Source: Candidatus Woesearchaeota archaeon (GTDB lineage Archaea; Nanobdellota; Nanobdellia; Woesearchaeales; GW2011-AR9). Taken from it: a DNA stretch of 64,000 nt. The notes under the pieces were generated by a model. It had not been told where the DNA came from. It saw only the letters and a program-made list of their open reading frames with translations, and did no database searches. Below are positions 1 through 64,000 of this stretch, piece by piece. The DNA lies in the NCBI GenBank assembly GCA_016188115.1, contig JACPIK010000002.1, positions 680,077-744,076 of the forward strand, in the 5' to 3' direction. The number at the start of each line of letters is the position of its first letter. Positions within the stretch are counted from its first letter, which is position 1. The position numbers and the translations under genes are program-made.

Positions 1-92
1 TTTTCCCGTAGGAGGGAAGAACTTTTAGTTTACTACTTGTTAGTGGTTAATTGTGGAAAGATTTAAATAATACTAATAATAATTATTAGCCT

Positions 93-236
93 ATGAAACA
101 AGTCTTCACCTGCTCGCTTGACGAACAAACAGTAGAAAAATTACGCACATTCACACGCAGTAGTTCGTTTCGCAATAAAAGTCATGTGGTTGAGCAAGCA
201 CTTCTTAAATTCTTAAAAGATGAGGGGGAGAAATGA
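93..236 (+). CDS. Small ribbon-helix-helix (CopG/Arc/MetJ-like) DNA-binding protein, 47 codons, absent from the ORF track
   Basis: Hand translation from the ATG at 93 gives MKQVFTCSLDEQTVEKLRTFTRSSSFRNKSHVVEQALLKFLKDEGEK. This has the beta-strand, helix, helix pattern of RHH antitoxin/repressor proteins. Its TGA stop at 234-236 overlaps the ATG of the downstream kinase gene (ATGA), so the two are translationally coupled. Confidence 0.45.
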   Translation: MKQVFTCSLDEQTVEKLRTFTRSSSFRNKSHVVEQALLKFLKDEGEK

Positions 237-2491
237 GTCAAAATCCACCTGATTTGGAGAGTATCATAGGAAATGTAACTCAAGTTATACAAGATCACAC
301 CCTATCAAAGCGTAGGACACGTCCAGATTACAATAGTCTCAAAACCGTTGAAGATTGGATTGAGGAAAAAGAAAAGCATCCTGAATGGGCTGGTCTTTCA
401 GCATGGCAAGTCATTAAATTAGGAGGAAATGTCTTTTACAAAGAATTTCAAAAATGGAATAAAAGTAACACAAGCGATACCTCACAGCGCGAAGTTAATT
501 ATAATTCTATATTTAGCCGACAAAGAGAACGCTATGAAAATCTAAGAACGGTCGATGAGTGGATTGAATTTCGTAATAAAAATCACCCCGAATGGAAAGG
601 ACGTACTCGCAACGAAATGGAGGAATCACCTGATTCTAACTCATTTTGGACCAACTATCGTAAATGGACAAGACGTACTGCCCGAACTAAAGAAGAAAAA
701 GAGCAGTTCTTGCAAGTAATGGCATTAAGAACCAGAAATGACTACTCTAGTTTAACCACTATTACTGACTGGAAAAAACTCTACAATGAAAATCCGCACT
801 GGCACAAAATGAGCACCCCAGAACTTCTCAACGATAAGCAAGGAGGAGGTGCTTCATTTTATTCTTCATTTAATTTTTGGATAAGCTCTCAAACCTCTGA
901 CGAAAAAGAAAGAAAAAGAATCCGTCGCAGAGTAATATCATACAACCTTCGAGATTGGTCAGGTTTTGAATCTATTGGCGACTGGATCAATACCTATCTT
1001 AGAACTAATTCTTGGCATGATATGGATTCTACCCATTTAGGTACAGATGAAAAAGGAGAAGGCAAATATTTCTACCATAATTTCAAAAAATTTCTCCAAA
1101 AAGAATATACTACTCAGCGAAAAAGAACACAAGCACGCGCCGTCCTCGACATCAATCTTCCCCCCTACCAATGGGACGCGGTACAAGCAATCAGAGAAGA
1201 ACGTACCCTTGAAGATATCATTGGTGTTGATCGCACTGAAACACGCGAAGCTGTAACTGCAATGAATGCCCTTAAACTTGTTCAAAATCAATGGGGTGAT
1301 TATCTTGATCGTGATAAGTATGCAGGTTTAATTCGAGAGATTTTTAATGATTCAATGTCACTTGAGCACCACGTAGGAAGCGACAGTAAAAGAGTAGAAG
1401 CATATCTACAAGCAGCAGATTTAGAAAAAGTATCAATCACTGAACAAATAGTAGATCCTAGCTCTAAAAATCCCAATGTTCGCATAAGTCTCTATCTAGG
1501 TACAGATCCACAAAGCGGGTCAGATCAAACCATTGAAGCCTTCGTGAAATTCTTTTCAGATAAGCAAGAACGTGATACTGAACTAACATTAACAAACTGG
1601 TTCGCGCAATATTCACAGGTGAAAACCGTTGGACAAGCGCGAGCAACCAAAGTAACAGCAAGAATAGAGAAAAATAATGACCAAACAGAAACATATGACA
1701 CACTAACCATCTGTGCAATTGAAGATAAGACAGGAGAAAATGCATCCTACGTATTAGTAACGCCATTTGCAAATTTACGAACAACGGCTCAAGAACTACA
1801 GGGAAGGGCAGGCCAGAGAGTACTGGACATGATCACCAATGCAGTGTATGAATTTCATCAAACTCCTGCACCCAGCCATAACACCGAAGAAGTTGTTTCC
1901 ACAAGGATGAGATTCGTCCCTTATAGTGAAAGTGCAAGACAAGAAATTGCTAATGAGAATACTTCGCTTTACCAACAAATGCAACGAATGGGCATTATGA
2001 AAAAATTAGACAGATATGCTACTCAACACCAGGCTTTAATTCATGGTGATTGTCACACAAAAAATCTCTTGCTTAATGAAGATAATGAAATCGTATTTGC
2101 TGACCTAGAGAGGACACGAAGGGGAATACCCCAACAAGATATTACCAAATATCTAGGAGCCCGCTCTCACAAATTAAGCACTCAAGAACAACAACGACAA
2201 CTTGATCGCTATATTGCATTATCAGGCATAACAGACCAGCAACAAGGTGCAGAGTTTAAGAGAATATATGATGTTGTAACCGTGTATGAAGAGTTGCGTG
2301 TTTGTCGACATATTGTTGATCGCCCCTCAACATTCCAAACAATAGAAGCATGGCAAGAAAGTTTTGAATATCATTTAGACAGAGCTTTGGATCATGCAAG
2401 AAAAGCCTATTCTGCTACGCAAGTTGAAGCTCTCGAGAAAGCTGCAAGAAAAACTTTAGTAGCTCCACACGCCATACAAAACGCAGTTTAA
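233..2491 (+). CDS. Protein-kinase-like (APH/HipA/CtkA superfamily) protein with four N-terminal ~45-aa tandem repeats
   Basis: The C-terminal half carries a catalytic-loop motif IHGDCHTKNLLL (HGDxxxxN, also DxHxKN) followed by FADLE (DFG-like). The N-terminal ~300 aa hold four degenerate repeats (..L.TV.DWI....HPEW....FY..F.KW). Confidence 0.6.
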   Translation: MSQNPPDLESIIGNVTQVIQDHTLSKRRTRPDYNSLKTVEDWIEEKEKHPEWAGLSAWQVIKLGGNVFYKEFQKWNKSNTSDTSQREVNYNSIFSRQRERYENLRTVDEWIEFRNKNHPEWKGRTRNEMEESPDSNSFWTNYRKWTRRTARTKEEKEQFLQVMALRTRNDYSSLTTITDWKKLYNENPHWHKMSTPELLNDKQGGGASFYSSFNFWISSQTSDEKERKRIRRRVISYNLRDWSGFESIGDWINTYLRTNSWHDMDSTHLGTDEKGEGKYFYHNFKKFLQKEYTTQRKRTQARAVLDINLPPYQWDAVQAIREERTLEDIIGVDRTETREAVTAMNALKLVQNQWGDYLDRDKYAGLIREIFNDSMSLEHHVGSDSKRVEAYLQAADLEKVSITEQIVDPSSKNPNVRISLYLGTDPQSGSDQTIEAFVKFFSDKQERDTELTLTNWFAQYSQVKTVGQARATKVTARIEKNNDQTETYDTLTICAIEDKTGENASYVLVTPFANLRTTAQELQGRAGQRVLDMITNAVYEFHQTPAPSHNTEEVVSTRMRFVPYSESARQEIANENTSLYQQMQRMGIMKKLDRYATQHQALIHGDCHTKNLLLNEDNEIVFADLERTRRGIPQQDITKYLGARSHKLSTQEQQRQLDRYIALSGITDQQQGAEFKRIYDVVTVYEELRVCRHIVDRPSTFQTIEAWQESFEYHLDRALDHARKAYSATQVEALEKAARKTLVAPHAIQNAV

Positions 2492-3396
2492 AGATACACC
2501 GCATAAAACGGCCCAACAATATCTTGACAGCGCCTCATCATTTTTGCGCAACGCAGGACGACATGATGATCTATTTTAGGATCTTTAAGTAAAGCTAGCA
2601 ACTCTTTATTCATAAAATGGTCTTTACGTTTTGCAAACATTTCTAAGTAGGAAATGTCTTTTTTGAAATAAGAACTAAAAAGTTCGTCAACAGTTTGAAA
2701 AATTGAAGTTACTATTGCCCTTGTTTTCTCAGATGATTTGATAGAAGAACTCTCAAGATAATGATATAAATAATCTACCTCGTTAGAAATCTTCTCAAGG
2801 TCGCGTACGATAAGATATTCAAAGATGCAAGTATCGCGAAAGCGTAAATTTTTGTTGAAAATCCGTTTAACATAGTCTGCATACCGAGTAATAATCTCGC
2901 GATATTCATGGACCTCATTGCCTCGCTTAAACGAATTTGTTACTAAATCTTCACCAATCTTACGCATATTTTCTTTTAACAAGTAGAAGCTTTTTTTGAA
3001 AAGTAATTCATATTCACTCTCCATCTCGACTGAAATATTTCGAAGCGTGCATTTTTTATCAGCAACATCCACAACCTCAAACCCAATGAGATTACGAGTT
3101 AGATTCTCAATTTCTTTAAATATAGAATGATCCTCAAAATGAACCTGGATTATATCATATCCCTTTTTGTACGCATTACTCAACTTTATTTTCATTAAAT
3201 GAATCGGCATTGAGCGCGATAGCGTGAGAGTAATCTCATTGCGACGTAACGCACCTTTGCCAGCCACCACCAACCGATTTTCCTCTTCTTCTATTTCAAT
3301 TACATCTCCTGCTTGGAGATTATGTTCTTGAAGCCATTTAGCAGGCAGAGTAACCGTAAGTGCATTATTTCCCTGTTTGACAAGTTTACGTTGCAT
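2488..3396 (-). CDS. AbrB/SpoVT-domain plus PhoU-like regulator
   Basis: The N-terminus VKQGNNALTVTLPAKWLQEHNLQAGDVIEIE is a swapped-hairpin AbrB/MazE-type domain. The long helical C-terminal domain resembles archaeal PhoU-homolog regulators. It is convergent with the kinase gene, and the two stop codons overlap at a TTAA. Confidence 0.55.
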   Translation of the reverse strand: MQRKLVKQGNNALTVTLPAKWLQEHNLQAGDVIEIEEEENRLVVAGKGALRRNEITLTLSRSMPIHLMKIKLSNAYKKGYDIIQVHFEDHSIFKEIENLTRNLIGFEVVDVADKKCTLRNISVEMESEYELLFKKSFYLLKENMRKIGEDLVTNSFKRGNEVHEYREIITRYADYVKRIFNKNLRFRDTCIFEYLIVRDLEKISNEVDYLYHYLESSSIKSSEKTRAIVTSIFQTVDELFSSYFKKDISYLEMFAKRKDHFMNKELLALLKDPKIDHHVVLRCAKMMRRCQDIVGPFYAVYL

Positions 3397-3515
3397 GTAG
3401 AGTAAAATAAGAATGGTATTTTTAAAATTTTCTATAAGTTATATAACTTCTATAAATTAAATATAATAAAAAGTAGTGTTGTCACTTGTTAATTACAATT
3501 AAGTGAGGGACAACC

Positions 3516-4370
3516 ATGAAACAAACACTTTATTCAACTTTAACTGCATTGACGCTAGCTGCGTGTGGTGGAACGGCACCAGGGGTTAATCAATCTGAGA
3601 CCATTAATGACACCCAACGTCAAGAAGCAATCGCATCGCTTCAAAAACGTGGAGTTACAATCGATGAAACATTATCCTGCGGCCCTTTCACAAATGGTTT
3701 TGGAGAAAATCCACAACCAGAAGGCAATGCTCAGTTCAAAGCTACTAGCTCTTATTTTAAAGATAAAGGAGAGAACCTACTCCGAACTCAAAGTTATAAC
3801 GCATTTAAGATTTCACTTACTCAGGATAGAGCAGGAAAATACCATGCCCATGAAATAGGAAATACAAAAACTGAACGAGGCCTGGATTCATTTGCGCGAT
3901 TTGTCTGCTATGTTTCTAGTAAGCCCAGTTACACTAAAGAGATTGAAGGCAAAGAACTCGAAGATGGAAAACGTGAAGATGGAAAAGCAACCTATGGTCG
4001 TCTTGTAAGAGAAATGGATCAAAAGTTTAGTGCTGCAGTTGAAGAATCCGATAGACGTTTTGACGAAGCAGTGAGAGAATCAGACCGCAGATTTGATGAC
4101 ACCCTACGCAGAAGTAATGAGCGTTTTGATGAATTAAGAGAGAAAAACCGCCAAAGATTTGAGGACACAGTTAAGCGAAATAGAGAGCGATTTAACGAAA
4201 CAAGAAGCCAATTTGACGAAGAAGTAGAAGCTACGAGTGATGATTCTAAGTGTAATAAACAATACCTAGCTGATCTTGCAGTGTGTGAAAGATCACTCTA
4301 CGAAGACCACAAAAAACAATGCGCAGACCGAGCACTTCGAGAAGCTAATTGGTGCAAAGAATTTGAATAA
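3516..4370 (+). CDS. Secreted lipoprotein-like protein with internal RFDE coiled repeats
   Basis: Signal peptide MKQTLYSTLTALTLAACGG with a lipobox-like LAAC. The C-terminal half contains 11-aa repeats (ESDRRFDEAVR, ESDRRFDDTLR, SNERFDELREK, NRQRFEDTVKR, NRERFNETRSQ). Confidence 0.5.
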   Translation: MKQTLYSTLTALTLAACGGTAPGVNQSETINDTQRQEAIASLQKRGVTIDETLSCGPFTNGFGENPQPEGNAQFKATSSYFKDKGENLLRTQSYNAFKISLTQDRAGKYHAHEIGNTKTERGLDSFARFVCYVSSKPSYTKEIEGKELEDGKREDGKATYGRLVREMDQKFSAAVEESDRRFDEAVRESDRRFDDTLRRSNERFDELREKNRQRFEDTVKRNRERFNETRSQFDEEVEATSDDSKCNKQYLADLAVCERSLYEDHKKQCADRALREANWCKEFE

Positions 4371-4388
4371 TCATCGAGGAAATAAAAA

Positions 4389-5246
4389 ATGAAACAAACA
4401 TTAACTGGATTAACATTAATCGTTGCAGGTTGCGGATCACAAAATCCCTACCAGCGATTTGAACAAGCAGATATACCAAAATCAACACCACAAATCACAA
4501 ACCAAGATCTTGCTGACAATTGGAAACAGACGACCACTGTGTATGAAGATGGAACTACTCAAATCTCTGCAACAAGAGAAAATGAAGACGGTTCATTTAA
4601 TTTTTCATCTCGTCAAAATGAAAATTCAAGAGGACCAAAGTATGATGGAATTCTCGACAATCTTAGTCCACAGCTAATAGGAGAAAGTTATGTTGCAGAT
4701 CCCCTTGCACGAAACGATTTTATTCAAGTGCTCGCACATCAAACTGGGTACCTTCCCAAAGCACGATCCTTTGAAATTAGTGCTAATGGAAAAGAAGTCA
4801 AATGTAATGAATCTCAAAGCGGTTTCTACATCCCATTTAAAATTTTAGAGGAAAACAAAGAACGAGCTGAATCACTGGCTAGTGAAATTGATTTCAATAA
4901 TGACCATGTACTTACACGGTGGGAGATTTGGGATTATGGACGTAGAGAAATGGAAGTTTGGTGCCCACTTCCAACGGGAGTAACACCAGAAACAGTTGCA
5001 AAAGAGTTTGAACAAAACATTGCTTTTAACCAAGAAAAGGACTCTTATCGCGTTGTAGTATGTGATGAAAATAGATTTGTTTCACAAGCCGTTCTTGATT
5101 ACAAAGCACAACTCTTCTTTTCACAAGAAAGGGGAACGGGGGATCCTATTAAAGACAGTAGCAAATGGCAAGGATCAAGCCGAGTAGATCTTCGTCGTTT
5201 TGATGACAAAGCTTGTGCAGTGTACGAAGTGCGATTACTCGATTAA
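4389..5246 (+). CDS. Secreted lipoprotein-like protein (N-terminus paralogous to the previous gene)
   Basis: Signal peptide MKQTLTGLTLIVAGCGS with lipobox VAGC. The N-terminus MKQTL matches the upstream gene, suggesting a tandem duplicate. Confidence 0.5.
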   Translation: MKQTLTGLTLIVAGCGSQNPYQRFEQADIPKSTPQITNQDLADNWKQTTTVYEDGTTQISATRENEDGSFNFSSRQNENSRGPKYDGILDNLSPQLIGESYVADPLARNDFIQVLAHQTGYLPKARSFEISANGKEVKCNESQSGFYIPFKILEENKERAESLASEIDFNNDHVLTRWEIWDYGRREMEVWCPLPTGVTPETVAKEFEQNIAFNQEKDSYRVVVCDENRFVSQAVLDYKAQLFFSQERGTGDPIKDSSKWQGSSRVDLRRFDDKACAVYEVRLLD

Positions 5247-5405
5247 AACAAATCAATGCTTACTCCAGAGATAGTAGAGAAGCTACGGTAGATAGACCCT
5301 AAATCAATGGCAAGAAAGCCGAGATCAAAAAAATCAACACTTGAAGGAAGGTGCGAGTAAGAATTAACAGAATGATCAACCATCGGAGCTATAATAAAAA
5401 TCACC

Positions 5406-6101
5406 ATGAAAGAAAATGAATTACAGGAAGCATTAGACAGAAAAATTGCCCAATATTATCGTAATGATAAACTGATAAGCTTAGCTATTATTGCTTTTGG
5501 TGTAGCTAGTGCGGGAACTGTTGCGTATTATGGTCAGGAGGTTTATTTTAAAACATTTCCCGATTCACCATCAAGTGCCCCAACTCTAACAGATCCCAAT
5601 CCAAATGTGGCACAACTGATACACTCGTCTGCCCCTTATTCAGCGACCACACTAATTTCAACCCCGCCTATTTTAAGAGAAGTTAATTCACAACCAAAAA
5701 GAACAAGTAAACCTGCAGCAAAAGAAAAAAGTCATTACCAACCAAAACCCCAGATATTATATTATTCTACACCCAATGTGACTGGATCAAAATTAGAAGG
5801 ATTGATTGGACAACCCAAACCAACCGTTGTTGATTTTTACGCTAGTTGGTGCGGACCTTGTAAACTTCTCGAACCAGTCTTTAATCAAGTAGCAACCCAA
5901 TACAAAGAACAAGCAACATTTGTACGCATTAACATAGATACAGAAAATGCAGCCGCTATAAAATACGGTGCAACAAAAATTCCCCTTGTTATCGTATTTC
6001 AAAACGGAACAGAGGATTCAAGATTTAATGGCTATTCTCCCAATGGAACTATGAATCAAATCTGGATGAAAGACACATTAGATAGATTACTAGCAAAATA
6101 A
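5406..6101 (+). CDS. Membrane-anchored thioredoxin-domain protein
   Basis: WCGPCK active-site motif in a thioredoxin fold (VVDFYASWCGPCKLLEP). It has an N-terminal TM helix (LISLAIIAFGVASAGTVAYY) and a Pro/Ser-rich linker. Confidence 0.75.
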   Translation: MKENELQEALDRKIAQYYRNDKLISLAIIAFGVASAGTVAYYGQEVYFKTFPDSPSSAPTLTDPNPNVAQLIHSSAPYSATTLISTPPILREVNSQPKRTSKPAAKEKSHYQPKPQILYYSTPNVTGSKLEGLIGQPKPTVVDFYASWCGPCKLLEPVFNQVATQYKEQATFVRINIDTENAAAIKYGATKIPLVIVFQNGTEDSRFNGYSPNGTMNQIWMKDTLDRLLAK

Positions 6102-6121
6102 TTAAACAATAAATCAAAATT

Positions 6122-6535
6122 CTACTCTTCCTCTTTAGCCTGTTTCTTCGCTGCTTTCTTCGCTTTCGCAGCCAACCGTTTCGCCCGCATAGAAATATCC
6201 GTATCAATCGTGATCTCGACAGGTTTTTCTTCTTTTACAGGTTTCTCAACTTTCGGTTTTTTCATATCTTCAACAGCTTTAAGAAATGCATTTCTTTGAT
6301 TCTCAGTCAAAGAACCAAAGCGGATATACGCTTCTTTGATATTACGTAAAAATTGAGATTTTTCATAGAAATCAGCAGGGATATCAAAGAATTTTTTAAA
6401 CACAGGATCTTCAATTTCTTGATTTATCCGCTTCATCTGACACGTTGAACAGATTGGAAATTGACGCATGGAGTACATTAACACTTGATTTGTTTTACAA
6501 ATCGCGCATTTCTGTTTAAATTTCGCATACACCAT
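6122..6535 (-). CDS. Hypothetical zinc-ribbon protein with a Lys/Ala-rich C-terminal tail
   Basis: CAICKTN...CSTCQ pair of CxxC motifs. The C-terminus is AKRLAAKAKKAAKKQAKEEE. The start is probably MVYAKFKQKC at 6535, downstream of the first ATG of the track ORF. Confidence 0.35.
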   Translation of the reverse strand: MVYAKFKQKCAICKTNQVLMYSMRQFPICSTCQMKRINQEIEDPVFKKFFDIPADFYEKSQFLRNIKEAYIRFGSLTENQRNAFLKAVEDMKKPKVEKPVKEEKPVEITIDTDISMRAKRLAAKAKKAAKKQAKEEE

Positions 6536-6707
6536 GTGTATTTCAAAGACCAAAGCCTTTATAAGTTTAGCTAAATAATATATCAAGAAAATTTATTAAT
6601 ATTTAAAGAATAAAATTAATATAAATAGAAAGAATGACAACAAATATAGATTTTTATCAACAAAAGAAGAATATTTAAAAACAAAAAGAGAATATTACCT
6701 ACTACGC

Positions 6708-7226
6708 ATGCCTCTTTTAGCGAATCAAAGCCCCATTGTACTTCTTGAACCCCACCATGAAAAAGATCTTCTTAGAGAATTATTACGCCGGTTACAAGAA
6801 AAAAATTCTCTTAAATTTGAAGAATTAATCACCTTGTATACCCAAACATCCCCTCAAAAAACGATCCCCTGTTCAATATTTAATTACAATCTTCATCCCG
6901 CAGAAGCTCTCTGTAAATATCTTAAAGAAAACCAACATCTTACATTCCAACAAATCGCCCTTCTTCTAAATCGAAATCAAAAAAGTATGTGGGCTACCTA
7001 CCAACGAGCAATAAAACATCGCAAACAACCTTTTCCTCTCAAAGAAGAAACATTTATCATACCTTTAACTCTCTTTTCATCTAGAAAAAAGAGCGTGTTT
7101 GAAAATGTGGTTTTATATCTTACAACAACCTATCAGCTTTCAATTCCTGCAATAGCCCAGTTGCTTCAAAGTACCCCTGCATCTATACAAGTAATATTAA
7201 CACGGGCGAGACAAAAACATGACTAG
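6708..7226 (+). CDS. Putative DNA-binding protein with two sigma-70-region-4-like HTH motifs
   Basis: LTFQQIALLLNRNQKSMWATYQRAIK and LSIPAIAQLLQSTPASIQVILTRARQK both resemble HTH (sigma-70 region 4 / LuxR-like). The stop overlaps the start of the 1531-aa gene. Confidence 0.4.
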   Translation: MPLLANQSPIVLLEPHHEKDLLRELLRRLQEKNSLKFEELITLYTQTSPQKTIPCSIFNYNLHPAEALCKYLKENQHLTFQQIALLLNRNQKSMWATYQRAIKHRKQPFPLKEETFIIPLTLFSSRKKSVFENVVLYLTTTYQLSIPAIAQLLQSTPASIQVILTRARQKHD

Positions 7227-10200
7227 CGACCCTTGGCAATCGCGACAACGTCGCGTGGAAAAAGAACTAGAAAAAAACAACCTGCCTCAGACTATAAGAA
7301 GCAACACTCCTCGCTATGAAGTGATAGTAGAATCACCACAACCTAAACAAAAGACAAAAAAAGCCCCCCGACAAATCGCATGGAAAGCAGTTGCGCTCTT
7401 AATCATTATTTTCAGTATCAGTTTCCTATTTGTAACACAAACACCCTCTTCACAAAACACACAAAGTATCACTGGTGCAGCCATAACAAATGTAGACACT
7501 ACGGTCAAAACACCAACCTCAAACTTAACAACAGCACCAATCCCAGAAGAACAATATACCAGCAGTGGTATTGGGAGTCAGAACCCTTACCGCACATTAG
7601 GTAGTATCACCAACCCTAGTTTTGAAGACGCCATAACTACAGAATGGGTATATTCAGAAACTGACACAGAATTTACAGGAGGACGTGTCGCACCCACCAA
7701 TTACGTTCCAACACAAGGATCATATGTATATCTTTTAGGACAAGACACTTCAACTGGAGCAGGCGGTAGCCCCGTCCTTAATATTGTCCCTGGAGTCTAT
7801 TCACAAGTTTTGCAAACCATTGATCTCACTGACGTAACAGACATAAAGTTTGATACAAAATATATTGATTACTATGGCATATCCAGTTATTTCAACATTA
7901 GTGCATTTATTGATTCGACGCTAGTCTGGTCCAGATTGAGTATCGACTACCAAGCAGAGAATATTACATTGGATACCTCTACATATTCTGGCAGCCACGA
8001 TCTTAAATTTAGGCTTACAGGATTATTTACAGGAGCAATTTACGAACCAGCCTGGTTTATTGATAACATTAGATTAAATCAAACGGTTACGTATCTCATT
8101 ACTAATTATAATCTTACTCCTTCAATCGCATATTTTGACACACCTTTGATTGCGCAAGCAACATATAGCAGTAACGCAACAGGAAATGTTTCCTTTCGCT
8201 GGTCAATAAATGGACAAAATAAGTTTAACTTAACAAATCTCTCCGTAAATCCAAATTCTTATATTACTAATACCCTACAGCCAGGAAATTTTACAACAGG
8301 AGACTCAATTTCACTTTCAATTACAGGACAAAATGCAACAGATTCTTCCACTACCTCTCCTCTTACACTCACCATTTCAAGCTACACCCCAAATCTTACA
8401 TCCGTTCTCTTAAATACAACCCACAACACATATAGTGATAATGACAACTTAACATTATATCTAAACTCTTCGAGTCAGCAAGGGTTTACACTTCATAATA
8501 TTATTAATTGGTACAAAAATAATGTGCCATTATTAGTAGTAAATATGCCATTTGAACGAGTAAATGGCACTAACACCAACAATGCATATGACTATTCTAT
8601 ATACGCGCATAACGGCTCGGAAAATGGAGGTGTTGTCTGGAATCGCACCATTGGATATGGTACAACAGGCGCCTATATCTTTGATGGAGCAAACGATTAC
8701 CTTCAGATTGAACAAGTCCCCCAAATAACAAAAAATTTTAGTGTTGAATATTGGGTAATGCGAAATGGAACACGACATGAAGCGTTTGCATTCACAAACG
8801 ACGGTTCCCAAAATAAAGATGACCCCTTTAGTTGGGATGGAAACCAGATAAATATTGGAGATGGACTTAATCATGAAATAAAAACAGTCACTCTTGCCGC
8901 AGATACTAATGTTTGGACACATATTATTTTTACAGTTGATGGATCAAACAAAATATTGCGCCAATATAAGAATGGCACGCTAGTAGATGATCTTTCATTA
9001 ACATATACCCCTAGTTCATTTCCAAATAAATTTCTTCGTATAGGACGAGGCGGATTTGCCGAAATTTACACAGAATATTTTCAAGGAGCAATTGATAATT
9101 TTCGCGTTTACAACCGCACACTTACACCAGACCAAGTAAAACTACTTTATCAAAATCAAACCGATGTTATTGTACAAAATGAAACCTATCTCGGCGAAAC
9201 CTGGAAAGCCTGCGTAACAATCCATGATACCTTCGAATCTTCAAATAGCACTTGCAGTAATTCTATCACATTTGGTGATAACCACATACCCACTCAATTT
9301 CAACCAATTATTCAGTCACTCGATGCAACTACTTCAACATCTACTGATCTTGCATGTTACAATCAATCTACAACGGATTTTGAAAATGACCCTGTCAAAA
9401 ACATTTACAATTGGAAAGTCAACGATAAATCAATCGCTGTTCTCAACATGCCATTTGAAAATTACTCTTTAACTTACAGCGGCGAAACAAAAGATTATTC
9501 TGGGTACAATAATAATGGAACCAATACCAGTGGAGCATTCTGGAATGCCACCGGTGGATTTGATGGCAAAGGGGCATATCGACTTGATGGCGTTGATGAT
9601 TATATTTCAATAAAAAATAATGCTAGTCTTAACTTCGTAACCAATTATAGTATCTCATTCTGGACCAAGAATGAGGTTAGCCCTGCTAATTTTGACACAA
9701 TCCTTGCTAAAACAAGTGGTACTGGGTGGAGTGATGGATATGGAATATATTATTCATCCAGCAGTCAAATAAATTTTTGGGTAAGTGCATATGGCAGTGC
9801 ATACGCGTACGCCACCATTACACCTACATTGTGGAACCATGTTGTTGGAACATACGATGGCTCCACAATCAGAATTTTCGTTAACGGTGTAGAAGGCACG
9901 CCAGGAACGCGAACAACGCCCGCAACCAACACCGCCGCGTTAGAGATTGGAAGAGGTGCAAGTAATAGTTATAACATTGATGGACACATAGATGAATTAC
10001 TCATTTTTAATCGTAGTCTTAGTACAGATGAAGTAAAACTTCTCTTTCAAAATAAAACCAACACTACCTCATTTCGAGAATTACAACAAGGCGAAACATG
10101 GGCTTGTGAAATAACCCCCAACGATGCTCATGGTGATGGACAAAATAAAACCAGTACTGCTGTAACCATCAGCGCTAATACTATCCCTACAGTAACAGTA

Positions 10201-11814
10201 GCGTTTAACTCATCAACAAAAGACAATACCTCTGCTCAAGATCTTATGGTGTATCCAACGATCATCGATGCAGACCAAACCAGAACAACAACAATCGCTA
10301 ATTATCTCGTCAACAATAGTGAAATGATGTTGCTAAACATGCCTTTTGAAGCTAAAAGTAATACTACCAACACTACCGACTATTCACATTTCCATAATCA
10401 TGGAGTCGTAAGTGGACCATCATGGTATGCGCAAGGGGGAATCAACGGATCAGGAATGTATAGTTTGCATGGTGGCACCGACACAATAGTAATCAATGAC
10501 CAAGATTACCTTGATTTTGGAACAAATAAATCATTTATGTTTTGGTACAAACCAATATCGACAACAGCCAACCAACATGTCATGGGAAAAGGAAAAGGAG
10601 CAGGAACATACGAAGGATGTATAATGAGAATGAGCTCGACGCTCGCATTTCAATGTTATAATTCTGCAGGAATCGAAGATGTGTCAATAACAACAAATAC
10701 AGTACCATTAAATGAATGGAATCTTGTTTCTATTGTATTTTACAATAATAATGTTACATTCTACCTCAACGGCAATTATAATTCCTCTGACTTATCTTAT
10801 CAAGCAACTTATAATTCTGACTCACCCTTAAAGATAGGACAAGCGCAAACCGGATGGAGTGGTTCAGCCACAGATGGATTTGTAGATAATGTTCAAATTT
10901 GGAATCGCAGCCTTACACCAGAACAACTCAAAACCATGTACCAAACCCAACGAAATCTGGTTATCAACAGTAGTGAACTTAAAATTCATGATGTTTGGAA
11001 AGTCAACGTCACTGTGAGTGATAGCGTTGATAATTCTGTGGGAGTAATGAGCTCACCGATCACTATTCTTAATGAACCAGTAGGCAATAGTCCACCTAGC
11101 GCGCCATTACTTGTAGCCCCATCAAATCTCACCACTACCATCGTACGAACCCCGCAATTTAATTGGACAACATCCAATGACAGCGATGGTAATCAACTTA
11201 CCTACAACCTTGTTATAGATGATAACATTTTGTTCAACAATCTGGAAATAAATGTCACCGGAATTGGTAACCTTACTTCAGGTAATGTTACATATAATAT
11301 TTCAACAGAATTAGATGTAGACAAAACCTATTTCTGGCGAGTGCGAGCCAATGATGGAACAGATTTTGGACCATATTCAAATGTATCCAATTTCACCCTC
11401 AGTTCCTATCTAGCAATTACCCTTACTCAGGACACCATTAACTTTGGTAGTGTCTCACTTTTCACACGCGCCAACACCACATCAGGAACACCGCGACCAT
11501 TTAGAGCAGAAAACGTAGGAAACATTATTGCTAACGTGACCATCTCTGCTACTTCCTACTTTAGTTCTGTTCCTTTCCCTTCAAGTTATTATCAATTCAA
11601 AATACGGGAAAACGAAACAGGAGCATTTAATCTAACACATTCCAATACGAGCTTTATCAACATGGTTAACTCTACCATATTGCCTCACGTTTGGGGTCTT
11701 GATTGGCATGATTTCAAGAATGATTTTCTCGCGGACATATTAGTGCAATTACCAGATACAGAACCAATAGGACCAAAAAACTCAACAGTTACATTTAGTA
11801 TATCACAACAATGA
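7219..11814 (+). CDS. Giant cell-surface protein: N-terminal TM anchor, three LamG-like (concanavalin A-like lectin) domains, C-terminal fn3-like domain
   Basis: Three paralogous modules (LLNMPFE...DGxxDY..I...W.H....DG......YvNG......L.IG.....F.G.IDe..I.NR.L) are typical of the Laminin_G_3 jellyroll. Each is followed by an ETW.C..T..D motif. The C-terminal region (PQFNWTTSNDSDGNQLTYNL...YFWRVRANDG) is fn3-like. The N-terminal TM is AVALLIIIFSISFLFV. N-x-S/T sequons are very dense. Confidence 0.75.
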   Translation: MTSDPWQSRQRRVEKELEKNNLPQTIRSNTPRYEVIVESPQPKQKTKKAPRQIAWKAVALLIIIFSISFLFVTQTPSSQNTQSITGAAITNVDTTVKTPTSNLTTAPIPEEQYTSSGIGSQNPYRTLGSITNPSFEDAITTEWVYSETDTEFTGGRVAPTNYVPTQGSYVYLLGQDTSTGAGGSPVLNIVPGVYSQVLQTIDLTDVTDIKFDTKYIDYYGISSYFNISAFIDSTLVWSRLSIDYQAENITLDTSTYSGSHDLKFRLTGLFTGAIYEPAWFIDNIRLNQTVTYLITNYNLTPSIAYFDTPLIAQATYSSNATGNVSFRWSINGQNKFNLTNLSVNPNSYITNTLQPGNFTTGDSISLSITGQNATDSSTTSPLTLTISSYTPNLTSVLLNTTHNTYSDNDNLTLYLNSSSQQGFTLHNIINWYKNNVPLLVVNMPFERVNGTNTNNAYDYSIYAHNGSENGGVVWNRTIGYGTTGAYIFDGANDYLQIEQVPQITKNFSVEYWVMRNGTRHEAFAFTNDGSQNKDDPFSWDGNQINIGDGLNHEIKTVTLAADTNVWTHIIFTVDGSNKILRQYKNGTLVDDLSLTYTPSSFPNKFLRIGRGGFAEIYTEYFQGAIDNFRVYNRTLTPDQVKLLYQNQTDVIVQNETYLGETWKACVTIHDTFESSNSTCSNSITFGDNHIPTQFQPIIQSLDATTSTSTDLACYNQSTTDFENDPVKNIYNWKVNDKSIAVLNMPFENYSLTYSGETKDYSGYNNNGTNTSGAFWNATGGFDGKGAYRLDGVDDYISIKNNASLNFVTNYSISFWTKNEVSPANFDTILAKTSGTGWSDGYGIYYSSSSQINFWVSAYGSAYAYATITPTLWNHVVGTYDGSTIRIFVNGVEGTPGTRTTPATNTAALEIGRGASNSYNIDGHIDELLIFNRSLSTDEVKLLFQNKTNTTSFRELQQGETWACEITPNDAHGDGQNKTSTAVTISANTIPTVTVAFNSSTKDNTSAQDLMVYPTIIDADQTRTTTIANYLVNNSEMMLLNMPFEAKSNTTNTTDYSHFHNHGVVSGPSWYAQGGINGSGMYSLHGGTDTIVINDQDYLDFGTNKSFMFWYKPISTTANQHVMGKGKGAGTYEGCIMRMSSTLAFQCYNSAGIEDVSITTNTVPLNEWNLVSIVFYNNNVTFYLNGNYNSSDLSYQATYNSDSPLKIGQAQTGWSGSATDGFVDNVQIWNRSLTPEQLKTMYQTQRNLVINSSELKIHDVWKVNVTVSDSVDNSVGVMSSPITILNEPVGNSPPSAPLLVAPSNLTTTIVRTPQFNWTTSNDSDGNQLTYNLVIDDNILFNNLEINVTGIGNLTSGNVTYNISTELDVDKTYFWRVRANDGTDFGPYSNVSNFTLSSYLAITLTQDTINFGSVSLFTRANTTSGTPRPFRAENVGNIIANVTISATSYFSSVPFPSSYYQFKIRENETGAFNLTHSNTSFINMVNSTILPHVWGLDWHDFKNDFLADILVQLPDTEPIGPKNSTVTFSISQQ

Positions 11815-13052
11815 AAACAGCAACTGCAACAAGAACGGGATTACTATTAATTTTTCTCATCCTAGGTGCAACTATGGCATTGGGGCTCGGAATTAGGCCT
11901 GCAAAAACAACAATTGAAGCAGAGTATGAAAAATCTTTTGATGGTGAAGTATGGGTAGTAAATAGTGATTACCAAGAAAATAGTGTGACTGTATCGGTTG
12001 AAGGTGAAATGGCCAAATATGTTACAATTCATGATTCTCAAATTCATTTCCGTTCCGATGATGAAGCAAAAGCAGTTCACTTCTCAGTGCGGCTACCAGA
12101 ATCTATCCCCCCAGGAATTTCTACCGCAGAGATCATTGTCCAAGCGACACCAGGGTTTAATGAAAATCAAGGCATGAGTTCAAAGATCATTCTGAAGCAC
12201 CAGATTATGATTCATGGACCATATCCACAAAAATATGTGAAAACAAAAATAAATTTTCATGACCGCGGAGAATACATCGATTTTATTTCAGAAATAGAGA
12301 ATGTTGGAAAAGAAGATATTAATAAAGTTCAGACAAAATTTTATGTTAATGATAAAGAACAAGTTCCGCTCGTCTTGAGTACAGAAGAGAAAAGTTTGGA
12401 GATTAAACGAGGAGCCATCTTTGAATTAAAGGTAGATAAAAATGATTTTGATTATGGAGAGTATGAAGTTTCTGCAGTAACATATTATGATGGAAACCAA
12501 GCAGAAGTAATTAAAACTTTAATCGTTGGAAAACCGGAGATTGATATCACCTATTTTGACCAATATCTTAAAGCCAATACTATTAACAAATACACTCTTG
12601 AGCTCCTCAATAAATGGAATAAACGTATTGAAAACGTATTTGTCAATATTATTTTGAAACGAGATGAAAACGTGTTGGAGTCTTTTAGAACATCTCCAAT
12701 TGATATCCCTCCACTCATGCGAGAAAGAATCCAGGAATATCTTGATACAAGAGAGTATGGACCAGGAGAGTATAATGTTGAACTACAAGTAAATTATTGG
12801 AATATTTATTCTATGGACTCAAAAAGTTATGATATTGAACTTCTTAAAGAAAAAGAACAGGAACAAAGCACGGCACCAACTCAAAATGTCTTAGTTGGAA
12901 ATGCCATTCAAGCTCAAGAAACAAAACTCAAATCCAACATGAGAATAATATTATTAGGATCAATTTTACTCGCCGTTCTTGTTTTTGGAGGATACATTAT
13001 TCATCGTTATAGAAACAGAGATGATTACGAAGGGGGAAACAATGCTTTTTAA
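11811..13052 (+). CDS. Secreted surface protein with C-terminal TM anchor
   Basis: N-terminal signal peptide (LLLIFLILGATMALG) and a C-terminal TM plus basic tail (IILLGSILLAVLVFGGYIIHRYRNR). The start overlaps the stop of the LamG gene (ATGA). Confidence 0.5.
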   Translation: MKTATATRTGLLLIFLILGATMALGLGIRPAKTTIEAEYEKSFDGEVWVVNSDYQENSVTVSVEGEMAKYVTIHDSQIHFRSDDEAKAVHFSVRLPESIPPGISTAEIIVQATPGFNENQGMSSKIILKHQIMIHGPYPQKYVKTKINFHDRGEYIDFISEIENVGKEDINKVQTKFYVNDKEQVPLVLSTEEKSLEIKRGAIFELKVDKNDFDYGEYEVSAVTYYDGNQAEVIKTLIVGKPEIDITYFDQYLKANTINKYTLELLNKWNKRIENVFVNIILKRDENVLESFRTSPIDIPPLMRERIQEYLDTREYGPGEYNVELQVNYWNIYSMDSKSYDIELLKEKEQEQSTAPTQNVLVGNAIQAQETKLKSNMRIILLGSILLAVLVFGGYIIHRYRNRDDYEGGNNAF

Positions 13053-13412
13053 AGTTCTTCCATTATTGGATTCATAGGATAACCAACAGAAAAAGTTCTG
13101 TTTAATCTAACTAAAAAAGAGAAGTTGGATCTAGAACTGACATTCAGAGGATTCTTTCTTTGGGTTCTTAAACTAGTGAATACTCTCTCCCATAGGTGAT
13201 ACCATGACAACTAAAAAAGAATATAATGTTGAAAACCAATATGGAGAATTCGTCAACGAGCTCCATGATGAAGATCGTGCATTCTTGCAGTTTATGGCTC
13301 GGCGACAACGATATTAATTCTTTCTTTTTTTCTAATAAAAGTAAATAATAAAGTAAACGGGAAAATAGTAAATATAATCAAAATATGAAACAACAAACCG
13401 AAAGAAAAATCC

Positions 13413-14537
13413 TCACCCAAAGAACCGTTTTAAAAATCCCGTACTTGCTTTCTCTTCCTGCAATTCTTTAATCAGTTCACGTTGTTTCTTAGATATTTTT
13501 GTAGGAACAGCAACACGCACTTTTACCATCTGATCGCCACGTCCACTGGATTGAATACGAGCAAGACCTTTACCTTTCATGCGAAATGTTGTTTCTGATT
13601 GCGTCCCTTCAGGAATAGTGAGAACAGCAGTACCGTCAATGGTAGGTACTTCAATTTCATCACCAAGTGTAGCCTGCGTAAACGAAATAGGAATAGTAAT
13701 TTCCAAATTATCCCCTTGCCTTGCAAAGTGAGCATGAGCTTTGACATGAACTTGAATATACAAATCTCCCGCACGACCACCTGCTCCTCCCACCTCGCCT
13801 TCTCCAGTAACACGTAGACGCATACCATCCTCAATTCCAGCAGGAATAGTAACTTCGATTTCTTTACGTTCACGAACGACGCCTTCACCGTTACATTCTT
13901 TACAGGTATCACTTGCTTTCTCACCACGACCTTGACAAGTAGAACAAGGCGCAGTTTGTTGGAAGACACCAAACGGAGTCTTTTGAATTTTACGCATATA
14001 TCCTGAACCTTGACAAGATGAACATTTTGTAAACGAATGAGCCCCTTTACCTTTGCAAGAAGCACAATGAGCTAATTTATTGAGTTTAACAGATTTTGTC
14101 GTTCCTTTTGCTACTTCCTCCAGAGTGATTTCAATATCATAGAGTAAATCAGAACCGCGTCGACCACCTCGTCCACGACCCCCAGCATTGCCACCAAAGA
14201 GTTGATCAAAGATATCTCCAAAATCCCCCATACCGCCAAATTGTGACATCACATCAGAGAAATCATACCCCTCAAAACCACTGCCACCAGGACCGCCAGC
14301 CCCGCCATTAAACGCAGCAGAACCATATTGATCATATTGGGCCCGTTTCTTATCATCTCCAAGAACGGAAGCTGCTTGATTAATTTCCTTGAATTTCTCT
14401 TCATACTCCTTTTTATTCTCTTCAGCAGCGCGATCTGGGTGATATTTCATTGCCAGTTTTTTATAGGCTTTCTTAATATCTTCTTTCGTTGCACCTTTCT
14501 CAACACCCAATAATGAATAATAATCTTTATCTGCCAT
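13413..14537 (-). CDS. dnaJ: Chaperone DnaJ
   Basis: J-domain with HPD (YYSLLGV...YHPD), a G/F-rich region, and four CxxCxGxG zinc-finger repeats. A GGGAGA SD-like sequence lies 7 nt upstream. Confidence 0.9.
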   Translation of the reverse strand: MADKDYYSLLGVEKGATKEDIKKAYKKLAMKYHPDRAAEENKKEYEEKFKEINQAASVLGDDKKRAQYDQYGSAAFNGGAGGPGGSGFEGYDFSDVMSQFGGMGDFGDIFDQLFGGNAGGRGRGGRRGSDLLYDIEITLEEVAKGTTKSVKLNKLAHCASCKGKGAHSFTKCSSCQGSGYMRKIQKTPFGVFQQTAPCSTCQGRGEKASDTCKECNGEGVVRERKEIEVTIPAGIEDGMRLRVTGEGEVGGAGGRAGDLYIQVHVKAHAHFARQGDNLEITIPISFTQATLGDEIEVPTIDGTAVLTIPEGTQSETTFRMKGKGLARIQSSGRGDQMVKVRVAVPTKISKKQRELIKELQEEKASTGFLKRFFG

Positions 14538-14540
14538 GGT

Positions 14541-15194
14541 CTATTCTCCCGTAACTCTACGAAGATGGTTCTCAAACTCTTGTTTTAAATCTTGTGCAGT
14601 GAATGATAAATGCGAAAATAATTCTACTTCAAAATCCAGCATTTCTTGTTCTTCTTCATGCCTTAGGATCGCATGAGGATACATCTCACGCAAATACGCT
14701 AATCTCTCCCGCAACCCTATAATCTCTGTCTTTAACACTCGCCAATCAATGTAATGCACCAAATTTTCTTCAAATGTTTTGTCTACCACATGAATCCCCG
14801 GTGCGCTGGCTTTACGCAATGACGCCGCCAACCTAGGATACTGCTCACCAAACACTTCATATGCAATTTCTCCTTCGTACTTTCCTGCAAAACGCAATCG
14901 TAATTCTTTCCACTTAGCAATCTCCTCATCTGAATACGCATAAGGATGATATTTATGATTAGGATTTAATTCTTTGAGTGTCACCGCTTTAAACAAATCA
15001 TGTAAGACCGAAAGGGCACGCACAAAATCAACATCAACAGGCTTACCCTCAATTCTAGTTCCATTTTTAACTAACTCTTGTGCTAAAAACATGCTTACCT
15101 CTTGCACCGCTTTGCAATGCGCTAAGATGTTTCTAGGAACTTTATATTCTTCAAAATAAGAGAGGCATTGAGATTGACTTGGAAGAGATATCAT
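14541..15194 (-). CDS. HD-domain phosphohydrolase-family protein inserted between dnaK and dnaJ
   Basis: H...HD signature (AHCKAVQ ... LSVLHDLFK). The track ORF 14541..15686 runs antisense into the dnaK 3' end. The plausible start is MISLPSQ, with its ATG ending at 15194. Confidence 0.6.
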   Translation of the reverse strand: MISLPSQSQCLSYFEEYKVPRNILAHCKAVQEVSMFLAQELVKNGTRIEGKPVDVDFVRALSVLHDLFKAVTLKELNPNHKYHPYAYSDEEIAKWKELRLRFAGKYEGEIAYEVFGEQYPRLAASLRKASAPGIHVVDKTFEENLVHYIDWRVLKTEIIGLRERLAYLREMYPHAILRHEEEQEMLDFEVELFSHLSFTAQDLKQEFENHLRRVTGE

Positions 15195-15252
15195 GTTTGT
15201 GTATAACCCCTCAAAAAATAAACTATAACAAAAAAATAAAAAAAAGCAAGAC

Positions 15253-17166
15253 CTATTGGTCTTTACCTTTCTTCTTGCCAGCTGGCTTGTCAGAAGAGTG
15301 ACCTGCTTTCTCTTTAAACTCAGCGTCAACAACTTTCTCACCATGCGCATGTCCATGAACTTGATCTTCACCAGGCATACCGGCGTTCCCACCAGCAGCT
15401 TGTTGCGCAGCATTTGCATCTTGGTAAATCTTTGCGCCAATCTCGCCAACCACTTTGTTGAGTTCTTCGATAGCAGCATTAATAGCAGCAGCATCTTCGC
15501 CTTGACGAACTTTCTCAACGTGAGCAATTTTGTCCTCAATGCGCTTGCGTGTGCCATCATCAACTTTGTCTTTAAATTCATCAAGCACTTTCTTAGTTTG
15601 ATAGGCAACAGATTCAGCATTGTTTTGCGCTTCGATAAGTTCACGTTTACGTTCATCGTCAGCAGCATACTTCTCTGCTTCTTCACGCATGCGTTTCACT
15701 TCTGCTTCACTTAATGCACTTGAACCAGTAATCTTAATTTTTTGTTCTTTACCAGTTCCAAGATCTTTTGCGCTAACATGAACAATACCATTTGCATCAA
15801 TATCAAATGTGACTTCAACTTGTGGAACGCCACGAGGAGCAGGAGGAATTCCCATTAAGTCAAATTGACCAAGAGTCTTGTTGTCATGAAACATAGACCT
15901 TTCCCCTTGTCCAACTTTAATAGTAACTGCAGTTTGGTTGTCAGCAGCAGTGGAGAAGATCTGCGATTTTTTGGTAGGAATGGTTGTATTTCTCTCTATC
16001 AAACGAGTAAATACGCCACCCAAAGTCTCAAGACCTAAGCTTAGAGGCGTAACGTCAAGAAGCAAGATGTCTTTAATATCGCCAGACATAACTCCTGCTT
16101 GAATTGCTGCACCAATCGCTACAGCTTCATCAGGGTTAACAGATTTGTCGCCTTCTTTTCCAGTGAGTCTGCGTACTAAATCTTGAACACAAGGCATACG
16201 GGTTGAACCGCCTACAAAAATAACACGATTAATATCACCTTGTGTCATTTGAGCATCACGTAATGCATTCTTAACTGGAGCTTCCAATCGACGTAAAATA
16301 TCCGCAATTAAAGATTCGAAATGAGCGCGGGTTAATTCCTCTTTGATGTGTTTTGGTCCATGTTGATCAGCAGTGATAAAAGGGATGTTAATCTCAACTT
16401 TCATTTTTGAAGAAAGTTCAATTTTCGCTTTTTCTGCTGCTTCTTTAAGACGTTGCATCGCCGTAGGGTCGTGACGTAAATCAATACCTTGGGATTTTTT
16501 GAAACGATCCATGATATCATTCATGATACATTCATCAACATCATCCCCACCAAGGTAATTATCCCCGCTGGTTGCTTTAACTTCAAAGATGCCATCCCCT
16601 AATTCCAAAATAGAAACATCAAATGTTCCTCCTCCGAAATCAAAAACAAGGATAGTATGATCTTGTTCTTGTTTGTCAAGACCGTATGCAAGAGCAGCCG
16701 CAGTTGGCTCGTTAATAATGCGCAGTACATTCAAACCTGCAATTTCTCCTGCATTCTTAGTTGCTTGACGTTGAGAATCATTAAAATATGCAGGAACAGT
16801 AATAACTGCATTTTTAACTTCTTGACCAAGATAAGCTTCAGAATCACGTTTTAATTTCTGTAAGATCATAGCAGAAATTTGTTCTGGGCTATGAGGTTTT
16901 CCATCAATGGTAACTTTTTCATTTGTGCCCATTTTACGTTTAATGGAACGAATAGTACGAGTAGGATCAGTAATTGCTTGGTTACGAGCTACTTGACCTA
17001 CAACAACATCCTCATCTTTAATGTGAACAACGCTAGGAGTTGTTCTAGTTCCTTCTGAATTGGGGATAATTACGGGTTTACCTCCTTCAAGAACAGCAAC
17101 AGCTGAAAAAGTTGTACCTAAGTCAATACCGATCGTTGCGCCGGTTGTGGTTTTTTTGGTTGTCAT
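15253..17166 (-). CDS. dnaK: Chaperone DnaK (Hsp70)
   Basis: [22 protein letters not shown] and the full Hsp70 ATPase and substrate-binding domains. The probable start is MTTKK at 17166, with a GGAGG 8 nt upstream. The track ORF begins 15 nt earlier. Confidence 0.95.
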
Positions 17167-17233
17167 TATATTTTCCTCCATTAAATGGTATTTTTCTTGA
17201 TTTGTTTTTCTTAATCAAATTTTGATTACAATT

Positions 17234-17785
17234 TTACTTTGATTTTGTTTTACTAAGATCCTTCTCTGGATGAGACTTGCCAGGACCATCACTTACTTTT
17301 ACACGTGCAGCACGTAATACTTTTCCATGAAGCAAGTATCCTTTTTGAAATTCTTCAACGATAGTATCCACGGGTTCATCACAAGGCACTTTCATAAGAG
17401 GTTGATGATAGAGGGGATCAAACTTAGCCCCTAATGAATCCAACGCTACAACTCCACTTTTTTCTAAAGCAGAGAGCAACTGAGCGTATAATAATTCCAT
17501 CCCCTCTCGCACATCTTCTACTTTTTGAGTAGGATTCTTTAATGCAAGATGAAAAGTATCTAAAACTGGCAGCAGTTCAATGAGGAACTTTTTAAGTGCC
17601 ATTTGTTCAGCATCAGTTATACGTTGCGTAACTTGCTTACGATAGTTCTCAAAATTAGCTTGAGTACGTTGAAGCAAATCGGTAAGTTCTTCAACTTTAT
17701 CTTTGACAGGAGCCTCTTGCGTTGTGCTAGTAGCATCTGCATTTTCCGTTTTAACAGGTTCGTTTTGTTGATCTAAGTTCGACAT
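17234..17785 (-). CDS. grpE: Nucleotide exchange factor GrpE
   Basis: GrpE coiled-coil and C-terminal domain (LQRTQANFENYRKQ ... HQPLMKV). The track ORF extends to 18082 through the divergent regulator gene. The likely start is MSNLDQQ (17785), or MHSR at 17804. Confidence 0.8.
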   Translation of the reverse strand: MSNLDQQNEPVKTENADATSTTQEAPVKDKVEELTDLLQRTQANFENYRKQVTQRITDAEQMALKKFLIELLPVLDTFHLALKNPTQKVEDVREGMELLYAQLLSALEKSGVVALDSLGAKFDPLYHQPLMKVPCDEPVDTIVEEFQKGYLLHGKVLRAARVKVSDGPGKSHPEKDLSKTKSK

Positions 17786-17802
17786 GGAAGCTCTTGAATG
17801 CA

Positions 17803-17815
17803 TTTTATATATAAA
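17803..17815. promoter_or_regulatory. Palindromic TATA-like box TTTTATATATAAA, about 25 bp upstream of the grpE start
   Basis: An AT palindrome centred about 25 bp from the grpE ATG at 17785. Archaeal promoters carry BRE/TATA near -26. Confidence 0.4.
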
Positions 17816-17834
17816 CATTTCGCAAGGACAAACA

Positions 17835-17842
17835 TTTAAATA
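17835..17842 (+). promoter_or_regulatory. TATA-like box TTTAAATA for the divergent wHTH regulator (leaderless)
   Basis: Lies 23-30 bp upstream of the ATG at 17865. Confidence 0.35.
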
Positions 17843-17864
17843 GAAAAATACCCCTATCCCGCAT

Positions 17865-18269
17865 ATGACACAAAAAGTCACGATTCTGCGAATTCGCCGT
17901 GTTGCCACAGAAAACCTCAACCAAGATCTCCAGTGGTTTGGCTCATCATTAGGACTATTTAATCTGCGTGATAAGGATAGCAGTTGTTTTCGTGTATTTA
18001 TTACCCTGCTTAAGCGCGCTCGGACTTCCGACCTCATCACATCAGATGAAGTTGCAGAAAAATTAGATTTAAGTCGAGGCACCGTCGTACATCATCTGAC
18101 CAAACTTATGGATGCAGGAATAGTCATGCGAGTAAAAGGAGGATATGTACTGCGAGACAACAACCTGCAAAAAGTAATTCGCGATGTCCAAAGAGATATT
18201 GAAAACATCTTTACTGACCTAAACAAAGTAGCGAAAGAAATCGATGACCAGTTAGGTCAGAACTTCTAG
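17865..18269 (+). CDS. Winged-helix transcriptional regulator divergent from the dnaK operon
   Basis: ITSDEVAEKLDLSRGTVVHHLTKLMDAGIVMR is a classic HTH plus wing. Its position suggests it is the heat-shock operon regulator (inference). Confidence 0.5.
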   Translation: MTQKVTILRIRRVATENLNQDLQWFGSSLGLFNLRDKDSSCFRVFITLLKRARTSDLITSDEVAEKLDLSRGTVVHHLTKLMDAGIVMRVKGGYVLRDNNLQKVIRDVQRDIENIFTDLNKVAKEIDDQLGQNF

Positions 18270-18417
18270 AGAACAGGTAATTATAATAATTTTAGATTAT
18301 ACTAAGACCCTGCTAAACCTATCCCCACCACCCAAAATAGAACAGACATATCTTGAAAGACAAAACCACATCGTCAAAAAAGATAGCTATTTATAGAGAA
18401 AAAATAATCCCTTCAGC

Positions 18418-19926
18418 ATGAAGAACCTCAAAGGATTGTTGCTTTTACTTTCATTCTTACTTATTGCAATCCAGATTATCCAGCTAAGTGTTGTCTTTAG
18501 TATAACTGGCGCAGTAACGGGTGGCACAGCAACAGTAGGATTATGCTACAATCACCAGCCTTCATTTTACAATCTTACGAATTATACCCTCCCCCATAAT
18601 GTTGCATTTAACTCAACCATTTATGCTAATGAAAGCGACAGCGATGCAGTTGCTTTTTTTGATAATACCAGCCTCTTTTTAATAAACAACAATACTGGCG
18701 TATTCTCATTCATACCCTCAATTTTAAATGTAGGCAACCACAGCATAGATATCACCATTCGTGACTATAATAGTTCCTGCGCATCGAATGTAAGCGAAAT
18801 ATTGCTTCTTACTATTAACAACTCGATCCCCTACCAAAATAGAACCATCCCTAATCAAACGTGGGAAGAAGATGTCACCCTCACCGGCATCAATCTTACC
18901 ACCTATTTTGCCGACTACGAAAACGACACACTTAATTTTACTGCCCAAATTGGACACAATATCACAGTAACTATTTCTAATTTTACGGTCACCATCGTTC
19001 CGAATACAGATTATTATGGCATAACCTGGATCGTGTTTAGAGCAAATGACAGCTTAGGAACTGCAACCTCAAATAATGTCACACTCAACATCACTGACGT
19101 AGCAGATTTTTGCGGAGATGCAGTGTGTAATGCAGATGAAAGTTGTTCATCATGTTCTGCTGATTGTGGCAGCTGTGGAGGATCAGGCAGTAGCGGAGGA
19201 GGAGGGGGCAGAGGATCGGGAGGAGCAGCAAGCCCGCGAGTAATAGAAGTGATACCACCAACCCCACCGCAAACAGAATGCAACCCATCTAAAAAGTGCG
19301 GAAATTGGGAACCAGCTTCATGCACAACCCAACCCCAAGAACGCAGTTGTATCGAAATTAAACCAAGCTGCACTGCTATTAAAACCATTGAAACCAGATC
19401 TTGTAATTGTATCCCTGACTGGCAGTGTTCAACGTGGGTTCCTGAACAATGTAACGCTTATCAAACACAACATAGAACCTGTGTAGATCGAAATGACTGT
19501 AACAAAGAACCATATCCTGATGACTCACAAAGCTGTGCTTCAGAATCAACCTACGCAGATTCCCAAGAAGCATTGATAGGACAAGCCATGTGGAGCAACC
19601 TTAAAAATAAAATTGGAAGCCTTACCAGAACAACCCCACTTCTACTCACCATAGTAATTATCTTTTGTGGAATCGGCGGACTCTGGATATGGCACCAACA
19701 CAAACCAAAAATTGCCTTTTGGAAATGTGTAGACACTAAAGAGATAGATACATCAAAATTTATCAGCAAATTCACAAAAGAACAATTAATTGAAATTACA
19801 TCAGAACAAGAAATAAAAATTGATACCTACGTTGAAGCAACCCGCAACAATAAAGTGAAAATACACATCCAAGCGCGTATCAAGGATCATAAAAACAATA
19901 AAACGTCTATTCAACGAGTAGAATAA
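18418..19926 (+). CDS. Surface protein with signal peptide, Cys-rich and Gly/Ser-rich segments, C-terminal TM
   Basis: Signal/TM LLLLLSFLLIAIQII. Dense N-x-S/T sequons. DFCGDAVCNADESCSSCSADCGSCGGSGSSGGGGGRGSGG linker. Cys-rich region CNPSKKCGNWEPASC... TM LLLTIVIIFCGIGGLWIW plus a cytoplasmic tail. Confidence 0.5.
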   Translation: MKNLKGLLLLLSFLLIAIQIIQLSVVFSITGAVTGGTATVGLCYNHQPSFYNLTNYTLPHNVAFNSTIYANESDSDAVAFFDNTSLFLINNNTGVFSFIPSILNVGNHSIDITIRDYNSSCASNVSEILLLTINNSIPYQNRTIPNQTWEEDVTLTGINLTTYFADYENDTLNFTAQIGHNITVTISNFTVTIVPNTDYYGITWIVFRANDSLGTATSNNVTLNITDVADFCGDAVCNADESCSSCSADCGSCGGSGSSGGGGGRGSGGAASPRVIEVIPPTPPQTECNPSKKCGNWEPASCTTQPQERSCIEIKPSCTAIKTIETRSCNCIPDWQCSTWVPEQCNAYQTQHRTCVDRNDCNKEPYPDDSQSCASESTYADSQEALIGQAMWSNLKNKIGSLTRTTPLLLTIVIIFCGIGGLWIWHQHKPKIAFWKCVDTKEIDTSKFISKFTKEQLIEITSEQEIKIDTYVEATRNNKVKIHIQARIKDHKNNKTSIQRVE

Positions 19927-20291
19927 AGATAAACAACATTTCTTGCAAAGAATCTAGAGAATAATAGTGAATCGTATAAATCATAGCCCATAATACAAAT
20001 CAAACAAAAATGACGAAATCACTCAAAAATAAGACAGAGGTACCCCACACGTTCCACATCGGCATGGTCAGACCCTATAATTTGACAACAGCACGACAAT
20101 AATGACATCGCACTGCATGAAGACCAGCAAAACGAAACGACGTGAACGTTTGCTTACACCCTGGACAATTGGTTGTCTGATGTTGCATGTATCCCCCGAT
20201 AGATTAGTAGAGGTATATGTTGTTTATAAGTTTTATGAAAAGTCCAGCCTGAAGAAAAATCAAGAAAAGGGGAGTGTGAACAGGAAGGAAA

Positions 20292-20314
20292 AGAGAGAGA
20301 GAGAGAGAGAGAGA
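20292..20314. repeat. (GA)n dinucleotide microsatellite, about 11.5 units
   Basis: agagagagagagagagagagaga in an intergenic region. The track ORF 20102..20422 reading it as RERERE is probably not coding. Confidence 0.85.
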
Positions 20315-20434
20315 AATATAACCCATGGATTTACTTTTGATCCCCTCATTCATAAAAAAGCAAAGTTACAATTTATTTATGAGATTTTAGTATTTAAAAC
20401 AAAACATAAGAAAAAAGTCTAAAAAACAAAAAAA

Positions 20435-20842
20435 TTAATTTCGTGCAAGTTTCCAAATAACTTTCATACCCACAATAATTGCGCCAGGTACAACAAAAAC
20501 GACAATGTTACTCAACACGGAACGCAAAATGTTCCCTAAATTTGGCCATAAACCAAAGAGAGTAAACAATTGAAGATTAACAATTCCTGCAAGCATTAAT
20601 GCCACTGCCGCAACTAAAAATGGAGTAGTTTCTTTTGCTGTAAGATTAAACAAACCAACTATCAAACCAAGCAAGACAAGTGTTGAAACCAGCATTTCGG
20701 GCGGTAATTTTGTACGAAAGAACACACCTACAAGGATACAAACAACAATTCCTGCAAAAAAAGTATAGTGAGCAAGGCGGTGAAGCTCTACACCCCACAG
20801 CAATCGAGGAGAAGCATCAGCTGACCTCTTTTTAGCAACCAT
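20435..20842 (-). CDS. Small polytopic membrane protein (about 4 TM), unknown function
   Basis: Four hydrophobic helices. The probable start is MVAKKRS, internal to the track ORF. Confidence 0.4.
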   Translation of the reverse strand: MVAKKRSADASPRLLWGVELHRLAHYTFFAGIVVCILVGVFFRTKLPPEMLVSTLVLLGLIVGLFNLTAKETTPFLVAAVALMLAGIVNLQLFTLFGLWPNLGNILRSVLSNIVVFVVPGAIIVGMKVIWKLARN

Positions 20843-20985
20843 GATAATATCACCTCTTAGTGTCTCAAATGATGATGTTTTGGTATATAAATCATTCGGT
20901 CTCACGAGGATAACCAAACCTAAAATCACTATTCTAAGAATGAATCAAACACAAAGGATTTAAAGAAACAAAGCAAAAACGAAAT

Positions 20986-21249
20986 ATGCAGATTCAATTC
21001 ACACTCGAAAAATGCAAGACCAAAGCAACGTATTCTGCAAAACTCTCAAAACCCCAAACACTCAATCTCAAAACCATCCAAACACAATTTGAAACTATTC
21101 TTGAAACCCCCATCTTACTTGTGATCAAGATTAATTCCATCGAAATCATTGTACATGGATACGGCGAGCTGCTTTTCAAAAGTGGAGAAGACCAAGAATG
21201 GATGAAAACTATCGCCAAAAAAATTTACGAAGCAGGATTAACAAAATGA
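20986..21249 (+). CDS. Hypothetical protein
   Basis: ORF only. First gene of a three-gene ATGA-overlapped set. Confidence 0.3.
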   Translation: MQIQFTLEKCKTKATYSAKLSKPQTLNLKTIQTQFETILETPILLVIKINSIEIIVHGYGELLFKSGEDQEWMKTIAKKIYEAGLTK

Positions 21250-21524
21250 ACGAGCAAACACTAATTGATCCATTAGACATGACACCTCCATTTTTACGCT
21301 ATTATGCTTATGATAGAGGAGACTTAGTATATATTGCATTAATCCAACGTGGTGAAGGAAACCCTCATGTAATAGCGAGTCCAGGTTCAAACGGGTTAGA
21401 CGTAATTGCACATTATATTCAGACACAAGGAGATGGTCTTCGTATTCTCAATGGTCCAGCAAACTTTCAAAGTGGTTATAGACGACTAACCAGCGAAGAA
21501 TTGACACGGATGCAACAAAGATGA
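21246..21524 (+). CDS. Hypothetical protein
   Basis: The MNEQTLIDPL start overlaps the upstream stop (ATGA). The track ORF starts earlier at 21198. Confidence 0.3.
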   Translation: MNEQTLIDPLDMTPPFLRYYAYDRGDLVYIALIQRGEGNPHVIASPGSNGLDVIAHYIQTQGDGLRILNGPANFQSGYRRLTSEELTRMQQR

Positions 21525-21925
21525 GAGTCGTTGGCTGTTTTGTGGAGTACGCAGGAAAATTTCTTATTTTAAAACGCGGCGACACCGTCCACCAACCAGG
21601 AGCATGGTGTTTGCCGGCAGGCAAAATTGAAGCAGGTGAAACTGATCTTACTGCAATTATGAGAGAATTGAATGAAGAAATAGGATATAAAACTACACCC
21701 AAAGAGATTGAATTTCTCAAAATCCATGATATTGATCTTGATTGGGGACATCTGACTTTTCCGACATTTCGTATTAAATTAAATCACCCAATATCGGTTC
21801 AGCTTAATTCACGAGAACATAGCGCATATCTTTGGGTAACAGCAAAAGAATGCTATGAAAAGAAAGATTTGGTGAGTGGATTTTGGGAACTCTTAGAATT
21901 TATAGGATATGTAAAGAAAAATTGA
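21521..21925 (+). CDS. Nudix hydrolase
   Basis: Nudix box GKIEAGETDLTAIMRELNEEIGY (Gx5Ex7REuxEExGu). The start overlaps the upstream stop (ATGA). Confidence 0.75.
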   Translation: MRVVGCFVEYAGKFLILKRGDTVHQPGAWCLPAGKIEAGETDLTAIMRELNEEIGYKTTPKEIEFLKIHDIDLDWGHLTFPTFRIKLNHPISVQLNSREHSAYLWVTAKECYEKKDLVSGFWELLEFIGYVKKN

Positions 21926-21948
21926 TCTTTATTTAAAATAAAAAAAAG

Positions 21949-22098
21949 CGTCCCGGACGTGACTTTCCTAACCTCTTGACTTAACGGTTTTGGTCAAGCT
22001 TTTCCAAAAGGTTGATTTGAACACGTGACCTGACGGTCTCTTTTCACAGATACTGTGAGTAACAGCCGTCCGCTCTAACCGGGCTGAGCCACCGGGAC
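21949..22098 (-). tRNA. tRNA-Asn (anticodon GTT) with two introns (canonical 37/38 and T-loop)
   Basis: Hand-folded. Acceptor GTCCCGG/CCGGGAC, D-arm GCTC-AGCCCGGTTA-GAGC, anticodon arm GACGG-CTGTTAA-CCGTC interrupted by about 22 nt (plus 22038..22059), variable loop AGGTC, T-arm ACGTG-TTCAAAT-...-CACGT interrupted by about 53 nt (plus 21962..22014). The discriminator is G. A T8 run follows the 3' end. The mature length is 75 nt. Confidence 0.7.
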
Positions 22099-22186
22099 AC
22101 CAAAACGCAAGTACTGTAATCGATTTATAAAGATTTCTGCGTCCGCAAGCAATTTGTTCAAAGCCTTTAAAAAAGCTAGATGAAAA

Positions 22187-22522
22187 ATGAGAAGAATGAA
22201 TACTGATTCCACAATAGACCAATATGTTCGTATACGAACAGAAGGACTGTTCATATCTGATATGGTCTCAATTTACCGCCAAAGCAGAGCATTTTTAGAA
22301 ACAACCCCTGGACCATCCCCTAAAAAGCCAGAATATTTTTTTGTTCCATCGCCAGGCGATTATGTAACAAGTATGACACGAAATGAATTTGTAGCAGTAG
22401 CAAAACAAGAATTTCGCGATCTAACTTCTCCTACTTTACCTAGAGAGATAGCAGGAATGGGTGCCGAAGCAATGCTTGGATTTCAAATTGTTCTCAAACA
22501 ATATGATCTTGAAACAAAATAA
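22187..22522 (+). CDS. Hypothetical protein
   Basis: ORF only. Confidence 0.3.
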   Translation: MRRMNTDSTIDQYVRIRTEGLFISDMVSIYRQSRAFLETTPGPSPKKPEYFFVPSPGDYVTSMTRNEFVAVAKQEFRDLTSPTLPREIAGMGAEAMLGFQIVLKQYDLETK

Positions 22523-22524
22523 AC

Positions 22525-22818
22525 TCATTTAGCTCTTGCCTTCGCATTATATTCTTTTTGTTTCTGCTGATGATACGTGCAAAACACAATTCCTTCCACT
22601 CTTGGTTTCTTGCACCTCACACACGTTCCCGATTTTTGCCGTTGATAATACGCTGATTTTCTCTCTTTTTTAAGACGCATTGAATTCTCATGATAAAATT
22701 TGAGAAAACGATTCTTATACTCTGGTTCTTTATTGCCAGTTACCGTCGCTTTTAATTTATTGAATAATTTTCGTAACATCATTTCACCTCTGACAAACCG
22801 AACAATACGTCGTTCCAC
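22525..22818 (-). CDS. Small basic zinc-ribbon protein, unknown function
   Basis: CVRCKK...CTYH motif. Lys/Arg-rich. The 5' end overlaps the 3' end of fpg by about 35 nt. Confidence 0.3.
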   Translation of the reverse strand: MERRIVRFVRGEMMLRKLFNKLKATVTGNKEPEYKNRFLKFYHENSMRLKKERKSAYYQRQKSGTCVRCKKPRVEGIVFCTYHQQKQKEYNAKARAK

Positions 22819-23587
22819 GCCCGCCTATTTTAACACTTTCCATAGTATGCCCTTTTGGACATTTTTCTTTTTGATACACAGCCAAATATCCAGCAAAATC
22901 ACCTTTTCCATCAAGGTGTCGATAATTAGATACTGTCGTACCATTCTTTTGTATCGCCAGCCGTAAGATTCGCACCAATTGATGGTGCAATAGTTTCAAT
23001 TTTGGTAATGACACTTCACCAATCTTATGCAAAGGATTAATACCTGCATGATACAACGCTTCTTGCGCATAGATATTACCTATTCCTGCAATGCAGGATT
23101 GATCTAGCAATTTTGTTTTGATATTTGCCGTAGGATACTCTTGCAACAATTCACAAAACTTCCTCACCGACACATCAAATGGATCTGGACCAAGACGATG
23201 TAATAATTCATCATATTCAGGTAATGTCAACGGTTCAACACGACCAAAACGGCGAATCTCATTAAACGTCATCGCTGATCCATCTTGAAAACGAAATAAT
23301 CCCGCGCGATACTCCTGTGAAAGATGACCTTGTTCTTGTACACCCCGCACCAAATAATGAAAATGTCCCGTCATGCGTAAATGGACCATCATCATAAATT
23401 GTTTATTCGTTTCGAGGAAAATATACTTTCCTCGACGTGTAATTGCCTTGATTGTAAATGGAACATATTTCAATAATCCTGATGAAACCACCTTCCGATC
23501 TGTAATCACAAGGTCTACTACTTTTTTCCCTACAATACGAGGTCGCAGCTTTCGCACCACCGTTTCCACTTCAGGTAATTCTGGCAT
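22784..23587 (-). CDS. fpg: Formamidopyrimidine-DNA glycosylase / endonuclease VIII (Fpg/Nei family)
   Basis: The N-terminus MPELPEVE (catalytic Pro2/Glu3), an H2TH region and a C-terminal zinc-finger-like CPKGH...CSVCQ. Confidence 0.85.
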   Translation of the reverse strand: MPELPEVETVVRKLRPRIVGKKVVDLVITDRKVVSSGLLKYVPFTIKAITRRGKYIFLETNKQFMMMVHLRMTGHFHYLVRGVQEQGHLSQEYRAGLFRFQDGSAMTFNEIRRFGRVEPLTLPEYDELLHRLGPDPFDVSVRKFCELLQEYPTANIKTKLLDQSCIAGIGNIYAQEALYHAGINPLHKIGEVSLPKLKLLHHQLVRILRLAIQKNGTTVSNYRHLDGKGDFAGYLAVYQKEKCPKGHTMESVKIGGRGTTYCSVCQR

Positions 23588-23634
23588 GAGATTAACCGCC
23601 TATTTTCATTCTAGTCCCACTATTTTAGCCACAC

Positions 23635-26568
23635 CTAATCAAATTGGTTTTTCCAAGCAGCATAGCGAGCATAAATTGGACCGACATACACTAGTTCCAT
23701 ATAATCGCCATTTCCGATTTGTTTTCCTTTATAGGTTCTCACTCTAACATTCATCGCACTCTTAACCGCAGACCACGTTTTTTGACCCTGTGCAATACGA
23801 ATGTATCCATTTACCGCACCAGGACCATCATGATACGCTAAAATTGCTAATTTAATTTGATCTTCCAGTGCAGCGCCTTGATAATTTTGCAAAAGATTAG
23901 CGAATAATTTTGCTTGAGCTTGTATTGAAAGTTCAGGATTAAATCGCGCATCATTTTGTGGAGTGCACATATAGGTACCCTCTTTCCAGACCCTACCCCA
24001 TCTCGCAACTTCATTCATACATCCTTGCCTAGTTTCTTTCTCATTCGGTTCTAAATTTCCACAACACATAACAACTTGATTTGCCCCAAAATAGCTCTTG
24101 GCAGTTTTATAAGTAAATTGAGCCAGCCCAACTGCTCCCGCAGTACTAACTGCCCGAGTGCTAAATCCTGATTCTTTTGAAGTAACTGCTTTAAGTAAAG
24201 AAGGAGGCACATTATGTTCTTCACCATATTTTTTAAACCAAGTATCATATTTTTCTACATTATCCTCGGGAATATCAAAAATAGGTTTTGGACCATCATC
24301 TTCGTCAGCAACACTTGCCACAACAGGAGCAGGATACAATACTGCCCACGGCACAAAGCCAACACCAGTTTGATAGACATATTCCCCCGCAAGAATAAAC
24401 GGCGAAACTCGCCTCCACGCTTTATCAATATTTTTGACTGATTCAGAATACATCTCTGAAATCGCTTTGGTTGTCTCAGGAGCTGACTCACCACGCGGTT
24501 TAACAGACCCATAACCTTCTGAGCTAGGATCAAATGGTTCATCATCTGCAGGAGGAGTTAGATACTCTTGATAGAGCAGCGCATATATTGCTCTTGCCCA
24601 AAGTTTTCCACCAAGCCCGCCTTGTCCAGTATAATGGATTCCATCTCCTCCCGTATATTGAACAGCATCCGTAAGAGTATTAGCATCAATAAAACGACAA
24701 CGAGATTCGACAAGAACTTTAAGAGCTCGATTGATTCCCAACGTATCTACTTTTCTATTAGTTGAAGCTGGCGCGCCTACCCATACACATTTTTTACCTG
24801 ATGAAACAACCTTCTCTACCAGCGAGTTAATATTTGCTGCTTGATTATTAACTCCCTGTGCAGTCAAAAAGTTTGTTCCTAAAGAGATTATAACCATTTC
24901 GGGATTAAATGCAGACAATTGATTTTCAAAATTAAATGGAGTCTGAATAAGATTGCTTGGTGTCTGGCTACCAACCAAGACTAATGATCCTGCCGGATTC
25001 GGTCCAGTTGGTTTCCCCCCACTATCTCGCTTTTCATTACACACTTTATAATTTACTTTATCAAAATTACTTGCAGCTGCCCCTCCACACGCATACGTTT
25101 GAGCTGCAACATTTTTTTGAATTAGTAATCTGTGTAACTCTTTTCCATACGCACCAACAGAATGAGAATCGCCAATGTGCAGTACACTTGAAGGACCAGC
25201 AATCGAAGAACCACTGTATTGTGACATATCCTCTTCTAAAGGATTCGCATTCTTTGCCAGCCAGTCATCAACGCACTCTTGATCATCTGGATCGCAGATA
25301 TCGGCAAGATATGCTTCAGTTTCACTACTAGTAGCAGCGATCGTTTCCTCAGTGTATATATCTTGTATCATTTCACGATAAATCGCCTTACAATAATAAT
25401 ATCCCCCACAAGCATAGTCATCACAATCAACACCACCATCCCCATTATCATCAACACCATTAGTACAATCTTCTACACCATCTTGACTCGAAGATCCTTC
25501 ATCTGAATCCGAAAAGAGACCTGAGTTTAACTGACGATAAATTGCTTTACAATAATCATCTTCACGACAAGCATAATCCTCACAATCAACACTGCCATCC
25601 TCATTATCATCAGCATTATTAGTACAATCTTCCACAGGGATCTCTTCTTCAGTAGGCTCAGCAAGACCTCCCGTCTCTTCATCAACTGCCCCATCCCCCG
25701 CAGCAGCAGCAACAGGATGTACTGCCGGAGCAGAAGTAGGAGAAGAAGGTTCATCAGGAACTAATTCAATTGTATAAGTAAGATCAGAACCACTATTTGC
25801 ATCCGTTGCCGTAGCACCCGCTGGTACATCATTACGTGCATACATCTCATCAGTCGCTGGAGCAGGAGCAGAAGTTGATTCATCAGAAGGATCTAATAAA
25901 ACGTCAATCGTGCCATCTGGATTTACCCGAGCACCATTATTGAAACCTTCCTCACCAGCAGAATCAGCAGGAACAGAAGGATCAGCCCGACACAATAATG
26001 CGCCATTACGAAAAACATTCTCATCAGCAGTATAAAGAACATATAGCCCTTTCACCATGTGTGTACGTGAATCATAAAACCCACTAATTCCGCGAACTTG
26101 AATCGATTGAGTACGAAGATCACAAGTAAATTTATGTTCAGTATAAGCTTGTGGTAGCGTTGATTGGATAGGTACACTAGGAGTTTCGCCACATACCGCA
26201 GCAACTGAAACAATCCCTTCAACCCCATTCTTAGTCGCAGCAATAGCACTAAGACCATTCATAAATCTACCAGCACATCCAGAATCACGTAATACCAATT
26301 CCTCATTACCAATTATAACATTAGATTGATCCTGACAAAATAAACCTAAAGCATCAATAAAACCTGATCGATCTACACTTGCTTGAATCCCCAACGCTGC
26401 TTGTCCATCAGGACAAAGTAATGTAAACGGTTGACCTACCATACTTCCAAGAAGACGACTGCCTGTCTCCAAAAATCGAACATCATTCTCTGCCAAACCA
26501 CCCACTACTAAGATTAACAGTGTAAATAAAACCAAAAATCCAAACCGTTTCATTCCAACACGTTTCAT
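23635..26568 (-). CDS. Secreted multi-domain hydrolase: signal peptide, N-terminal beta-rich domain, Cys/Asp-rich Ca-binding-like repeats, SGNH/GDSL esterase domain, C-terminal family-1 lytic transglycosylase (SLT, GH23) domain
   Basis: Signal FGFLVLFTLLILVVGG. Two copies of EDCTN..DDN.DG.VDC.DYAC...YYCKAIYR. SGNH blocks VLHIGDSHSVG, IISLGTNF, GGDGIHYT. SLT catalytic motif ESGFSTRAVSTAGAVGLAQF and AYHDGPG. Last gene of a four-gene overlapped operon. Confidence 0.7.
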   Translation of the reverse strand: MKRVGMKRFGFLVLFTLLILVVGGLAENDVRFLETGSRLLGSMVGQPFTLLCPDGQAALGIQASVDRSGFIDALGLFCQDQSNVIIGNEELVLRDSGCAGRFMNGLSAIAATKNGVEGIVSVAAVCGETPSVPIQSTLPQAYTEHKFTCDLRTQSIQVRGISGFYDSRTHMVKGLYVLYTADENVFRNGALLCRADPSVPADSAGEEGFNNGARVNPDGTIDVLLDPSDESTSAPAPATDEMYARNDVPAGATATDANSGSDLTYTIELVPDEPSSPTSAPAVHPVAAAAGDGAVDEETGGLAEPTEEEIPVEDCTNNADDNEDGSVDCEDYACREDDYCKAIYRQLNSGLFSDSDEGSSSQDGVEDCTNGVDDNGDGGVDCDDYACGGYYYCKAIYREMIQDIYTEETIAATSSETEAYLADICDPDDQECVDDWLAKNANPLEEDMSQYSGSSIAGPSSVLHIGDSHSVGAYGKELHRLLIQKNVAAQTYACGGAAASNFDKVNYKVCNEKRDSGGKPTGPNPAGSLVLVGSQTPSNLIQTPFNFENQLSAFNPEMVIISLGTNFLTAQGVNNQAANINSLVEKVVSSGKKCVWVGAPASTNRKVDTLGINRALKVLVESRCRFIDANTLTDAVQYTGGDGIHYTGQGGLGGKLWARAIYALLYQEYLTPPADDEPFDPSSEGYGSVKPRGESAPETTKAISEMYSESVKNIDKAWRRVSPFILAGEYVYQTGVGFVPWAVLYPAPVVASVADEDDGPKPIFDIPEDNVEKYDTWFKKYGEEHNVPPSLLKAVTSKESGFSTRAVSTAGAVGLAQFTYKTAKSYFGANQVVMCCGNLEPNEKETRQGCMNEVARWGRVWKEGTYMCTPQNDARFNPELSIQAQAKLFANLLQNYQGAALEDQIKLAILAYHDGPGAVNGYIRIAQGQKTWSAVKSAMNVRVRTYKGKQIGNGDYMELVYVGPIYARYAAWKNQFD

Positions 26569-27122
26569 TCGACCCTAAACCTCTTGACTAATGAAATTCG
26601 CTTATCTAATAACGGATTTTCCACCATGATTTCTACTTGATATTCACCCAGATCAGGATTATCTCCAAGCGTAAAATAATCTGCAAACGCCGCAGGTTCA
26701 TTTTCTTTTGTAGATTCGTGTTCTAACAGATAGGAATTTTTCTCTTCCAAATTAAGAATAATATTGCCCTGAGGATTAACAATGCGATAATTTCGCACTA
26801 ACATGATTTGATTATCATATGTACTACTCTGCACTAAGAACCGTAAATAGATTTCATCGCCTTTTGCAAACACATCGGTTTTTTGATAACAATTAAACTT
26901 CACATCAACATACTTGCAAAAATCAAACTGACGAATCTGAAGGTCACCGCCGCGACCTAAAGGAATAAATTCTGTATTAAGAAGACTAACCTGTTGCGCT
27001 TGATCTGAACTTTCCTCAAATGCACCAACATAAATTAACAGTAACATGATCCCTGTTGTAATCGCCGCAACAATCGCAATCACCGCCACTTGTACCAGAA
27101 CTGAACCTTTGTTGGAGATCAT
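26565..27122 (-). CDS. Small N-terminally membrane-anchored extracellular protein (operon member)
   Basis: TM VLVQVAVIAIVAAITTGIMLLLIYV. Start and stop overlap the flanking genes by 4 nt each. Confidence 0.45.
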   Translation of the reverse strand: MISNKGSVLVQVAVIAIVAAITTGIMLLLIYVGAFEESSDQAQQVSLLNTEFIPLGRGGDLQIRQFDFCKYVDVKFNCYQKTDVFAKGDEIYLRFLVQSSTYDNQIMLVRNYRIVNPQGNIILNLEEKNSYLLEHESTKENEPAAFADYFTLGDNPDLGEYQVEIMVENPLLDKRISLVKRFRVE

Positions 27123-30100
27123 GATGAGCCCCCCCCGGAATTACATTGTGCTTCCAAGATTGGTTTAGTCGCTGCACTTGCTGCAGAAATTTGAAAGTTA
27201 GCTAGTTCTACTCCATCACTAATTTTACATGCTTTTGCTTCGGTTGCGCTAATACATTTATACGCATAAACAGAATCAGTAATAGGCAGAGTATACCCCT
27301 TAGCACCACAAAGAGATGAATCTGCTAAAGCCCTCTTCGCAGCAGCCACTTTCCCTTCATTACAATATTTCACAACACCTTTGTTAAACTTCTTATCTAC
27401 CTCACATAAATACGCATAGATTTTGTGAAACTCATCTGTATTTTCAAGATCGTCATCATCCGTCTCTTCACTTCCTTTATCATAACCCGCAGCTATATCA
27501 CCAGAATAATCCCGCAAGAAGAAATATTTCAAAAGATTATCAATATTCACAGCGTACGTTTCAATACTGCCTTGTTTTTGTCCTTTCATAATCAACGATA
27601 AAATTTCATAATACAATGTCATCACGTTACTCATGTCGCCTTGTAATTTCTGCAATTCCTCGGTCGCAATCTCATGAACACGATCATAATTTTCTTGCAT
27701 AAAGAAATCATGAACTCCGCCAAGTTCAGCAATAGCCATTGGTTGACGCTGAATACGCACAAGTTGAACATGACGATTTTTACCAATTGCCGGTTGTTTA
27801 GTAACTTGTGTTGCAAACGCACAGCCCTTGCTTTCATCCTGATCTAATAACTCATACACTACCTGAACATCTTTCCAATTATTCTGTGTTGCATAGACAC
27901 TTCTCTTCGACACTCGATAAGTACATTGTAATGGTTGCGCAGAAAAGTCTGGTTGACCAATCACTTGACTAATCACAAACCCGTCTGCATTAAATTGTGC
28001 CGCGTTGGCATTTTCTAATGACATAGCTGCAACACCATCTTTTTGCAGCAACCCGCCAGTGATAGAATACCCATTACGTGAAGAAGTAGACGTTAACGAC
28101 GCATCAGCAGGAACAGTAACTTGCACAAGAGTGTTTTGCACCTGAGTAAACGAGAAGACAAACTCATTACGATCTTGCACGGTTTCAGGAGACCCAAAAT
28201 AATTTGGCTGATTTGGACATCCCGCATTACTTGGAGCTCCATTCACTTTTTCTAATTGATTTGACATTCCGCCAAACATTGTCTCCGTTACTGGACCTAA
28301 TACATCTTCTTTGAGATATGTTCCTTGCACATTCTCTGGAATGACCGCAGCCCCCACTACTTCAGGAACACCTGGAAGATTTCGCACCGTACGTCGTAAA
28401 CACATCCCTTTGCCATTCAAAGCAAGATTAACACGTACACGAATATCATCATGTTCACTCGCAACAAAAATATTAGGAGTGCGACAATCAACCCATTTAT
28501 CATTGCGTTTATCATAACATTCCATATACGGAGATTCAATCGCTGCTTGACCAGTACCGAACAGACTTGCTAATTCAGGACAATCATACCGACCCGACAC
28601 AGCATCAACAGTACAAGTAGCAACACCAGGAGGAGTAACATCAGTAATTGGTTGATACCATACTCCTTTACGACCAGAAAGAACCTCTTTATCAAAACAT
28701 AATTCTGGATTTTCACCAGGATCTAATTCCAGTTCTACTTTAACGTGATCGTAACGGAAATGAGAATCGACACGTTGAGGTGTTTCAATAGGCACACTAA
28801 ACATTCTTCCTCCTTGAATGTTCATACTCGTATCAATAATTTTTTCACGTTCACCAGCAAATTCGGGTGCTTTGCTCGCGCGTAAACAATCGCAACCTTT
28901 GCCATTACACGATTCATCCACACCAAAAAATCCTCGATCTTCCGGACCAATGCATTCCAAAGACACTTGTGAACGAGTAATCTTACAACCAGGCATAACA
29001 ATAACACCAATTTCATAATTATGAATGGCTGTTTCTTTTGCAGGGTTAAATGTACTTAACTCACGAAATGCAGGAGCAACCACAACAGAACTATGTGTTG
29101 GAAACGCATATGCCGCATCTAGTAAAAAGTCCTCACTAAATAAAGGAAAATCAAACCCAAATGCTGCCATACACATTGATTGCGCAAATCCCTGTGCGCC
29201 ACCTTGGAAGTAATTATTTAATTGCGCATTACCATAATCACTTTTGATATCATTCACCGATGATTGCAGCGCACTCGACATCCCTTGAGTGCCTTCCTTA
29301 AGCACAACGCCAATATCTTCAAACGCACCGCCTTTTCCAATATCATCAAAGTTTGAAGGTGTACAGCTTGTAAGCATCGCTGCAACTCCTTTATACACTA
29401 AACCACAGACATTCTGACTAAACCAGGTCTTACACGCACCCGCATCATATAATCCAGTATATTTCGCTTCAACTAAACAATTACGTAATCCAACTAAGAT
29501 ACTCTCAATCATCACCATGTGTTTAAGAATACCTGAGGTGCACATTGTTTGCACGGATTCAATAAGACCAGCATGAGGATCTACTTTTGCAACCTGTTTA
29601 TCCTCACCACGAATATAATCAATCAAATAATCCTGACCAAACGCGCCAGAAAAATCACGTCCATGATAATAGCGAATCGTTGGATAATTTGTTCCAAACT
29701 TGCCATTTGATTCTTTAAAGATACGTTCCTCTCGATAGAACCACTCTTCCTCAACACCGGGTTTGTATTTTCCAATTTCTACAGCAGTGCGTAAACTACG
29801 GTCTCCACTTGGTTCTATTGACGCATCCGGTTTCTTACCCATACATACACATTGATAGAATTCAGGCTCTTTATTTTCAGTAAATGATTCAATAAAACAA
29901 TCTTTAGTATATCCCGTGGCATACCGTTCAGTTTTATCAACAGTACCTAATTTTTTACCATTTTTATCATATAACTGAGTAATTCCACTTTCATCTTTAC
30001 CTTCTTTATAACAGCCTTTTCCTAAATGTCCCAGATCAGAATCAGTTTTAAACTCACCACCATACCTTCCTTTATAGGGGTCAGTACAAGCTTCTTGACA

Positions 30101-32878
30101 AGAAATATCTCTTCCAGCAATAAGACCCTCAGATCCAGGGGGTTGATAAACAACAAGTCTTTCAGATTTTTCTAGCCCACCTAATAATTTATTCGCGGAA
30201 CGAAGATGAAATACGCCTACTTGTTCATCACGAGGAACTTGTTCACTAGGATCCATAAAAAAGACAGTATCACTTCCATCTCCTTTAGTCCAACATTTTG
30301 CAACATCTTTAGTGTCTATAGTTAAACCAGTAGAATCTGCTTTCAATCTTTCCTGACAATTCTCCAATGGAATCAATGGTGCACCACGTCCCGTCACCGC
30401 GCATGCATTCTGCTCCTGTATGACATTATTAATCTGTTCTTCAGTCTTATCCTCTGTCCATCCAGCAGGAACAGCACGGCAAAATGCGCGATCACACGTC
30501 CAACGATATGCTGTATCCAACGCTGCTTCAAATTTCCACGCCGTTGTCGTCGAATCACACTGCTCATCAAGAGTATGCGCTTTTGTGTTAGGACCATCAA
30601 CAAGACCCCCATCAGCCTCATACCAATCTACAACCGCTTGAGGTAAATCTTTTTTATATTGTTCATCAGCTTTGATAAGAGCATACCAATTCTCCAGCGT
30701 TTCACGCATATACAAATTATTTTGTTTAAGCGGACATTTACCGCTGCTATCAAACCCTTCCCCTTTCTGCTTCGCTTTTGCTTCAGGTTTTGCTAATTCA
30801 AAATATGATTCTAAACGTGATGTTGCCACACGCACACCACGACTTACCCATCTTCCTAAGAAAGACGCAATACAACTTACTCCCGTAATCAAATAGGCTG
30901 TTTCGACATACTCACGCGCAGTTTGTAATTGGGTAATTGTCCAATTTAATGCTGCAACACCATCATTCGCAATAAAGTCCGGAATTAAATCAGCGCTATC
31001 AACAGGAATATCCACAAAATACCCAATATCTTGACAAGTAGTTTGGGTTTTAGTTCCACTCCATTTATCCTCTCCACCCTCGGCTTTGCCTTCCCGTTCT
31101 TCGTATTCAATAGAAATCTTAATAGGAAACATTAATTGCCGTTTCTTAAAATCATTCCAAAAATCGTCTTCTTTCTTACTAAATTCCGCAGCCCCAATCA
31201 GTGTCCACGTTGCATAGACCGCTTCCTCACCTTTCAATGGTCGAGTAGAACCCGGCATAAGTTGACAACCAAGACCAAATTTCTCATCTTCTTGCATTGA
31301 TTGCGTACACGCTTTCTCAATACGCACATTCTTTATTCTATAAGCTCGTTCATAGACTTCCCCACTTTTATCAAGTACCGGCGTGCCTTGACCTAAATAA
31401 TTAAACTTAAAGACTGCTTGAATTTCCTGACGCCCTTCATCAAGTAATGTTGGATTCAACGCATACGGTGTTTGGAATTTAACCATATTCTCAACACCAA
31501 ACGCCAGATCGCCCGACGCGCAGGAATTAACATTAACCGTTCGCTGCCACGAAATTGATTTACCGCTTTCGTCTTCCGCAATTAAAAAGACATGATATGT
31601 TGCCTGTTGTGCTGCAGCAACTGCTTCCTGAATAGGAAAAATAGTATATTCTAACAACTGGATGGGAACTTCTCGAGGTGTTAATTTTTTAGCCGTAAGT
31701 TGATCACGCAAAGATAAAGAAAAATCAACATCTTTAAAGCGAAACGACCCATTTTGATCTGCTTCGACAACTTTTACTGCACGACTAAAATCAGGATGAA
31801 ATTCGTATCCTTGCGGTCGATAAATGTACAAGTACACTTTTGCTCCAGGTTCTGTTTCTCCTGAAATGGAAGATTCAGCTCGACCTTCATAAAATTGATA
31901 TCCCTTCTCTATCTCTGCGCGTAACGTGGGAGCGCGCGTATCCGCTTTCACTAAAAACTGCTTCTCGCTTTGCCATCCAGCCCGATCCGCTGCCACAACC
32001 ACAATAGTATTATCGCCTTCTTGTAAGCTTACTTCCAAAGAAAAGAAAGTAGTAGGAGGACTTTGCGCAACAGAACGATTGTTAACAAATATTTCCACGC
32101 TTGAATTTTCGCTAATTGTCCCATTAAGAACGATCCGATTCTCATTTGCAAATTCTTCAATAGGAATCAATTGAACCACAGGTTTGTGAGTATCGGCAAA
32201 AACCACAGTAGTAGTATTAGCTTTATTGCCAAAGGCATCAGTTGCTTCAATAAAAATAAGATTTTCTTTTTCTGCATCAAGTGTAATTCCACTCACTTTG
32301 AACTCACCATCAGTAACACCAGAACTTGCACCAACTGCCTGCGTGCTTGCGCCCAATCGACCATTTACAAGTACCCGTACACTTGCTCCATTCTCTGCTG
32401 TTCCATTAAAAGAAAGAGAAGTACCTTGGATAACTTCCGGTAGCACGACCACCACTCCTGAAGTAGAAAGATCCTGCGCTGCTGTTTGAAATGAATAATA
32501 ACTTCCCTGCGCATCATCAACCACATCACCGCTTTGCACTTTATATTGATACGTCGTTTGGGAACTAAGACCAGACAAAGGCAATCGATGCTCAATAACC
32601 TCATCAGCATCACCACGTCGCACAAACTCAGCAGGATCAGTGCCAAACTCAACAAAACTATTTGCCGCTTCATCAGTTTCCCATGCAAGTATTGCGCTAT
32701 CCTGCGTAACATTTTCAGCACGCACATGAGATATCTCAAGCGCAGAAACCAACGTCGTATTCACCAGTAAAAAGAGCACACCAAGTACCATTATCTTCCA
32801 AGCAGTACTACTAACGTAACTACCCCTGTAACTTCTTGCGTGACTACTCGTGTGTTTTGTTTTTACCATGTTAATCAT
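27119..32878 (-). CDS. Giant (1919 aa) secreted/surface protein with N-terminal fn3-like and Ig-like repeats and a large Cys-containing C-terminal region
   Basis: Signal-anchor IMVLGVLFLLVNTTLVSA. fn3-like ISHVRAENVTQDSAILAWETD...TTYQYKVQS. Repeated beta-rich segments. No catalytic motif recognised. Confidence 0.6.
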   Translation of the reverse strand: MINMVKTKHTSSHARSYRGSYVSSTAWKIMVLGVLFLLVNTTLVSALEISHVRAENVTQDSAILAWETDEAANSFVEFGTDPAEFVRRGDADEVIEHRLPLSGLSSQTTYQYKVQSGDVVDDAQGSYYSFQTAAQDLSTSGVVVVLPEVIQGTSLSFNGTAENGASVRVLVNGRLGASTQAVGASSGVTDGEFKVSGITLDAEKENLIFIEATDAFGNKANTTTVVFADTHKPVVQLIPIEEFANENRIVLNGTISENSSVEIFVNNRSVAQSPPTTFFSLEVSLQEGDNTIVVVAADRAGWQSEKQFLVKADTRAPTLRAEIEKGYQFYEGRAESSISGETEPGAKVYLYIYRPQGYEFHPDFSRAVKVVEADQNGSFRFKDVDFSLSLRDQLTAKKLTPREVPIQLLEYTIFPIQEAVAAAQQATYHVFLIAEDESGKSISWQRTVNVNSCASGDLAFGVENMVKFQTPYALNPTLLDEGRQEIQAVFKFNYLGQGTPVLDKSGEVYERAYRIKNVRIEKACTQSMQEDEKFGLGCQLMPGSTRPLKGEEAVYATWTLIGAAEFSKKEDDFWNDFKKRQLMFPIKISIEYEEREGKAEGGEDKWSGTKTQTTCQDIGYFVDIPVDSADLIPDFIANDGVAALNWTITQLQTAREYVETAYLITGVSCIASFLGRWVSRGVRVATSRLESYFELAKPEAKAKQKGEGFDSSGKCPLKQNNLYMRETLENWYALIKADEQYKKDLPQAVVDWYEADGGLVDGPNTKAHTLDEQCDSTTTAWKFEAALDTAYRWTCDRAFCRAVPAGWTEDKTEEQINNVIQEQNACAVTGRGAPLIPLENCQERLKADSTGLTIDTKDVAKCWTKGDGSDTVFFMDPSEQVPRDEQVGVFHLRSANKLLGGLEKSERLVVYQPPGSEGLIAGRDISCQEACTDPYKGRYGGEFKTDSDLGHLGKGCYKEGKDESGITQLYDKNGKKLGTVDKTERYATGYTKDCFIESFTENKEPEFYQCVCMGKKPDASIEPSGDRSLRTAVEIGKYKPGVEEEWFYREERIFKESNGKFGTNYPTIRYYHGRDFSGAFGQDYLIDYIRGEDKQVAKVDPHAGLIESVQTMCTSGILKHMVMIESILVGLRNCLVEAKYTGLYDAGACKTWFSQNVCGLVYKGVAAMLTSCTPSNFDDIGKGGAFEDIGVVLKEGTQGMSSALQSSVNDIKSDYGNAQLNNYFQGGAQGFAQSMCMAAFGFDFPLFSEDFLLDAAYAFPTHSSVVVAPAFRELSTFNPAKETAIHNYEIGVIVMPGCKITRSQVSLECIGPEDRGFFGVDESCNGKGCDCLRASKAPEFAGEREKIIDTSMNIQGGRMFSVPIETPQRVDSHFRYDHVKVELELDPGENPELCFDKEVLSGRKGVWYQPITDVTPPGVATCTVDAVSGRYDCPELASLFGTGQAAIESPYMECYDKRNDKWVDCRTPNIFVASEHDDIRVRVNLALNGKGMCLRRTVRNLPGVPEVVGAAVIPENVQGTYLKEDVLGPVTETMFGGMSNQLEKVNGAPSNAGCPNQPNYFGSPETVQDRNEFVFSFTQVQNTLVQVTVPADASLTSTSSRNGYSITGGLLQKDGVAAMSLENANAAQFNADGFVISQVIGQPDFSAQPLQCTYRVSKRSVYATQNNWKDVQVVYELLDQDESKGCAFATQVTKQPAIGKNRHVQLVRIQRQPMAIAELGGVHDFFMQENYDRVHEIATEELQKLQGDMSNVMTLYYEILSLIMKGQKQGSIETYAVNIDNLLKYFFLRDYSGDIAAGYDKGSEETDDDDLENTDEFHKIYAYLCEVDKKFNKGVVKYCNEGKVAAAKRALADSSLCGAKGYTLPITDSVYAYKCISATEAKACKISDGVELANFQISAASAATKPILEAQCNSGGGSS

Positions 32879-32894
32879 TTAAGATTGAAATTGT

Positions 32895-34937
32895 TTAAGA
32901 TTGAACCTCAGGAAGAGGGACTGCATAGCTATATTGCGCTAAATCCCCCATTAATTCTAATATCCCCTCCGTTGAGCTATCTGTTGGGACTAATGTGTGA
33001 ATTATAATTTTGTGAGCTTCTTCAAGTTCATCCCATGCTACTGACCAATTTCCTTTATAGCCGCCGATAATTTCACCGCCAACTTCTCCTGCTTCTCCTT
33101 TAAGTAAGAGTACTTCCAAAGGATATGTAAAATCCGCTTCTGCTAAAAATTCAATATTTTGTTGCGATTGTATATGAGGATCAAGCGTCGCAGAAATAAC
33201 TGCTTTTGATTCATGAAAATGCGTTGCGAAGAGATCGCGTTTTGTACGATTTGCATCATAATATAGTGAAACAAACGCCGTAACCTCATCATCTAATGCA
33301 ACTGCGGGACCAACCTGAGTAGGAGACGTAAACGAATGAGTAACGATCTCAATATTTGAAATGGGAAATTTTTGGAGAGGAATTAAGTCAAATTCAACTT
33401 CTGCATCAGGCGTCGTAATGACTCGTTTCCAATCTTCTTTATACCCTTCTTTAGTCGCGCGAACAATCGCGCCGCCGCATTGAGGCACATTAGTACGCGC
33501 CGCCGCAACATCACCCATACCGGCAAAATCATACTGAGTTGAAACAATATTATCGCATTGATAACGCAAACAAGAGTAAGACATCTCAACATTCTCCAAT
33601 GGAACACGCCAATATACCCCTGTTTGCCAATTCTCTACCAATTTATAGGTCTTCATCATCAAAGGAACTGAACCACTTTGACAAAATTCTTCATCACCAT
33701 ATGCCCCAAAGACTCCAGAAACAGCTTGTGTAGGCACCGCATTTCTATTCGCGATATTTCGCGCAAGATGTACTGTAAATGCGGTTTTAAAATCATAACC
33801 CGTCGTTTCATCACGAACATGAACCATAACCGGATAACTCACATCATAGGTAAATTTCCAAGATTGCAAACAGAAAAATGACAAGAGAGCATTTTTCTGC
33901 CCTAACTGATTGCTACGTAAAACTCGACCACTTCGCGGAGTAACATCAAACGAAAAAGGATACGAATCATCAAACGAAAAAACCACTGACACATCATCAT
34001 TAAACAAAATATCATCGCCAATATCCCAAACATAATGATTAGTATAATATGATAAATCTTCAGGATATTCAACAATATCAGTGCCTTTTACCTGCAAACG
34101 CGCAAGGTTATATCGCAACAAATCTTTCAGAGTTTGTTTAACAGTATCAATCTCCCAGCGTTTTGTCCCGCAACTTACTTCAAATCCCGCAACAGGCACA
34201 TCAGGATGTTCTAATGCAATCAAATCCTGTGTCAAATCTTCTAATTTAAGATCACGCAGTTCTCGTTCTACAATTCGCCGAGAAAGATCATAAACACGTT
34301 TAAGTTTGATGTCAGATTCTGCAACGTGATCCACCACTTCAGTAACAACTTCTCCGTTTTTGTCCCGAATGACTAAATGCCATCGCACATTAAAAATGAT
34401 TTTGCTCTCAACAAGTTCTGTGTTAACTTTTACAAGATCCCTCTCTTCAATTTGATAAGTATCGAGTCGATCAGGTTCAAACACACACCCATGAAGTTTT
34501 TGTTCAATTTCCCGATCAAGTTGCATTTTGATTTCATCTAACGTAGGATACATCGTTTGCGTGCCATATGCCCAATATGGAACTAAAGAGAGAGGAGAAG
34601 TACGTAAATGTAAATTAGCATTCTCTGCAATCGAAGAAGGTACAGAAAGATATCCGCCCTGCGCTCCTAAACGGCGAACCGCATCTTCTCCAATAGATTC
34701 AATACAAGAAGTAATGAGTGATTCCACGCGACTTTTCTCCGTGGGAATAATTTCTCCAGGTTTGAAGGTAACTATTTCAGTTTTAATAGCAATAATTAAG
34801 ATAATTGCAAGCAACGCCACTATCCCCAGAATAATAAAAATTGTTACTTGACCCTTCCGTGAACCAGAAAACAAAATAGGAGAAGACCTAATAGTATAGT
34901 TACTACTAAAAACACGATCCAACCTCTTTTTTTGCAT
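32895..34937 (-). CDS. N-terminally membrane-anchored 680-aa extracellular protein (first gene of the surface operon)
   Basis: TM VTIFIILGIVALLAIILIIAI. A TATA-like element lies 15-30 bp upstream. Confidence 0.5.
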   Translation of the reverse strand: MQKKRLDRVFSSNYTIRSSPILFSGSRKGQVTIFIILGIVALLAIILIIAIKTEIVTFKPGEIIPTEKSRVESLITSCIESIGEDAVRRLGAQGGYLSVPSSIAENANLHLRTSPLSLVPYWAYGTQTMYPTLDEIKMQLDREIEQKLHGCVFEPDRLDTYQIEERDLVKVNTELVESKIIFNVRWHLVIRDKNGEVVTEVVDHVAESDIKLKRVYDLSRRIVERELRDLKLEDLTQDLIALEHPDVPVAGFEVSCGTKRWEIDTVKQTLKDLLRYNLARLQVKGTDIVEYPEDLSYYTNHYVWDIGDDILFNDDVSVVFSFDDSYPFSFDVTPRSGRVLRSNQLGQKNALLSFFCLQSWKFTYDVSYPVMVHVRDETTGYDFKTAFTVHLARNIANRNAVPTQAVSGVFGAYGDEEFCQSGSVPLMMKTYKLVENWQTGVYWRVPLENVEMSYSCLRYQCDNIVSTQYDFAGMGDVAAARTNVPQCGGAIVRATKEGYKEDWKRVITTPDAEVEFDLIPLQKFPISNIEIVTHSFTSPTQVGPAVALDDEVTAFVSLYYDANRTKRDLFATHFHESKAVISATLDPHIQSQQNIEFLAEADFTYPLEVLLLKGEAGEVGGEIIGGYKGNWSVAWDELEEAHKIIIHTLVPTDSSTEGILELMGDLAQYSYAVPLPEVQS

Positions 34938-34951
34938 TAGGTTAATGATAG

Positions 34952-34967
34952 TTATATAATTTATAAA
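34952..34967 (-). promoter_or_regulatory. TATA-like promoter element (TTATATAATTTATAAA) for the four-gene surface operon
   Basis: An AT-rich TATA-like sequence 15-30 bp upstream of the ATG at 34937. Confidence 0.4.
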
Positions 34968-35152
34968 GCTTGTGCTACCGCCCCGTCTATAACTTTACCT
35001 ATTTTCAACAAATATATTTACCCAGTTCGATTAAAAAAAACAGCATTTAACGAAAGTGCATTTAACATTAAGAATTTTCCTAAAAATGATTAAAAGGGAC
35101 ACAAGAAGAGTATAGAAACAATAGTCTCTTACACAAAATCATCCGAAATATC

Positions 35153-35971
35153 TTATCCTATGTATGTTACATCTTCATCTATATGTTTTGCACCCGGAAC
35201 AGAACCAGACAACATTTCAGAGGTCCATTCCTGCGTTCGTTTAAGCAGCTCTTGTTCCAACGCCACTACATCTTGAGAAAGTTTAGTAACATTAATTTTG
35301 TAAGAATATTTAGTGTTAATAACGCGAATCAATTCACGCGCGCCCGTAACACCCACATACATGGGATGAAGATGAGTCTCTGCTAAAAGAGCAACCGCAG
35401 TTACACCTCGCCGTTTGCCTAAACCCAATAAAACTCCAGAGACGCCAATAATTGGTCCAACGACCTTAAAAATAGACTTTTCCACACCTAATTTTTTTGC
35501 AGTATATTCTTTGAACAACGCCAGATCATTCGCCGTGCAAAAGACTTTGGGCTCTTTAGGAGTTTCTTGCAAACCAATTCCGCCTAACGCAATAACATGA
35601 GAACCGCCAAACTGCTGTACAATTCGCAAAATTTCTTCACAAAAAGTATAACAACCTTCTTCATCAATAGGTTGGATATCCCCCACTAAAATGAGTAAAT
35701 CTCTTTTACCAGATTGAGGTGTGAATTTCTTGTAATAGAGTTCAATTTTAGGTTCATCGATGAGATTATCTTCATTTACAAACACAGAATGAGGAAATTT
35801 ATGAGAGAAAAATGAATACAATTTGACAGCTTTTAACTCCTCAACAAAAAAATCAGCCGTGATTTTACCCACATTACCAATACCGGGTAACCCTTCAATA
35901 AAAACAGGATTAGATAATTTAGGGAGAACTTTAACTTCTTGCACAATCTCCCATTTTGTAGACATAAACAT
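35153..35971 (-). CDS. PAC2-family (proteasome assembly chaperone-like) protein
   Basis: The N-terminal IEGLPGIGNVGKI motif is characteristic of the PAC2/DUF75 family. Confidence 0.5.
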   Translation of the reverse strand: MFMSTKWEIVQEVKVLPKLSNPVFIEGLPGIGNVGKITADFFVEELKAVKLYSFFSHKFPHSVFVNEDNLIDEPKIELYYKKFTPQSGKRDLLILVGDIQPIDEEGCYTFCEEILRIVQQFGGSHVIALGGIGLQETPKEPKVFCTANDLALFKEYTAKKLGVEKSIFKVVGPIIGVSGVLLGLGKRRGVTAVALLAETHLHPMYVGVTGARELIRVINTKYSYKINVTKLSQDVVALEQELLKRTQEWTSEMLSGSVPGAKHIDEDVTYIG

Positions 35972-36004
35972 CCTGAAGAAAAACCAAGTTTATATAGATT
36001 TGGA

Positions 36005-36412
36005 TTACTTCTCTAAATAAATATCACACAGGAAACCAAGATCTTCTCGACCAATCTTAACATCCCCATCTGAGAGTTCTGCCAATGCCATATCAACTTC
36101 TCGTGCCTGTCGTTGTTGATAGACACTGGATTGTATTGCTTTTAGCAAACCATAACCTGCAACCATCAAACCAACAAAACCACTCAAATACAGTTCATAA
36201 TCTCCACCATCTCTAAGTACACCAAATGAAGTTCCACTAAGTACTGTAGCCGGAAGTGCTGCTCCTAAAGCGCGTGCATAGCATCTTCCATATTCTTTCT
36301 CTTGAACATGCATCCTCCAAAGTGACCCTATAAAAGCCATAGCTTCATCTGGTTCTGATAATTTTTGCCATTGAGTTCGTGCAGCTTCTAATTTTGAGGA
36401 GTCATAAACCAT
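36005..36412 (-). CDS. Hypothetical small membrane-associated protein
   Basis: ORF with one hydrophobic segment (GFVGLMVAGYGLL). Confidence 0.3.
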   Translation of the reverse strand: MVYDSSKLEAARTQWQKLSEPDEAMAFIGSLWRMHVQEKEYGRCYARALGAALPATVLSGTSFGVLRDGGDYELYLSGFVGLMVAGYGLLKAIQSSVYQQRQAREVDMALAELSDGDVKIGREDLGFLCDIYLEK

Positions 36413-36601
36413 AAAAATTGAAAAATAGACACTATTTAAAAATGTTACTACCTAGAAGAGACATTACAAAAGTTCTAAAATTAAAGATAAACATTAATAA
36501 ATAGCTCGCAATTTTTTAACAAGTCCTCAAAGTGCCAATGGATGTGTCGGCAGTAAAAAATCATTCTGATTTTTGAGTCGCCACATAGCATAAAAAATTC
36601 A

Positions 36602-36691
36602 TGCGGATGTGTCGGAGTGGTCAAACGAGCTACCTTGAGGGGGTAGTGGCTTAGTGCCTGCGCAGGTTCGAACCCTGTCTTCCGCACCATT
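36602..36691 (+). tRNA. tRNA-Leu (anticodon GAG), type II long variable arm, CCA encoded
   Basis: Hand-folded. Acceptor GCGGATG/CTTCCGC (one U-U mismatch at 6:67), D-arm TCG-GAGTGGTCAAA-CGA, anticodon arm CTACC-TTGAGGG-GGTAG, 15-nt variable arm, T-arm GCAGG-TTCGAAC-CCTGT, discriminator A, CCA, then a T5 run. Confidence 0.8.
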
Positions 36692-36695
36692 TTTT

Positions 36696-37214
36696 ATGAA
36701 AAAAGAACAGTTTGGTATACCCTGGAAAGTTAGTATATTCTTCTTGATCATCATATTACTAGCTTATTTTGCAGCAGAATTAACAATTTTTTATTCAGTC
36801 TCTTTACCAATCATTCTTTTTTTTGTTATTTTTTGTTTTGGAAGTGTATTAGTTTATTATTATTGGTTCCTAAAAAACAAGAAAAAATGGCTATTCTTAT
36901 TTGGTATCTCAGGTTTATTTTTATTTGTTTTAATTTTTTTCTCCAGTGCTTATTCACAATTACCCACTAACTCAACCAATTACATTTCAGATTCTGACAA
37001 TGCCAATTATTCAGAAGAAGGCAATATTACAAATCTAAATTTTAAAGATGCATTTTATTTTTCTACGGTTACATTATCAACAACAGGATATGGAGATATT
37101 ACTCCCCACGGTTATTTTAGAGATTTGGTTATAACTGAGATATTATTAGGAGTTTTCCTAACTGTGTTCACATTAAGTGGGATTTATAGTCTTCTCAAAG
37201 AAGAGAATGAATAA
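36696..37214 (+). CDS. Minimal K+ channel-like protein with canonical selectivity filter
   Basis: TVTLSTTGYGDITP (TxxTxGYGD) flanked by a pore helix and outer/inner TM helices. 172 aa. The track ORF start at 36654 overlaps the tRNA. The ATG at 36696 is more plausible. Confidence 0.7.
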   Translation: MKKEQFGIPWKVSIFFLIIILLAYFAAELTIFYSVSLPIILFFVIFCFGSVLVYYYWFLKNKKKWLFLFGISGLFLFVLIFFSSAYSQLPTNSTNYISDSDNANYSEEGNITNLNFKDAFYFSTVTLSTTGYGDITPHGYFRDLVITEILLGVFLTVFTLSGIYSLLKEENE

Positions 37215-37766
37215 CTATTTCGTTCGACTCACACACCCATTCTCTTCCATCCAAAATCGCCACTCCAAATGTGTATCTCGCGTGATCCCAATGCGAGCCC
37301 CTTTAGCTACCATAAAATTTCTTAATCCGTCATCTAACAGCTTTATCTTCACTCCGGCCTTAGTTCCATTAAATGCCCCATCAATTCCCAATGCTGAACA
37401 TAATTTTCCGGGACCAGAACATAAATCAACAATTTTACTCTTTCCACGCCGCTTTCGCATCTCTTCCAATCCCACGAGTGGTTCTGCCGCGCGAATCAAC
37501 ACTGCCCCCGCATCATCTTTCTCAGTTGTAAAATTCAAACACCAATACATCCCATAAATAAAATAAACATACACATGACCATAGGTATCATACATTAACG
37601 CGCTACGTGACGTTCTCGTAAACGCATGCGACGCCCCATCTCGTTTATACGCCTCTGTTTCAACAATTCGTACCCGACAACCATCAACCTCAATGATTTT
37701 ACCAATCAGTTCTTGCGCAACCACCACTGAATCACGAGCAAAAAACGAAACAGGAAGAGATTTCAT
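37215..37766 (-). CDS. 3-methyladenine (methylpurine) DNA glycosylase, MPG/AAG family
   Basis: FFARDSVVVAQELIGKII...IVETEAY...ASHA...YVYFIYGMYWCLN...AVLIRAAEP is the family signature. Confidence 0.8.
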   Translation of the reverse strand: MKSLPVSFFARDSVVVAQELIGKIIEVDGCRVRIVETEAYKRDGASHAFTRTSRSALMYDTYGHVYVYFIYGMYWCLNFTTEKDDAGAVLIRAAEPLVGLEEMRKRRGKSKIVDLCSGPGKLCSALGIDGAFNGTKAGVKIKLLDDGLRNFMVAKGARIGITRDTHLEWRFWMEENGCVSRTK

Positions 37767-37832
37767 AACCTCTCAAATCCTCCGAATTATAAAAAAGCAA
37801 CGACCGCATCCAATTAAAATCAGCAACAAAAC

Positions 37833-38528
37833 TCAAATCTGGCTTAAAACCAAACCCACACCATATCCAATCACACCAGCTGCTAACCCGACAAGCGTTA
37901 TCTCCAGCCCAGATTTCCAAGGATTGCGACGAGTGAAATGAGATTTTGCCAACCCCACTGCAAACAAAGCACTAATAGTAAGAAATACCGCAACAACCGC
38001 AGCAAGATCAAGTCCTAAGAATGTAAATGGAATAATCGGAAACAGCGATCCTGTTAAAAACGAGAAAAACATCACCACTGCATTACGTAAAGGATGATCA
38101 AAACGCTGTTGCGAGAGTCCCACTTTTTTTTGAATATAATTTGTTGCAAAAGTATGATTATTATGTTGAAAGTGATATAAAATTGCATGAATTTCATTAT
38201 TATCAAATTTTTCCGCTTTCAAAATTCGTGCCATTTCTTGAAGATGTTGTGAAGGATTTTTTTTAATTTCACGTTTTGCAGAACTAATCTCTTGTTCTTG
38301 AACCTCTCGTTGAGATTTAGCTGAGAGATAACTTCCTGCCGCCATAGAAAACGCGCCTGCAAGCATACTCGAAAGCCCTGCAAGAATAATCCCATATCGA
38401 CCACCACTGCCAATATAAACTCCTAACACTAACCCCAAATTAGAAACTAACCCATCTTCCATACCAAAAACAAAATCACGAATCATGTCCTTGAGATTAT
38501 TCTTCATGAAGAAAGCACCACACTGCAA
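37833..38528 (-). CDS. VIT1/CCC1-family membrane protein (putative Fe/Mn transporter)
   Basis: FGMEDGLVSNLGLVLGV motif and multiple TM helices. Confidence 0.55.
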   Translation of the reverse strand: MQCGAFFMKNNLKDMIRDFVFGMEDGLVSNLGLVLGVYIGSGGRYGIILAGLSSMLAGAFSMAAGSYLSAKSQREVQEQEISSAKREIKKNPSQHLQEMARILKAEKFDNNEIHAILYHFQHNNHTFATNYIQKKVGLSQQRFDHPLRNAVVMFFSFLTGSLFPIIPFTFLGLDLAAVVAVFLTISALFAVGLAKSHFTRRNPWKSGLEITLVGLAAGVIGYGVGLVLSQI

Positions 38529-38803
38529 GTATTCTCAATGCATTTGATTTCACCTTGTCCACAATCAAGTGTTTTTTCTTGGCAATCCATAGAACACATC
38601 ACTGCTGCGCAAGTTGGAGCATAATTTAACCCCACAGCATCCGTTGCATGACAACACGTTGCAGCAACACAATCGCTATCAGTAGAACAATATTTTTCAG
38701 GAGGAACACTGCTCTTTGCTCCAGAACACCCAACAATAAAAAGAACTGCGACCAATAGGAAAGATAAACGAAAAAAGAGACTAAAATTGAGTCGAACCAT
38801 CAT
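38504..38803 (-). CDS. Small secreted Cys-rich protein
   Basis: Signal peptide LSFLLVAVLFIVGCSG and 10 Cys in about 70 aa. Confidence 0.3.
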   Translation of the reverse strand: MMVRLNFSLFFRLSFLLVAVLFIVGCSGAKSSVPPEKYCSTDSDCVAATCCHATDAVGLNYAPTCAAVMCSMDCQEKTLDCGQGEIKCIENTCSVVLSS

Positions 38804-38910
38804 ATCACCAGATCAAAGAAAGTAATTCAAGATTAAATAAGTTGCGATAAAGAACAGGTAGTAAAGAAAACAGTAATGAACAGTAAAAAATGATTCATTC
38901 CTAAATACAA

Positions 38911-40191
38911 TCAAGGTTCATAAATAATCTTTTCACAAATCTCGCCACGCAAATTTTGACCAATAAGCCTCTTCACATCAGATGAAGAATAATTTGCCAG
39001 CAACCATGCCAATTTCACAAATGCCGTATTAGCCAACATATCTTCACCAGAAATAACACCTAATTCGAGTAAATCTCGTCCTTTGGAATACACATTCATG
39101 TTGACCCCGCCATAGATACATTGTGAAGTCATGACCACCACACAGCCACTCTCGATAACCCGTTTTAACGCTGGATAAATCTCTTTGTGAATTGCACATA
39201 ATTCATTAGGCAATTGCCCAGGCGTATGCCCTAAGCCGGTCCCCTCTATAACCAGACCTTTGTATCCTCTGAAAAACTCAAATTGTTCCGGAAACATATG
39301 AACATGAATCTTGAGTAACCCTACTTTATCTTCCATATTCGGTTTAATCACAAGAGAGGAAGAAACTCGCGGATACTCTTGAGTTAAGAAACACACTTCT
39401 CGTGTTGCATAGTCAACATGAGCATATGCCCCTACATTCACCGATTTAAATGCATCACGTCGAGAAGTATGTAATTTATACGTTTTTGTTGCAGGCAAGA
39501 TTACGCATTGATCGTCATTTTCGTGTGCATGCATACAAATCGCCACACCGCCAAAATCAGTTTTTGCAATAAACTCTGCTGCGCAAATAAGATTCATTCC
39601 CGCATCAGAACTACCACGATCAGAAGAACGCTGTGCGCCAACAAAGATAATAGGAACAGGAGTTGATTCAACAATAAACGAAAGAGCCGCAGCGCCAACT
39701 GCCAGATTATCTGTACCCATTCCGATGATAATTCCTTTCACACCTTTTTTGACATGCTCCTCAATTTTTTGCGCAATGAGCTTGAAATGAGGAAAACGTA
39801 GATCATCACTCCACATCTGCGCAATCAGTTCAGAATCAATGTTAGCAATATCTGTTAATTCAGGAAATAAACTAACTAAATCCTGCGGAGTAAAATTAGT
39901 CGCAACGCCACCTGTACGATAATCAACTTTACTTGCAATCGTTCCACCAGTATGTAAAATAGCAATCGTAGGTAAATCAGCGCGAGATGTTAGAGGAACA
40001 TGGGACAAAGCCTGTGGTGCATCGCCTTTCACAATAAGATCAATTCTCTCAATATCAACCCGTTCAAAACCCATATTGTATCCGTTTACAAGTTTGAGCA
40101 GCACAACACCTTCTTTTGGACTAGGCATAAGAATACCTTCTTCCTTTGAAGTTTTGGTAGTGATACGAACATGATCGCCAGGTTGAACCAT
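38911..40191 (-). CDS. gatD: Glu-tRNA(Gln) amidotransferase subunit D (GatD)
   Basis: Asparaginase-type motif ILHTGGTIASKVDYRTGGV plus the GatD-type N-terminal domain (MVQPGDHVRITTK). The start is trimmed relative to the track ORF. Confidence 0.75.
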   Translation of the reverse strand: MVQPGDHVRITTKTSKEEGILMPSPKEGVVLLKLVNGYNMGFERVDIERIDLIVKGDAPQALSHVPLTSRADLPTIAILHTGGTIASKVDYRTGGVATNFTPQDLVSLFPELTDIANIDSELIAQMWSDDLRFPHFKLIAQKIEEHVKKGVKGIIIGMGTDNLAVGAAALSFIVESTPVPIIFVGAQRSSDRGSSDAGMNLICAAEFIAKTDFGGVAICMHAHENDDQCVILPATKTYKLHTSRRDAFKSVNVGAYAHVDYATREVCFLTQEYPRVSSSLVIKPNMEDKVGLLKIHVHMFPEQFEFFRGYKGLVIEGTGLGHTPGQLPNELCAIHKEIYPALKRVIESGCVVVMTSQCIYGGVNMNVYSKGRDLLELGVISGEDMLANTAFVKLAWLLANYSSSDVKRLIGQNLRGEICEKIIYEP

Positions 40192-40279
40192 GAAGAATGA
40201 AAACAGGGGAGAATTTATATACGTTGCCCTAAAAAAGCAAGAGGTGGTTTCTTGAGAGTGCATTACGAGAGTATAAGAT

Positions 40280-41302
40280 ATGTCCCTATTACCCCCAGAA
40301 CTCATTAACAAAGCGTTAAATCTCGGACTTCTCAGAGTAAATGGCACTCGTCATGTTAATGCCCATTCTATTGATGTTCAAATAACCGACACCCTCTGGA
40401 CCGAACAAGACGGAGCCATCACTATCCCTCCAGAAGGATTCGTTCTTCAACCCGACCAAGTGTATGGAACAATTCTGGATCAAGCTATTCTTCTTAAACG
40501 CGAATTTATTGGAGAAATAACCACTAGAAGCAGTTATGCTCGCCTAGGAACCCGTTTAGACCCAGGACCGGCGAGTACAGATTTAACAATTGGAGGAGAT
40601 CGTGAATTCACCCCAAGATGTAATTTGGACACATTTGGCACCCATGTACGAATCTATCCTTACGAACCAATAGGACAAATATTTTTTCACACTCAATTAG
40701 AACAATTACTTGCAGAAGACATCAAAGCAGCCATGGATAGTGGAGATTTTGTAATATATAATGGCGATCGCCAACTCAGTAAGCGAGACGTAACATTTCA
40801 GCACGCACTCAAACTACACATGGATGATGTTATTCACGTTTATAAGAAAGGAAAGATCCTTGATACACGCGATAAAGACCATTCACAAGACTTTGAAACC
40901 GTTAACCTACGTGACCACCCTGAAGGATATTATCTTCCAAAAGGAGCATTCTTTATCTCTTCATCACGTGAAAAATTTGCAACGTCTAATAAGTGTGTTG
41001 CCTATGTAACACCAACAATCAATTTACGACCAGCAATGACTATAACTCAATATCCTGATCCCAACCATTTCACATTAGTTCCCTTCCTTACACATCCCAA
41101 TGCGCCTTATCATGCCTATGGATTAAATAATCTGCGACAAATGACATTTGAAAACTATGTCACACAACTCGAAGGAGTATATCTTCATGCAGGATGTAAA
41201 CAAGCAGAACTTGTTCTCGTACCATTTCTTAAACCAAGCGAACAAACCATGGGATCTCGTTATGCAGGACAGGTTGGCGCAACATTACGAAGAGCAGAAT
41301 AA
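40280..41302 (+). CDS. dCTP deaminase-like (dUTPase superfamily, long DCD-type) protein
   Basis: The RSSYARLG...DPG motif matches conserved motif III of dUTPase/dCTP deaminase. Confidence 0.45.
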   Translation: MSLLPPELINKALNLGLLRVNGTRHVNAHSIDVQITDTLWTEQDGAITIPPEGFVLQPDQVYGTILDQAILLKREFIGEITTRSSYARLGTRLDPGPASTDLTIGGDREFTPRCNLDTFGTHVRIYPYEPIGQIFFHTQLEQLLAEDIKAAMDSGDFVIYNGDRQLSKRDVTFQHALKLHMDDVIHVYKKGKILDTRDKDHSQDFETVNLRDHPEGYYLPKGAFFISSSREKFATSNKCVAYVTPTINLRPAMTITQYPDPNHFTLVPFLTHPNAPYHAYGLNNLRQMTFENYVTQLEGVYLHAGCKQAELVLVPFLKPSEQTMGSRYAGQVGATLRRAE

Positions 41303-41333
41303 TAATAATAATAATAATTTAATAATAATAATT
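41298..41333. repeat. (AAT)n low-complexity microsatellite
   Basis: aataataataataataat ttt aataataataat immediately after the stop codon. Confidence 0.8.
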
Positions 41334-41453
41334 ATAACAAATCCCAAAACAACACCGTTTCTACTATCTTTGCATTTTCTGCCTTTTCCACCTCTGCTCA
41401 TACTAAATCTTTAAATAGCCCTTTCTTTGAAAGAACAACAAAATCAAAAATAG

Positions 41454-42872
41454 GTGGTTTATATGCAACATCAAGATTACAAAGTAAAAGACATGTCCTT
41501 AGCAGATTGGGGACGTAAAGAAATTACCATTGCCGAAAAAGAAATGCCTGGGTTGATGGCACTACGTGAAAAATATGGGCACAAAAAGCCACTCCAAGGC
41601 GCTCGTATCACAGGGTCATTACATATGACCATTCAAACAGCAGTGCTTATCGAAACATTAGTTCATCTTGGCGCCCAAGTACGCTGGGCATCATGTAACA
41701 TTTTCTCTACTCAAGATCATGCAGCATCAGCAATTGCTCATGCAGGAATTCCGGTCTTTGCTTGGAAAGGAGAAACACTTGAAGAATATTGGTGGTGCAC
41801 TGAAAAAGCGCTTGATTTTGGCAATGGAAAAGGTCCAACTTTAATTGTAGATGATGGTGGCGACGCAACCATGATGATTCTCAAAGGAGTTGAAATTGAA
41901 AAAGATCACACCATTTTAAGCAAAGATTATAGTCACGAAGGCGAAGATTACCAAGAACTAATGAAATGCCTCAAAGCGTTCTATGTTAAAAACCCTTCAC
42001 ACTGGACTAATGTCGCAAAAGAAGTGAAAGGCGTTTCGGAAGAAACCACTACCGGAGTACATCGTCTCTATCAACTACGCGATCAAGGTAAATTACTCTT
42101 CCCCGCAATTAATGTTAACGACTCCGTCACTAAATCAAAATTCGACAACTTGTATGGTTGCCGTGAATCATTAGTTGATGGAATTAAACGCGCAACTGAT
42201 GTTATGCTCGCAGGAAAAGTCGCTGTTGTTGCAGGGTATGGAGATGTTGGTAAAGGCTGCGCCCAATCACTCAAAGGGTACGGCTGTCGCGTCATAATTA
42301 CCGAAATTGACCCTATCAATGCACTTCAAGCAGCCATGGAAGGGTATGAAGTGAAAAAAATGGATCTTGCAGCAAAAGAAGGGGATATTTTTGTCACCAC
42401 CACAGGCAATAAAGACATCATCGTTGATCGACATTTTACCATGATGAAAGATCAAGCCATTGTCTGTAACATAGGTCATTTTGATAATGAGATCGATATG
42501 CATTGGCTCAATGCAAAATCTGACGCAAAACGGCTTAATATCAAACCACAATACGATAAATACACATTTAGCAACGGTAAAGAAATTTACATTCTCGCTG
42601 AAGGTCGACTTGTCAACCTTGGTTGCGCAACGGGACATCCATCATTTGTTATGAGCACCTCGTTTACTAACCAAACCCTTGCTCAAATTGAATTATGGAC
42701 GAAGCCACATGAAATTGGCGTGTATGTTCTGCCTAAAATTCTTGATGAAGAAGTAGCTCGACTACACTTAAAGAAAATAGGCGTTGAGATTGATGAACTA
42801 ACCGATTCACAGGCAGCATACTTAGATATTGCCAAAGGCGGACCATATAAACCAAACCATTATCGGTATTAG
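41454..42872 (+). CDS. ahcY: S-adenosyl-L-homocysteine hydrolase
   Basis: [17 protein letters not shown] at the N-terminus, NAD-binding GYGDVGKG, and full-length similarity. Confidence 0.9.
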
Positions 42873-42922
42873 GATTATATTTTTAGTTTAATTTATTTTT
42901 TTCCATTTCTTTTTTGTTAACA

Positions 42923-43333
42923 TTATCTTAAGATTGAAGAACCGTTCACGTTCATTGCTAAAAGAAGTTTATAGGTACTACCACACACGATATACAAACC
43001 AGAATTAGAAGTCTGTGGAGCAATAATTGAAAATCTACTTCGCTGTAATGGAAGTCGAAGAATATCCCTATAAAGAGCCTCCTCACCAGTATGTTGTGCC
43101 TCAAAATCAAGAAAGAACGCGTTCTCGTTTTCACTAAAACTAACAGAACAAAGTCTTCCTTGAATAAGATCTGTGTGATCCCAACCCTCTGCTTCTAATC
43201 TTGTGTGCATAACAAAACCACATTGATAGAAATGACCATCTGCAACAGCGTTCATGATTTTAGTTCCGCTTGCATGAGTTAACGTTTCTAGATTAGGTTT
43301 AGCATTATCCTCAGTAGATTGTAAATGGTACAT
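42923..43333 (-). CDS. Hypothetical protein
   Basis: ORF only. Confidence 0.3.
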   Translation of the reverse strand: MYHLQSTEDNAKPNLETLTHASGTKIMNAVADGHFYQCGFVMHTRLEAEGWDHTDLIQGRLCSVSFSENENAFFLDFEAQHTGEEALYRDILRLPLQRSRFSIIAPQTSNSGLYIVCGSTYKLLLAMNVNGSSILR

Positions 43334-43433
43334 TTTTCCCTCAAAACAGAGCCTATTTTTATGTATTTAGAAGATTATTCTCACACATCACGAAAATACA
43401 TATAAACCAATTCTTCCATTATGATATTAACCT

Positions 43434-45041
43434 ATGAAATACCACGACCTTACGCTTCCGTTCAATTCTTCCATTCCCCCTTTCCCAGGTGATCCTGCAA
43501 CAGTTATTGAACACTATGCCACAATTGAAAAAGAAGGATGGAATGAATTACGCATCACCTTCAACAGTCATATTGGAACTCACATTGATGCGCCATTCCA
43601 TATGATTGCTAAAGGCAAAAAATTAGATCAATTTCCTATTGAAACATTTATTGGCGAATGTATCGTTCTCACCCTAGATCAACCAGATCTCCATTTAATA
43701 AAAGAAGGAGATATTGTATTATTTTATACGGGGCATATCAAAAAAATAGGAACAAAACAATTTTTTGAAAAAAATCCCATTATTTCCCTACCATTAGCAC
43801 AGCGTTTAGTTGAACGAAAAGTCCGCATTGTTGGCATAGATTCATACACAACGGATAATGCCCCATTTTATGTTCATAAATTTCTCTTTCAGAAAGATAT
43901 TTTAATCGTTGAAAATCTCACCAAATTAGAGACACTCGTTGGTAAACGCGGCGAGTGCATCATTGCGCCACTCAACATATCAAACGCAGATGGCGCGCCT
44001 TGTCGAGTAATTGTAAGAGAGATAGAAGAGGAGAAAAAGATGAACAAAACAAACGATGTAATTGGAATGGGTAGCCTGCTCATGGATCTACTCATTGAAA
44101 TTGATGATCAAAAACTCATTGAAATGGATTTACGCAAAGGAGAAATGCATCTTGTAGATCATGATAAAGCAAAATCAATACTGCATAAAATTGAACAACA
44201 AAAAGTAACCATTGAACAATGCCCAGGAGGTTCTGTTGCCAATACCTTGCGCGGAATTGGTCTGTTGGGAGGAAATGTTATTTGTTGTGGAAAAGTAGGA
44301 AACGATAAACATGGTGATTATTATATTGAACAGATGAGAAATCACAAAGTACTTCGTAATTTCACCAAACACAACGCCGTAACCGGACACGCCATCGCAT
44401 TTATTACTCCTGATGCTCAACGCACTTTCTCGGTTCATTTAGGAGCAGCAATCGAATTAGGCAAAGAAGACGTCATTGAAGAAGACATCGCCAAAAGTAA
44501 AATCTTACAGCTTGAAGCATATCAATTAGAAGGAAAAACACGAGAAGTCGTTCTTCATGCGATCCAATACGCAAAAAAACATGGCACTCTTGTCTCATTA
44601 GATCTAGCAGACCCAGGATTAATTCGTCGTAACAAAGAATTTCTCATGACACTTCTTAAAGATAAAGTAGATATTATTTTTGCAAACCAACAAGAAGCAA
44701 AAGAATTTACGGGAAAAGACGATGTTCATGCTCTCACTGAGTTAGCAAGACATTGTAAAACTGCAATTGTCAAACTTGGTGCTGAAGGCTCATTAATTGC
44801 TCATGACGGGGAAATAATCATGGCCCCTGCATTTACCGCAAAACCAGTTGACACAACCGGTGCTGGCGACACCTATGCCGCAGGATTCTTGTACGGCTAC
44901 TGTCATAACTGGCCATTACAAAAAGCCGCCGCATTAGGATCACTCATGGCTGCAAAGATCGTCGAACAGAAAGGAGTCAGACTAGATCGAATCGACGTAT
45001 TAAATCTCAAAAAGCAGATAGAAGAAATGCAGATAAATTAA
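43434..45041 (+). CDS. Fusion protein: cyclase-family (KynB-like metal-dependent hydrolase) N-domain plus PfkB-family sugar/nucleoside kinase C-domain
   Basis: N-domain HIGTHIDAPFHM (cyclase family). C-domain GMGSLLMDLL ... DTTGAGDTYAAGFLYG (PfkB/ribokinase signature). A single continuous frame. Confidence 0.6.
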   Translation: MKYHDLTLPFNSSIPPFPGDPATVIEHYATIEKEGWNELRITFNSHIGTHIDAPFHMIAKGKKLDQFPIETFIGECIVLTLDQPDLHLIKEGDIVLFYTGHIKKIGTKQFFEKNPIISLPLAQRLVERKVRIVGIDSYTTDNAPFYVHKFLFQKDILIVENLTKLETLVGKRGECIIAPLNISNADGAPCRVIVREIEEEKKMNKTNDVIGMGSLLMDLLIEIDDQKLIEMDLRKGEMHLVDHDKAKSILHKIEQQKVTIEQCPGGSVANTLRGIGLLGGNVICCGKVGNDKHGDYYIEQMRNHKVLRNFTKHNAVTGHAIAFITPDAQRTFSVHLGAAIELGKEDVIEEDIAKSKILQLEAYQLEGKTREVVLHAIQYAKKHGTLVSLDLADPGLIRRNKEFLMTLLKDKVDIIFANQQEAKEFTGKDDVHALTELARHCKTAIVKLGAEGSLIAHDGEIIMAPAFTAKPVDTTGAGDTYAAGFLYGYCHNWPLQKAAALGSLMAAKIVEQKGVRLDRIDVLNLKKQIEEMQIN

Positions 45042-45058
45042 AAAAAAGTAAGAACAAA

Positions 45059-45457
45059 ATGAAAAAATATCTCTGCCCAAAAGAATTCACACCTACAATG
45101 GGTTCCTATTCTCATGGAATTAGTGTGGATGTAGGCGATTCTCAAATGATCTTTGTTACAGGACAAATCGCCATGGATAAAGATGGAAACGCAGTCGCGC
45201 CAGATAACATAATCAAGCAAACGGAATTCGTATTTCAAAATATTGAAAAAATTCTTCACGAAGCAGGAGCATCATTAGAACATGTTGTCAAAGCCGTGAT
45301 TTATGTTACTGATATTTCCAAATTTAAAGAGATTTCAGCCATTAGAAATAAGTACTTTGCAAATTCTAAGCCAGTAAGTACATTAGTAGAAATCAGCAAA
45401 ACCGTAAAAGTTGGTTGCGATATTGAGATCGAAGTAGTTGCGATTAAGAAAAAATAG
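45059..45457 (+). CDS. ridA: RidA/YjgF-family enamine/imine deaminase
   Basis: PTMGSYSHGISV....FVTGQIAMD...V.A.IYVTD is typical of RidA. Confidence 0.8.
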   Translation: MKKYLCPKEFTPTMGSYSHGISVDVGDSQMIFVTGQIAMDKDGNAVAPDNIIKQTEFVFQNIEKILHEAGASLEHVVKAVIYVTDISKFKEISAIRNKYFANSKPVSTLVEISKTVKVGCDIEIEVVAIKKK

Positions 45458-45466
45458 AGGAGCACC

Positions 45467-45841
45467 ATGAAATCAGTTTTTATCGCTAGTTCACGCAAGT
45501 ATTATGATTCAGTAAAAGAGATAAAACATACACTTGACACCCTGCACGTAAAAGGTTTCTACCCTGATTTTGATTTCCAAGATGAAAGAGCAGAGAAAAA
45601 CGAAGAACTCAAGAAAAAATTAACATTAAAACACTTTCCTGAAATTGATCAAGTCGATGTTCTCTATGTTTATGCAAAAGAGGGTTATGTAGGATATTCA
45701 GTTACTATTGAAATTGCGTATGCCTACGCTAAAAGAAAAGAAATAATTAGCTCAGAAGAGATCAGAGAATTAGGAGTAAAAGCATTAGTTTCAAAGGTTA
45801 TGAACCCAGAAGAATTTGTAAGATATGTCTCTAAGGATTAA
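45467..45841 (+). CDS. Nucleoside 2-deoxyribosyltransferase-like (Rossmann-like) small protein
   Basis: VFIASS...VDVLYVYAKEGYVGYSVTIEIAYAYA resembles the NDT/LOG-like fold. This is a weak call. Confidence 0.3.
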   Translation: MKSVFIASSRKYYDSVKEIKHTLDTLHVKGFYPDFDFQDERAEKNEELKKKLTLKHFPEIDQVDVLYVYAKEGYVGYSVTIEIAYAYAKRKEIISSEEIRELGVKALVSKVMNPEEFVRYVSKD

Positions 45842-45911
45842 GAGATACGGCAAGATGATTAAAATTTTAAATTCTGGAAAATTTTATAAGAAGTAGAAGC
45901 ATTATGAATCC

Positions 45912-46433
45912 ATGATTGAAGTAGAGTTAAAATTTCTAGATATCAACATCCCCCAAATAAAAAGAAAACTACAAAATATTGGGGCAAAGTTGGTGTACGA
46001 CCAGCAGATTGAATCTCATTCTTTTGTAAAAGAAGGTTTCCATAGCAGCGATTCTCATCAAAAGTATTTACGTGTACGAAAAGCAGGAGATGAAATTACT
46101 CTTACCTACAAAGAACCGGCGAGCAAATCGGATATGGGCTCTCGAGAAGAATTGGAAGTTAAAGTGAATAATTATAACAACATGATTACAATTCTTGAAG
46201 AAATAGGTTTTCAAAAAGAAAAAGCTTTTCGCAAACATCGGATACATTATGAGTTAGGCAACATTAAATTCGAACTTGATACCGTAGAAAATATTCCAAC
46301 CTATCTTGAAATTGAAACACAAACCAAAAAAGCAATGAGAGAGATTTGTAAAAGGTTAGATATAGATATTAATTTTGGTAAGAAAGGAACTATTGTAGAA
46401 ATATTGCCAGAGAAATTTATATCGAAGAAATAA
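45912..46433 (+). CDS. CYTH-domain protein (CyaB-type class IV adenylate cyclase / triphosphatase)
   Basis: N-terminal EVELKF (ExExK) and the CYTH beta-barrel pattern (YLRVRK...ELEV...ELD). Confidence 0.7.
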   Translation: MIEVELKFLDINIPQIKRKLQNIGAKLVYDQQIESHSFVKEGFHSSDSHQKYLRVRKAGDEITLTYKEPASKSDMGSREELEVKVNNYNNMITILEEIGFQKEKAFRKHRIHYELGNIKFELDTVENIPTYLEIETQTKKAMREICKRLDIDINFGKKGTIVEILPEKFISKK

Positions 46434-46450
46434 ATCTATTTATCTAAAAT

Positions 46451-47500
46451 CTACTTATACATTCTTTCAATCGCTTTCTTAATCTCATCTTGATGAGGTG
46501 CCAATGTCTTTGGCTCAGCAGCGACGACAGCAGGAACACTAACAGCAGGTTTCACCACAGCAACTTCTTTCACTTTCTCTGCTTTAATATTCCACGTCTT
46601 ATCTTTGATCTTAGATTGAATAGAATCCAAATTATACGTTGCTGGTTTTGGTTGCCAATGCATATCTTTCAATGAATCATCAGCAAAACGAGCTAACACA
46701 TGCGCAACCAATCCACTTCCAGGATTGTCATCGCTGTTACCAGATTTAATCACAATGTTTGTTCCTTGCGCACCTAGACCTTCAAAAAGAGCAGATGCTG
46801 CCATGGAAGCGACAGTAAACAGATGCGCCCCACTCTCCCCATTTAACTTACTGAAATCTTTTGTTTCTTCTTTAGAATAAATTTCTATATGTCCTTCGAC
46901 AACACCTTTGGCAGGAACAATCACTAAAACTTTTTCATCTTCATAGAGCAACGTATTCTTTGTTGCAACATCTTTTAATTTATCAGATCGTCCGCCAGAT
47001 CCAGTATGCCAGCTCGCCGGACTGCGTTTAAAGTGAGCTCCCATCATTGCAGGAAAATTTTGTACAAACAGTTGCTTTTTATCATCTTTCATGACTGCTT
47101 TGCGTTTGTCAAAAAAGAAATTGAAGAAACCATCTTTCTCCTCACGAGGTAAGATGTGAATCAAAAAATGTGGTGCCTGTTGACCAGCAACGCCACCATT
47201 CGCAATAAAAATGTTACAGCCCGTAGAAATAATGCCACCCATAACGGCTTTGGTCATCTGCGGCAGTAACCCATACAGATATGCAGATTCTTCTGGAGAC
47301 ATGTAAGGCGCAATAGGATAATGCTCTTTAGGCATGAAGAGAGTATGACCTTTAAGAGCAGGATAAATATCAAGCATGGCAATAGTTTTAGAATCCTCAA
47401 AAACAGTCTTTGCCTTCATCTCACCAGATATTAATTTACAGAATACACACTGTTTCTTTTGTTCATCGAGTTGTTTCTTTTGCTCTGGTGTTAGTTGCAT
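46451..47500 (-). CDS. Tandem HIT-like domain protein (GalT/Ap4A-phosphorylase-like)
   Basis: Two HIT-like halves. CVFCKL plus a histidine-triad-like PHFLIHILP in the first half. Confidence 0.5.
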   Translation of the reverse strand: MQLTPEQKKQLDEQKKQCVFCKLISGEMKAKTVFEDSKTIAMLDIYPALKGHTLFMPKEHYPIAPYMSPEESAYLYGLLPQMTKAVMGGIISTGCNIFIANGGVAGQQAPHFLIHILPREEKDGFFNFFFDKRKAVMKDDKKQLFVQNFPAMMGAHFKRSPASWHTGSGGRSDKLKDVATKNTLLYEDEKVLVIVPAKGVVEGHIEIYSKEETKDFSKLNGESGAHLFTVASMAASALFEGLGAQGTNIVIKSGNSDDNPGSGLVAHVLARFADDSLKDMHWQPKPATYNLDSIQSKIKDKTWNIKAEKVKEVAVVKPAVSVPAVVAAEPKTLAPHQDEIKKAIERMYK

Positions 47501-47544
47501 TGTAAGATTAATAAATCAGAATTCACTTAAGAATTTTATGATGT

Positions 47545-48009
47545 TTATGCAGGAGTATCGGCTGGTACTATATATTTTTGAAAATCTTTAGAGGAAATAT
47601 CATAAGAATAATCTTCTAAAATTTTTGGGAGTAACAAATCACTAATTCTAGGAAGTTTGGACTTTTGAGGTCTGAAATAAGAAAATGATGGATATAGAAC
47701 GCTATTAAAATTAGGAAAACGAAAAAAATCTATATTTAAATTAATCTCTGCCGGTAATGGTGGCAAATATTCTTTATCTGTTTGCGTAGGAGCTACTGGT
47801 TCGCTAGCCGCAGCAACTCGTCCATCTAAATCAGCTTGATAATCTGCACCCATCTTAGGACGACCGACTTGAAGTGGAGCTGGTCGTTCCATAAAACCAG
47901 CGAAATCATACATTGTTTCAGGATTACCACTCGCTTGCGCTTGAGCAATCCACCTATTGTGAGCTGCTTCAAAATGAGGTCCACGTCTTGCAGGAGGAAG
48001 ATAATCCAT
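47545..48009 (-). CDS. Hypothetical protein
   Basis: ORF only. Confidence 0.3.
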   Translation of the reverse strand: MDYLPPARRGPHFEAAHNRWIAQAQASGNPETMYDFAGFMERPAPLQVGRPKMGADYQADLDGRVAAASEPVAPTQTDKEYLPPLPAEINLNIDFFRFPNFNSVLYPSFSYFRPQKSKLPRISDLLLPKILEDYSYDISSKDFQKYIVPADTPA

Positions 48010-48087
48010 AAATCAGAGAAAATAGCTTTTCTTTAAAAAGCTTTTGAGTATTACTACTGGAAAGAGACAAAAATGATAAATCCAAAT

Positions 48088-49011
48088 TTATTTCTTCTTA
48101 ACCTTCTCAACATTCTTGCCGAGCTTCAATTTCTTAATCAATTCTTTGTATCGATTACGAATGGTTACTTCAGTAACACCAGCAACATCAGCAACTTCAC
48201 GTTGAGTTCGTTTCTCACCATGAATTAAAGAAGCGACATATAATGCAGCAGCAGCAATACCCGTTGGACCTCGACCAGAGGTTAACTCAATATCACGCGC
48301 CATTTCCAGAATCTCAACAGCATGGGATTGTGTTTCAGCCGAAAGCTTCAACGCAGACGCAAACCGAGGGATATAATCCGCAGGATTGCTTGGTTTGATA
48401 TTAATCTCTAGTTCACGAGTAACAAAACGATACGTTCGCCCAATTTCTTTCTTCTCAATACCAGACGCTTCACCCATCTCATCAAGAGTACGAGGAATTT
48501 CATGACGTCGACACGCAGCATACAATGCTCCAGCAATGACCGATTCCATAGAACGACCGCGAACTAACCCTTTCTGAACTGCGCGGCGATAAATTCGCGC
48601 TGCTTCTTCTTCAACAGAACGAGGAAGACGTAAAAATGAACTCACCCTCTTCAGCTCAGCCAAAGCAACTTTCAAGTTACGTTCAATTGCCGTGCTAATA
48701 CGAATATTCCATTTACGCAAACGGAAAAAACGATCTCGTTCTTTTTCAGAACCTAATTTGTAAAGATCAGATGAAGAACCTACTTCTGTTCCTAAACCTT
48801 GATCAAATTGAGTCTCGGAACTAGGAGCCCCTGTACGTCGTCGGCTTCCACCGCTATCATCATCAAAATCACGCCATTCCTGACTAAAATCAACCATACG
48901 ATCTTCAAGAACAAGACCGCAATCACGGCAGATGGTTTCACCACGTTCAACATCACGATGGATGTTTTTACTGGCACATTCAGGACATTCTTTGATGGAT
49001 TTACGAATCAT
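48088..49011 (-). CDS. tfb: Transcription initiation factor IIB (TFB)
   Basis: N-terminal zinc ribbon CPECAS...CRDCG, a B-finger/linker, and two cyclin-fold repeats. Confidence 0.9.
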   Translation of the reverse strand: MIRKSIKECPECASKNIHRDVERGETICRDCGLVLEDRMVDFSQEWRDFDDDSGGSRRRTGAPSSETQFDQGLGTEVGSSSDLYKLGSEKERDRFFRLRKWNIRISTAIERNLKVALAELKRVSSFLRLPRSVEEEAARIYRRAVQKGLVRGRSMESVIAGALYAACRRHEIPRTLDEMGEASGIEKKEIGRTYRFVTRELEINIKPSNPADYIPRFASALKLSAETQSHAVEILEMARDIELTSGRGPTGIAAAALYVASLIHGEKRTQREVADVAGVTEVTIRNRYKELIKKLKLGKNVEKVKKK

Positions 49012-49080
49012 ACAGCTTATCCTTCCCTAGCCAAAATAACCTGCTAGAACGCTAAATTTATATATGATCTTCAAAAGTCA

Positions 49081-49124
49081 TTTATAAATCTTTCGAAAAT
49101 AAAGCTCACAGAAAGATTTATAAA
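49081..49124. promoter_or_regulatory. Perfect 14-nt inverted repeat with a TATA-like core in each arm, upstream of tfb
   Basis: TTTATAAATCTTTC, then 16 nt, then GAAAGATTTATAAA. Lies 70-113 bp upstream of the tfb start. Confidence 0.4.
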
Positions 49125-49145
49125 AGTGCTAAGAATCATTTTAAC

Positions 49146-49289
49146 ATGCAAAAAAGAGGCCAATTAGGGATTATTGAGTTTAAATATTTCATGGGAGGGC
49201 TCTTTGTAGGATTAATCATTGCACTTGTTCTTGTAGCATTAGGGACAAATGGTGTGTTACCCTTCAAAATACCCCTTGTCTGTGGATAA
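49146..49289 (+). CDS. Possible small (47 aa) single-TM protein, not in the ORF track
   Basis: MQKRGQLGIIEFKYFMGGLFVGLIIALVLVALGTNGVLPFKIPLVCG. One clear TM helix. Confidence 0.25.
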   Translation: MQKRGQLGIIEFKYFMGGLFVGLIIALVLVALGTNGVLPFKIPLVCG

Positions 49290-49491
49290 AAAAGGGTCTA
49301 TTTTAACATAGACTAGAATCTAGTTTTTACTTTATAAGTTTTTATCCCCTCTAAAAAACAATCTAACTCTTCTGGAATAGAAAACATTAATAAGAAAGAA
49401 CTATCCACAAACACCTACCAAAAACTCGTAGAACCACACACAAAAAGGTCGTTCTCCGCAGCCAATTGTCAATAAAGAAGGTAGAGAAATA

Positions 49492-50061
49492 TTGACAAAA
49501 AAAGGGGTGAATATAATGGATGTAGAAAGAATTCAGAAAATAAATGCTCTTGCTCTTGAACTTATGAAAAAGGGACTAGCAAGCGATAGAGAAAACGCAG
49601 TAATGCAAGCAGAAGAAGTATTCAAAAGTCAACACGCAGGCGATTACCGTGAAATGCGTTCCACATTAAGTGCAGTGCAAGAAGTAGCACAACCACGTCG
49701 TGACGCAAGCTCCCAAATCGACCTTAGCCAAGATCGTGTTAAAGATATTCTTGAACAAAATAGCAAATTCTTAGTGCAAAAAATCAGAGAGTTTCAAGAA
49801 AAGATGGATGCTATGGAACGTGAAGTAGAAGGACTTAAAATCAAGTTAAATTACCAACGCCTTCCTACCGCAGCAACAGTAGTATCAAATCAACCTGCAG
49901 GATCAGTACCTATTCAAGCACCAGCATCAATGCATGTTCCACCTATGCCTAGCTCCGGTTCTCAAGGTGGTGCAGCAGCACCAGGTAGCCATCCTCGCTC
50001 GGGCAACTTTAAAGATACTGATGTATCCATTGAGAAATTCTTTTACATGGGTCACAAATAG
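49492..50061 (+). CDS. Hypothetical protein (helical N-domain, Pro/Ser-rich C-terminus)
   Basis: ORF only. Confidence 0.35.
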   Translation: MTKKGVNIMDVERIQKINALALELMKKGLASDRENAVMQAEEVFKSQHAGDYREMRSTLSAVQEVAQPRRDASSQIDLSQDRVKDILEQNSKFLVQKIREFQEKMDAMEREVEGLKIKLNYQRLPTAATVVSNQPAGSVPIQAPASMHVPPMPSSGSQGGAAAPGSHPRSGNFKDTDVSIEKFFYMGHK

Positions 50062-50248
50062 ACTTTTTTAATTTTCTTTTTTGTAATTTTTATTTTTAGC
50101 TTCTAAAAAATCCATCACCAATTACCCCATTATCTATATTGCAATTAACAAGTTGCCTACTATTATCAGGATCAGTTTACTTTGCCCATGAGGAATTATC
50201 CAAAGAATCAAACACACCCACCGATAGATTTTTAAAGAAAGTAACTAC

Positions 50249-51793
50249 TTGAGAATAAAAACAAGATGGTGGGGAGGGGTTAAAATCGCAACAAACAAAT
50301 TTGTATTACTATTATCATTTCTATTGTTATTTACTGCTGTAAGTGCTCTTGCAGACGTAAGTATTGTTGACGCCAACGACGTTGCTCTCAACAACATCAC
50401 CGCTGAGATTGACTATTCTCAATTTGACGATGAGAATGATGAAACTATCAACAAAACAATTACTCTTCGTATCAATAACACCAACGCGCAAGATGAAACT
50501 GTGCAAGTAACTGTTACCGGTTTACCTGCTGACTACTCTTTTAGAACATCTGCTGCGCAAGTTTTAGTTCCAGCAGGTCAAACTCAAACTCTAGATCTTA
50601 CTGTGAGTGCCCCTCATGAACAAGACGCTGGTAAAATTAAAATTGGAACTATCCAAGTAAAACAAAATAATAATGTTCTAGACCAAGTTGAATTAATCCA
50701 AGATACGAAAAGCATGTTTCGCCTTGATGAACTCAAAATCGAATACAAAACCGATGAAGATGACAGTCAAAGTGAAGATGCATGTGATGAAGGAACCTTT
50801 TGTGAAGCTAAAGGCACCCCAACCACATATGATCTTGAAGAAAAAGTAAAAATTGGAACAACCGTTCAACTTACTTTCAAAATTGAAAATCTCTTTAACA
50901 AAGATTACAATGATGGAGATCTAGAAGACATCCAAATCACCATCGAGTCTGATGACAGCGGCTTATACACTGATGAATTTGATGAAGAATTTGACAATCT
51001 TGAAGATATTACCGCTGACGAGAAAAAAACCTACGAATTCGAATTCGACGTAGATCCTGAAGCAGACGAAGATGTGTATACTCTTAACATTAAAATTGAA
51101 GCAGAAGATAGCAACGGAGCAAAATATCTTCTTGAACGAGAAATCGATCTTGACACTATCCGTGAAAAAGATGATATTCGTATCCAACAAGCTCAACTTC
51201 AACCTACCACAGTAAGTAGCTGTAATCCTAGTTTTAGCCTAAGCACAGAACTAGAAAACTTTGGATCAAAAAAACAAAATTTTGCATCCCTTAAGATAAA
51301 ATCTGACAGCCTAAAAATTGATCAAGAAGAAAAAAACATTGAACTTGAAGAATTTGATGGAGGAGATAGCACCTTCGAAAAAACTTTCACGTACAATATT
51401 CCTAGCAATCTTAAAGCAGGAGAATACAAAATTGATCTCACTGCCTATGTTCGCACAGGAGAATTATCTGATCAAAAACAAGTAGAATTAAAAGTTGAAG
51501 AATGCGATGGTCAGGAAACACAAGAAGAAGAGGAACCAGAAGTTGCTCCTTCCACCCCACAAAATCAAACAACTCAAAATCGGAGTGGAACAGTTGTAAC
51601 AACAAGTACCCTTCCTCCTACCCAAGCACAACAACCAGTAACACAACCAAACGCAAATCCTTCATACCAAGTACCTCGTACTCTTGAAGACCCGTACACC
51701 GTTGAAGATTTGTTCATCGCAGGAATTGTGATTGCAGTAGTATTGATCATTACCTTAATTGTCGTGTTTTTCGTACTGTTGCTACGCCGATAA
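50249..51793 (+). CDS. Acidic secreted surface protein with C-terminal TM anchor
   Basis: Signal FVLLLSFLLLFTAVSALA. Very D/E-rich. Thr/Gln-rich stalk. C-terminal TM IAGIVIAVVLIITLIVVFFVLLLRR. Confidence 0.5.
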   Translation: MRIKTRWWGGVKIATNKFVLLLSFLLLFTAVSALADVSIVDANDVALNNITAEIDYSQFDDENDETINKTITLRINNTNAQDETVQVTVTGLPADYSFRTSAAQVLVPAGQTQTLDLTVSAPHEQDAGKIKIGTIQVKQNNNVLDQVELIQDTKSMFRLDELKIEYKTDEDDSQSEDACDEGTFCEAKGTPTTYDLEEKVKIGTTVQLTFKIENLFNKDYNDGDLEDIQITIESDDSGLYTDEFDEEFDNLEDITADEKKTYEFEFDVDPEADEDVYTLNIKIEAEDSNGAKYLLEREIDLDTIREKDDIRIQQAQLQPTTVSSCNPSFSLSTELENFGSKKQNFASLKIKSDSLKIDQEEKNIELEEFDGGDSTFEKTFTYNIPSNLKAGEYKIDLTAYVRTGELSDQKQVELKVEECDGQETQEEEEPEVAPSTPQNQTTQNRSGTVVTTSTLPPTQAQQPVTQPNANPSYQVPRTLEDPYTVEDLFIAGIVIAVVLIITLIVVFFVLLLRR

Positions 51794-51830
51794 ACAGAGC
51801 AAACGAAAATCAAAAAACAGGTAAAATACT

Positions 51831-52862
51831 ATGAACAAAAACTCAATCCTGACAAGCGTTGTTTTTTTTATCTTTCTTTCTTTAGTTTCTATTTCAGCTC
51901 TTGCCCAACTTCAAATTGAAAAGATAGAAGTTAATGGCAATACCGATGGGGATCTAGAAATTGAAGAAAATAACGAATTTGAGATTACGGTACAAAATAA
52001 TGCTAATATCAGCATTGAAGATGTCCAAGTCACCGTTACAATACTTGATGTAGATAGTGAAGATATTGATGAGAATAGTGATGAAGAAGACATCCGCAGC
52101 GGTGATGACGAAAAATTCACAGTAGATATCGATCTTTCAGGAGAAGATCTTGATAAAGACTCATTTGAAGTTGAAGTTCTAGTAGAAGGCGAAGACAATA
52201 ATGGAGTTGAATACAGTACTGTTGAAAATATAACCGTTGGCCTTGATTTAGAAAACCACCAGTTAATTATTGATCGTGCAGTTCTTGCCCCATCAACACT
52301 TCAGTGTTCTCGCACTGCTCGACTTGAAGTAACTGTTGAAAACCAAGGTAAAAGTGATGAAGATGACGTAGTCATTCGTGTTTCTAACAGCCAGCTCAAC
52401 CTTGAAGCGCATGAAGATGAGATTGATATTGATGAATTTACAGAAAACAACAACGATGTTGAAGAAACATTTTTGTTAAATTTCGAAAATGCCAAAGCAG
52501 GAACCTATATCCTCGTGGTCCAAGTATTTAGAGATGAAAATAAGCTTGCTGACACACAAGAAGTTACTCTCAAAATTCAAGATTGTGCACAATCAGCAAC
52601 CACAACCACTCCAGAGAGATCCCAATATACCATATCTAACTCGCAGGATTACGCTCAACAGTTGCAACGCTTTGTGAACCAACAAACAGTGCAAACTAAA
52701 CCAGCATCAACCTCGACAACCCCTGCAGTGCAACCTAATGTTCTTCGTGCTTCATTTCGTGAAAGCGACACCTATGTAGCCATGTTAGGAATACTCTTAG
52801 TATTAGGCTTTATTGCATTAATACTTGCAGTAACGGTAATGCTAGCAAAAAGAAAACGCTAA
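51831..52862 (+). CDS. Acidic secreted surface protein with C-terminal TM anchor (paralog of the previous gene)
   Basis: Signal VVFFIFLSLVSISALA. D/E-rich. A conserved C-proximal block (…LKIQDCAQS… versus …LKVEECDGQ…). C-terminal TM plus KRKR. Confidence 0.5.
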   Translation: MNKNSILTSVVFFIFLSLVSISALAQLQIEKIEVNGNTDGDLEIEENNEFEITVQNNANISIEDVQVTVTILDVDSEDIDENSDEEDIRSGDDEKFTVDIDLSGEDLDKDSFEVEVLVEGEDNNGVEYSTVENITVGLDLENHQLIIDRAVLAPSTLQCSRTARLEVTVENQGKSDEDDVVIRVSNSQLNLEAHEDEIDIDEFTENNNDVEETFLLNFENAKAGTYILVVQVFRDENKLADTQEVTLKIQDCAQSATTTTPERSQYTISNSQDYAQQLQRFVNQQTVQTKPASTSTTPAVQPNVLRASFRESDTYVAMLGILLVLGFIALILAVTVMLAKRKR

Positions 52863-52875
52863 GAACTCACTTAAT

Positions 52876-53514
52876 TTATTTTTTATAAATTACTTCCTTT
52901 TCTCCCTTTTTAATTTTGGTTTTAACAGTAGTTTGTTCGAATATTCCCATCTCTTGAGCCGGCAACTCTTCTACCATCTTTTTTAATTTCGCCAACCGCT
53001 TCCAACTCTTCTCCAATTTATCGTTACAATACGAAACGAGCCACTCTTTATCACCTGCAAAAACCAACTCTCCTCGGTCATAAAACGGCATCTCTACAAC
53101 TGCACTATCGCGAATTTCTATAATAATTTTCTTAGAAGCTGTTAAAATACAACTTTTTTTGCAGATTGCTCGCGCCGCTTCTACAAAACGATTTGCTGTA
53201 GCCATATCTCGACAACAAACATGCAAAATAAACGTCTCCATACGCAACCAAACCATACCCCTGCTTTTTTGCGTAGCAGATAGTTCAAAAAAAGACAAAT
53301 CAATTGGATCATGACTTACTTTAATCCATTCGGTTTCATTCTTCTTGCCAGATCCACTCCAAAAATACGTGCGACCAGAGCAAGTGGAAGTCGTATAAAG
53401 ATCAGGATGCTTATTAACAGATTCAATAAAAGGGATTGCTCGCTCATCGATGCTTCCTTTCTTGCTTTTGTCAAGCTTGGCAAGGAAGGTTTTTTTGTCG
53501 TTGTTAAAAGGCAT
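52876..53514 (-). CDS. taw3: tRNA wybutosine-synthesis protein Taw3 (TYW3 family)
   Basis: KGSIDERAIPFIESVNKHPDLYTTSTCSGR (the SCSGR motif). Confidence 0.65.
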   Translation of the reverse strand: MPFNNDKKTFLAKLDKSKKGSIDERAIPFIESVNKHPDLYTTSTCSGRTYFWSGSGKKNETEWIKVSHDPIDLSFFELSATQKSRGMVWLRMETFILHVCCRDMATANRFVEAARAICKKSCILTASKKIIIEIRDSAVVEMPFYDRGELVFAGDKEWLVSYCNDKLEKSWKRLAKLKKMVEELPAQEMGIFEQTTVKTKIKKGEKEVIYKK

Positions 53515-53547
53515 AATAAAAGAAAAAAAGAAGTTACTTTAAAATTG

Positions 53548-54216
53548 TTACCTGTCGTAGAACTCCACTCTCTTTGTCCAGCGAACGGAATCACTTAGAT
53601 CTTCACGCGAATGATATTTTCCTGCCAGATCATCTAAGACAAAATCAAGTATATTCTCAAGATCAACATCACGTGACTGAAATTTCAACACAACACGATC
53701 TGTACTTGTGCCTATGTCGAAAACACCATGTTCTTGTTTTTTGCCAATAGCGTATTTTACGTCAATTTCGCCAGAGAGTCGCGAAACTTCATCTTTCCAC
53801 GCTTGATATGTTGTTGCAGGAAGAATTGACTGTCCACCAGCATGTTCACCTTGACGTATTTCATGCCACCAACCATGTTCCCCCGTATCAAAAAAGCGAT
53901 AAAGTGTTTCCTTCGGACGGTCAATATATCCTCCAACAAGAGGCATGCCGAATTCTTCTTTGAATCGTTGCATCATGTCGCCATTAATAGCTGGACTCGC
54001 CCAAGGATCGATTGCCAGGCTACAGGTATGATATCTTCTTTTTCCATCAAGAAATTCAAATGTATAAATCTCATCATCAGAGATATGACCTAATAATTTC
54101 TTAGCGAAAACTGCCGTAGGTTGTTCCCTACGTATTGCATCAACAAAATCAGATTTTTCCCCCGCTGCTGAACCGCAAAGACGACCATAGCCAAAACTCA
54201 TTTTTTCAGGTTCCAT
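53548..54216 (-). CDS. Hypothetical protein
   Basis: ORF with no recognised motif. Confidence 0.3.
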   Translation of the reverse strand: MEPEKMSFGYGRLCGSAAGEKSDFVDAIRREQPTAVFAKKLLGHISDDEIYTFEFLDGKRRYHTCSLAIDPWASPAINGDMMQRFKEEFGMPLVGGYIDRPKETLYRFFDTGEHGWWHEIRQGEHAGGQSILPATTYQAWKDEVSRLSGEIDVKYAIGKKQEHGVFDIGTSTDRVVLKFQSRDVDLENILDFVLDDLAGKYHSREDLSDSVRWTKRVEFYDR

Positions 54217-54350
54217 GTTTTTCCTCCATCTACACCCATCAAACCTATTCTTTCCAGCTCACTACCACATATTAATTTGACCACTAAAATACCACTTGTT
54301 TGAATCAAAAAACAATATGTTTATATACATAATGACTCATTTGAACCATA

Positions 54351-54803
54351 ATGATTGATGAAACTGACTTAAAGATTATTGAAATACTCAAACAAGATTC
54401 CTCTCTCTCCACTCACCAGATTACCAAGAAAATACAGATTCCACAAACCACAGTACTCAACCGTATTCGCAAGTTACAAGAAGCCAATATCATTGAGAAA
54501 TTTACCATCAAACTTAACCATAAACAACTCGGCAAAACCCAAAAAGCAGTCATCTTTGTTAAAGTTGATACCCGCACTGAACGCAGTACAGAAAAACGAG
54601 TAGGTGATATTGAAGAAAAAATTGCCAAAGACGAAAGAGTCTTAAATATCAAGCGGTTGATGGGCAGATACGATTTCGTTATCGAGCTGGCGTGCACCTC
54701 CATCGATGACCTTAACGATTTCCTTATCAACAAAGTACGATCAAAAGAGTGCATCGCAGAAACCGAGACCATGATGGTACTCAAAGAATGGAATAATAAT
54801 TAA
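54351..54803 (+). CDS. lrp: Lrp/AsnC-family transcriptional regulator
   Basis: DLKIIEILKQDSSLSTHQITKKIQIPQTTVLNRIRKLQEANIIE HTH plus a RAM domain. Confidence 0.8.
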   Translation: MIDETDLKIIEILKQDSSLSTHQITKKIQIPQTTVLNRIRKLQEANIIEKFTIKLNHKQLGKTQKAVIFVKVDTRTERSTEKRVGDIEEKIAKDERVLNIKRLMGRYDFVIELACTSIDDLNDFLINKVRSKECIAETETMMVLKEWNNN

Positions 54804-54842
54804 CAAAACTAATTAAAAAATAATACTACAAGAGGGAAAAGT

Positions 54843-55574
54843 ATGAAAAACATTGAAAAAGTCGCAGTGGAACTCACCACGAACAAAAAATATCTTCTTA
54901 AAACCATCACAGATGATTTTATCACCCCGCAAGGTATGCTCAATAAACGCGATCTAAAACAAGACGGTAGAATCCGTGCAAGCACTGGTAAAGTATTCTC
55001 CATTATCAAACCTTCTTTTGTTGACCTTTGGGAAAATCTCAAACGTGGACCGCAGATCATGGTGCAAAAAGATATTGGTCTTATTATCGCCAAAACTGGC
55101 ATCAACAAAGATTCAATCGTTGTTGACGCTGGAGCAGGCACAGGTTCATTATGCCTCTCTCTTGCGAACATTTGCAAACATATTACTACATACGAAACCA
55201 ATGGTGAACATGCAGCCATCGTTGAAAGAAACATCCAAATGGTGGGATTTAACAATATTGTCCTCAAAAAAGAAAACATCAACAACGGAATTGTTGAAAC
55301 AGACGTAGACCTCATAACTCTTGATCTCCCCGAACCGTGGAAAGTATTAGAACATGCAGAAAAAGCATTAGTCATGGGAGGATTTCTCGTTATCTATTTA
55401 CCCAATATTCTTCAAGTCAAAACATTCGTTGACACCATTCCCAAAAGTGGCATTTCCTTACTTGAGGTTGTCGAATTAATGGAACGCCAATGGCGCGTCG
55501 AAGAGAATATTGTCCGTCCAGAATTTGAGATGTTGGGACATACTGGGTTCTTGGTGTTCTGTAGGAAGATATAG
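54843..55574 (+). CDS. trmI: tRNA (m1A57/58) methyltransferase TrmI
   Basis: Gcd14/TrmI-type N-domain and the SAM motif VVDAGAGTGSLCLSLA. Confidence 0.8.
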   Translation: MKNIEKVAVELTTNKKYLLKTITDDFITPQGMLNKRDLKQDGRIRASTGKVFSIIKPSFVDLWENLKRGPQIMVQKDIGLIIAKTGINKDSIVVDAGAGTGSLCLSLANICKHITTYETNGEHAAIVERNIQMVGFNNIVLKKENINNGIVETDVDLITLDLPEPWKVLEHAEKALVMGGFLVIYLPNILQVKTFVDTIPKSGISLLEVVELMERQWRVEENIVRPEFEMLGHTGFLVFCRKI

Positions 55575-55619
55575 AATACTATCTAAATTCTTAAATACCA
55601 CTTTATTTGTTTTCTTAGC

Positions 55620-56039
55620 ATGCATCTTCCCATCAAAAAGCTCTCACCTGACGCCATCTTGCCACAATATGCACACGCAGGTGACGCAGGATTAGATTTC
55701 TTTTCCAACGAACATGTCACAATCTTACCTAACGAACGCCACGCTGTTGCCACCGGCATTGCCATGGCGATTCCTTTTGGCTATGTTGGATTACTCTGGG
55801 ATCGCTCCGGACTCGCAGTCAAAAATGGAATAAAACTCTTAGGAGGAGTAATTGACGCATCCTATCGAGGAGAAATTAAAATTATTATGTATAACACCGG
55901 AACCGAACCCCTCGTTATCACAAAAGGAATGAAGATTGCCCAAATGCTCATTCAACAATATCAACAGTGCACTATCCAAGAAACAAACGATCTTCCCGAC
56001 ACCAGCCGTGGTGACAAAGGCTTTGGCAGCACGGGATAA
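55620..56039 (+). CDS. dut: dUTP diphosphatase (trimeric dUTPase)
   Basis: Motifs AGDAGLD, RSGLA, GVIDASYRGE and the C-terminal GFGSTG. Confidence 0.85.
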   Translation: MHLPIKKLSPDAILPQYAHAGDAGLDFFSNEHVTILPNERHAVATGIAMAIPFGYVGLLWDRSGLAVKNGIKLLGGVIDASYRGEIKIIMYNTGTEPLVITKGMKIAQMLIQQYQQCTIQETNDLPDTSRGDKGFGSTG

Positions 56040-56792
56040 TTATCCCCATTTATAGGCAGGAATTCCACCTTCAGGAACAAGACTTTCAGGAGTAGTATTT
56101 GTTGAACGAGAATCTAAATATGCCTGAACGACCCTCATGCCTTTTGCTTCTCTTTGAAGTGCAAAATCAATTCCCGAGCAGGTTGCACGTTCACATCGTA
56201 AAGGAATCAATGCAATAAGATTACGATATCCTTGTCCACACAATTCACTCACCACTTCTCGATAATCAGCACTGCAACCTAAATCTTGCCCATCTCGCAA
56301 TATCGCTTTACGTCGATATTCACTCTCCGGCCAGAGTGCGGTCAAACTCAAGCGTGAAGCTATGAGAATTCTTCCATCTAAAGCTTCCGCCAACAAAGAG
56401 AAACGATAAGATAAAGGAACAAGACCACCCTTAATATGTCCTCTCATTAACTCCACCACAGGAACCATAGTAGAATCAACATCACCATCATCTTTCTGAT
56501 ACCAACGAGGATTTATTTGAAGCGAATGGTCATCCACCACAACAGCAATCCCTACGTTCTTATCATAAGCTATTCCGCGCTTTGCAAGACGTAGTGCTAG
56601 ATCAAAAGTATATTCAGAGAACAAGCCAAATCCTTCATCTTGGTTGTCACCAACAGCAGCTACCCCCTCCCTGTTTAATGGATAGTGACCACCCAAAATT
56701 GCAGTTGGACCTTTCCAGCCAGTAACAAATGTTTGAAGCTTTAACTCAAGTTCATCTAACGTGGGAATGATTGCTTTTGACATGAATATCAC
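56040..56792 (-). CDS. Conserved hypothetical protein
   Basis: 250-aa ORF with no motif I can assign confidently. Confidence 0.3.
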   Translation of the reverse strand: MIFMSKAIIPTLDELELKLQTFVTGWKGPTAILGGHYPLNREGVAAVGDNQDEGFGLFSEYTFDLALRLAKRGIAYDKNVGIAVVVDDHSLQINPRWYQKDDGDVDSTMVPVVELMRGHIKGGLVPLSYRFSLLAEALDGRILIASRLSLTALWPESEYRRKAILRDGQDLGCSADYREVVSELCGQGYRNLIALIPLRCERATCSGIDFALQREAKGMRVVQAYLDSRSTNTTPESLVPEGGIPAYKWG

Positions 56793-56883
56793 TTCGAAGT
56801 GATAAATTATATATTAAACTTCTAGTAGATTTTTAGTAATTTAATGGAAAAGTTAATAATAAATAACAGAGATTTACTAAATT

Positions 56884-57852
56884 ATGTACAAAATTGACAA
56901 TACTGATGCAAAACTGCTCGTAGAATTAGACCACAATGCTCGACAGGCAGAAACGACATTAGCTAAAAAGATCCACCGTTCTAAAGAATCTGTCAGATAC
57001 CGTATCAAAACTCTTGAGCAAAAAGGTGTTATCGAAGGACACACTATCTGGATTGACACAGTACAATTAGGCTACCACAGCGCAAAATTATATCTAACTC
57101 TTGCCAACAAACCAAAACTACGTGAGGAATTTGTAAAATATGTCACCCAAGATAAACGCCTCTTTTGGTTAGGTCTTGCTGACGGTGCTTGGAATGCAGG
57201 ACTTACCTATTTTGTCACCTCAAATCAAGAATTCTTCGAGCTCAAGAATGAATTATTTAGTCAATTCAAAGAACTGATCACCGCAAGCCAGATAGCATCA
57301 ATTGTTGAAATTGGATTCAAGAATAAAACTTTTCTTACACCTTCCGAATCTGTATGGAAAACTATGTTCACCCAACCTAAGACATTCTACACTTTAGATG
57401 CAGTTGAAAGGAAAATCCTTCGAGCACTTTTTGCCAACGGACGGATCTCCCTGACTCAACTTGCGCAGCAAACACAATCAACTATTGACATAGTACGACA
57501 TCGTATGCACAAGTTAGAAGAGAAGAAGATTATCGCACGATATGGTGCTCGTATCAATTACAACAAATTAGGATATGAATTTTACAAGACGTTCTGTTAC
57601 TTTCAAAACCTCACTAAGCAAGATGAAAAAAAGTTCCTAGAATATTGTCGAAAGCAACATCCAATTATACACTTTGTTAAAACAATCAGCTCATGGGACA
57701 TCGAATTAGAAAGCATGTGTAAAAGTTACCATGAATATCTTAAGATCATCAACGATTTAACAAGAGAGTTCCCCAGCATCATCAAAGTAGAGACAGCTAT
57801 CATGAGTGAGGATTATGTCTTTCCTGCTAAGAAGATGATTTTTGAAGAGTAG
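56884..57852 (+). CDS. Tandem (duplicated) Lrp/AsnC-like regulator
   Basis: Two successive HTH-plus-RAM units (DAKLLVELDHNARQAETTLAKKIHRSKESVRYRIKTLEQKGVIE and ERKILRALFANGRISLTQLAQQTQSTIDIVRHRMHKLEEKKII). Confidence 0.6.
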   Translation: MYKIDNTDAKLLVELDHNARQAETTLAKKIHRSKESVRYRIKTLEQKGVIEGHTIWIDTVQLGYHSAKLYLTLANKPKLREEFVKYVTQDKRLFWLGLADGAWNAGLTYFVTSNQEFFELKNELFSQFKELITASQIASIVEIGFKNKTFLTPSESVWKTMFTQPKTFYTLDAVERKILRALFANGRISLTQLAQQTQSTIDIVRHRMHKLEEKKIIARYGARINYNKLGYEFYKTFCYFQNLTKQDEKKFLEYCRKQHPIIHFVKTISSWDIELESMCKSYHEYLKIINDLTREFPSIIKVETAIMSEDYVFPAKKMIFEE

Positions 57853-57873
57853 AGATGAATGTTGTGTAGAAAT

Positions 57874-58356
57874 CTACTTCCCTACTTTCTTCTTCAACTC
57901 AGCCACTTCTTTCTTCAAATGTATCAAAATCTCCAGCTGTTTCTGATCAATACGCAAGTCACGCACATCTTTTTCTAAATCTAATTCAGCGCGAGCTTGA
58001 TCGCGTTTCGCTGCGCGATTTTGACTCATCAAGATAACAGGTGCCTGTAACGCTGCAACCATTGATAATCCAAGATTCAATAAAATGAAAGGAAATGGAT
58101 CAAAAGGCACACTTAGTAAAATCCCATTAGTAACAATCCATAAAACCAACACAACTAGAAATGTCGTAATGAATCTCCAACTGCCACCTACTTCCGCAAT
58201 CTTATCAGAAAATTTATCTAATTTTTTCAAATCTTTCTTGTAGAGCTGATCAATTCTTTCCAGTGTCGTCTCAACTTTATGAATTTCATGTTCAAAAACT
58301 TGGATAATATCTTCTTCGGTCTCAAAAAGAACAGAAGATTGTTTCTTCTTCCCCAC
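57874..58356 (-). CDS. DUF1003-family membrane protein
   Basis: SWRFITTFLVVLVLWIVTNGILL...FDPFPFILLNLGLSMVAALQAPVILMSQNR matches the DUF1003 signature. Confidence 0.55.
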   Translation of the reverse strand: MGKKKQSSVLFETEEDIIQVFEHEIHKVETTLERIDQLYKKDLKKLDKFSDKIAEVGGSWRFITTFLVVLVLWIVTNGILLSVPFDPFPFILLNLGLSMVAALQAPVILMSQNRAAKRDQARAELDLEKDVRDLRIDQKQLEILIHLKKEVAELKKKVGK

Positions 58357-59835
58357 CTAGACCACCTTATAGCCAATAGAATGAGTAAGGATATCTTTTG
58401 CCAAGCCTAAATGAATCTCGCTTTCAGCATAAATAGTATACAAAGCAGTGCCTTTAGCAACTTTTGCGCCCACGGCAGCATGTAAAAAAACACCAGCCCC
58501 TTTATCTAATGGAGCACCCGCAACACGAGCAATCTTTGCAATAATTTCGTTATCAATTTCACGAATAGTTCCCGATTTTGGAACAGTAACAACATAGGTA
58601 TATTTTCCTAAACAAAACTGTTTTTGTTTACCTTGTGCACGAATAATATCTTGCATCTTCGTAAACGCTTTTCCTGACTCCAAAATTTCTTTCGCGCGAG
58701 CATGAGCATGAGCATAAGGACAATTACACACCATTTCAATAAGATGAGCTGACATCGCAATAGCTTTCTTCTTAAGATCTTGAGGAGCTTTAGGATCATT
58801 GCGTAACACCGCCATAACATCATTTGCTTCCAGAAGAGGACCAACACCAAACCCGATAGGCTGCGAACCATCGGTAATTTCAACACGCACTTTCATCCCC
58901 AAATGCTTTCCTACTAAAGTAAACATTTTCTTAAGATGAAGTGCTTCTTTATGTGATTTGACTTTCGCAGTTTTTCCCATAGGGATATCAATCAAAACAT
59001 GCGTTGCGCCAACAGAATATTTCTTCGCCATCACCGACGCAAGCATTTGACCTTCCGCATCAATCGAAAGAGGATGTTCCACCATGATAATTTTATCATC
59101 AGCAGGAGCAAGGTTCATTGAACCACCATGAACAATACAAGCGCCCGTCTTTTTAACAACCTCTCGAATCTTTTTCTCCGAGAGAACAACTTGTGCCAAA
59201 CACTCCATCGTATCAGCAGTACCGGCAGGTGACGTGATTGCGCGTGAACTTGTTTTAGGAATAGTATATCCCGCTGCTGCAATAATAGGAATCACAATCA
59301 TTGTAGTACGATTACCAGGAAGACCACCGATACAATGTTTATCTAATGTAAGAGATCCAAACTTAAGTTTCTCCCCCGTATCTACCATTGCTTTAGTCAT
59401 ATCAACAACTTCATGAATATCCCACCCATGTACAAATCCAGCAGAAACAAAATACGTTTTTTCAATGTCACTTAATCGGTCATTCGTAATATCATCAATA
59501 ATGGAATATAACTCTTTATACCCTAACTTTGCGCCAAATAATTTTTCTCTAATGTGAGCCAAAGACTCAGGTTTTCCTGCATATCGAACACGAACTTTTT
59601 GCCCATGTTTTACATGAAGTAACGCCAGCACTTCTTCAAAGAGACCAATTGATCCTTCTGGAACAACTTTATCATGCTGTGCAATATCAAGAATACAAGT
59701 GATTTCTTTAGGATGATCTTTGATCGTAATCCTATCACCGATATGAAGATCAAGGCGTTGCGCATCTTTCTGATTAAGAATAGCAACCAAAACATTACCT
59801 GTAGCAATATCCATATCCTTAACTTTAAAATACAT
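58357..59835 (-). CDS. deoA: AMP phosphorylase / thymidine phosphorylase-family protein (archaeal long form)
   Basis: KHCIGGLPGNRTTMIVIPIIAAAGYTIPKTSSRAITSPAGTADTME. About 490 aa with the N-terminal extension typical of archaeal AMPpase. Confidence 0.85.
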   Translation of the reverse strand: MYFKVKDMDIATGNVLVAILNQKDAQRLDLHIGDRITIKDHPKEITCILDIAQHDKVVPEGSIGLFEEVLALLHVKHGQKVRVRYAGKPESLAHIREKLFGAKLGYKELYSIIDDITNDRLSDIEKTYFVSAGFVHGWDIHEVVDMTKAMVDTGEKLKFGSLTLDKHCIGGLPGNRTTMIVIPIIAAAGYTIPKTSSRAITSPAGTADTMECLAQVVLSEKKIREVVKKTGACIVHGGSMNLAPADDKIIMVEHPLSIDAEGQMLASVMAKKYSVGATHVLIDIPMGKTAKVKSHKEALHLKKMFTLVGKHLGMKVRVEITDGSQPIGFGVGPLLEANDVMAVLRNDPKAPQDLKKKAIAMSAHLIEMVCNCPYAHAHARAKEILESGKAFTKMQDIIRAQGKQKQFCLGKYTYVVTVPKSGTIREIDNEIIAKIARVAGAPLDKGAGVFLHAAVGAKVAKGTALYTIYAESEIHLGLAKDILTHSIGYKVV

Positions 59836-59955
59836 AATCTAATCCCTCTTTTAGTAGGAAAGAATCATTTTATGGTTTATATAGATTGTGATAAGATTAA
59901 ATGCCAAAGAATACAAAACCTTTTTAAAGAACCATTAGTCTGACAACGACATAGT

Positions 59956-60069
59956 GGGCCCGTGGTCTAGCGGTTACGGAAAAATCAATTCCGCCACAGA
60001 TGACAGCGCCCTTACAAGGAGAAATCCTCTGAAAGGCGTTAGTCCCCGGTTCAAATCCGGGCGGGCCCA
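59956..60069 (+). tRNA. tRNA-Val (anticodon TAC) with two introns (D-loop region and canonical 37/38)
   Basis: Acceptor GGGCCCG/CGGGCCC, discriminator A. D-arm GTC...GAC interrupted by about 24 nt (CGGAAAAATCAATTCCGCCACAGA). Anticodon arm GCGCC-CTTACAA-GGCGT interrupted by a 17-nt hairpin intron (AGGAGAAATCCTCTGAA). T-arm CCCGG-TTCAAAT-CCGGG. The mature length is 73 nt. Confidence 0.75.
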
Positions 60070-60143
60070 TTCATACTTCTTTATTCAACAACGATTCCCG
60101 GATGCAAAAACGGGTCACGAACGAGCAAAGCGAAGTGACTCGA

Positions 60144-60189
60144 CCCAGTTCAAATAGAAGATTACATTTCTAGGCAGGCCCATTCATAC
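60144..60189 (+). repeat. Degenerate duplicate of the tRNA-Val 3' end (T-arm, acceptor and flanking CCCATTCATAC)
   Basis: CCCAGTTCAAAT...GGCAGGCCCATTCATAC compared with the tRNA copy CCCGGTTCAAATCCGGGCGGGCCCATTCATAC, about 110 bp downstream. Confidence 0.5.
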
Positions 60190-60243
60190 CCCTACTTCTC
60201 TAAAACCATACTTTTTATATATCAAAACCGATCTAACTTACTC

Positions 60244-60978
60244 GTGGATCAAAAAATCTTTGACATGCTTTTAGAAGAAGAGGAGATTAGCTGGAAGACT
60301 ATCCTTCAAGATCTCGTTAAGCGAGAAGAAATGGATCCGTGGGATATCGATATCACTGTTCTTACTCAACGTTACATTCAAGTTATTAAAGAGATGAAAG
60401 AGCACGACCTCAAGATTTCAGGAAAAATTCTTCTCGCCGCAGCATTTCTACTCAAACTCAAATGTTCCAACTTACTTGAAAAAGATTTTACCCGTCTTGA
60501 TGCTCTCATGAGTCAAACTGAAAACCTTGACGAACTGGAAGATGAAATTTTTGAAGGAAACGACGGAGAAAAACGCGTCAAAGAGAAATATCAACTCATT
60601 CCACGTAACCCTCAACCTCGTAATCGTAAAGTATCTATGAATGATTTAATTGAAGCATTACAACATGCCATGGAAAGTAAAAAACGCTTCTTAGAAAAAA
60701 TTAGGCCTGTCAAATTCAAATTACCTGAACGTAAAATGGACATCATGGAAGCAATTCGCGATGTTTATCAAAAATTAATTTATTATACACAAAAAGAAAA
60801 CAAAACAACGATCACATTTAGCAAACTTCTTCCACCCAATAGCGGCAAAGATGAAAAAGTGTATACATTTGTGCCATTACTTCATCTAGAAAATCAACAC
60901 CGCGTAGAAATGGAACAAAAAAAAGCATTTGAAGAGATTGCCGTCACCGTACGTGCGCGAAAGACCAAAGTAGCATAA
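60244..60978 (+). CDS. scpA: Segregation and condensation protein A (ScpA, kleisin)
   Basis: ISWKTILQDLVKREEMDPWDIDITVLTQRYIQVIKEMKEHDL is typical of the ScpA N-terminus. The track uses a GTG start. The ATG at MLLEEEE is an alternative. Confidence 0.7.
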   Translation: MDQKIFDMLLEEEEISWKTILQDLVKREEMDPWDIDITVLTQRYIQVIKEMKEHDLKISGKILLAAAFLLKLKCSNLLEKDFTRLDALMSQTENLDELEDEIFEGNDGEKRVKEKYQLIPRNPQPRNRKVSMNDLIEALQHAMESKKRFLEKIRPVKFKLPERKMDIMEAIRDVYQKLIYYTQKENKTTITFSKLLPPNSGKDEKVYTFVPLLHLENQHRVEMEQKKAFEEIAVTVRARKTKVA

Positions 60979-61040
60979 ATTTCCTCTTTGCCATGTACCC
61001 TTCACAACCTTTTTAAAGTCGAAAGTGAGTTCTTCCCTAC

Positions 61041-62915
61041 ATGAAACCGACGAAAAGTATCCAAGTGCCTGCAAAATTAGTGGATCAAGTAATAGGTCAA
61101 GAAGAAGCAGTCAATATTATTCGTAAAGCAGCAGGACAACGTCGTCATGTTCTCTTAATTGGTGATCCAGGTACAGGAAAAAGTATGTTAGGCATGGCGC
61201 TTGCTGAACTTCTCCCTAAATCGGATCTTAAAGATATTCTTTCTTTTCCAAATCCAAATGATGAAAATAATCCTACTATTCAAGAAACACCAGCAGGGAA
61301 AGGCAGAGAAGAAGTCAAAAAATATCAAATTGATGCGAAAGAGATGCTCAAAAGTAACAATTTTCTCTTATTCATTGTCGCTATTATCACTCTTATTGCG
61401 CCCTGGTGGATTCGCTACCATTACAAATCAGATATAATGTTTGCAGCATTTTTCTTAGGCGGTATGATCTTTCTTGCCGCATTCGCCATGATGTTAAGTA
61501 TGGGTCCACGCATGTTTAAACAAGGCATTATTGTCGCACCAAAAGTTATTGTTGATAACTTTGGCAAAAAGCAAGCTCCTTTCTATGACGCAACCGGTGC
61601 TCACGCAGGTGCATTACTAGGAGATGTACTTCACGATCCTTTTCAATCAGGAGGATTAGGAACACCTGCTAATCAACGTGTCGTTGCTGGAATGATTCAC
61701 AAAGCGCACTTAGGCGTGTTATTTATTGATGAAATTGCAACCCTTCATCCCCGAACACAACAAGAACTCTTATCAGCATTACAAGAAAAAAAATTCCCCA
61801 TCACCGGCCAATCAGAACGCTCAGCAGGGGCAATGGTACGCACTGAAGCAGTTCCCTGTGATTTTGTACTCGTTGCTGCAGGCAACCTTGAGACTCTTAA
61901 GAATATGCACCCTGCATTACGTTCACGTATTCGCGGATATGGCTATGAAATCTACATGAATGAAACCATGCCCGATACTCCAGAAAATCGAGAAAAAATA
62001 GCTCGGTTTGTAGCTCAAGAAGTCAAAAAAGAAAATAATAAAATTCCCCATTTCACCATCGACGGTGTTGCCGCAATTATTGAAGAAGCGCGACGCCGTG
62101 CTAACCGCAAAGGGCATCTTACACTCCATTTACGTAATTTAGGAGGTCTGGTACGCGCCGCAGGAGATCTTGCCAAAGAAGAAGGCGTAGAAGTTACACG
62201 TAAACATGTTAAAGCAGCAAAATTACTTGCCCGCCCTCTTGAACAACAACTTGCGGATAAATACATCGAACGCAAGAAAGAATACGAAGTCATCATGACC
62301 ACAGGTAAACGTGTTGGTCGTGTCAACGGTCTTGCTGTTATTGGCGAAGGCAGTGCCCACTCTGGAATCCTTCTTCCTATTGAAGCAGAAGTAACCCCAG
62401 GCGGTAAAAAATCAGAAATCGTGGCAACAGGAAAACTTGGAGATATTGCCAAAGAAGCCGTCAAAAACGTCTCTGCTATCATCCTTAAATATTTTGGAGA
62501 AGACATCAAAGAAAAATACGACATTTTCGTCCAATTTTTGCAAACCTACGAAGGCGTTGAAGGTGATAGCGCGTCTATTGCCGTTGCCACAGCCATTATC
62601 TCTGCATTAAAAGACATCCCTATTCGACAAGATGTTGCCATGACTGGTTCACTCTCCGTACGCGGAGACGTATTACCTGTTGGAGGAGTATCATCAAAAG
62701 TTGAAGCCGCTATTGACGCAGGCATCAAAATAATTATTGTACCTCATTCCAACATACAAGACATCGTTCTTGACGAAGCCAAACTTGCCACCGTAAAAAT
62801 TATTCCAGTTCACACCATTCAAGAAGTTCTGGATAACGCATTAGATTGGGAAGGTAAAGAAAGTTTGAAAGAGAAATTATTTGGCGAGAAAAAGAAAGGA
62901 AAGAAAACTATTTAG
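61041..62915 (+). CDS. lonB: Archaeal membrane-bound ATP-dependent Lon protease (LonB)
   Basis: Walker [15 protein letters not shown] hairpin inserted in the AAA+ domain ([15 protein letters not shown]...[11 protein letters not shown]). Lon proteolytic domain [16 protein letters not shown] with the Ser-Lys dyad. Confidence 0.9.
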
Positions 62916-63298
62916 AGATCGTTAAAATACAGTTGAATATCTTCAATTTGGTTTTCACGACTTATGTCATCTGGAAGAAAATGTCTGCGTGTTTTTTCTC
63001 GATTTAGTGTATAATTTTTAATAACCATTGCTCGACTTAGATACGTTACAGCAGCAGCCACTGCAAAAATGCCTCTTTCTGATAGTGAATCCTGATTCAA
63101 TCCAAAAGTAGCGAAACCTAGTGGAGCAAGTTCTAAAACATATCCTAATACAAAATCACTAAAATGATTCACGAAAAGTTTACCTCCACTGAGCCTACCT
63201 TGACTAAATTCTTCTCTAATAAGTGCCCGAATATCTGAATGCTCGTGATAATTTACAATCAGCGAACCAGGGATTAAATCATCAATGTTCATCAACAA
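62912..63298 (-). CDS. Hypothetical protein
   Basis: ORF only. Confidence 0.3.
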
Positions 63299-63547
63299 GC
63301 AAACTAAATACTTTTTTATAAAATTGACCTCGAAAAGTACAAGAAAAAAAGTTACTGCTTACTCCCACATAACTCCCCCTTAAAAATACAAACTGTAATT
63401 TAATTTCACCCAGCGACAGAACCATCAACATCAGAAGCAGCACAAGATTGCTTTAAATGACAAAGAGTTGCATAAAAATCATAAGTTCATCTGCAAAGCG
63501 CAACCCTACCAAAAGCTTTAAAAACCACCCCCTAATTTAAGCTTATT

Positions 63548-63925
63548 ATGGCACGATCTCAATTTCGATCTCAACGTAAACCAAGCGGTGGACGTTTCCA
63601 CGCTTCCCGTAGCAAACGCAACTCTGAACTTGCTGGCTACGTGTCAATGACAAAAGTCTCAACTCAAAAAAGAATGCAAAAGAAACGAGTTGTAGGCGCA
63701 AATTACAAATATTCCCTTCTTCAAGTAAAAGAAATTAACGTAACTGATAAAAGCGGAAAAACTGCAAAAACCCCAATCCTAAATGTTGTAAACAACACTG
63801 CAAATCAAAACCTTGTTCGTCGTAACGTTATTACGAAAGGCGCAGTCGTTGAAACAAAACTTGGACGTGTTCGTGTAACTTCCCGCCCAGGTCAAGAAGC
63901 CAGCGTTAATGGTCGATTAGTTTAG
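63548..63925 (+). CDS. rps8e: 30S ribosomal protein S8e
   Basis: MARSQFRSQRKPSGGRFHASRSKR... matches the conserved S8e N-terminus. Confidence 0.85.
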   Translation: MARSQFRSQRKPSGGRFHASRSKRNSELAGYVSMTKVSTQKRMQKKRVVGANYKYSLLQVKEINVTDKSGKTAKTPILNVVNNTANQNLVRRNVITKGAVVETKLGRVRVTSRPGQEASVNGRLV

Positions 63926-64000
63926 ATTTTTCTTCTAATTTCTTTGTTTTAGAAACATTAAAACATTATTACCTATCTTCACTACCTTTTTTCTCCAATT

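What the first reader, a model, noticed from the sequence alone, without database searches (positions are those of the whole stretch)
93..2491. Unannotated ribbon-helix-helix ORF translationally coupled to a HipA/APH-like kinase: a possible kinase-type toxin-antitoxin or regulatory pair
A 47-codon ORF (93..236), missing from the ORF track, encodes a textbook RHH fold sequence. Its stop overlaps the ATG of a 752-aa protein whose C-terminal half has the catalytic loop HGDCHTKN (fits both APH HGDxxxxN and HipA DxHxKN) and FADLE. A small DNA-binding protein coupled to a HipA-like kinase mirrors HipBA architecture. Here the partner is RHH rather than HTH-XRE, and the kinase carries an extra N-terminal repeat domain. 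I am not aware of this combination being described.
Basis: partly seen in the sequence, partly recalled or inferred. Interest (0 to 1): 0.75.

Follow-up and report, generated by a model that had tools for sequence, protein, structure and literature searches.

The report
Conserved archaeal repressor–kinase–regulator gene cluster
A tiny DNA-binding protein gene overlapping a large kinase gene is real and conserved in Woesearchaeota, always beside a third regulator gene, and it looks like a lineage-specific regulatory module rather than a HipBA-type toxin-antitoxin pair.

Summary
A 47-codon ORF (93..236) overlaps by ATGA the start of a 752-aa ORF (233..2491). The small ORF is a real gene: 12 relatives, 41-83% identical, with saturated synonymous sites (pS 0.6-1.0, pN 0.09-0.43). 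It is a bare CopG-type ribbon-helix-helix. A conserved TATA box and a perfect 8-bp palindrome (73..89) precede it.

The large protein is an APH-family kinase, not HipA. Pfam APH scores 40.6 bits against a cut-off of 23.2, with no HipA hit. The AlphaFold model matches APH(9), APH(3'), YtaA and YihE. K439, D606, N611 and D624 are invariant in 14 relatives. Four roughly 70-aa W-rich helical repeats of an unclassified family precede the kinase, and relatives carry different N-terminal arrays.

New here: in divergent Woesearchaeota the cluster is RHH, kinase, then a convergent ~300-aa AbrB-plus-PhoU-like regulator (2488..3396, minus strand). No other flanking gene is conserved. More distant AbrB-PhoU homologues have a Hanks-type protein kinase at the same position.

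The toxin-antitoxin reading is disfavoured. The RHH has no neutralising tail, is far more conserved than the kinase, and sits among housekeeping genes. Most likely this is an autorepressed kinase operon in a regulatory module with the AbrB-PhoU protein. The substrate is unknown. Interest is moderate.

The parts
54..69 (+). Archaeal promoter: purine-rich BRE-like GGAAAG followed by the TATA box ATTTAAATAA. It is centred about 28 nt upstream of the ATG, which implies a leaderless transcript.
   Evidence: The consensus block 'AAACATTTATATA' lies 24-65 nt upstream of the RHH start codon in 9 aligned loci, with 11 invariant columns. The leaderless reading is an inference from standard archaeal TATA-to-start spacing.
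73..89 (.). Putative RHH operator: perfect 8-bp inverted repeat CTAATAAT-A-ATTATTAG between the TATA box and the start codon.
   Evidence: The arms are 100% complementary with a 1-nt spacer. It is the only perfect copy in the 64-kb window. '(A)CTAATAA...TTATTA(G)' recurs right after the TATA box in L003, L008, L011 and L013. L012 has an RHH with different predicted DNA-reading beta-strand residues, and it carries a different palindrome, TACTACT-C-AGTAGTA, at the same place. Binding itself is inferred, not shown.
93..236 (+). 47-aa CopG-type ribbon-helix-helix protein: beta strand KQVFTCSL, helix A, loop with the near-invariant motif (F/Y)RNKSH (N28, K29 and S30 invariant), helix B.
   Evidence: 12 relatives (13 sequences aligned) are 41-83% identical over the alignment. 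RHH_1 hits 11 of 13 members. The profile matches CopG (2cpg, 45 aa). pN is 0.085-0.44 against pS 0.52-1.0 or higher.
222..236 (+). Coupling junction: Shine-Dalgarno-like GAGGGGGAG, then ATGA where the RHH stop overlaps the kinase start.
   Evidence: Read directly from the sequence. The downstream ORF overlaps or abuts the RHH ORF in L003 (1 nt), L004 (10 nt), L005 (14 nt) and L008 (16 nt).
233..2491 (+). 752-aa two-part protein: an N-terminal W-rich helical repeat array plus a C-terminal APH-fold kinase module.
320..1165 (+). Four ~70-aa W-rich alpha-helical repeats (aa 30-311). Consensus: DWS..TI.DW..E...HPEW.G.S......GG..FY.AF..W.
1211..2476 (+). Conserved C-terminal module (aa 327-748): a helical linker plus an APH/choline-kinase-fold kinase domain.
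   Evidence: Pfam APH gives E=3e-10 and 40.6 bits against a cut-off of 23.2. About 25 representatives share the module. The AF2 model has pLDDT 78 and pTM 0.78. Foldseek finds APH(9), APH(3'), YtaA and YihE at E about 1e-7, probability 1.0.
1547..1549 (+). K439 in the FVKF motif, the ATP-anchoring beta3 lysine.
   Evidence: Invariant in alignment A2, 14 sequences. Its role is inferred from the kinase fold.
2042..2065 (+). Catalytic loop HGDCHTKN (D606 catalytic base, N611 metal ligand).
   Evidence: D and N are invariant; G and the second H are at least 90% conserved. Position confirmed.
2096..2110 (+). FADLE, with D624 as the DFG-equivalent Mg-binding aspartate. It is followed by the conserved G.PQ.D segment (aa 631-636, nt 2123-2140).
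   Evidence: D624, Q634 and D636 are invariant in A2.
2488..3396 (-). 302-aa regulator: an N-terminal AbrB/SpoVT/MazE-type DNA-binding domain plus a helical PhoU-like domain. It is convergent with the kinase, and the two stop codons overlap (TTAA, 2488-2491).
   Evidence: Pfam MazE_antitoxin E=4.5e-9 over aa 6-44. It is adjacent to the kinase in all 12 distinct kinase loci that have enough sequence. Family member P0143 aligns full-length (hhalign 99.9%) and has a PhoU hit above cut-off at aa 136-217, which corresponds to about aa 134-212 in the window protein. JGI names relatives 'phosphate uptake regulator'.

Best explanation
This is a three-gene regulatory cluster specific to Woesearchaeota and related DPANN archaea.

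1. A bare CopG-type RHH dimer binds the palindrome between the TATA box and the start of its own leaderless transcript. By doing so it represses the RHH-kinase operon (inferred).
2. The kinase is made from the same mRNA through an SD-assisted ATGA restart. It is a catalytically competent APH-fold phosphotransferase (shown at the level of sequence and predicted structure).
3. Its exchangeable N-terminal helical-repeat array gives target or partner recognition (inferred).
4. It works together with the convergently encoded AbrB-PhoU-like DNA-binding regulator. Most likely it is a protein kinase that phosphorylates, or is controlled by, that regulator. This would be loosely analogous to PhoU modulating the PhoR kinase in bacteria (inferred from gene linkage only).

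It is not a HipBA-type toxin-antitoxin pair.
For: - **The RHH is a real gene.** It is conserved and under purifying selection. It belongs to RHH_1/CopG at family level.
- **Promoter and operator.** A conserved TATA box is followed by a palindrome. A lineage whose RHH beta strand differs has a different palindrome at the same place.
- **Coupling.** Overlapping or abutting ORFs are conserved.
- **Kinase family.** APH is above its Pfam cut-off, K/D/N/D are invariant, and the model has the APH fold.
- **Three-gene linkage.** Linkage is kept although the AbrB proteins are only 17-44% identical. None of six other flanking genes has a detectable homologue in any of the related loci.
- **A kinase slot beside the AbrB-PhoU gene.** In 3 of 6 more distant AbrB-PhoU loci the convergent neighbour is a Hanks-type protein kinase, above Pfam cut-offs. 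This suggests the regulator's partner is a protein kinase whatever its fold.
- **Context.** The cluster sits among ribosomal protein, SerRS and thioredoxin genes. There is no PADLOC defence hit.
Against: - No experiment or direct evidence identifies the substrate. The APH family includes many small-molecule kinases.
- The link to the AbrB-PhoU protein rests on gene neighbourhood only.
- The PhoU-like assignment for the window protein is transitive. Only 1 of 11 aligned members has even a weak PhoU hit (E=0.037), and a further family member, P0143, has a clear one.
- The palindrome is AT-rich and short, so its status as an operator is an inference.
- The kinase diverges very fast and swaps its N-terminal arrays. 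That pattern also fits conflict systems.
- L010 has the kinase and the AbrB gene but no RHH.
Confidence: 0.5

Rival explanations
1. Type II, or HipBST-like tripartite, toxin-antitoxin system. The kinase is a growth-arresting toxin. The RHH is the antitoxin or auxiliary repressor. The MazE/AbrB-fold protein is possibly the true neutraliser.
For: A small DNA-binding gene lies upstream and overlaps a kinase gene, which is the classic type II layout. VapB_antitoxin and RHH_3 profiles weakly hit some RHH relatives. The third gene has a MazE/AbrB-type domain. In HipBST the DNA-binding HipB is not itself the neutraliser (PMC8262856), so a bare RHH could play that role.
Against: The kinase is not a Hip-family kinase. 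The Hip-kinase survey I consulted mentions no RHH partner. The RHH is 47 aa, which is just the fold, with no conserved C-terminal toxin-binding tail. The RHH is far more conserved than the kinase. The toxin candidate is 640-1250 aa with variable repeat arrays. The cluster is single-copy in the window, lies in a housekeeping context, and is linked to the same neighbour across deep divergence. The AbrB gene is in a separate, convergent transcription unit.
Confidence: 0.1
2. Small-molecule kinase operon. The APH-fold enzyme phosphorylates a metabolite, antibiotic, sugar, lipid head group or similar compound. The RHH is simply its transcriptional repressor. The AbrB-PhoU neighbour is linked through phosphate or metabolite homeostasis.
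For: The closest profiles and structures include aminoglycoside, spectinomycin, choline/ethanolamine and MTR kinases. The catalytic loop is of the HGDxxxxN type. The neighbour is annotated 'phosphate uptake regulator'.
Against: All named NCBIfam and Pfam subfamily hits are far below their cut-offs, so no substrate class is indicated. Small-molecule APH enzymes are usually 250-350 aa without large exchangeable repeat arrays (my knowledge). Hanks-type protein kinases replace it beside AbrB-PhoU homologues. The APH neighbours also include protein kinases (YihE/SrkA, YtaA/CotI).
Confidence: 0.2
3. Biological-conflict or defence module. The kinase is an effector whose diversifying N-terminal repeat arrays sense invader molecules. 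The RHH keeps it repressed.
For: N-terminal arrays are swapped among otherwise orthologous kinases. The kinase diverges fast while the RHH stays constant. The W-rich repeat is also fused to SNF2, BrxC/D, methyltransferase, LAGLIDADG and AHJR/Vsr-like nuclease domains. Two relatives give sub-threshold hits to TCAD9, a kinase-like domain of NTP-dependent conflict systems.
Against: There is no PADLOC hit for any of the three proteins. The window protein has no TCAD9 hit, and the relatives' hits are below cut-off. The chromosomal position beside the AbrB-PhoU gene is stable, the context is housekeeping, and there are no neighbouring defence or mobile genes.
Confidence: 0.15

Closest known systems
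CopG (pMV158) / Arc-type minimal RHH repressors (Pfam RHH_1, PF01402)
   Same: The length is 45-47 aa and the layout is beta-alpha-alpha, with an N-terminal MK.(hydrophobic/polar alternation) strand. The family profile hits CopG 2cpg. A palindromic site overlaps its own promoter.
   Different: It is archaeal and chromosomal, and it controls a kinase operon rather than plasmid replication. It has a distinctive near-invariant (F/Y)RNKSH motif at the start of helix B. The window sequence alone is below the Pfam cut-off.
APH / choline-kinase-like phosphotransferases (Pfam PF01636), e.g. APH(9)-Ia, APH(3')-Ia, B. subtilis YtaA (CotI), E. coli YihE (SrkA)
   Same: The profile match is above the cut-off. 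It has the HGDxxxxN catalytic loop, the D(F/L)E metal site and the beta3 Lys. The predicted fold matches.
   Different: Identity to any solved structure is only 10-18%. phmmer reaches no ordinary APH protein among 1.84 billion representatives; apart from two multi-domain kinase-like proteins, P0096 and P0104, which match only the catalytic region, it finds just about 25 members of its own subfamily. It has a ~100-aa helical pre-domain and a 200-900-aa exchangeable N-terminal repeat array. It is fixed in a three-gene cluster.
HipBA / HipBST kinase toxin-antitoxin modules
   Same: A small DNA-binding protein gene lies upstream of, and overlaps, a kinase gene. The catalytic loop superficially resembles DxHxKN.
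   Different: There is no HipA_N or HipA_C profile match, and HipA is not among the top structural neighbours. The partner is an RHH, not an HTH-XRE protein. There is no neutralising domain. The conservation pattern and genomic behaviour are unlike toxin-antitoxin modules.
Bacterial PhoU-PhoR (PhoU as modulator of a sensor kinase) and archaeal AbrB-PhoU 'phosphate uptake regulator' proteins
   Same: A PhoU-like helical protein is genetically tied to a kinase. It has an N-terminal AbrB/SpoVT DNA-binding domain, as in archaeal COG0704-type proteins.
   Different: The kinase is APH-fold or Hanks-type, not a histidine kinase. There are no pst genes nearby. The PhoU similarity is weak in the window protein. 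The PhoU-PhoR analogy rests on my own knowledge and was not tested.

Membership tests
HipA kinase family (HipA_N/HipA_C) and HipBA toxin-antitoxin | Significant match to HipA_C/HipA_N profiles, or HipA as a structural neighbour | tested here: not met
   The Pfam scan at E<=1 returns only APH, EcKL and RIO1. The Foldseek PDB top 50 are all APH, YtaA, YihE or choline-kinase type.
HipA kinase family (HipA_N/HipA_C) and HipBA toxin-antitoxin | Upstream HTH (Cro/XRE) HipB-type antitoxin | tested here: not met
   The upstream protein is an RHH. The Hip survey I consulted mentions no RHH partners.
HipA kinase family (HipA_N/HipA_C) and HipBA toxin-antitoxin | Kinase-dependent growth arrest that the partner neutralises | not testable with these tools
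   Needs an expression and rescue assay.
APH / phosphotransferase enzyme family (PF01636) | Profile match above Pfam's gathering score | tested here: met
   40.6 bits against 23.2, E=3.1e-10, aa 506-672. Relatives in L003, L005 and L008 are also above the cut-off.
APH / phosphotransferase enzyme family (PF01636) | Catalytic residues: beta3 Lys, HxDxxxxN loop, DFG-equivalent Asp | tested here: met
   K439, D606, N611 and D624 are invariant in 14 family members.
APH / phosphotransferase enzyme family (PF01636) | Bilobal APH/ePK-like fold | tested here: met
   The AF2 model has pLDDT 78 and pTM 0.78. Foldseek probability is 1.00 to APH(9), APH(3'), YtaA and YihE.
APH / phosphotransferase enzyme family (PF01636) | Defined substrate class (aminoglycoside, choline, MTR, protein...) | tested here: inconclusive
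   All NCBIfam subfamily hits are far below their cut-offs, for example SrkA 27 against 194 bits and APH(9) 24 against 675.
RHH_1 / CopG family | Profile match | tested here: met
   The window protein alone scores 14.7 bits, below the 20.5 cut-off. However, 11 of 13 orthologues hit RHH_1 (best E 5e-7), and the family profile hits CopG 2cpg.
RHH_1 / CopG family | Dimeric binding to an inverted-repeat operator at its own promoter | tested here: inconclusive
   A perfect 8-bp inverted repeat lies between the TATA box and the ATG, and its position is conserved. Binding was not tested.
Type II toxin-antitoxin module | Antitoxin with a toxin-neutralising region in addition to the DNA-binding fold | tested here: not met
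   Of the 47 aa, about 44 form the RHH. C-terminal tails in relatives are low-complexity and not conserved.
Type II toxin-antitoxin module | Patchy, mobile or multi-copy distribution | tested here: not met
   It is single-copy in the window. The three-gene linkage is fixed across divergent genomes. The neighbours are housekeeping genes. Whole-genome copy number was not examined.
AbrB-PhoU 'phosphate uptake regulator'-like proteins (neighbour gene) | N-terminal SpoVT/AbrB/MazE swapped-hairpin domain | tested here: met
   PF04014 gives E=4.5e-9 and 36.6 bits against 24.7. All 11 of 11 orthologues hit it at E<=0.1, the weakest (L005) below the cut-off.
AbrB-PhoU 'phosphate uptake regulator'-like proteins (neighbour gene) | PhoU domain (PF01895) | tested here: inconclusive
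   The window protein has no hit. Family member P0143 scores 33.2 bits against 23.5 and aligns full-length to the family (hhalign 99.9%).
Known anti-phage defence systems (PADLOC) / TCAD9 conflict-system kinase domain | Profile match | tested here: not met
   None of the three proteins has a PADLOC hit. TCAD9 hits appear only in two relatives and are below the cut-off: 32.6 and 24.8 bits against 40.

The most novel reading that the evidence does not exclude
Woesearchaeota and related DPANN archaea use a previously undescribed signalling module. An APH-fold protein kinase, or in sister lineages a Hanks-type kinase, has a swappable helical-repeat sensor or targeting array. It is wired to two dedicated DNA-binding regulators: a near-invariant CopG-like RHH and an AbrB-PhoU fusion. 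The kinase controls their DNA binding by phosphorylation, for example at the invariant Ser30 that caps RHH helix B. In these archaea, this would function as the equivalent of a two-component system. The W-rich repeat would be a new nucleic-acid- or protein-targeting module shared with helicases, methyltransferases and homing-type nucleases.
Probability: 0.25. Interest if true: 0.7.

Novelty: new variant of a known kind. Interest (0 to 1): 0.5.

Why it matters
DPANN archaea have tiny genomes, and their signalling is largely unknown. This gene trio stays linked while everything around it is reshuffled, and a different kinase fold substitutes at the same position in sister lineages. It is therefore a concrete, testable candidate for a lineage-specific regulatory circuit. 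The work also defines an isolated APH subfamily: about 25 representatives at 50% identity among 1.84 billion proteins. It further defines an unclassified ~70-aa helical repeat that is fused to many DNA-acting enzymes. Finally, it corrects a tempting but wrong HipBA-like toxin-antitoxin annotation.

Tried and rejected
- **Word-indexed homologue search with the whole kinase.** It found only the protein itself. The exhaustive phmmer search was needed.
- **Sequence searches of PDB.** Neither the kinase nor the RHH as a single sequence gave a hit. The RHH profile's best 'hit', PRDM9 zinc fingers, is a spurious 8-residue string match, FRNKSHL.
- **Profile of the AbrB-PhoU family against PDB.** Nothing significant.
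- **BLAST self-comparison of the N-terminus.** It did not reveal the repeats because they are too divergent. They were seen by eye and through homologue alignment A6.
- **PADLOC.** No hits.
- **Literature searches.** RHH with kinase in Woesearchaeota, and AbrB/PhoU with protein kinase in archaea, both returned nothing. The TCAD9 search returned mostly unrelated plant CAD papers.
- **Wider synteny.** A search for conserved synteny beyond the three genes found none.
- **RHH beside Hanks-type kinases.** A search for an RHH next to the Hanks-type kinases found none.
- **HipA reading.** Rejected on profile and fold evidence.
- **A conserved RNA or DNA element instead of a protein.** Rejected because synonymous sites are saturated while the protein is conserved.
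Full report
**Source and observation.** The window comes from a Candidatus Woesearchaeota archaeon; the two proteins are on a 1.47-Mb NCBI contig. The ORFs are exactly as described. The 47-codon ORF runs 93..236. The 752-codon ORF runs 233..2491 and starts inside the stop of the first (ATGA). A strong Shine-Dalgarno-like GAGGGGGAG lies at 222-230. HGDCHTKN is aa 604-611 and FADLE is aa 622-626. The small ORF is not actually unannotated. NCBI lists it as hypothetical protein HYV86_03715, and gene callers call it in two metagenome assemblies.

**The small ORF is a real, strongly constrained gene.**
- A word-indexed search found six homologues, 62-89% identical.
- With those found next to kinase homologues there are 12 relatives, 13 aligned sequences in all.
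- M1, K2, N28, K29, S30, V33, E34 and A36 are invariant.
- Pairwise codon analysis shows synonymous sites at or near saturation (pS 0.52-1.0 or higher), while non-synonymous differences stay at 0.085-0.44. Window against L003 gives pN 0.085 and pS 0.79.
It also excludes a nucleotide-level element as the reason for conservation.
- The window sequence alone is below Pfam's RHH_1 cut-off (E=0.03).
- However, 11 of 13 family members hit RHH_1 (best E 5e-7). The family profile also aligns from residue 1 with the 45-aa plasmid repressor CopG (2cpg, E=0.05).
- At 47 aa it is only the beta-alpha-alpha fold. C-terminal tails in some relatives are low-complexity and not conserved.

**Promoter and putative operator.**
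- Nine loci share the block 'AAACATTTATATA' 24-65 nt upstream of the ATG. This looks like an archaeal BRE/TATA, and the spacing implies a leaderless mRNA.
- Directly after it the window has a perfect inverted repeat, CTAATAAT-A-ATTATTAG (73-89). It is the only perfect copy in 64 kb.
- Similar 'ACTAATAA..TTATTA' elements follow the TATA box in L003, L008, L011 and L013.
- L012 has an RHH with different residues at the predicted DNA-reading strand positions (K4, S6, T8 instead of V4, T6, S8). It carries a different palindrome, TACTACT-C-AGTAGTA, at the same place.
- A repressor site between the TATA box and the start is a standard archaeal way of blocking RNA polymerase recruitment. That is established knowledge; binding here is inferred.

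**The large protein is an APH-family kinase, not HipA.**
- Pfam gives APH at 40.6 bits against a cut-off of 23.2. EcKL scores 23.3 bits (just above its 22.0 cut-off) and RIO1 is weaker. No HipA model appears even at E<=1.
- NCBIfam subfamily hits (SrkA/YihE, APH(9), MTR kinase, CotI) are all far below their cut-offs, so no substrate class follows.
- An exhaustive phmmer search of 1.84 billion representatives found only 99 hits, in two classes. About 25 share the C-terminal module (aa ~327-748). About 70 share only the N-terminal repeats.
- In a 14-sequence alignment of the module, K439 (FVKF), D606 and N611 (HGDxxxxN), D624 (FxD) and Q634/D636 are invariant. The enzyme is therefore predicted to be active.
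- An AlphaFold model of aa 320-752 has pLDDT 78 and pTM 0.78.
- Its top PDB neighbours are APH(9)-Ia, APH(3')-Ia, YtaA, YihE, LicA and choline/ethanolamine kinases (E about 1e-7, probability 1.0). No HipA appears in the top 50.

**The N-terminal repeats.**
- Residues 30-311 are four ~70-aa W-rich repeats (consensus DWS..TI.DW..E...HPEW.G.S...GG..FY.AF..W).
- The model is confidently helical (pLDDT 84) but has no significant fold match. It has no Pfam family either.
- In other proteins the repeat is fused to SNF2 helicase, methyltransferase, BrxC/D, LAGLIDADG and AHJR/Vsr-like nuclease domains. That hints at a nucleic-acid- or target-recognition role, which is an inference.
- Within the kinase family the N-terminal array is exchangeable. 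Some members have W-rich arrays. Others have a different ~100-aa 'GWKDPEKA...' repeat, a mixture of the two, or neither.

**Conserved three-gene cluster.**
- From the RHH side, L003, L004, L005 and L008 all have an APH-type kinase ORF downstream. It overlaps the RHH ORF directly, except in L005 where a 119-aa ORF lies between them.
- From the kinase side, 8 independently retrieved loci from GTDB genomes and JGI metagenomes were examined. In 7 of them the RHH is directly upstream; L010 lacks it.
- In every locus with enough sequence, a ~300-aa protein is immediately adjacent. It is convergent and tail-to-tail, except in L012 where it lies upstream.
- This protein (window 2488..3396, minus strand) has an N-terminal AbrB/SpoVT/MazE domain (E=4.5e-9). 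The rest is helical and, by transitive homology, PhoU-like.
- Relative conservation is striking. The RHH is 62-89% identical, the AbrB-PhoU protein 17-44%, and the kinase C-terminal half 26-35%. Kinase N-terminal halves are unrelated.
- The L004 kinase shows no BLAST similarity to the window kinase, and the L005 kinase matches the family profile only weakly and locally. Both give APH Pfam hits: L005 above the cut-off, L004 just below it (21.3 against 23.2 bits).
- None of six other flanking genes has a detectable homologue in any of the related loci. The linkage of these three genes is therefore selected, not residual synteny.

**A different kinase fold in the same slot.** I anchored on more distant AbrB-PhoU homologues and examined six loci. 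In three of them (L018, L020, L022) a large Hanks-type protein kinase occupies the same convergent position; Pkinase scores 57-102 bits against a cut-off of 31.7. None has an RHH. In L022 a 61-aa ORF that looks AbrB-like by eye abuts the kinase start; it has no Pfam hit. The other three loci have no kinase. Kinases are presumably few in these small genomes, so chance is an unlikely explanation. This suggests the AbrB-PhoU protein's functional partner is a kinase regardless of fold, and it favours a protein-kinase role for the APH-type enzyme. This is inference from gene neighbourhood.

**Why a toxin-antitoxin system is unlikely.**
- The kinase is not Hip-family.
- The RHH has no neutralising extension.
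- The 'antitoxin' is far more conserved than the 'toxin'.
- The 'toxin' is 640-1250 aa with modular arrays.
- The cluster is single-copy in the window.
- It sits among ribosomal protein L1/L10, SerRS, SAM synthetase and thioredoxin genes.
- It keeps the same partner gene over deep divergence.
- A survey of Hip-kinase modules mentions HTH, HipS and HIRAN partners but no RHH.
- A tripartite toxin-antitoxin variant is not excluded without a toxicity assay.

**Mechanism I commit to (confidence about 0.5 overall).** The RHH autorepresses a leaderless bicistronic RHH-kinase operon through the 73-89 palindrome. The kinase is translated by coupled restart. Its repeat array selects the target or partner. 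It acts with the convergent AbrB-PhoU-like regulator as a lineage-specific phospho-regulatory module. Shown here are gene reality, family assignments, catalytic competence at sequence and model level, and conserved linkage. Inferred are operator binding, the protein substrate, and the interaction with AbrB-PhoU. The rivals are a small-molecule kinase operon (0.2), a conflict or defence module (0.15) and a toxin-antitoxin system (0.1).

**Novelty and score.** Each part belongs to a known superfamily. New are the isolated kinase subfamily, the unclassified repeat, the near-invariant RHH, and the conserved RHH / kinase / AbrB-PhoU arrangement with kinase-fold replacement. I found no description of these in the searchable literature. 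I class this as a new variant of a known kind, with moderate interest (0.5).

Noticed in passing
window 2488-2491; also L004 7470-7481, L008 8359-8362, L011 ~6323: The kinase gene and the AbrB-PhoU-like gene are convergent, and their stop codons overlap (TTAA) or abut. There is no room for terminators, so the two transcripts must overlap at their 3' ends. This could allow antisense effects or transcriptional interference.
   Followed up: partly
L018 6939-8687(-), L020 6902-9586(-), L022 5858-7936(-): Distant homologues of the AbrB-PhoU-like gene have a Hanks-type Ser/Thr protein kinase (582-894 aa) at the same convergent position, instead of the APH-type kinase. In L022 a 61-aa small ORF that looks AbrB-like by eye (no Pfam hit) abuts the kinase start (7936-8121, minus strand).
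   Followed up: partly
window 320-1165 (aa 30-311); proteins P0011-P0106: The W-rich ~70-aa helical repeat is an unclassified family, with no Pfam match and no PDB fold match. It also occurs in repeat-only proteins. Elsewhere it is fused to SNF2, methyltransferase, BrxC/D, LAGLIDADG and AHJR/Vsr-like nuclease domains.
   Followed up: partly
P0016, P0021, P0043, P0053, P0055; L011-L013, L017 kinase ORFs: A second N-terminal repeat type of about 100 aa ('..GWKDPEKAIANVRHALFHDIPELE..CP.F.G..Y.A...SL.EF..') replaces or joins the W-rich repeat in other members of the kinase family. It was not characterised.
   Followed up: no
window 3516-4370 and 4389-5246 (+): Two tandem ~285-aa ORFs both begin MKQTL and have a lipobox-like ..A(A/G)CG motif. 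Neither has a credible Pfam family. They are not conserved next to the cluster in related loci.
   Followed up: partly
L005 6137-6496 and 9022-10242: In one relative, a 119-aa ORF is inserted between the RHH and the kinase, and a 406-aa ORF follows the kinase before the AbrB-like gene. Neither has a Pfam hit.
   Followed up: no
L010 3700-4400: One Woesearchaeota locus has the kinase and the AbrB-PhoU gene but no RHH ORF upstream. What appears to be a minus-strand gene (read by eye, not checked) occupies that space.
   Followed up: partly
whole window: GC skew is negative in almost every 2-kb bin across the 64 kb; cumulative skew falls steadily to -3.9. AT skew is mostly positive. This is consistent with a single replication arm or a strong coding-strand bias.
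   Followed up: no
L001 16476-21582 (= window ~6708-11814): A 172-aa ORF with a faint Sigma70_r4_2 hit is followed by, and overlaps, a 1531-aa Laminin_G_3 protein. A sigma-70 region 4-like protein is unusual in an archaeon.
   Followed up: no

Follow-up and report, generated by a model that had tools for sequence, protein, structure and literature searches.

A first-pass annotation had placed, at positions 21949-22098 of this DNA, a tRNA-Asn gene interrupted by two introns, one of them inside the T-loop. The locus raises the question of whether such an arrangement corresponds to a functional gene with introns of the archaeal type, to a tRNA gene inactivated by an insertion, or to a fortuitous resemblance to a cloverleaf. 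The comparisons described below lead us to conclude that, very probably, the locus is a tRNA-Asn(GUU) gene that functions in its host, a Candidatus Woesearchaeota archaeon (DPANN), and that carries two bulge-helix-bulge (BHB) introns. Hereafter, the window designates the whole stretch of DNA that was analysed (64 kb).

Genomic context and anatomy of the gene

The genes identified with Pfam in the window encode TFB, GatD, archaeal LonB, a PAC2 proteasome chaperone, an AMP-phosphorylase-like DeoA, TYW3, a Trm61-like methyltransferase, DnaK/GrpE/DnaJ and a protein with a SLT domain. The presence of TFB, GatD, LonB, PAC2 and TYW3 identifies the window as archaeal. TYW3, a protein of the wyosine pathway, is encoded at 52876-53514 (minus strand). 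The SLT lytic-transglycosylase domain belongs to a protein of 977 aa (23635-26568, minus strand) that also shows a weak match to GDSL lipases and might serve to degrade cell walls in an episymbiotic lifestyle. Giant unannotated ORFs of 1919 aa (27119-32878) and 1531 aa (7219-11814) are present near this protein.

The tRNA-Asn gene is located 24 nt from a gene encoding a NUDIX protein, whose sequence is identical to that of a protein assigned by NCBI to Candidatus Woesearchaeota archaeon. The coordinates given by the first-pass annotation proved to be exact, and the strand, which it had left unstated, is the minus strand. The gene is composed of three exons and two introns:

21949-22098, minus strand: complete tRNA-Asn(GUU) gene, 150-nt precursor body, defined by in silico splicing and by syntenic orthologues from Woesearchaeota
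22060-22098, minus strand: exon 1, tRNA positions 1-37 (acceptor 5' strand, D-arm, anticodon stem 5' strand, C32 U33 G34 U35 U36 A37)
22038-22059, minus strand: intron 1, 22 nt, at the canonical position 37/38 (BHB, hBHBh' motif)
22016-22037, minus strand: exon 2, tRNA positions 38-59 (anticodon stem 3' strand, variable loop AGGUC, T-stem 5' strand, U54 U55 C56 A57 A58 A59)
21963-22015, minus strand: intron 2, 53 nt, at the non-canonical position 59/60 in the T-loop (placed by its BHB and by a clean indel relative to the orthologue L059, see below)
21949-21962, minus strand: exon 3, tRNA positions 60-73 (U60, T-stem 3' strand, acceptor 3' strand, discriminator G73)

The reverse complement of 21949-22098 reads GTCCCGG TG GCTC AGCCCGGTTA GAGC G GACGG CTGTTA (22 nt) A CCGTC AGGTC ACGTG TTCAAA (53 nt) T CACGT CCGGGAC G, with G1 at 22098 and the discriminator G73 at 21949; the CCA end is not encoded. 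Once both introns are removed, the resulting 75-mer is called as tRNA-Asn(GUU) by ARAGORN at default stringency. Its stems of 7/4/5/5 bp are all perfect, its T-loop is UUCAAAU and it exhibits the conserved nucleotides U8, A14, G18G19, U33 and U54U55C56. The spliced exons have a GC content of 62.7%, versus 38.5% for the whole window. Two other GC islands of the window (37441-37525 and 49921-50015), considered as candidate hidden RNAs, were rejected because both correspond to coding sequence.

The three exons are collinear, on a single strand and within 150 nt, which rules out a split or permuted tRNA gene. An ORF of 84 aa with a TTG start codon (21968-22222, minus strand) lies on the same strand as the tRNA-Asn gene and overlaps it; this ORF is almost certainly spurious.

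Detection by tRNA finders and other tRNA genes of the window

No ARAGORN call was obtained with the unspliced 150-mer, in agreement with the original claim that the cloverleaf emerges only without the 22-nt insert after position 37 and the 53-nt insert. The gene was missed by ARAGORN in default mode, by ARAGORN in intron mode (-i) and by a permissive Rfam tRNA covariance model, so that the remark that standard finders would overlook it was correct. ARAGORN does recognise intron 1 when intron 2 has been deleted. With a lowered threshold, this program reported a tRNA-Asn of 96 nt (22002-22097) whose 3' half is wrong. Lowered-threshold ARAGORN calls of a tRNA-Gln (40387-40464) and a tRNA-Arg (28696-28910) look spurious.

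A regional Rfam search in 'evalue' mode (E<=10) detected no family on the tRNA-Asn region and two chance snoRNA matches outside of the gene. The whole-window scan in 'gathering' mode produced zero matches; however, it overlooked even a plain tRNA-Leu, whose score of 48.3 bits in 'evalue' mode on its region exceeds the gathering score of 29. The negative result of the whole-window scan is thus uninformative, and the regional 'evalue' run is the valid one.

Besides tRNA-Asn, the window contains two tRNA genes:

59956-60068, plus strand: tRNA-Val(UAC) with two introns, whose spliced 73-mer forms a perfect cloverleaf
59976-59999, plus strand: D-loop intron of tRNA-Val, 24 nt, at about position 20a/21 (HBh'-like)
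60017-60033, plus strand: intron of tRNA-Val at the canonical position 37/38, 17 nt
36603-36689, plus strand: intronless tRNA-Leu(GAG) with an encoded CCA, detected in the Rfam 'evalue' run

The tRNA-Val(UAC) gene was also missed by default ARAGORN. Two of the three tRNA genes of the window (tRNA-Asn and tRNA-Val) therefore carry two introns each, which points to a property of the genome rather than to an accident at a single locus. With default or bacterial-mode finders, this genome would seem to be devoid of both tRNA-Asn and tRNA-Val(UAC), distorting estimates of completeness for DPANN MAGs as well as inferences on codon usage.

Bulge-helix-bulge motifs at both junctions

We defined a BHB as a 3-nt bulge, a central helix of 4 bp and a second 3-nt bulge on the opposite strand, with cleavage after the second nucleotide of each bulge. 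The drawing of such motifs at both junctions had been proposed as a check of the gene, and a BHB in exact register can indeed be drawn at 37/38 and at 59/60.

For intron 1, the outer helix corresponds to the anticodon stem (5 bp) and the inner hairpin has 6 bp. Three of the four pairs of the central helix are formed (C32-G, U33-A and U35-A, with a G34.A mismatch) and the two bulges are UA^C and AG^A. This motif was the top-ranked BHB in an unbiased scan of the precursor, and shuffled versions of the intron match the observed BHB pairing with P = 2.9e-4.

The case of intron 2 is more complex, since the 53-nt insert has, by sequence alone, four equivalent placements (59/60, 60/61, 61/62 and 62/63). 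Only 59/60 yields the BHB geometry, which locates the insert inside the T-loop, as originally proposed. The T-stem provides the outer helix (5 bp), with AG^U60 as the 3' bulge. Three of the four pairs of the central helix are formed (U54-A, U55-A and C56-G), the fourth being an A57.G mismatch. On the other strand, the bulge A58 A59^U (5' bulge) is followed by a C.A mismatch and then by an inner helix of 9 bp (9/10 pairs), itself capped by a second hairpin of 7 bp. As the C.A mismatch adjoins the 5' bulge, the latter sits in a 5x2 internal loop. The naive BHB scanner used here is noisy and missed intron 2 owing to this C.A at the first inner pair, the motif being placed by explicit diagrams. 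Shuffled versions of intron 2 match its observed BHB pairing with P = 4e-5. Both motifs retain the full BHB geometry with a single mismatch in each central helix and can thus be considered as only mildly relaxed.

In the global MFE fold of the precursor (z = -4.1), the acceptor, anticodon and T stems are formed, as are the hairpins of both introns, but the central helix of intron 2, weak with its 3 bp, is open. For the T-arm and intron 2 considered together, the BHB conformer is less stable than the local MFE fold by only 1.1 kcal/mol.

Orthologous tRNA-Asn genes

A scan of a genome collection with an anticodon-arm pattern retrieved tRNA-Asn genes from several DPANN MAGs. Four of these loci (L024, L029, L059 and L099) are collinear with the window over the segment DnaK-GrpE ... 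NUDIX - tRNA-Asn - Fpg, with ~66-75% nucleotide identity. The locus L099 is labelled 'Methanosarcinales', yet its synteny with the Woesearchaeota window and its GC content of 33% indicate that this label is probably erroneous. After in silico splicing, all orthologues were identified as tRNA-Asn by ARAGORN.

The most informative orthologue is L059, from Candidatus Woesearchaeota archaeon nzgw60 (JAHFSP010000002.1, tRNA-Asn at ~3388-3484, minus strand). Its exons are identical to those of the window at all 75 positions, whereas the flanking genes are only ~66-75% identical. Intron 1 is present, with the same length of 22 nt and one substitution located in a bulge. Intron 2 is absent: the pairwise alignment displays one clean gap of 53 nt, with no other gap inside the gene, and the T-arm is contiguous. 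L059 can be viewed, in effect, as a natural spliced control for intron 2, and on the basis of this alignment we consider it as the decisive argument. With the perfect 75-nt cloverleaf and the BHB register, this orthologue with identical exons bears out the proposal of a tRNA-Asn with two introns, one in the T-loop.

Introns at 59/60 are also present in other lineages, with a length of 34 nt in L075/L116 and 42 nt in L099, and with unrelated sequences. These introns exhibit complete central helices (4/4 pairs, UUCA/UGAA), the same AA^U bulge as intron 2 and in-register inner helices; in L075 and L099 too, the BHB geometry selects 59/60 as the insertion site. At this recurrent position, the structure is preserved although the sequences are not, a pattern characteristic of functional BHB introns and not of damage. 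Another position, 53/54, is occupied by a 23-nt intron with a 4/4 central helix in L029 and in three metagenome copies (L112, L114 and L118), and the single inner-helix difference among these sequences preserves pairing (A-U to G.U). The orthologue of L115, a JGI contig of 1.56 Mb, contains an insert of roughly 30 nt in the D-arm, and the tRNA-Asn genes of L024, L025 and L082 are intronless. The tRNA-Asn orthologues of Woesearchaeota thus differ in these introns, which are located in the T-arm (53/54 or 59/60) or in the D-arm, or are absent.

A metagenome scan with a 30-nt pattern from exon 1 gave no match, and a second one retrieved only near-duplicates of known loci, plus L113 and L115. A search with homologues of the adjacent NUDIX gene revealed no further syntenic tRNA-Asn. 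One Logan contig (L001, from SRR12113419) is 100% identical to the window and ends inside intron 2 (window position 22009), which could be due to an assembly break or to population heterogeneity at this site.

Putative transcription signals and proposed maturation of the precursor

Putative transcription signals frame the gene:

22122-22141, minus strand: putative archaeal promoter, 20-nt block CGCAGAAATCTTTATAAATC, composed of a BRE-like purine run and a TATA box
22131-22124, minus strand: TATA box TTTATAAA, ~30 nt upstream of G1
21940-21947, minus strand: run of eight T (T8), putative archaeal transcription terminator, two nt after the discriminator and conserved in L059

The 20-nt block is identical at all 20 positions in L059, in the middle of a diverged spacer, and a similar AAATCTTTATAAATA is present upstream of the L115 orthologue, suggesting that it functions as a promoter. 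From its position and conservation, the T8 run would likewise act as a terminator.

Transcription would start a few nt upstream of G1, from the BRE/TATA promoter, and end at the T8 run. The splicing endonuclease EndA would then cut both BHB motifs, at 37/38 and 59/60, between the second and third nucleotides of the 3-nt bulges, leaving 2',3'-cyclic phosphate and 5'-OH ends as in archaeal tRNA splicing (review PMC4090602), and a RtcB-type ligase would join the three exons. Finally, a CCA-adding enzyme would complete the 3' end post-transcriptionally to produce a standard 75-nt tRNA with G73 and the GUU anticodon. As intron 2 breaks up the T-loop, one can speculate that the folding and modification of this loop, for example m1A58 formation by the Trm61-like enzyme, take place after its excision. 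The window encodes a GCD14/Trm61-like m1A58 methyltransferase (54843-55574, plus strand), whose target adjoins the 59/60 intron site. No gene for EndA or for a ligase was detected by Pfam among the ORFs of the 64-kb window; from the literature on DPANN (PMC5829648), EndA would be expected elsewhere in the genome.

Pseudogene, other type of insert or chance resemblance?

An alternative to a functional gene would be a pseudogene, in which the 53-nt piece is a recent, unspliceable insertion inactivating the T-loop, with tRNA-Asn being supplied by another gene. The absence of intron 2 from L059, the two mismatches around its 5' bulge and the opening of its central helix in the MFE fold could be interpreted in this way, and an uninterrupted tRNA-Asn gene elsewhere in the genome is conceivable, our view being that of a 64-kb window. 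However, the register of the insert is exactly that of a BHB, its inner helix has 9 bp, shuffled introns rarely match this pairing and two other lineages have introns at this very site. Moreover, the exons, promoter and terminator are all intact and identical to those of L059, the tRNA-Val gene of the same window is disrupted in a similar style and small archaeal genomes usually have one gene per anticodon (PMC4307357). We thus consider a pseudogene as very improbable.

The inserts could also belong to another class, i.e., group I or group II introns, remnants of a mobile element or hosts of a C/D-box sRNA. C/D sRNAs are indeed hosted by some archaeal tRNA introns, and nothing more specific speaks for this explanation. 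Group I or II introns are much longer than these inserts of 22 and 53 nt, their ribozyme core alone having hundreds of nt. The Rfam search matched no family on the region, neither RUGAUGA nor CUGA boxes are visible in intron 2 and no repeat copies were found in the window or in the retrieved loci, making such an origin extremely improbable.

Finally, the probability that there is no tRNA gene and that the cloverleaf is an artefact of choosing two deletions freely is practically negligible: such a choice does leave much latitude and no gene is detected by the default tools, but this reading is refuted by the 75/75 exon identity and contiguous T-arm of the diverged, syntenic L059, and the four perfect stems with their conserved nucleotides, the GC island, the TATA box and the T-run all fit a gene.

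Intron turnover

Returning to a functional gene with two BHB introns, intron 2 appears to be evolutionarily young or labile, since its gain or loss separates orthologues whose exons are identical. The first-pass annotation had proposed that such non-canonical introns are a phylogenetic marker. This idea may hold at most at fine scale; at depth, the number, position and sequence of the introns all vary between orthologues, and the fact that intron content differs even with identical exons indicates very labile elements that are poor deep markers.

It is conceivable, although we regard it as unlikely, that intron 2 is a very recent gain and that 59/60 is a recurrent insertion hotspot in Woesearchaeota tRNA-Asn; this possibility is raised by the unrelated intron sequences that three lineages carry at this position. 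[quoted passage not shown]

Comparison with known systems

Positions 20/21, 53/54 and 59/60 are documented sites of archaeal tRNA introns, and both the presence of several introns in one tRNA and relaxed hBH/HBh' motifs have been reported in Archaea (PMC4090602). In DPANN, tRNAs were predicted by Kaneta et al. (2018) for one Woesearchaeota and one Pacearchaeota genome (PMC5829648), and members of this superphylum, including a Woesearchaeota genome, are reported to combine an EndA of the L3-loop alpha4 type with increased tRNA disruption and incomplete tRNA sets (PMC5829648). The epsilon2 EndA of ARMAN-2 contains a specific-loop insert that has been linked to the disrupted tRNA genes of DPANN (PMC3239211). 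A splicing endonuclease of relaxed specificity, as suggested by the first-pass annotation for this lineage, is plausible by analogy and agrees with the literature on DPANN EndA (PMC5829648).

In the open-access literature, we found no paper describing this tRNA-Asn gene or the intron-2 polymorphism. Our analysis adds a case, proven by alignment, in which two orthologues share the same exon sequences but differ by the presence or absence of a T-loop intron. It also shows that, across Woesearchaeota, positions 59/60 and 53/54 have been used repeatedly in a single tRNA family. According to the published view, non-canonical substrates are tolerated by the endonucleases of DPANN and introns of this kind turn over rapidly; the present observations support this view and change no concept.

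The tRNA-Asn gene resembles the situation described in Thermoproteales for the gain and transposition of introns (Fujishima et al., 2010, as cited in PMC4090602), in that close orthologues differ by a non-canonical intron, implying recent gain or loss. It differs from the transposition in Thermoproteales in that a sequence search found no similar copy of intron 2 in the window or in the retrieved loci. [quoted passage not shown] Unlike the catalogued multi-intron tRNAs, which are mostly from Thermoproteales (PMC4090602), its host belongs to the Woesearchaeota (DPANN) and each of its BHB motifs has a single mismatch in the central helix. The gene is also a case of the disrupted tRNA genes described in DPANN (PMC3239211; PMC5829648), which belong to the same superphylum and probably rely on the same enzymology. 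With intron positions that are already documented and a superphylum known for many disrupted tRNAs, the disruption of this tRNA-Asn gene is of a known kind, expected in a DPANN lineage, i.e., a sound but ordinary finding.

What the first reader, a model, noticed from the sequence alone, without database searches (positions are those of the whole stretch)
23635..26568. An archaeal secreted enzyme combining SGNH esterase and family-1 lytic transglycosylase (SLT/GH23) domains
The C-terminal domain carries the SLT catalytic signature ESGFSTRAVSTAGAVGLAQF...AYHDGPG. Upstream of it is a full SGNH hydrolase (GDSH, GTN and DGIHYT blocks). The protein has a signal peptide and Asp/Cys-rich Ca-binding-like repeats. 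Archaea have no murein, and SLT enzymes cleave the MurNAc-GlcNAc bond of bacterial peptidoglycan. SGNH domains of this type often act as peptidoglycan O-acetylesterases that license SLT cleavage. In an archaeon with an episymbiont-like gene repertoire, this is a strong candidate for an enzyme that attacks or remodels a bacterial host or neighbour cell wall. Alternatively it indicates a murein-like polymer in the archaeon itself.
Basis: partly seen in the sequence, partly recalled or inferred. Interest (0 to 1): 0.85.

Follow-up and report, generated by a model that had tools for sequence, protein, structure and literature searches.

The report
Archaeal bacterial-wall-cutting enzyme in conserved cassette
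A tiny Woesearchaeota archaeon encodes a secreted two-enzyme protein predicted to strip acetyl groups from bacterial cell-wall peptidoglycan and then cut it; that such archaea carry wall-cutting domains was already known, but this gene turns out to fill a swappable "lytic enzyme" slot in a widespread four-gene surface cassette.

Summary

The general idea is not new. SLT-domain proteins in Woesearchaeota and Pacearchaeota, with the same anti-bacterial reading, were published between 2013 and 2024, and NCBI already annotates this protein.

What appears undescribed is the context. The gene is the last of a four-gene cassette: a ~680-aa anchored protein, a ~1,900-aa secreted giant, a ~185-aa anchored protein, then the enzyme. 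A metagenome scan confirmed 120 relatives of the giant protein and retrieved 77 loci. In those loci the fourth slot is polymorphic: SLT, phage-type lysozyme, MurNAc-L-Ala amidase, M15/M14 peptidases, polysaccharide deacetylase, SGNH and phosphoesterases. This points to bacterial peptidoglycan as the target.

Best explanation: a surface-deployed enzyme that de-O-acetylates and then cleaves bacterial murein. No biochemical evidence exists.

The parts
26491..26568 (-). Sec-type signal peptide (residues 1-26, predicted cleavage after GLA)
   Evidence: Single N-terminal hydrophobic segment. n/h/c-region layout seen by inspection. The orthologue P0002 has the same layout (VIA|DD).
25969..26490 (-). 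N-terminal variable region (residues 27-200): three Cys-bracketed, predicted all-beta repeats; function unassigned, possibly target recognition
   Evidence: Cysteines at 52/78, 98/126, 149/193. Only 20% identity to the orthologue. AlphaFold model unusable, pLDDT 34. No Pfam or PDB sequence match.
25657..25968 (-). Acidic, Pro/Ser/Thr-rich low-complexity linker (residues 201-304)
   Evidence: Composition: D+E 21, K+R 2, P 12, no Cys.
25204..25656 (-). Asp/Cys-rich region with two acidic double-disulfide repeats (residues 315-340 at 25549-25626; residues 368-393 at 25390-25467)
   Evidence: NCBIfam NF033662, two stretches, 32 bits against a cut-off of 41. Same repeat type occurs in P0003 and in Myxococcota proteins.
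24559..25191 (-). SGNH hydrolase domain, DUF459/PatB-like (residues 460-670). Ser468/His469 (block I), Gly564/Asn566 (block III), His645 (block V); conserved Cys594-Cys624 pair
24274..24558 (-). Inter-domain linker containing the conserved IDxAW motif (Asp715, Trp718; 24415-24429) and a small helix-hairpin element
   Evidence: D715 and W718 are invariant in 13 sequences and at least 90% conserved in 44 fourth-gene products. Modelled at pLDDT about 75.
23638..24273 (-). SLT / GH23 family-1 lytic transglycosylase domain (residues 766-977). Catalytic Glu799-Ser800 (24169-24174), GLAQ 814-817, AYHDG 911-915. Four-Cys insertion at 832-868 (23965-24075)
26565..27122 (-). Cassette gene 3: 185-aa protein with an N-terminal membrane anchor, no known domain. 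Its stop overlaps the enzyme's start (ATGA)
   Evidence: Orthologues at 61% and 31% identity in syntenic loci. Family found in 66 of 77 census loci.
27119..32878 (-). Cassette gene 2: 1,919-aa secreted giant protein. Sec signal peptide, Ig-like/FN3-like N-terminal domains, then a large Cys-rich conserved body of unknown fold
   Evidence: Pfam Glucodextran_B, Big_6, Pur_ac_phosph_N. PDB profile hit only to a biofilm-associated surface protein Ig domain, E=1.3e-4. Full-length orthologues at 64/35/34% identity. 120 metagenomic relatives. Conserved ...VSA|LE cleavage-like site.
32895..34937 (-). Cassette gene 1: 680-aa protein with a conserved [KR][GA]-QVTIFIILG N-terminal anchor, no known domain
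   Evidence: Orthologues at 66/42/41% identity. Motif present in 41 of 53 non-redundant family members. No Pfam or PDB hit.
34960..34967 (-). TTTATAAA TATA-box-like element 22 nt upstream of the cassette's first ATG; candidate archaeal promoter for a leaderless four-gene transcript (inference)
   Evidence: Sequence read. The four genes are separated by 16 nt, a 4-nt overlap and a 4-nt overlap.

Best explanation
The gene encodes a secreted, disulfide-rich, bifunctional cell-wall enzyme of a Woesearchaeota (DPANN) archaeon that acts on bacterial peptidoglycan. The proposed mechanism has four steps. (1) The protein is exported by Sec and works outside the cell, probably together with the three co-transcribed surface proteins. 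(2) The DUF459/PatB-like SGNH domain uses Ser468 and His645, with Asn566 and Gly564 forming the oxyanion hole, to remove O-acetyl groups from C6 of MurNAc. That modification blocks lytic transglycosylases. (3) The C-terminal family-1 SLT domain uses Glu799 to cleave the MurNAc-beta-1,4-GlcNAc bond, which needs the freed C6-OH to form 1,6-anhydroMurNAc. (4) The hypervariable N-terminal beta-rich region and the acidic Cys repeats provide targeting or spacing. The gene fills the fourth, polymorphic 'lytic enzyme' slot of a conserved four-gene cassette. The cassette most likely serves to breach or digest the wall of a bacterial host, prey or neighbour. Shown here: domain identities, catalytic-residue conservation, folds, secretion signals, cassette conservation and slot polymorphism. 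Inferred: substrate, esterase rather than transferase direction, cooperation of the two domains, physical association with the cassette partners, and the biological purpose.
Against: There is no biochemical or expression evidence. The SGNH fold does not discriminate substrate: generic esterases score as high as PatB, OatA and Ape1. The target's own Pfam scores for SGNH families are below their cut-offs. The block V Asp is not conserved in the family, so the triad may be a dyad or use another acid. PatB itself is a transferase, not an esterase. The slot also holds domains with no obvious peptidoglycan link (FGE-sulfatase 9, DUF2272 8, DUF218 6, Metallophos 5, EEP 4). The functions of the three partner proteins are unknown, and no bacterial partner organism is identified. 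GH23 also contains chitinolytic enzymes (3w6b, weak hit).
Confidence: 0.65

Rival explanations
1. Necromass scavenging rather than attack. The enzyme is released to digest peptidoglycan debris from dead bacteria, as a source of amino sugars and amino acids for a metabolically poor archaeon, with no specific host or prey.
For: The enzymology is the same as in the best explanation. Peptidoglycan from dead cells has been proposed as a nutrient for related Pacearchaeota (PMC11537232). No C-terminal cell-anchoring signal is seen on the enzyme.
Against: The enzyme is translationally coupled to three conserved anchored or secreted surface proteins, including a 1,900-aa giant. It also has a hypervariable N-terminal region and slot polymorphism. 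Both features fit contact-dependent, target-specific use better than bulk digestion. No uptake or catabolic genes for muropeptides lie beside the cassette.
Confidence: 0.18
2. The cassette builds or remodels the archaeon's own envelope (for example an S-layer with a glycan), and the SLT/SGNH enzyme processes an endogenous GlcNAc-containing polymer or a murein-like wall.
For: The cassette is vertically inherited, lies next to housekeeping genes (PAC2, Fpg, enolase) and is near-universal in the lineage. The giant protein could be an S-layer-like component (Ig-like domains).
Against: No mur or pseudomurein genes occur in the window. Pseudomurein is reported only in Methanopyrales and Methanobacteriales (PMC11915815). 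The slot alternates between MurNAc-L-Ala amidase, D-Ala-D-Ala-type peptidases and muramidases, which would all require a true murein. A housekeeping wall enzyme would not be expected to be the fastest-evolving, domain-swapping member of its operon.
Confidence: 0.06
3. The substrate is chitin or another acetylated polysaccharide: a GH23-type chitinase with a carbohydrate acetylesterase, used for polymer degradation.
For: GH23 includes lysozyme-like chitinolytic enzymes (3w6b/3w6e, weak hits E 0.08-0.12). SGNH relatives include acetyl-xylan esterases (2w9x E=0.005; several). Polysacc_deac_1 also acts on chitin. PatB accepts chitooligosaccharides in vitro (PMC9487903).
Against: The profile matches murein transglycosylases 10-13 orders of magnitude better than chitinolytic GH23 enzymes. 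Peptide-stem enzymes in the same slot (Amidase_2, M15_4, VanY, M14; Peptidase_M74 beside it) have no role on chitin.
Confidence: 0.07
4. The gene is a viral or prophage lysin, or bacterial contamination, rather than a native archaeal gene.
For: The best single-sequence PDB and phage matches of the SLT domain are T7-like gp16 / internal virion protein D. SLT and SGNH are bacterial-type domains.
Against: Phage matches cover only the SLT domain at 28-34% identity, and no phage or viral contig carries the module. The locus is syntenic across genomes whose orthologues are only 27-39% identical, and it is flanked by archaeal genes. Composition is native. The contig is 1.47 Mb.
Confidence: 0.02

Closest known systems
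[quoted passage not shown]
   Same: Same lineage, a secreted protein, an SLT domain, and the same proposed role of binding or degrading bacterial cell walls. NCBI already names this exact protein 'transglycosylase SLT domain-containing protein'.
   Different: Those reports describe only the SLT domain. None of the texts I read mention the fused PatB-like SGNH domain, the four-gene cassette or the polymorphism of the enzyme slot. Whether this protein belongs to fam00969 could not be checked.
Neisseria LtgA-Ape1 peptidoglycan-degrading complex (PMC7083599)
   Same: It pairs a family-1 lytic transglycosylase with an SGNH enzyme acting on the 6-O-acetyl group of MurNAc. De-O-acetylation licenses transglycosylase cleavage, and the two proteins bind and stimulate each other.
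   Different: There the partners are two separate periplasmic proteins that remodel the cell's own wall. Here they form one secreted polypeptide in an organism without murein. The SGNH domain here is closer to DUF459/PatB than to Ape1.
PatB / DUF459 peptidoglycan O-acetyltransferase family (PF04311; PDB 7trr, 7tjb)
   Different: PatB adds acetyl groups using the membrane partner PatA. No MBOAT partner is present here, and the domain is extracellular and fused to an enzyme that O-acetylation would inhibit. The target scores only 13 bits against PF04311, whose cut-off is 27.2.
Phage T7 gp16 / internal virion protein D and other virion-associated lysins
   Same: The SLT domain is the best single-sequence PDB match (6yt5, 7eyb) and the only phage match. 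It acts on peptidoglycan from outside the target cell, as part of a large delivered protein assembly.
   Different: It has no SGNH domain and is a virion component rather than a cellular gene. Identity is only 28-34% over the SLT domain.
Modular phage endolysins and polymorphic peptidoglycan-targeting effectors
   Same: Interchangeable glycosidase, amidase, peptidase and esterase modules are attached to variable targeting regions. The catalytic cargo varies in a fixed genomic position beside conserved structural genes.
   Different: The conserved partners here (680-aa, about 1,900-aa and 185-aa proteins) resemble no known secretion, tail or holin component. No immunity gene is expected or seen, because the producer lacks murein.
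Archaeal peptidoglycan hydrolases shown to kill bacteria (PMC12352652)
   Same: They give experimental precedent that archaea secrete peptidoglycan hydrolases as weapons against bacteria.
   Different: That study's text does not mention SLT, GH23 or SGNH. It refers to Woesearchaeota transglycosylases only by citing Vigneron 2022.

Membership tests
SLT / GH23 family-1 lytic transglycosylase (PF01464) | Profile match above the curated threshold | tested here: met
   68.6 bits against a cut-off of 21.3, E=4.6e-19, two stretches spanning the domain. The family profile matches MltC at 1e-14.
SLT / GH23 family-1 lytic transglycosylase (PF01464) | Catalytic Glu followed by Ser (E-S), plus the GLxQ and AYNxG motifs | tested here: met
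   E799, S800, G811, G814 and Q817 are invariant in 13 sequences. The third motif is AYHDG in the target (AYNxG/SHNxG in relatives).
SLT / GH23 family-1 lytic transglycosylase (PF01464) | Lysozyme-like alpha-helical fold superposable on solved lytic transglycosylases | tested here: met
SLT / GH23 family-1 lytic transglycosylase (PF01464) | Non-hydrolytic cleavage giving 1,6-anhydroMurNAc (as opposed to lysozyme-type hydrolysis) | not testable with these tools
   Goose-type lysozymes, also GH23, match less well (about 1e-6 against 1e-14), but product chemistry needs an assay.
SGNH hydrolase superfamily | Block I Ser nucleophile (GDS), block III Gly-x-Asn, block V His | tested here: met
   S468, G564, N566 and H645 are invariant in 13 sequences. 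The same blocks occur in the stand-alone relatives P0004-P0007.
SGNH hydrolase superfamily | Block V Asp (DxxH) completing the triad; block II Gly | tested here: inconclusive
   The target has D642-x-x-H645, but that Asp position varies across the family (D/S/G/K/N). The block II Gly is only about 70% conserved.
SGNH hydrolase superfamily | Profile match above the curated threshold in this protein | tested here: not met
   Lipase_GDSL_2 22.4 against 32.9; Lipase_GDSL 13.4 against 23.6. Relatives do exceed their thresholds: P0013 38.1, P0009, P0014.
SGNH hydrolase superfamily | Three-layer alpha/beta/alpha SGNH fold | tested here: met
DUF459 / PatB peptidoglycan O-acetyltransferase family (PF04311) | Profile match above the curated threshold | tested here: not met
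   The target scores 13.0 bits against 27.2. The relative P0009 scores 29.5, which passes; others score 17-27. I therefore file it as DUF459-like, not as a member.
DUF459 / PatB peptidoglycan O-acetyltransferase family (PF04311) | Works with a membrane MBOAT partner (PatA) encoded nearby | tested here: not met
   No MBOAT gene occurs in the cassette or the window, nor in the syntenic loci.
Ape1 O-acetylpeptidoglycan esterase family | Significant sequence relationship to characterised Ape1 | tested here: not met
Ape1 O-acetylpeptidoglycan esterase family | Hydrolysis of 6-O-acetyl-MurNAc in peptidoglycan | not testable with these tools
   This needs an esterase assay on O-acetylated sacculi.
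DPANN extracellular SLT-domain proteins (Castelle 2021 fam00969 and similar) | Encoded by Woesearchaeota or Pacearchaeota, exported, contains an SLT domain | tested here: met
   Archaeal markers in the window.
DPANN extracellular SLT-domain proteins (Castelle 2021 fam00969 and similar) | Belongs to the published protein cluster fam00969 | not tested
   Cluster membership lists were not consulted. The paper's text gives only 'up to 3,000 aa'.

The most novel reading that the evidence does not exclude
The four-gene cassette would be a dedicated and widespread Woesearchaeota surface apparatus for attaching to and breaching bacterial cell walls. Its parts are a pilin-like-anchored ~680-aa protein, a ~1,900-aa secreted giant, a ~185-aa anchored protein and a swappable lytic enzyme. 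The polymorphic fourth slot and its hypervariable N-terminal region would encode which bacterial wall chemistries, and therefore which hosts or prey, each lineage can exploit. That would be a new kind of cross-domain interaction machine, analogous in logic to phage tail-lysin modules but built from unrelated proteins.
Probability: 0.35. Interest if true: 0.8.

Novelty: new variant of a known kind. Interest (0 to 1): 0.55.

Why it matters
Who the hosts of Woesearchaeota and Pacearchaeota are, and how these ultrasmall archaea interact with them, remains an open question. SLT genes have been the main hint that some of them target bacteria rather than archaea. This analysis turns a single-domain hint into a testable system in three ways. 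First, it identifies a covalent de-O-acetylase plus transglycosylase design that would overcome a common bacterial defence, O-acetylated peptidoglycan. Second, it places the gene in a conserved, probably co-transcribed cassette of surface proteins that can be localised or pulled down. Third, it describes a polymorphic enzyme slot whose domain content could be correlated with co-occurring bacteria to predict hosts. The enzymes are also candidate antibacterial lysins with built-in resistance-breaking activity.

Tried and rejected
1. Homology search with the linker+SLT sub-sequence returned nothing, not even the protein itself. This looks like a limitation of the word index, and the search was wasted.

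2. The genome-contig scan with alignment A2 failed because no stretch was conserved enough. With A1 the tool chose the acidic repeat as its pattern. It returned mostly Myxococcota repeat proteins plus the one known orthologue genome, so no taxonomic census came from genomes.

3. Structure prediction of the N-terminal region failed (pLDDT 34).

4. My recollection-based lead that the three Cys-bracketed repeats resemble a VMO-I-type beta-prism lectin found no support in PDB sequence searches. The apparent hits to designed beta-trefoils are one 18-residue coincidence repeated three times.

6. The partner proteins gave no informative hits in Pfam, NCBIfam or PDB profile searches.

7. The idea that the 680-aa and 185-aa partners are type IV pilin-like was not supported by Pfam, with no Pilin_N or archaellin hit even at E<=5. 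It survives only as a conserved motif.

8. Cluster look-ups for the nearest single-domain relatives gave no taxonomic names.

9. I could not confirm from PMC5077204 that PDB 8gr2 (Cj0610c) is C. jejuni Ape1, so I do not rely on that.

Full report
**1. The observation**

The window contains a 977-aa ORF at 23635-26568 on the minus strand.

- GDSHS at 466-470, LGTN at 563-566 and DGIHYT at 642-647.
- ESGFSTRAVSTAGAVGLAQF at 799-818 and AYHDGPG at 911-917.
- Two Asp/Cys-rich repeats at 315-340 and 368-393.

The N-terminus has the layout of a Sec signal peptide: a basic n-region, a 17-residue hydrophobic core, then GLA|EN. The 24 cysteines, an even number, fit an extracellular disulfide-bonded protein.

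The Pfam SLT match is unambiguous at 68.6 bits against a cut-off of 21.3. The SGNH match in this protein alone is below Pfam's cut-off (22.4 against 32.9), so it needed independent support, given in section 3. The repeats match NCBIfam's acidic double-disulfide repeat below its cut-off. The same repeat type is abundant in Myxococcota proteins.

**2. Is the contig archaeal?**

Yes. The window encodes TFB, GatD, archaeal LonB, a PAC2 proteasome-assembly chaperone, TYW3 and Trm61/GCD14, on both sides of the gene. It also carries the bacterial-type DnaK/DnaJ/GrpE set, which is documented as common in DPANN archaea (PMC8204110).

The identical protein is in NCBI as 'transglycosylase SLT domain-containing protein [Candidatus Woesearchaeota archaeon]' on a 1.47-Mb contig. 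GC content of the gene (0.41) and of its SLT part (0.39) matches the window (0.385). Contamination and recent transfer are therefore both unlikely.

**3. The two catalytic domains**

An exhaustive HMMER search with residues 438-977 found 1,090 relatives. Among the 150 best cluster representatives, 17 carry both domains, and two of those have the reverse order. All ten of the closest relatives have SLT above threshold plus an SGNH-clan hit, and several of those hits exceed their cut-offs.

In a 13-sequence alignment of the module (A2) the following residues are invariant:

- SGNH domain: Ser468, His469, Gly564, Asn566 and His645.
- SLT domain: Glu799, Ser800, Gly811, Gly814 and Gln817.
- Elsewhere: a Cys594/Cys624 pair and an IDxAW motif (Asp715, Trp718) in the linker.

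The block V Asp is present in the target but is not conserved in the family.

**4. Which kind of SGNH domain is it?**

- Its closest stand-alone relatives carry PF04311/DUF459.
- The best PDB sequence match of the family profile is PatB, peptidoglycan O-acetyltransferase B (E=4.6e-4). An acetyl-xylan esterase follows at 0.005, and Neisseria Ape1 (4k3u) at a non-significant 0.07.
- DUF459 is the PatB family, which acts on the C6-OH of MurNAc (PMC9487903).

The domain is therefore DUF459/PatB-like but not a formal member, since the target scores 13 bits against a cut-off of 27.2. The enzyme is extracellular, has no MBOAT partner, and is fused to a transglycosylase that O-acetylation would block. 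Hydrolytic de-O-acetylation is therefore the most sensible direction, but this is inference.

The functional logic has an experimental precedent. O-acetylation prevents lytic transglycosylase action, Ape1 removes the acetyl group, and LtgA and Ape1 form a complex in which each stimulates the other (PMC7083599).

**5. Genomic context: a conserved cassette**

The gene is the last of four tightly packed minus-strand genes:

| Gene | Coordinates | Junction with the next gene |
|---|---|---|
| 680 aa | 32895-34937 | 16-nt gap |
| 1,919 aa | 27119-32878 | ATGA overlap |
| 185 aa | 26565-27122 | ATGA overlap |
| 977 aa enzyme | 23635-26568 | (last gene) |

A TTTATAAA element lies 22 nt upstream of the first ATG. 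All four products have N-terminal export or anchor segments.

The same arrangement occurs around relatives that share only 27-42% identity:

- L001 (P0002), L012/L013 (P0015) and L014 (P0162).
- L015 (P0019), L017 (P0029) and L019 (P0008).

The flanking genes differ between some of these loci, so the cassette is the conserved unit rather than the wider neighbourhood. The partners are true orthologues and are better conserved than the enzyme:

| Protein | Identity to the window protein (%) |
|---|---|
| 680 aa | 66 / 42 / 41 |
| Giant (1,919 aa) | 64 / 35 / 34 |
| 185 aa | 61 / 31 |
| Enzyme (977 aa) | 39 / 30 / 27 |

The enzyme's N-terminal region is essentially unalignable between orthologues (20% identity).

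**6. Census of the cassette**

A metagenome scan with the giant-protein alignment confirmed 120 relatives, of which 77 distinct loci were retrieved. Most are full-length matches at 31-51% identity. With home-made HMMs, the 680-aa family is present in 62 loci and the 185-aa family in 66. The order 680 / giant / 185 / large fourth gene holds wherever enough sequence is available. The fourth gene often overlaps the third by the same 4 nt. PAC2 lies upstream in 34 of 50 evaluable loci.

Pfam annotation of 44 complete, non-redundant fourth-gene products gave:

| Group | Families (number of members) |
|---|---|
| Glycan-strand cleaving | SLT 14, Phage_lysozyme2 3, Hydrolase_2 1 |
| Peptide-stem cleaving | Peptidase_M15_4 5, VanY 1, Amidase_2 2, Peptidase_M14 1 |
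| Deacylating | Lipase_GDSL_2 8, Lipase_GDSL 5, DUF459 2, Polysacc_deac_1 2 |
| Phosphoesterases | Metallophos 5, Exo_endo_phos 4 |
| Unclear relevance | FGE-sulfatase 9, DUF2272 8, DUF218 6 |

Example architectures include M15_4 alone, DUF2272 + Phage_lysozyme2 + FGE-sulfatase, SGNH + M14, SGNH + DUF218 and EEP + DUF218. Others are M15_4 + SLT, M23 + SLT, Metallophos + SLT, EEP + SGNH + SLT and deacetylase + SGNH + SLT. One locus adds a separate Peptidase_M74 (MepA-type) gene.

The target is therefore one allele of a polymorphic 'lytic enzyme' slot. Several of the alternative domains (MurNAc-L-Ala amidase, D-Ala-D-Ala-type peptidases, muramidases) make sense only on true murein. This is the strongest evidence here that bacterial peptidoglycan is the substrate.

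**7. Rival explanations**

- Viral or prophage origin. Phage matches are limited to the SLT domain of T7-like internal virion proteins at 28-34% identity, and no viral contig carries the module. Synteny with housekeeping genes also argues against it.
- Self-wall remodelling. No murein or pseudomurein genes occur in the window, and the literature restricts pseudomurein to two methanogen orders (PMC11915815). The full genome could not be scanned.
- Chitin or another glycan. This is disfavoured by the profile ranking and by the peptide-stem enzymes found in the same slot.
- Necromass scavenging. This cannot be excluded and differs from the best explanation only in biological purpose. The coupling to conserved surface proteins and the hypervariable N-terminus favour contact-dependent use.

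**8. Comparison with what is known, and novelty**

Large extracellular SLT/GH23 proteins in Woesearchaeota and Pacearchaeota, interpreted as tools against bacterial walls, have been reported repeatedly (PMC8204110, PMC9723730, PMC10936187, PMC11537232). Archaeal peptidoglycan hydrolases of other families have been shown experimentally to kill bacteria (PMC12352652). The headline of the finding is therefore already known.

I did not find three things in the papers searched:

- The fusion with a PatB-like SGNH domain.
- The conserved four-gene cassette.
- The polymorphism of its terminal slot.

I rate this a new variant of a known kind, of moderate interest. It would rise substantially if the cassette proves to be a dedicated wall-breaching apparatus.

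**9. Limits**

Everything functional is inferred from sequence, predicted structure and context. The functions of the three partner proteins are unknown. The N-terminal domain of the enzyme is unassigned. No bacterial partner organism is identified. Taxonomic assignment of the 77 metagenomic loci rests on synteny (PAC2 and archaeal neighbours) rather than on phylogeny.

Noticed in passing
window 32895-34937 (-), N-terminal residues about 25-50; same family in L020-L096: The 680-aa cassette partner has a strongly conserved N-terminus, [KR][GA]-QVTIFIILGI..., present in 41 of 53 non-redundant family members. From memory it resembles archaeal class III (type IV pilin / archaellin-like) signal peptides such as RG|QVGIGTLIVFIA. 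Pfam found no Pilin_N or archaellin match even at E<=5, so this is a motif-level lead only.
   Followed up: partly
window 27119-32878 (-); L020-L096: The 1,919-aa giant protein defines a large uncharacterised family. It has 120 metagenomic relatives, is conserved over its full length and has dozens of invariant Cys, Trp and Gly residues. It carries a conserved Sec-type signal ending ...VSA|LE. Only the N-terminal Ig/FN3-like domains are recognisable.
   Followed up: partly
L012 11722-14290 (+): In one relative the cassette is extended after the SGNH-SLT gene. The additions are a 164-aa paralogue of the 185-aa partner and a 693-aa protein with Peptidase_M74 (MepA-type murein endopeptidase).
   Followed up: partly
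window 7219-13052 (+): A second large surface-protein pair lies here: a 1,531-aa protein with three Laminin_G_3 (concanavalin-like) domains, overlapping by 4 nt a 413-aa protein without clear domains. Other Ig-like or cadherin-like secreted proteins lie at 18418-19926 and 50249-52862. The window is rich in putative adhesins.
   Followed up: no
window 13413-18082 (-): A bacterial-type DnaJ / DnaK / GrpE chaperone cluster sits in an archaeal genome. The same cluster lies near the cassette in the orthologous locus L001. This is a known DPANN feature (PMC8204110).
   Followed up: no
window 25390-25626 (-); L005-L011: The acidic C-x-[ND]-G-x-D-[DN]-[DN]-x-D-G-x-[VI]-D-C-x-D repeat of the enzyme is the same repeat type found in long arrays in Myxococcota/Deltaproteobacteria secreted proteins and in the metagenomic protein P0003. 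This suggests a mobile extracellular spacer or Ca-binding module shared across domains of life.
   Followed up: no
A7 fourth-gene products, e.g. L031 15863-18778, L045 15602-18769, L043 7695-10043: FGE-sulfatase-like domains (9 of 44), DUF2272 (8 of 44) and DUF218 (6 of 44) recur in the lytic-enzyme slot, next to lysozyme, SGNH or EEP domains. Their role in a wall-degrading context is unexplained and could point to new cell-wall-active activities or binding modules.
   Followed up: no
window 23965-24075 (-), residues 832-868: A four-cysteine insertion (CC...C...C) lies between the GLxQ and AY[NH]xG motifs of the SLT domain. It is shared by a subgroup of the family and replaced by a different Cys-rich insertion in another subgroup. 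It is only partly modelled, with pLDDT falling to 49-78.
   Followed up: no
window 43434-45041 (+) and 58357-59835 (-): Two unusual fusions were noted: a putative cyclase domain joined to a PfkB sugar kinase (535 aa), and an AMP/thymidine-phosphorylase-like protein with a weak CDC48_N-like N-terminal domain.
   Followed up: no

Follow-up and report, generated by a model that had tools for sequence, protein, structure and literature searches.

A Woesearchaeota operon encoding a giant secreted protein, two candidate membrane anchors and an exchangeable secreted enzyme

Four adjacent genes on a piece of chromosome from Candidatus Woesearchaeota (DPANN) form a single-promoter, translationally coupled operon, which is kept in roughly 100 species of this group. 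Its first three genes occur in nearly fixed order; the fourth position is a swappable cassette for secreted proteins, which all share only a new motif of about 50 residues, flanked by linkers. Gene order and domain content suggest that the operon is probably a surface apparatus with which these archaea attack or feed on bacteria, and we lean towards a specific form of it, an envelope-anchored extracellular scaffold displaying secreted enzymes directed at bacterial peptidoglycan.

Large extracellular SLT proteins have been taken as a sign of interaction between Woese- or Pacearchaeota and bacteria; secreted GH23/SLT proteins (fam00969, Castelle et al., 2021, PMC8204110; Vigneron et al., 2022, PMC9723730) were proposed to bind and degrade bacterial walls. 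The idea that some of these archaea depend on bacteria has so far rested mainly on such isolated SLT genes; in the published literature that we searched, there is no report of a cultivated Woesearchaeote, of a known host, or of how the needs of these small genomes are met. The large SLT proteins themselves are not new; what appears to be undescribed is the operon, together with its three partner families and the motif.

Results

Gene layout, promoter and conservation

The window, i.e. the whole 64-kb stretch of DNA analysed here, carries on its minus strand the four same-strand reading frames of 680, 1919, 185 and 977 residues that a first-pass annotation had reported (genes 1 to 4; Table 1). 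The ATGA start/stop overlaps described there are real, joining genes 2 and 3 at 27119-27122 and genes 3 and 4 at 26565-26568; genes 1 and 2 are separated by a gap of 16 nt. The single TATA-like box placed before the first gene was likewise recovered and is more than a chance occurrence, since the same BRE/TATA element lies at the identical distance before gene 1 in 63 of 72 orthologous loci; it is nearly absent before the other genes (giant, 0/76 loci; gene 3, 2/69; gene 4, 1/48). Its spacing from the first ATG implies that the operon mRNA is leaderless or nearly so. Genes 3 and 4 are spaced by -4 nt in 24 of 48 loci and by at most 21 nt in 46 of them, and the combination of single promoter and translational coupling is kept in about 50-70 species-level genomes. 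GC content is flat across the region, and Rfam gives no RNA family in the window.

Table 1. Features of the operon and its upstream region, with positions in the window.
Feature	Position	Strand	Basis or remark
T8 run	35033..35040	-	between PAC2 gene and promoter, upstream of TATA
BRE/TATA promoter element GCACAAGCTTTATAAA	34960..34975	-	31 nt 5' of first ATG
Gene 1 (680 aa)	32895-34937	-	ORF
KGQVTIF in gene 1 (residues 28-34)	34836-34856	-	prepilin-type motif
Gene 2, giant (1919 aa)	27119-32878	-	ORF
fn3 / Big_6 / Glucodextran_B-like Ig domains, giant residues 51-313	31940-32728	-	Pfam
71-residue helix (~10 nm), giant residues 634-704	30767-30979	-
Helical bundle, giant residues 1114-1239	29162-29539	-
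Gene 3 (185 aa)	26565-27122	-	ORF
Gene 4 (977 aa)	23635-26568	-	ORF
Signal peptide	gene 4 residues 1-27	-
Unique N-domain	gene 4, after signal peptide	-
Two acidic double-disulfide repeats	gene 4 residues ~300-395	-
SGNH esterase, gene 4 residues 458-662	24583-25197	-	catalytic blocks
Conserved ~50-aa family motif, gene 4 residues 698-747	24328-24477	-	motif HMM
SLT lytic transglycosylase, gene 4 residues 770-977	23638-24261	-	Pfam

The genes stay together in relatives: across 80 related species-level loci the order 680-1919-185 hardly varies, with gene 1 found in 71 of 71 and gene 3 in 64 of 66, and a motif-bearing fourth gene occurs in 52 of 55, where it is the first ORF past gene 3 in 47. 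The flanking genes are housekeeping genes (PAC2, Fpg, enolase, RelA/SpoT, GAPDH), and this neighbourhood recurs in dozens of species. Genes 1 and 2 form a single-copy pair that is present in every relative examined, and in the more distant loci (4/4 examined) the gene 1 homologue is directly followed by a homologue of the giant. More distant lineages also have the triad without any hydrolase gene, or keep the pair while the fourth gene is absent; the primary role of the triad thus need not involve murein. Of the four-gene operon first described as ending in a murein hydrolase, three genes make up the conserved core; the fourth is a polymorphic slot with an SLT domain in only 15 of 50 relatives.

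Each of the four proteins has exactly one hydrophobic segment, located at the N-terminus, and an even number of cysteines (8, 44, 2 and 24 for genes 1-4), nearly all of which are conserved. The segments had been read as signals or membrane anchors throughout; in the products of genes 2 and 4 they are apparent cleavable Sec signals, and only those of genes 1 and 3 are likely to be anchors. The statement that most of this material belongs to no recognisable family is borne out in Pfam for the 680-aa protein, the 185-aa protein and about 1,600 residues of the giant.

The prepilin-like proteins

The gene 1 product begins with a leader of about 28 residues and the class III (prepilin-type) motif RKG/QVTIF (residues 27-34), which leads into a transmembrane helix (residues 27-55); through this helix, to judge from the sequence, it would likely stay membrane-anchored. 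Beyond the motif, the prediction shows a break in the helix at residues 56-66 instead of a single long α1 helix. The ectodomain consists of α/β domains followed by transthyretin/CnaB-like β-sandwiches (about residues 424-651), and all of its eight cysteines are conserved (8/8). In the family, which comprises about 6,860 sequence clusters, the prepilin-type signal reads [KR][GA]QVT. A class III test that combines [KR][GA], a FlaFind-type pattern at positions +1 to +4 and a hydrophobic stretch near the N-terminus is positive for 57 of 69 gene 1 orthologues and 106 of 134 distant relatives (median cleavage position 6), against 0 of 20 giants and 1 of 60 fourth-gene proteins as controls. The locus L082 has shorter paralogues (265-271 aa) with only the N-terminal domain of gene 1.

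Gene 3 encodes a short basic N-terminus, followed by NKG and a hydrophobic helix in a pilin-like arrangement, and an ectodomain of about 140 residues with one conserved cysteine pair; its product, too, is predicted to remain in the membrane and likely does so. The residue at position +5 is E in most orthologues and Q in the window copy. Within this family the strict prepilin pattern is found in 3 of 69 proteins and a relaxed one ([KR][GA] plus hydrophobic helix) in 49 of 69, with E or Q at +5 in 37.

Neither gene 1 nor gene 3 has a match in Pfam or NCBIfam, curated pilin and archaellin models included, even at E-values of 0.1-1; gene 3 has no family match in Pfam, NCBIfam, PDB or PHROG sequence searches, and genes 1-3 as a whole have none in the latter two. 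Aligned with hhalign, the 185-aa and 680-aa families give a weak N-terminal match (probability 19%), for which homology is not claimed. Genes for a pilus ATPase, platform protein or prepilin peptidase are absent from the Pfam-scanned ORFs of the window, which covers 64 kb of a 1.47-Mb contig, and from the related loci examined.

The giant

The giant has a Sec signal peptide (residues 1-46, ending VSA/LEIS) and no membrane anchor. Its earlier label of a giant fn3/Ig-repeat protein is accurate for domains of this type in residues 51-313, but fits only this N-terminal fifth; the remaining ~1,600 residues have no Pfam match. Past the Ig domains lies a cysteine-rich core of about 1,400 residues, which includes a long helix and a helical bundle (Table 1); the structure model of this core is confident (pLDDT 81) and has no structural relative in the PDB, with no solved S-layer protein matched. 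Nor did the giant resolve into a known S-layer family, the ordinary identity that the first-pass annotation had set against its own reading. Identity across the group is 34-64%, with 39 of 44 cysteines conserved, and N-glycosylation sequons are not enriched (9 observed, 10.3 expected).

The fourth gene

In the window, gene 4 combines two enzymatic domains. The SLT domain matches PF01464 with 68.6 bits (cut-off 21.3; E = 4.6e-19), and lytic transglycosylase models of NCBIfam also hit this region, with scores under their full-length cut-offs; a string search locates KESGF (798-802), GLAQF (814-818) and AYHDGPG (911-917), which we take to be the catalytic Glu-Ser, GLxQ and AYxxG motifs of family 1 lytic transglycosylases. 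The SGNH domain reaches only 22.4 bits with PF13472, below the cut-off of 32.9; proteins at the orthologous position reach an E-value of 2.6e-18, and the window copy has the blocks I (GDSH, 466-469), III (GTN, 564-566) and V (DGIH, 642-645). By these residues, the catalytic motifs of both domains appear intact.

Across relatives, what is constant in the fourth-gene proteins is their architecture: each of the 60 starts with a Sec-type signal peptide, lacks any further transmembrane segment and carries the ~50-aa motif, flanked by linkers rich in S, T, P and Q, at a position that varies (N-terminal or between domains). What differs is the enzymatic content, with no Pfam family present in more than 16 of 50 proteins: beside SLT, these have GDSL/SGNH (16), M23 (4), M15 (4), Amidase_2 (3), phage lysozyme (3) and, more rarely, glucosaminidase (2), Hydrolase_2 (2), polysaccharide deacetylase (2) and M74 (1). 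DUF2272, FGE-sulfatase, metallophosphoesterase and EEP nuclease domains are found as well, the last three of which are not wall hydrolases. When all loci and the window are scanned in six frames for the motif, 66 matches in 59 sources result, all of them downstream of the triad and on the same strand; the window copy is divergent and lacks the usual cysteine pair. Seven loci have tandem paralogues of the fourth gene. Downstream of gene 4 lie Fpg, enolase, RelA/SpoT and GAPDH and no cognate immunity gene, which would not be needed, as archaea have no murein.

Discussion

From gene order and domain content, we infer a complex of the four products and contact with a host. The N-terminal helices of the 680-aa and 185-aa proteins would keep both in the archaeal membrane, possibly once a prepilin peptidase has processed them, and the two would in turn hold the anchorless giant, whose N-terminal fn3/Ig domains and disulfide-rich core, with its ~10-nm helix, would reach outwards from the cell surface. 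The equally anchorless hydrolase might conceivably dock onto this scaffold via the conserved motif; being translationally coupled with the hydrolase, the 185-aa protein would be the prime candidate for its docking partner. In this genome, the docked enzyme would be an SGNH esterase joined to a lytic transglycosylase, of which the former could strip the O-acetyl groups that block lytic transglycosylases, and the latter could next cut the glycan strands of the bacterium touching the archaeon. The purpose would be to attach to and breach a bacterial host or prey, or to harvest wall material. A wider proposal, which we hold tentatively and consider possible rather than probable, is that the gene 1 anchor and the giant constitute an undescribed extracellular machine, widespread in Woesearchaeota sensu lato, for which Woesearchaeales recruited dockable, polymorphic murein hydrolases; it would be a host-wall-breaching organelle of archaeal episymbionts or predators of bacteria, unrelated by homology to the secretion, pilus, S-layer and cellulosome systems known so far.

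A single-copy pair that sits among housekeeping genes in every relative examined could also be the envelope itself: the giant, Sec-secreted and with N-terminal Ig/fn3 domains, would be the main S-layer-type protein of Woesearchaeales, the 680-aa protein its membrane stalk in the manner of SlaA/SlaB, and the hydrolase a tethered scavenging exo-enzyme like STABLE on tetrabrachion, the protease complex of Staphylothermus marinus in which an enzyme is tethered on the archaeal envelope. The S-layer protein of DPANN archaea is, moreover, not yet determined (bioRxiv 10.1101/2023.10.27.564410). We nevertheless regard this identity as unlikely, for sequence conservation of archaeal S-layer proteins is generally poor beyond the genus, whereas the giant retains its sequence and cysteines across the group; its sequons are not enriched, long helices abound in its core, and a protein made at lattice level would not be expected to be translationally coupled to an enzyme. 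The match to SlaB is one of generic β-sandwich domains only, and neither the giant nor gene 1 has a sequence or fold relationship to known S-layer proteins; unlike in SlaA/SlaB of Sulfolobales, the anchor of the operon is N-terminal and prepilin-like, not C-terminal, and its giant is cysteine-rich, helix-containing, well conserved and not sequon-rich. The prepilin-type signals allow a further reading, in which genes 1 and 3 encode minor pilins of a type IV pilus-like fibre with machinery encoded elsewhere, and the giant a non-pilin tip adhesin, so that the operon would specify a fibre tip and not a static scaffold. The signal throughout much of the gene 1 family, the E at +5 in the gene 3 family, which resembles that of bacteria (Q in the window copy), the short L082 paralogues and the layout of a large Sec-secreted protein between two pilin-like ones, as in the minor-pilin/PilY1 priming complex, all agree with it, as does microscopy of pili-mediated contact between ultra-small cells and hosts that is cited in PMC9938205. 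Against it, the 650-aa ectodomain is far bigger than that of a usual pilin, the gene 1 helix is predicted to be broken, pilin and PilY1 models of Pfam and NCBIfam give no match, and the scanned ORFs of the window and the related loci examined include no assembly ATPase, platform or peptidase gene. We consider the fibre tip improbable, and more so than an S-layer. The Sulfolobus bindosome, formed by class III signal surface proteins, offers another parallel, since there, too, such a signal stands before a large non-fibre ectodomain; sequence and fold give no match to pilins, PilY1 or binding proteins.

The interaction of the products is deduced, and distant lineages keep the pair without the fourth gene, so the genes might have no common function at all, being cotranscribed by historical accident while their products, one adhesin, a lysin secreted in free form and two membrane proteins, each act on their own. 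This is very unlikely in our view: relatives that are only 34-50% identical still have the genes in this order and orientation, with the overlaps and the single promoter, and in the sequences scanned the motif occurs nowhere but after the triad. To the cluster being a remnant of a virus or mobile element, such as a tail or entry module with a virion-associated lysin, we give scarcely any credence. The best sequence matches of the gene 4 SLT domain are indeed from phages (T7 gp16 in the PDB; endolysin and lytic tail protein families in PHROG), but they extend to this domain only, genes 1-3 having no such match; the housekeeping neighbourhood is shared by dozens of species, GC content is flat, and the neighbouring ORFs scanned include no integrase. 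For these reasons, we rank both this origin and a plain S-layer identity low.

The scaffold with displayed enzymes resembles several known systems in part. Like the fam00969-type proteins, the archaeal gene 4 product is large and secreted and has a GH23/SLT domain; the papers on these treat the SLT protein alone, whereas here it is one allele of a polymorphic slot that is defined by the motif. As in the cellulosome, secreted enzymes that lack an anchor and differ in their catalytic domains have one small linker-flanked module in common, and their genes lie beside those for a secreted, non-catalytic giant and for membrane anchors. The resemblance concerns function only: each locus has one or two enzymes, the presumed substrate is murein instead of plant cell wall, and no dockerin or cohesin family is among the Pfam matches of 50 fourth-gene proteins or the giant. 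In polymorphic toxin and effector loci (T6SS, contact-dependent inhibition) and in virion-associated peptidoglycan hydrolases of phages, a constant part for attachment or trafficking is similarly combined with shuffled lytic domains (SLT, M23, M15, amidase, lysozyme), and the tandem paralogues of the fourth gene are a further likeness; the operon differs from these systems in the absence of an immunity gene and of homology to known trafficking domains, and in that the position of its motif is not fixed.

The locus offers a defined, testable module: one promoter kept across loci, two anchors with prepilin-like N-termini, a giant of unknown fold and a hydrolase slot with a 50-aa signature. Antibodies, cryo-ET, complex prediction and enzyme assays can be aimed at these parts. 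It brings together three large protein families currently without annotation, one of them with thousands of clusters, and the motif HMM can serve as a marker to find lytic cargo in metagenomes. Should the docking prove true, the operon would correspond, in archaea and with murein as its target, to the cellulosome and similar enzyme-display systems.

At the borders of the operon, oligo-T is not enriched after gene 4 (10 of 48 loci, against a background of 0.18), which leaves the 3' end undefined and cotranscription with Fpg possible; in this genome the Fpg gene, 47 nt downstream of gene 4, could be part of the same transcript. On the promoter side, the T8 run, to judge from its letters and placement, could plausibly serve as an archaeal terminator for PAC2.

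Operon structure and conservation of gene order

The four ORFs lie head-to-tail on the minus strand, with ATGA overlaps at the gene 2/3 and gene 3/4 junctions and a 16-nt gap between genes 1 and 2; the spacer 5' of gene 1 measures 215 nt, and each product has one N-terminal hydrophobic segment and no second one. The ORFs, overlaps, TATA-like box and hydrophobic segments reported by the first-pass annotation are all confirmed in the sequence. Its operon is borne out by the overlaps and by a single conserved promoter: the element GCAYAAsCTTTATAAA is found 31 nt ahead of the gene 1 ATG in 63 of 72 loci, as against a TATA-like octamer at this distance in 0/76 before gene 2, 2/69 before gene 3 and 1/48 before gene 4. 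Because the promoter is so placed at gene 1 and nearly absent before genes 2-4, the operon structure is real and conserved across relatives. The promoter-to-ATG spacing implies a putatively leaderless mRNA.

Genes and promoter-region features of the operon (window numbering)
Feature	Position	Strand	Remark
Gene 1 (680 aa)	32895-34937	minus	ORF
Gene 2, giant (1919 aa)	27119-32878	minus	ORF
Gene 3 (185 aa)	26565-27122	minus	ORF
Gene 4 (977 aa)	23635-26568	minus	ORF
T8 run	35040-35033		spacer upstream of gene 1
Promoter element GCACAAGCTTTATAAA	34975-34960		after T8 run; TATA part starts 31 nt before gene 1 ATG

The giant matches NCBI protein HYV86_03855 ('Candidatus Woesearchaeota archaeon', encoded on a contig of 1.47 Mb) at 100% identity and has about 96 homologues, mostly full-length and 34-64% identical, all of them in MAGs labelled Woesearchaeota, Nanoarchaeota or 'archaeon'. 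When one genome per GTDB species was scanned, 116 stretches matched; 80 of these loci were taken for analysis by tblastn and ORF extraction. Gene 1 is upstream of the giant in 71/71 loci with contig room (adjacent in 69) and gene 3 downstream in 64/66 (adjacent in 61), mostly at intergenic distances of -8 to +50 nt, so that the proposed synteny holds. Apparent second copies within loci were rejected as duplicates; they are frameshift fragments.

The operon adjoins a PAC2 proteasome chaperone gene upstream and Fpg downstream, the other neighbors are archaeal housekeeping genes (tRNA-Leu, MPG glycosylase, VIT1, GatD, TFB, LonB, DnaK, DnaJ, GrpE), and GC content is flat over the region; this is a chromosomal locus rather than an island. 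In about 45 of the 80 related loci the PAC2 gene (35153-35971, minus, in the window) directly precedes the operon, a conserved linkage of cytoplasmic housekeeping to a surface operon. DnaJ, DnaK and GrpE form a bacterial-type cluster (13413-18082, minus), in which the 3' end of dnaK is overlapped by a 381-aa ORF (14541-15686) that starts with GTG and matches no family; the start of this ORF is probably mis-called.

Prepilin-like anchors and the giant protein

In gene 1 orthologues, [KR][GA]QVT[IV]FIILG is near-invariant after a leader of about 28 aa; distant members begin with M.KRGQ[IV]T.FII.G, whose short basic leader is typical of archaeal class III signal peptides. A FlaFind-type pattern is positive in 57/69 gene 1 orthologues and 106/134 distant relatives (median cleavage position 6), in 0/20 giants and in 1/60 fourth-gene proteins. 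Among the gene 3 orthologues, 49/69 carry [KR][GA] ahead of a hydrophobic helix, with +5 occupied by E or Q in 37, an N-terminus reminiscent of bacterial pilins; only 3/69 match the strict archaeal pattern. As no curated pilin model in Pfam or NCBIfam matches gene 1 or gene 3, and as the two families match each other only weakly in profile-profile comparison, their products are best described as putatively prepilin-like anchored and are not filed as pilins. The Woesearchaeales gene 1 leader (M.KKR..., before KG|Q; 34854-34937, minus, in the window, and in related loci L001-L080) is conserved and unusually long; distant relatives have the usual 4-6 aa.

Pfam finds nothing in the four proteins beyond SLT and a sub-threshold GDSL/SGNH match in gene 4 and fn3-like, Big_6 and Glucodextran_B-like Ig domains in giant residues 51-313. 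Profile searches of PDB sequences with family alignments return nothing for genes 1 and 3 and only the Ig/fn3 stretches for the giant; Pfam, PHROG and PDB-sequence searches thus agree with the first-pass annotation, which recognized no family for the 680-aa, the 185-aa and most of the 1919-aa protein. The AlphaFold2 model of gene 1 (pLDDT 86.3, pTM 0.53) places alpha/beta domains after a TM helix (27-55), with beta-sandwiches making up the C-terminal half; that of giant residues 451-1650 (pLDDT 80.9, pTM 0.63) combines beta domains and further beta-sandwiches with a single helix of 71 residues and a helical bundle, and this bundle is the most conserved part of the giant (50-60% identity). Cysteine counts in genes 1-4 are all even (8, 44, 2, 24), and 8/8, 39/44 and 2/2 are conserved in gene 1, the giant and gene 3, in line with disulfide-bonded proteins outside the cell. 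A 231-aa protein whose C-terminal part is a thioredoxin domain (5406-6101, plus) could be an extracytoplasmic thiol-disulfide oxidoreductase for the Cys-rich exported proteins of this genome.

A polymorphic fourth gene

SLT in gene 4 scores 68.6 bits against a cut-off of 21.3 and is the sole PHROG match; NCBIfam adds two acidic double-disulfide repeats. By inspection, the motifs of SLT (KESGF 798, GLAQF 814, AYHDGPG 911) and the SGNH blocks (GDSH 466, GTN 564, DGIH 642) are intact. In bacterial systems, O-acetylation of MurNAc blocks lytic transglycosylases, and esterases of the SGNH type such as Ape1 lift the block; the SGNH-SLT pairing would make sense as esterase plus lytic transglycosylase. 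The nearest solved relative of the SLT domain (23638-24261, minus) by sequence is the phage T7 internal-core lytic transglycosylase gp16 (E 4e-4), and its best PHROG matches are endolysin and lytic tail proteins.

In relatives, the order of the triad (genes 1-2-3) is kept and the fourth gene is polymorphic. The first ORF after gene 3 falls into one single-linkage cluster in 49/55 loci, the window included, with lengths of 315-1361 aa, and only 20 of 60 other members are detectably similar to the 977-aa protein. Domain architectures vary between species: among 50 fourth-gene proteins, Pfam finds GDSL_2 in 16, SLT in only 15, FGE-sulfatase in 13, DUF2272 in 9, Metallophos in 5, Peptidase_M23 and Peptidase_M15_4 in 4 each, Exo_endo_phos, Amidase_2, Phage_lysozyme2 and DUF218 in 3 each, Polysacc_deac_1, Glucosaminidase and Hydrolase_2 in 2 each, and Peptidase_M74 in 1.

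What unites these proteins is a motif of about 50 aa, found in 60 proteins by iterative HMM search (C..xQRCxEIDxVWxxI...VWD...GW..F.EVYP), which either adjoins the signal peptide on its C-terminal side or separates catalytic domains, flanked by S/T/P/Q-rich linkers; the window copy (residues 698-747) is divergent and lacks the Cys pair. Six-frame scanning across all loci plus the window gives 66 occurrences in 59 sources, all on the same strand 3' of the triad. In all 60 motif proteins a Sec-type signal peptide is the only hydrophobic segment, and the distance between gene 3 and the fourth gene is -4 nt (ATGA) in 24/48 loci and does not exceed 21 nt in 46/48. The module ends at the fourth gene, because enolase, RelA/SpoT, GAPDH, RsmB or Fpg come next; no immunity-like gene was found after it in related loci, which fits an organism without murein. 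Two motif matches each occur in related loci L011, L025, L032, L040, L043, L054 and L060; double-motif loci checked at ORF level hold tandem fourth-gene paralogues with different catalytic domains, which resemble effector arrays.

Wider distribution

Gene 1 had 280 matches in the homology search, none with a Pfam domain; a profile search run against 1.84 billion representative proteins reached 6,860 clusters at E ≤ 1e-3 and 959 at E ≤ 1e-30. In four distant loci with gene 1 relatives (two labelled Candidatus Woesearchaeota by NCBI), a giant homologue (1811-2052 aa; in one case present as two parts of 1109 + 916 aa) is directly 3' of gene 1 in 4/4 and the fourth-gene motif present in 0/4. The anchor-giant pair is therefore the old core, and the wall-hydrolase slot looks, from these four loci, like an addition in the window's clade. 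One of the four encodes 265-271-aa proteins with the gene 1 N-terminal domain only.

Another of the four, woesearchaeotal locus L081 (60-17507; GCA_018221105.1), has a cluster of nine co-directional genes. Ahead of the gene 1/giant pair, it encodes a paralogue of gene 1 (778 aa), a Cys-rich protein of 1054 aa, a 480-aa protein in which two domains resemble gene 3, proteins of 169 and 605 aa and a multi-TM protein of 251 aa, which points to paralogous versions of the apparatus.

A proposed surface scaffold with a docked enzyme

To judge from sequence, this conserved and translationally coupled operon encodes two anchored and two anchorless exported proteins, the fourth polymorphic and predicted to be aimed mostly at bacterial peptidoglycan. 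The feature is genuine and well beyond chance. The anchored gene 1 and gene 3 proteins would keep the giant at the cell surface, and the enzyme would dock via its constant motif, playing the part of the dockerin in cellulosomal enzymes; gene 3, because it is tightly coupled with gene 4, would be the first candidate receptor. We prefer this surface scaffold with a docked wall-directed enzyme, and hold it to be somewhat probable. An S-layer or envelope complex with a tethered exo-enzyme is unlikely given the high conservation, the lack of sequon enrichment and the helical, Cys-rich core; a pilus-tip complex is less likely still, since the 'pilins' are too large and machinery genes were not found nearby. 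That the four products have unrelated functions is improbable against the conserved order, overlaps, promoter and motif placement, and the housekeeping context and the lack of PHROG matches in genes 1-3 make a viral or mobile origin highly improbable.

A docked wall-directed enzyme would suit an archaeon that attaches to a living bacterial host and breaches it, or one that scavenges wall debris, as would the phosphoesterase and nuclease domains of some alleles. The complex and its role in host interaction, both proposed by the first-pass annotation, remain putative; the polymorphic wall-hydrolase slot makes both more specific and testable. Earlier work described large extracellular SLT proteins of Woese- and Pacearchaeota, proposed bacterial walls as their target and pointed out a module of 51 lineage-specific families with no known function (PMC8204110); a 'vampiristic' scenario has been built on such proteins (PMC9723730). 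Cultivated Nanobdellales show a large attachment organelle by cryo-ET, its proteins unknown (bioRxiv 10.1101/2024.05.04.592509), and their S-layer candidates are only proposed (bioRxiv 10.1101/2023.10.27.564410). In the literature on the pili, lytic transglycosylases and co-cultures of these archaea, incompletely covered, we found neither the operon nor the pairing of anchor and giant described, nor the motif of the fourth gene or the prepilin-like signal in the 650-aa family. The system is similar in kind to enzyme-display and contact systems, with parts that have no detectable relatives; a categorically new cell-surface machine is conceivable and rather doubtful.

Other genes in the window

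At 2488-3396 (minus) lies the gene for a 302-aa protein that has a MazE/AbrB-type domain at its N-terminus. A second overlapped surface-protein operon is found at 6708-13052 (plus). Its products are a 172-aa protein with a Sigma70_r4-type HTH, a 1531-aa protein carrying three ConA-like lectin domains (Laminin_G_3) and a 413-aa protein that matches no known family. Further adhesin or envelope candidates are a 502-aa exported Ig-like protein (Big_9/cadherin-like; 18418-19926, plus) and, at 50249-52862 (plus), a 514-aa exported Ig-like protein (FixG_C/NPCBM_assoc-like) followed by a 343-aa DUF2393/WxLIP-like protein.
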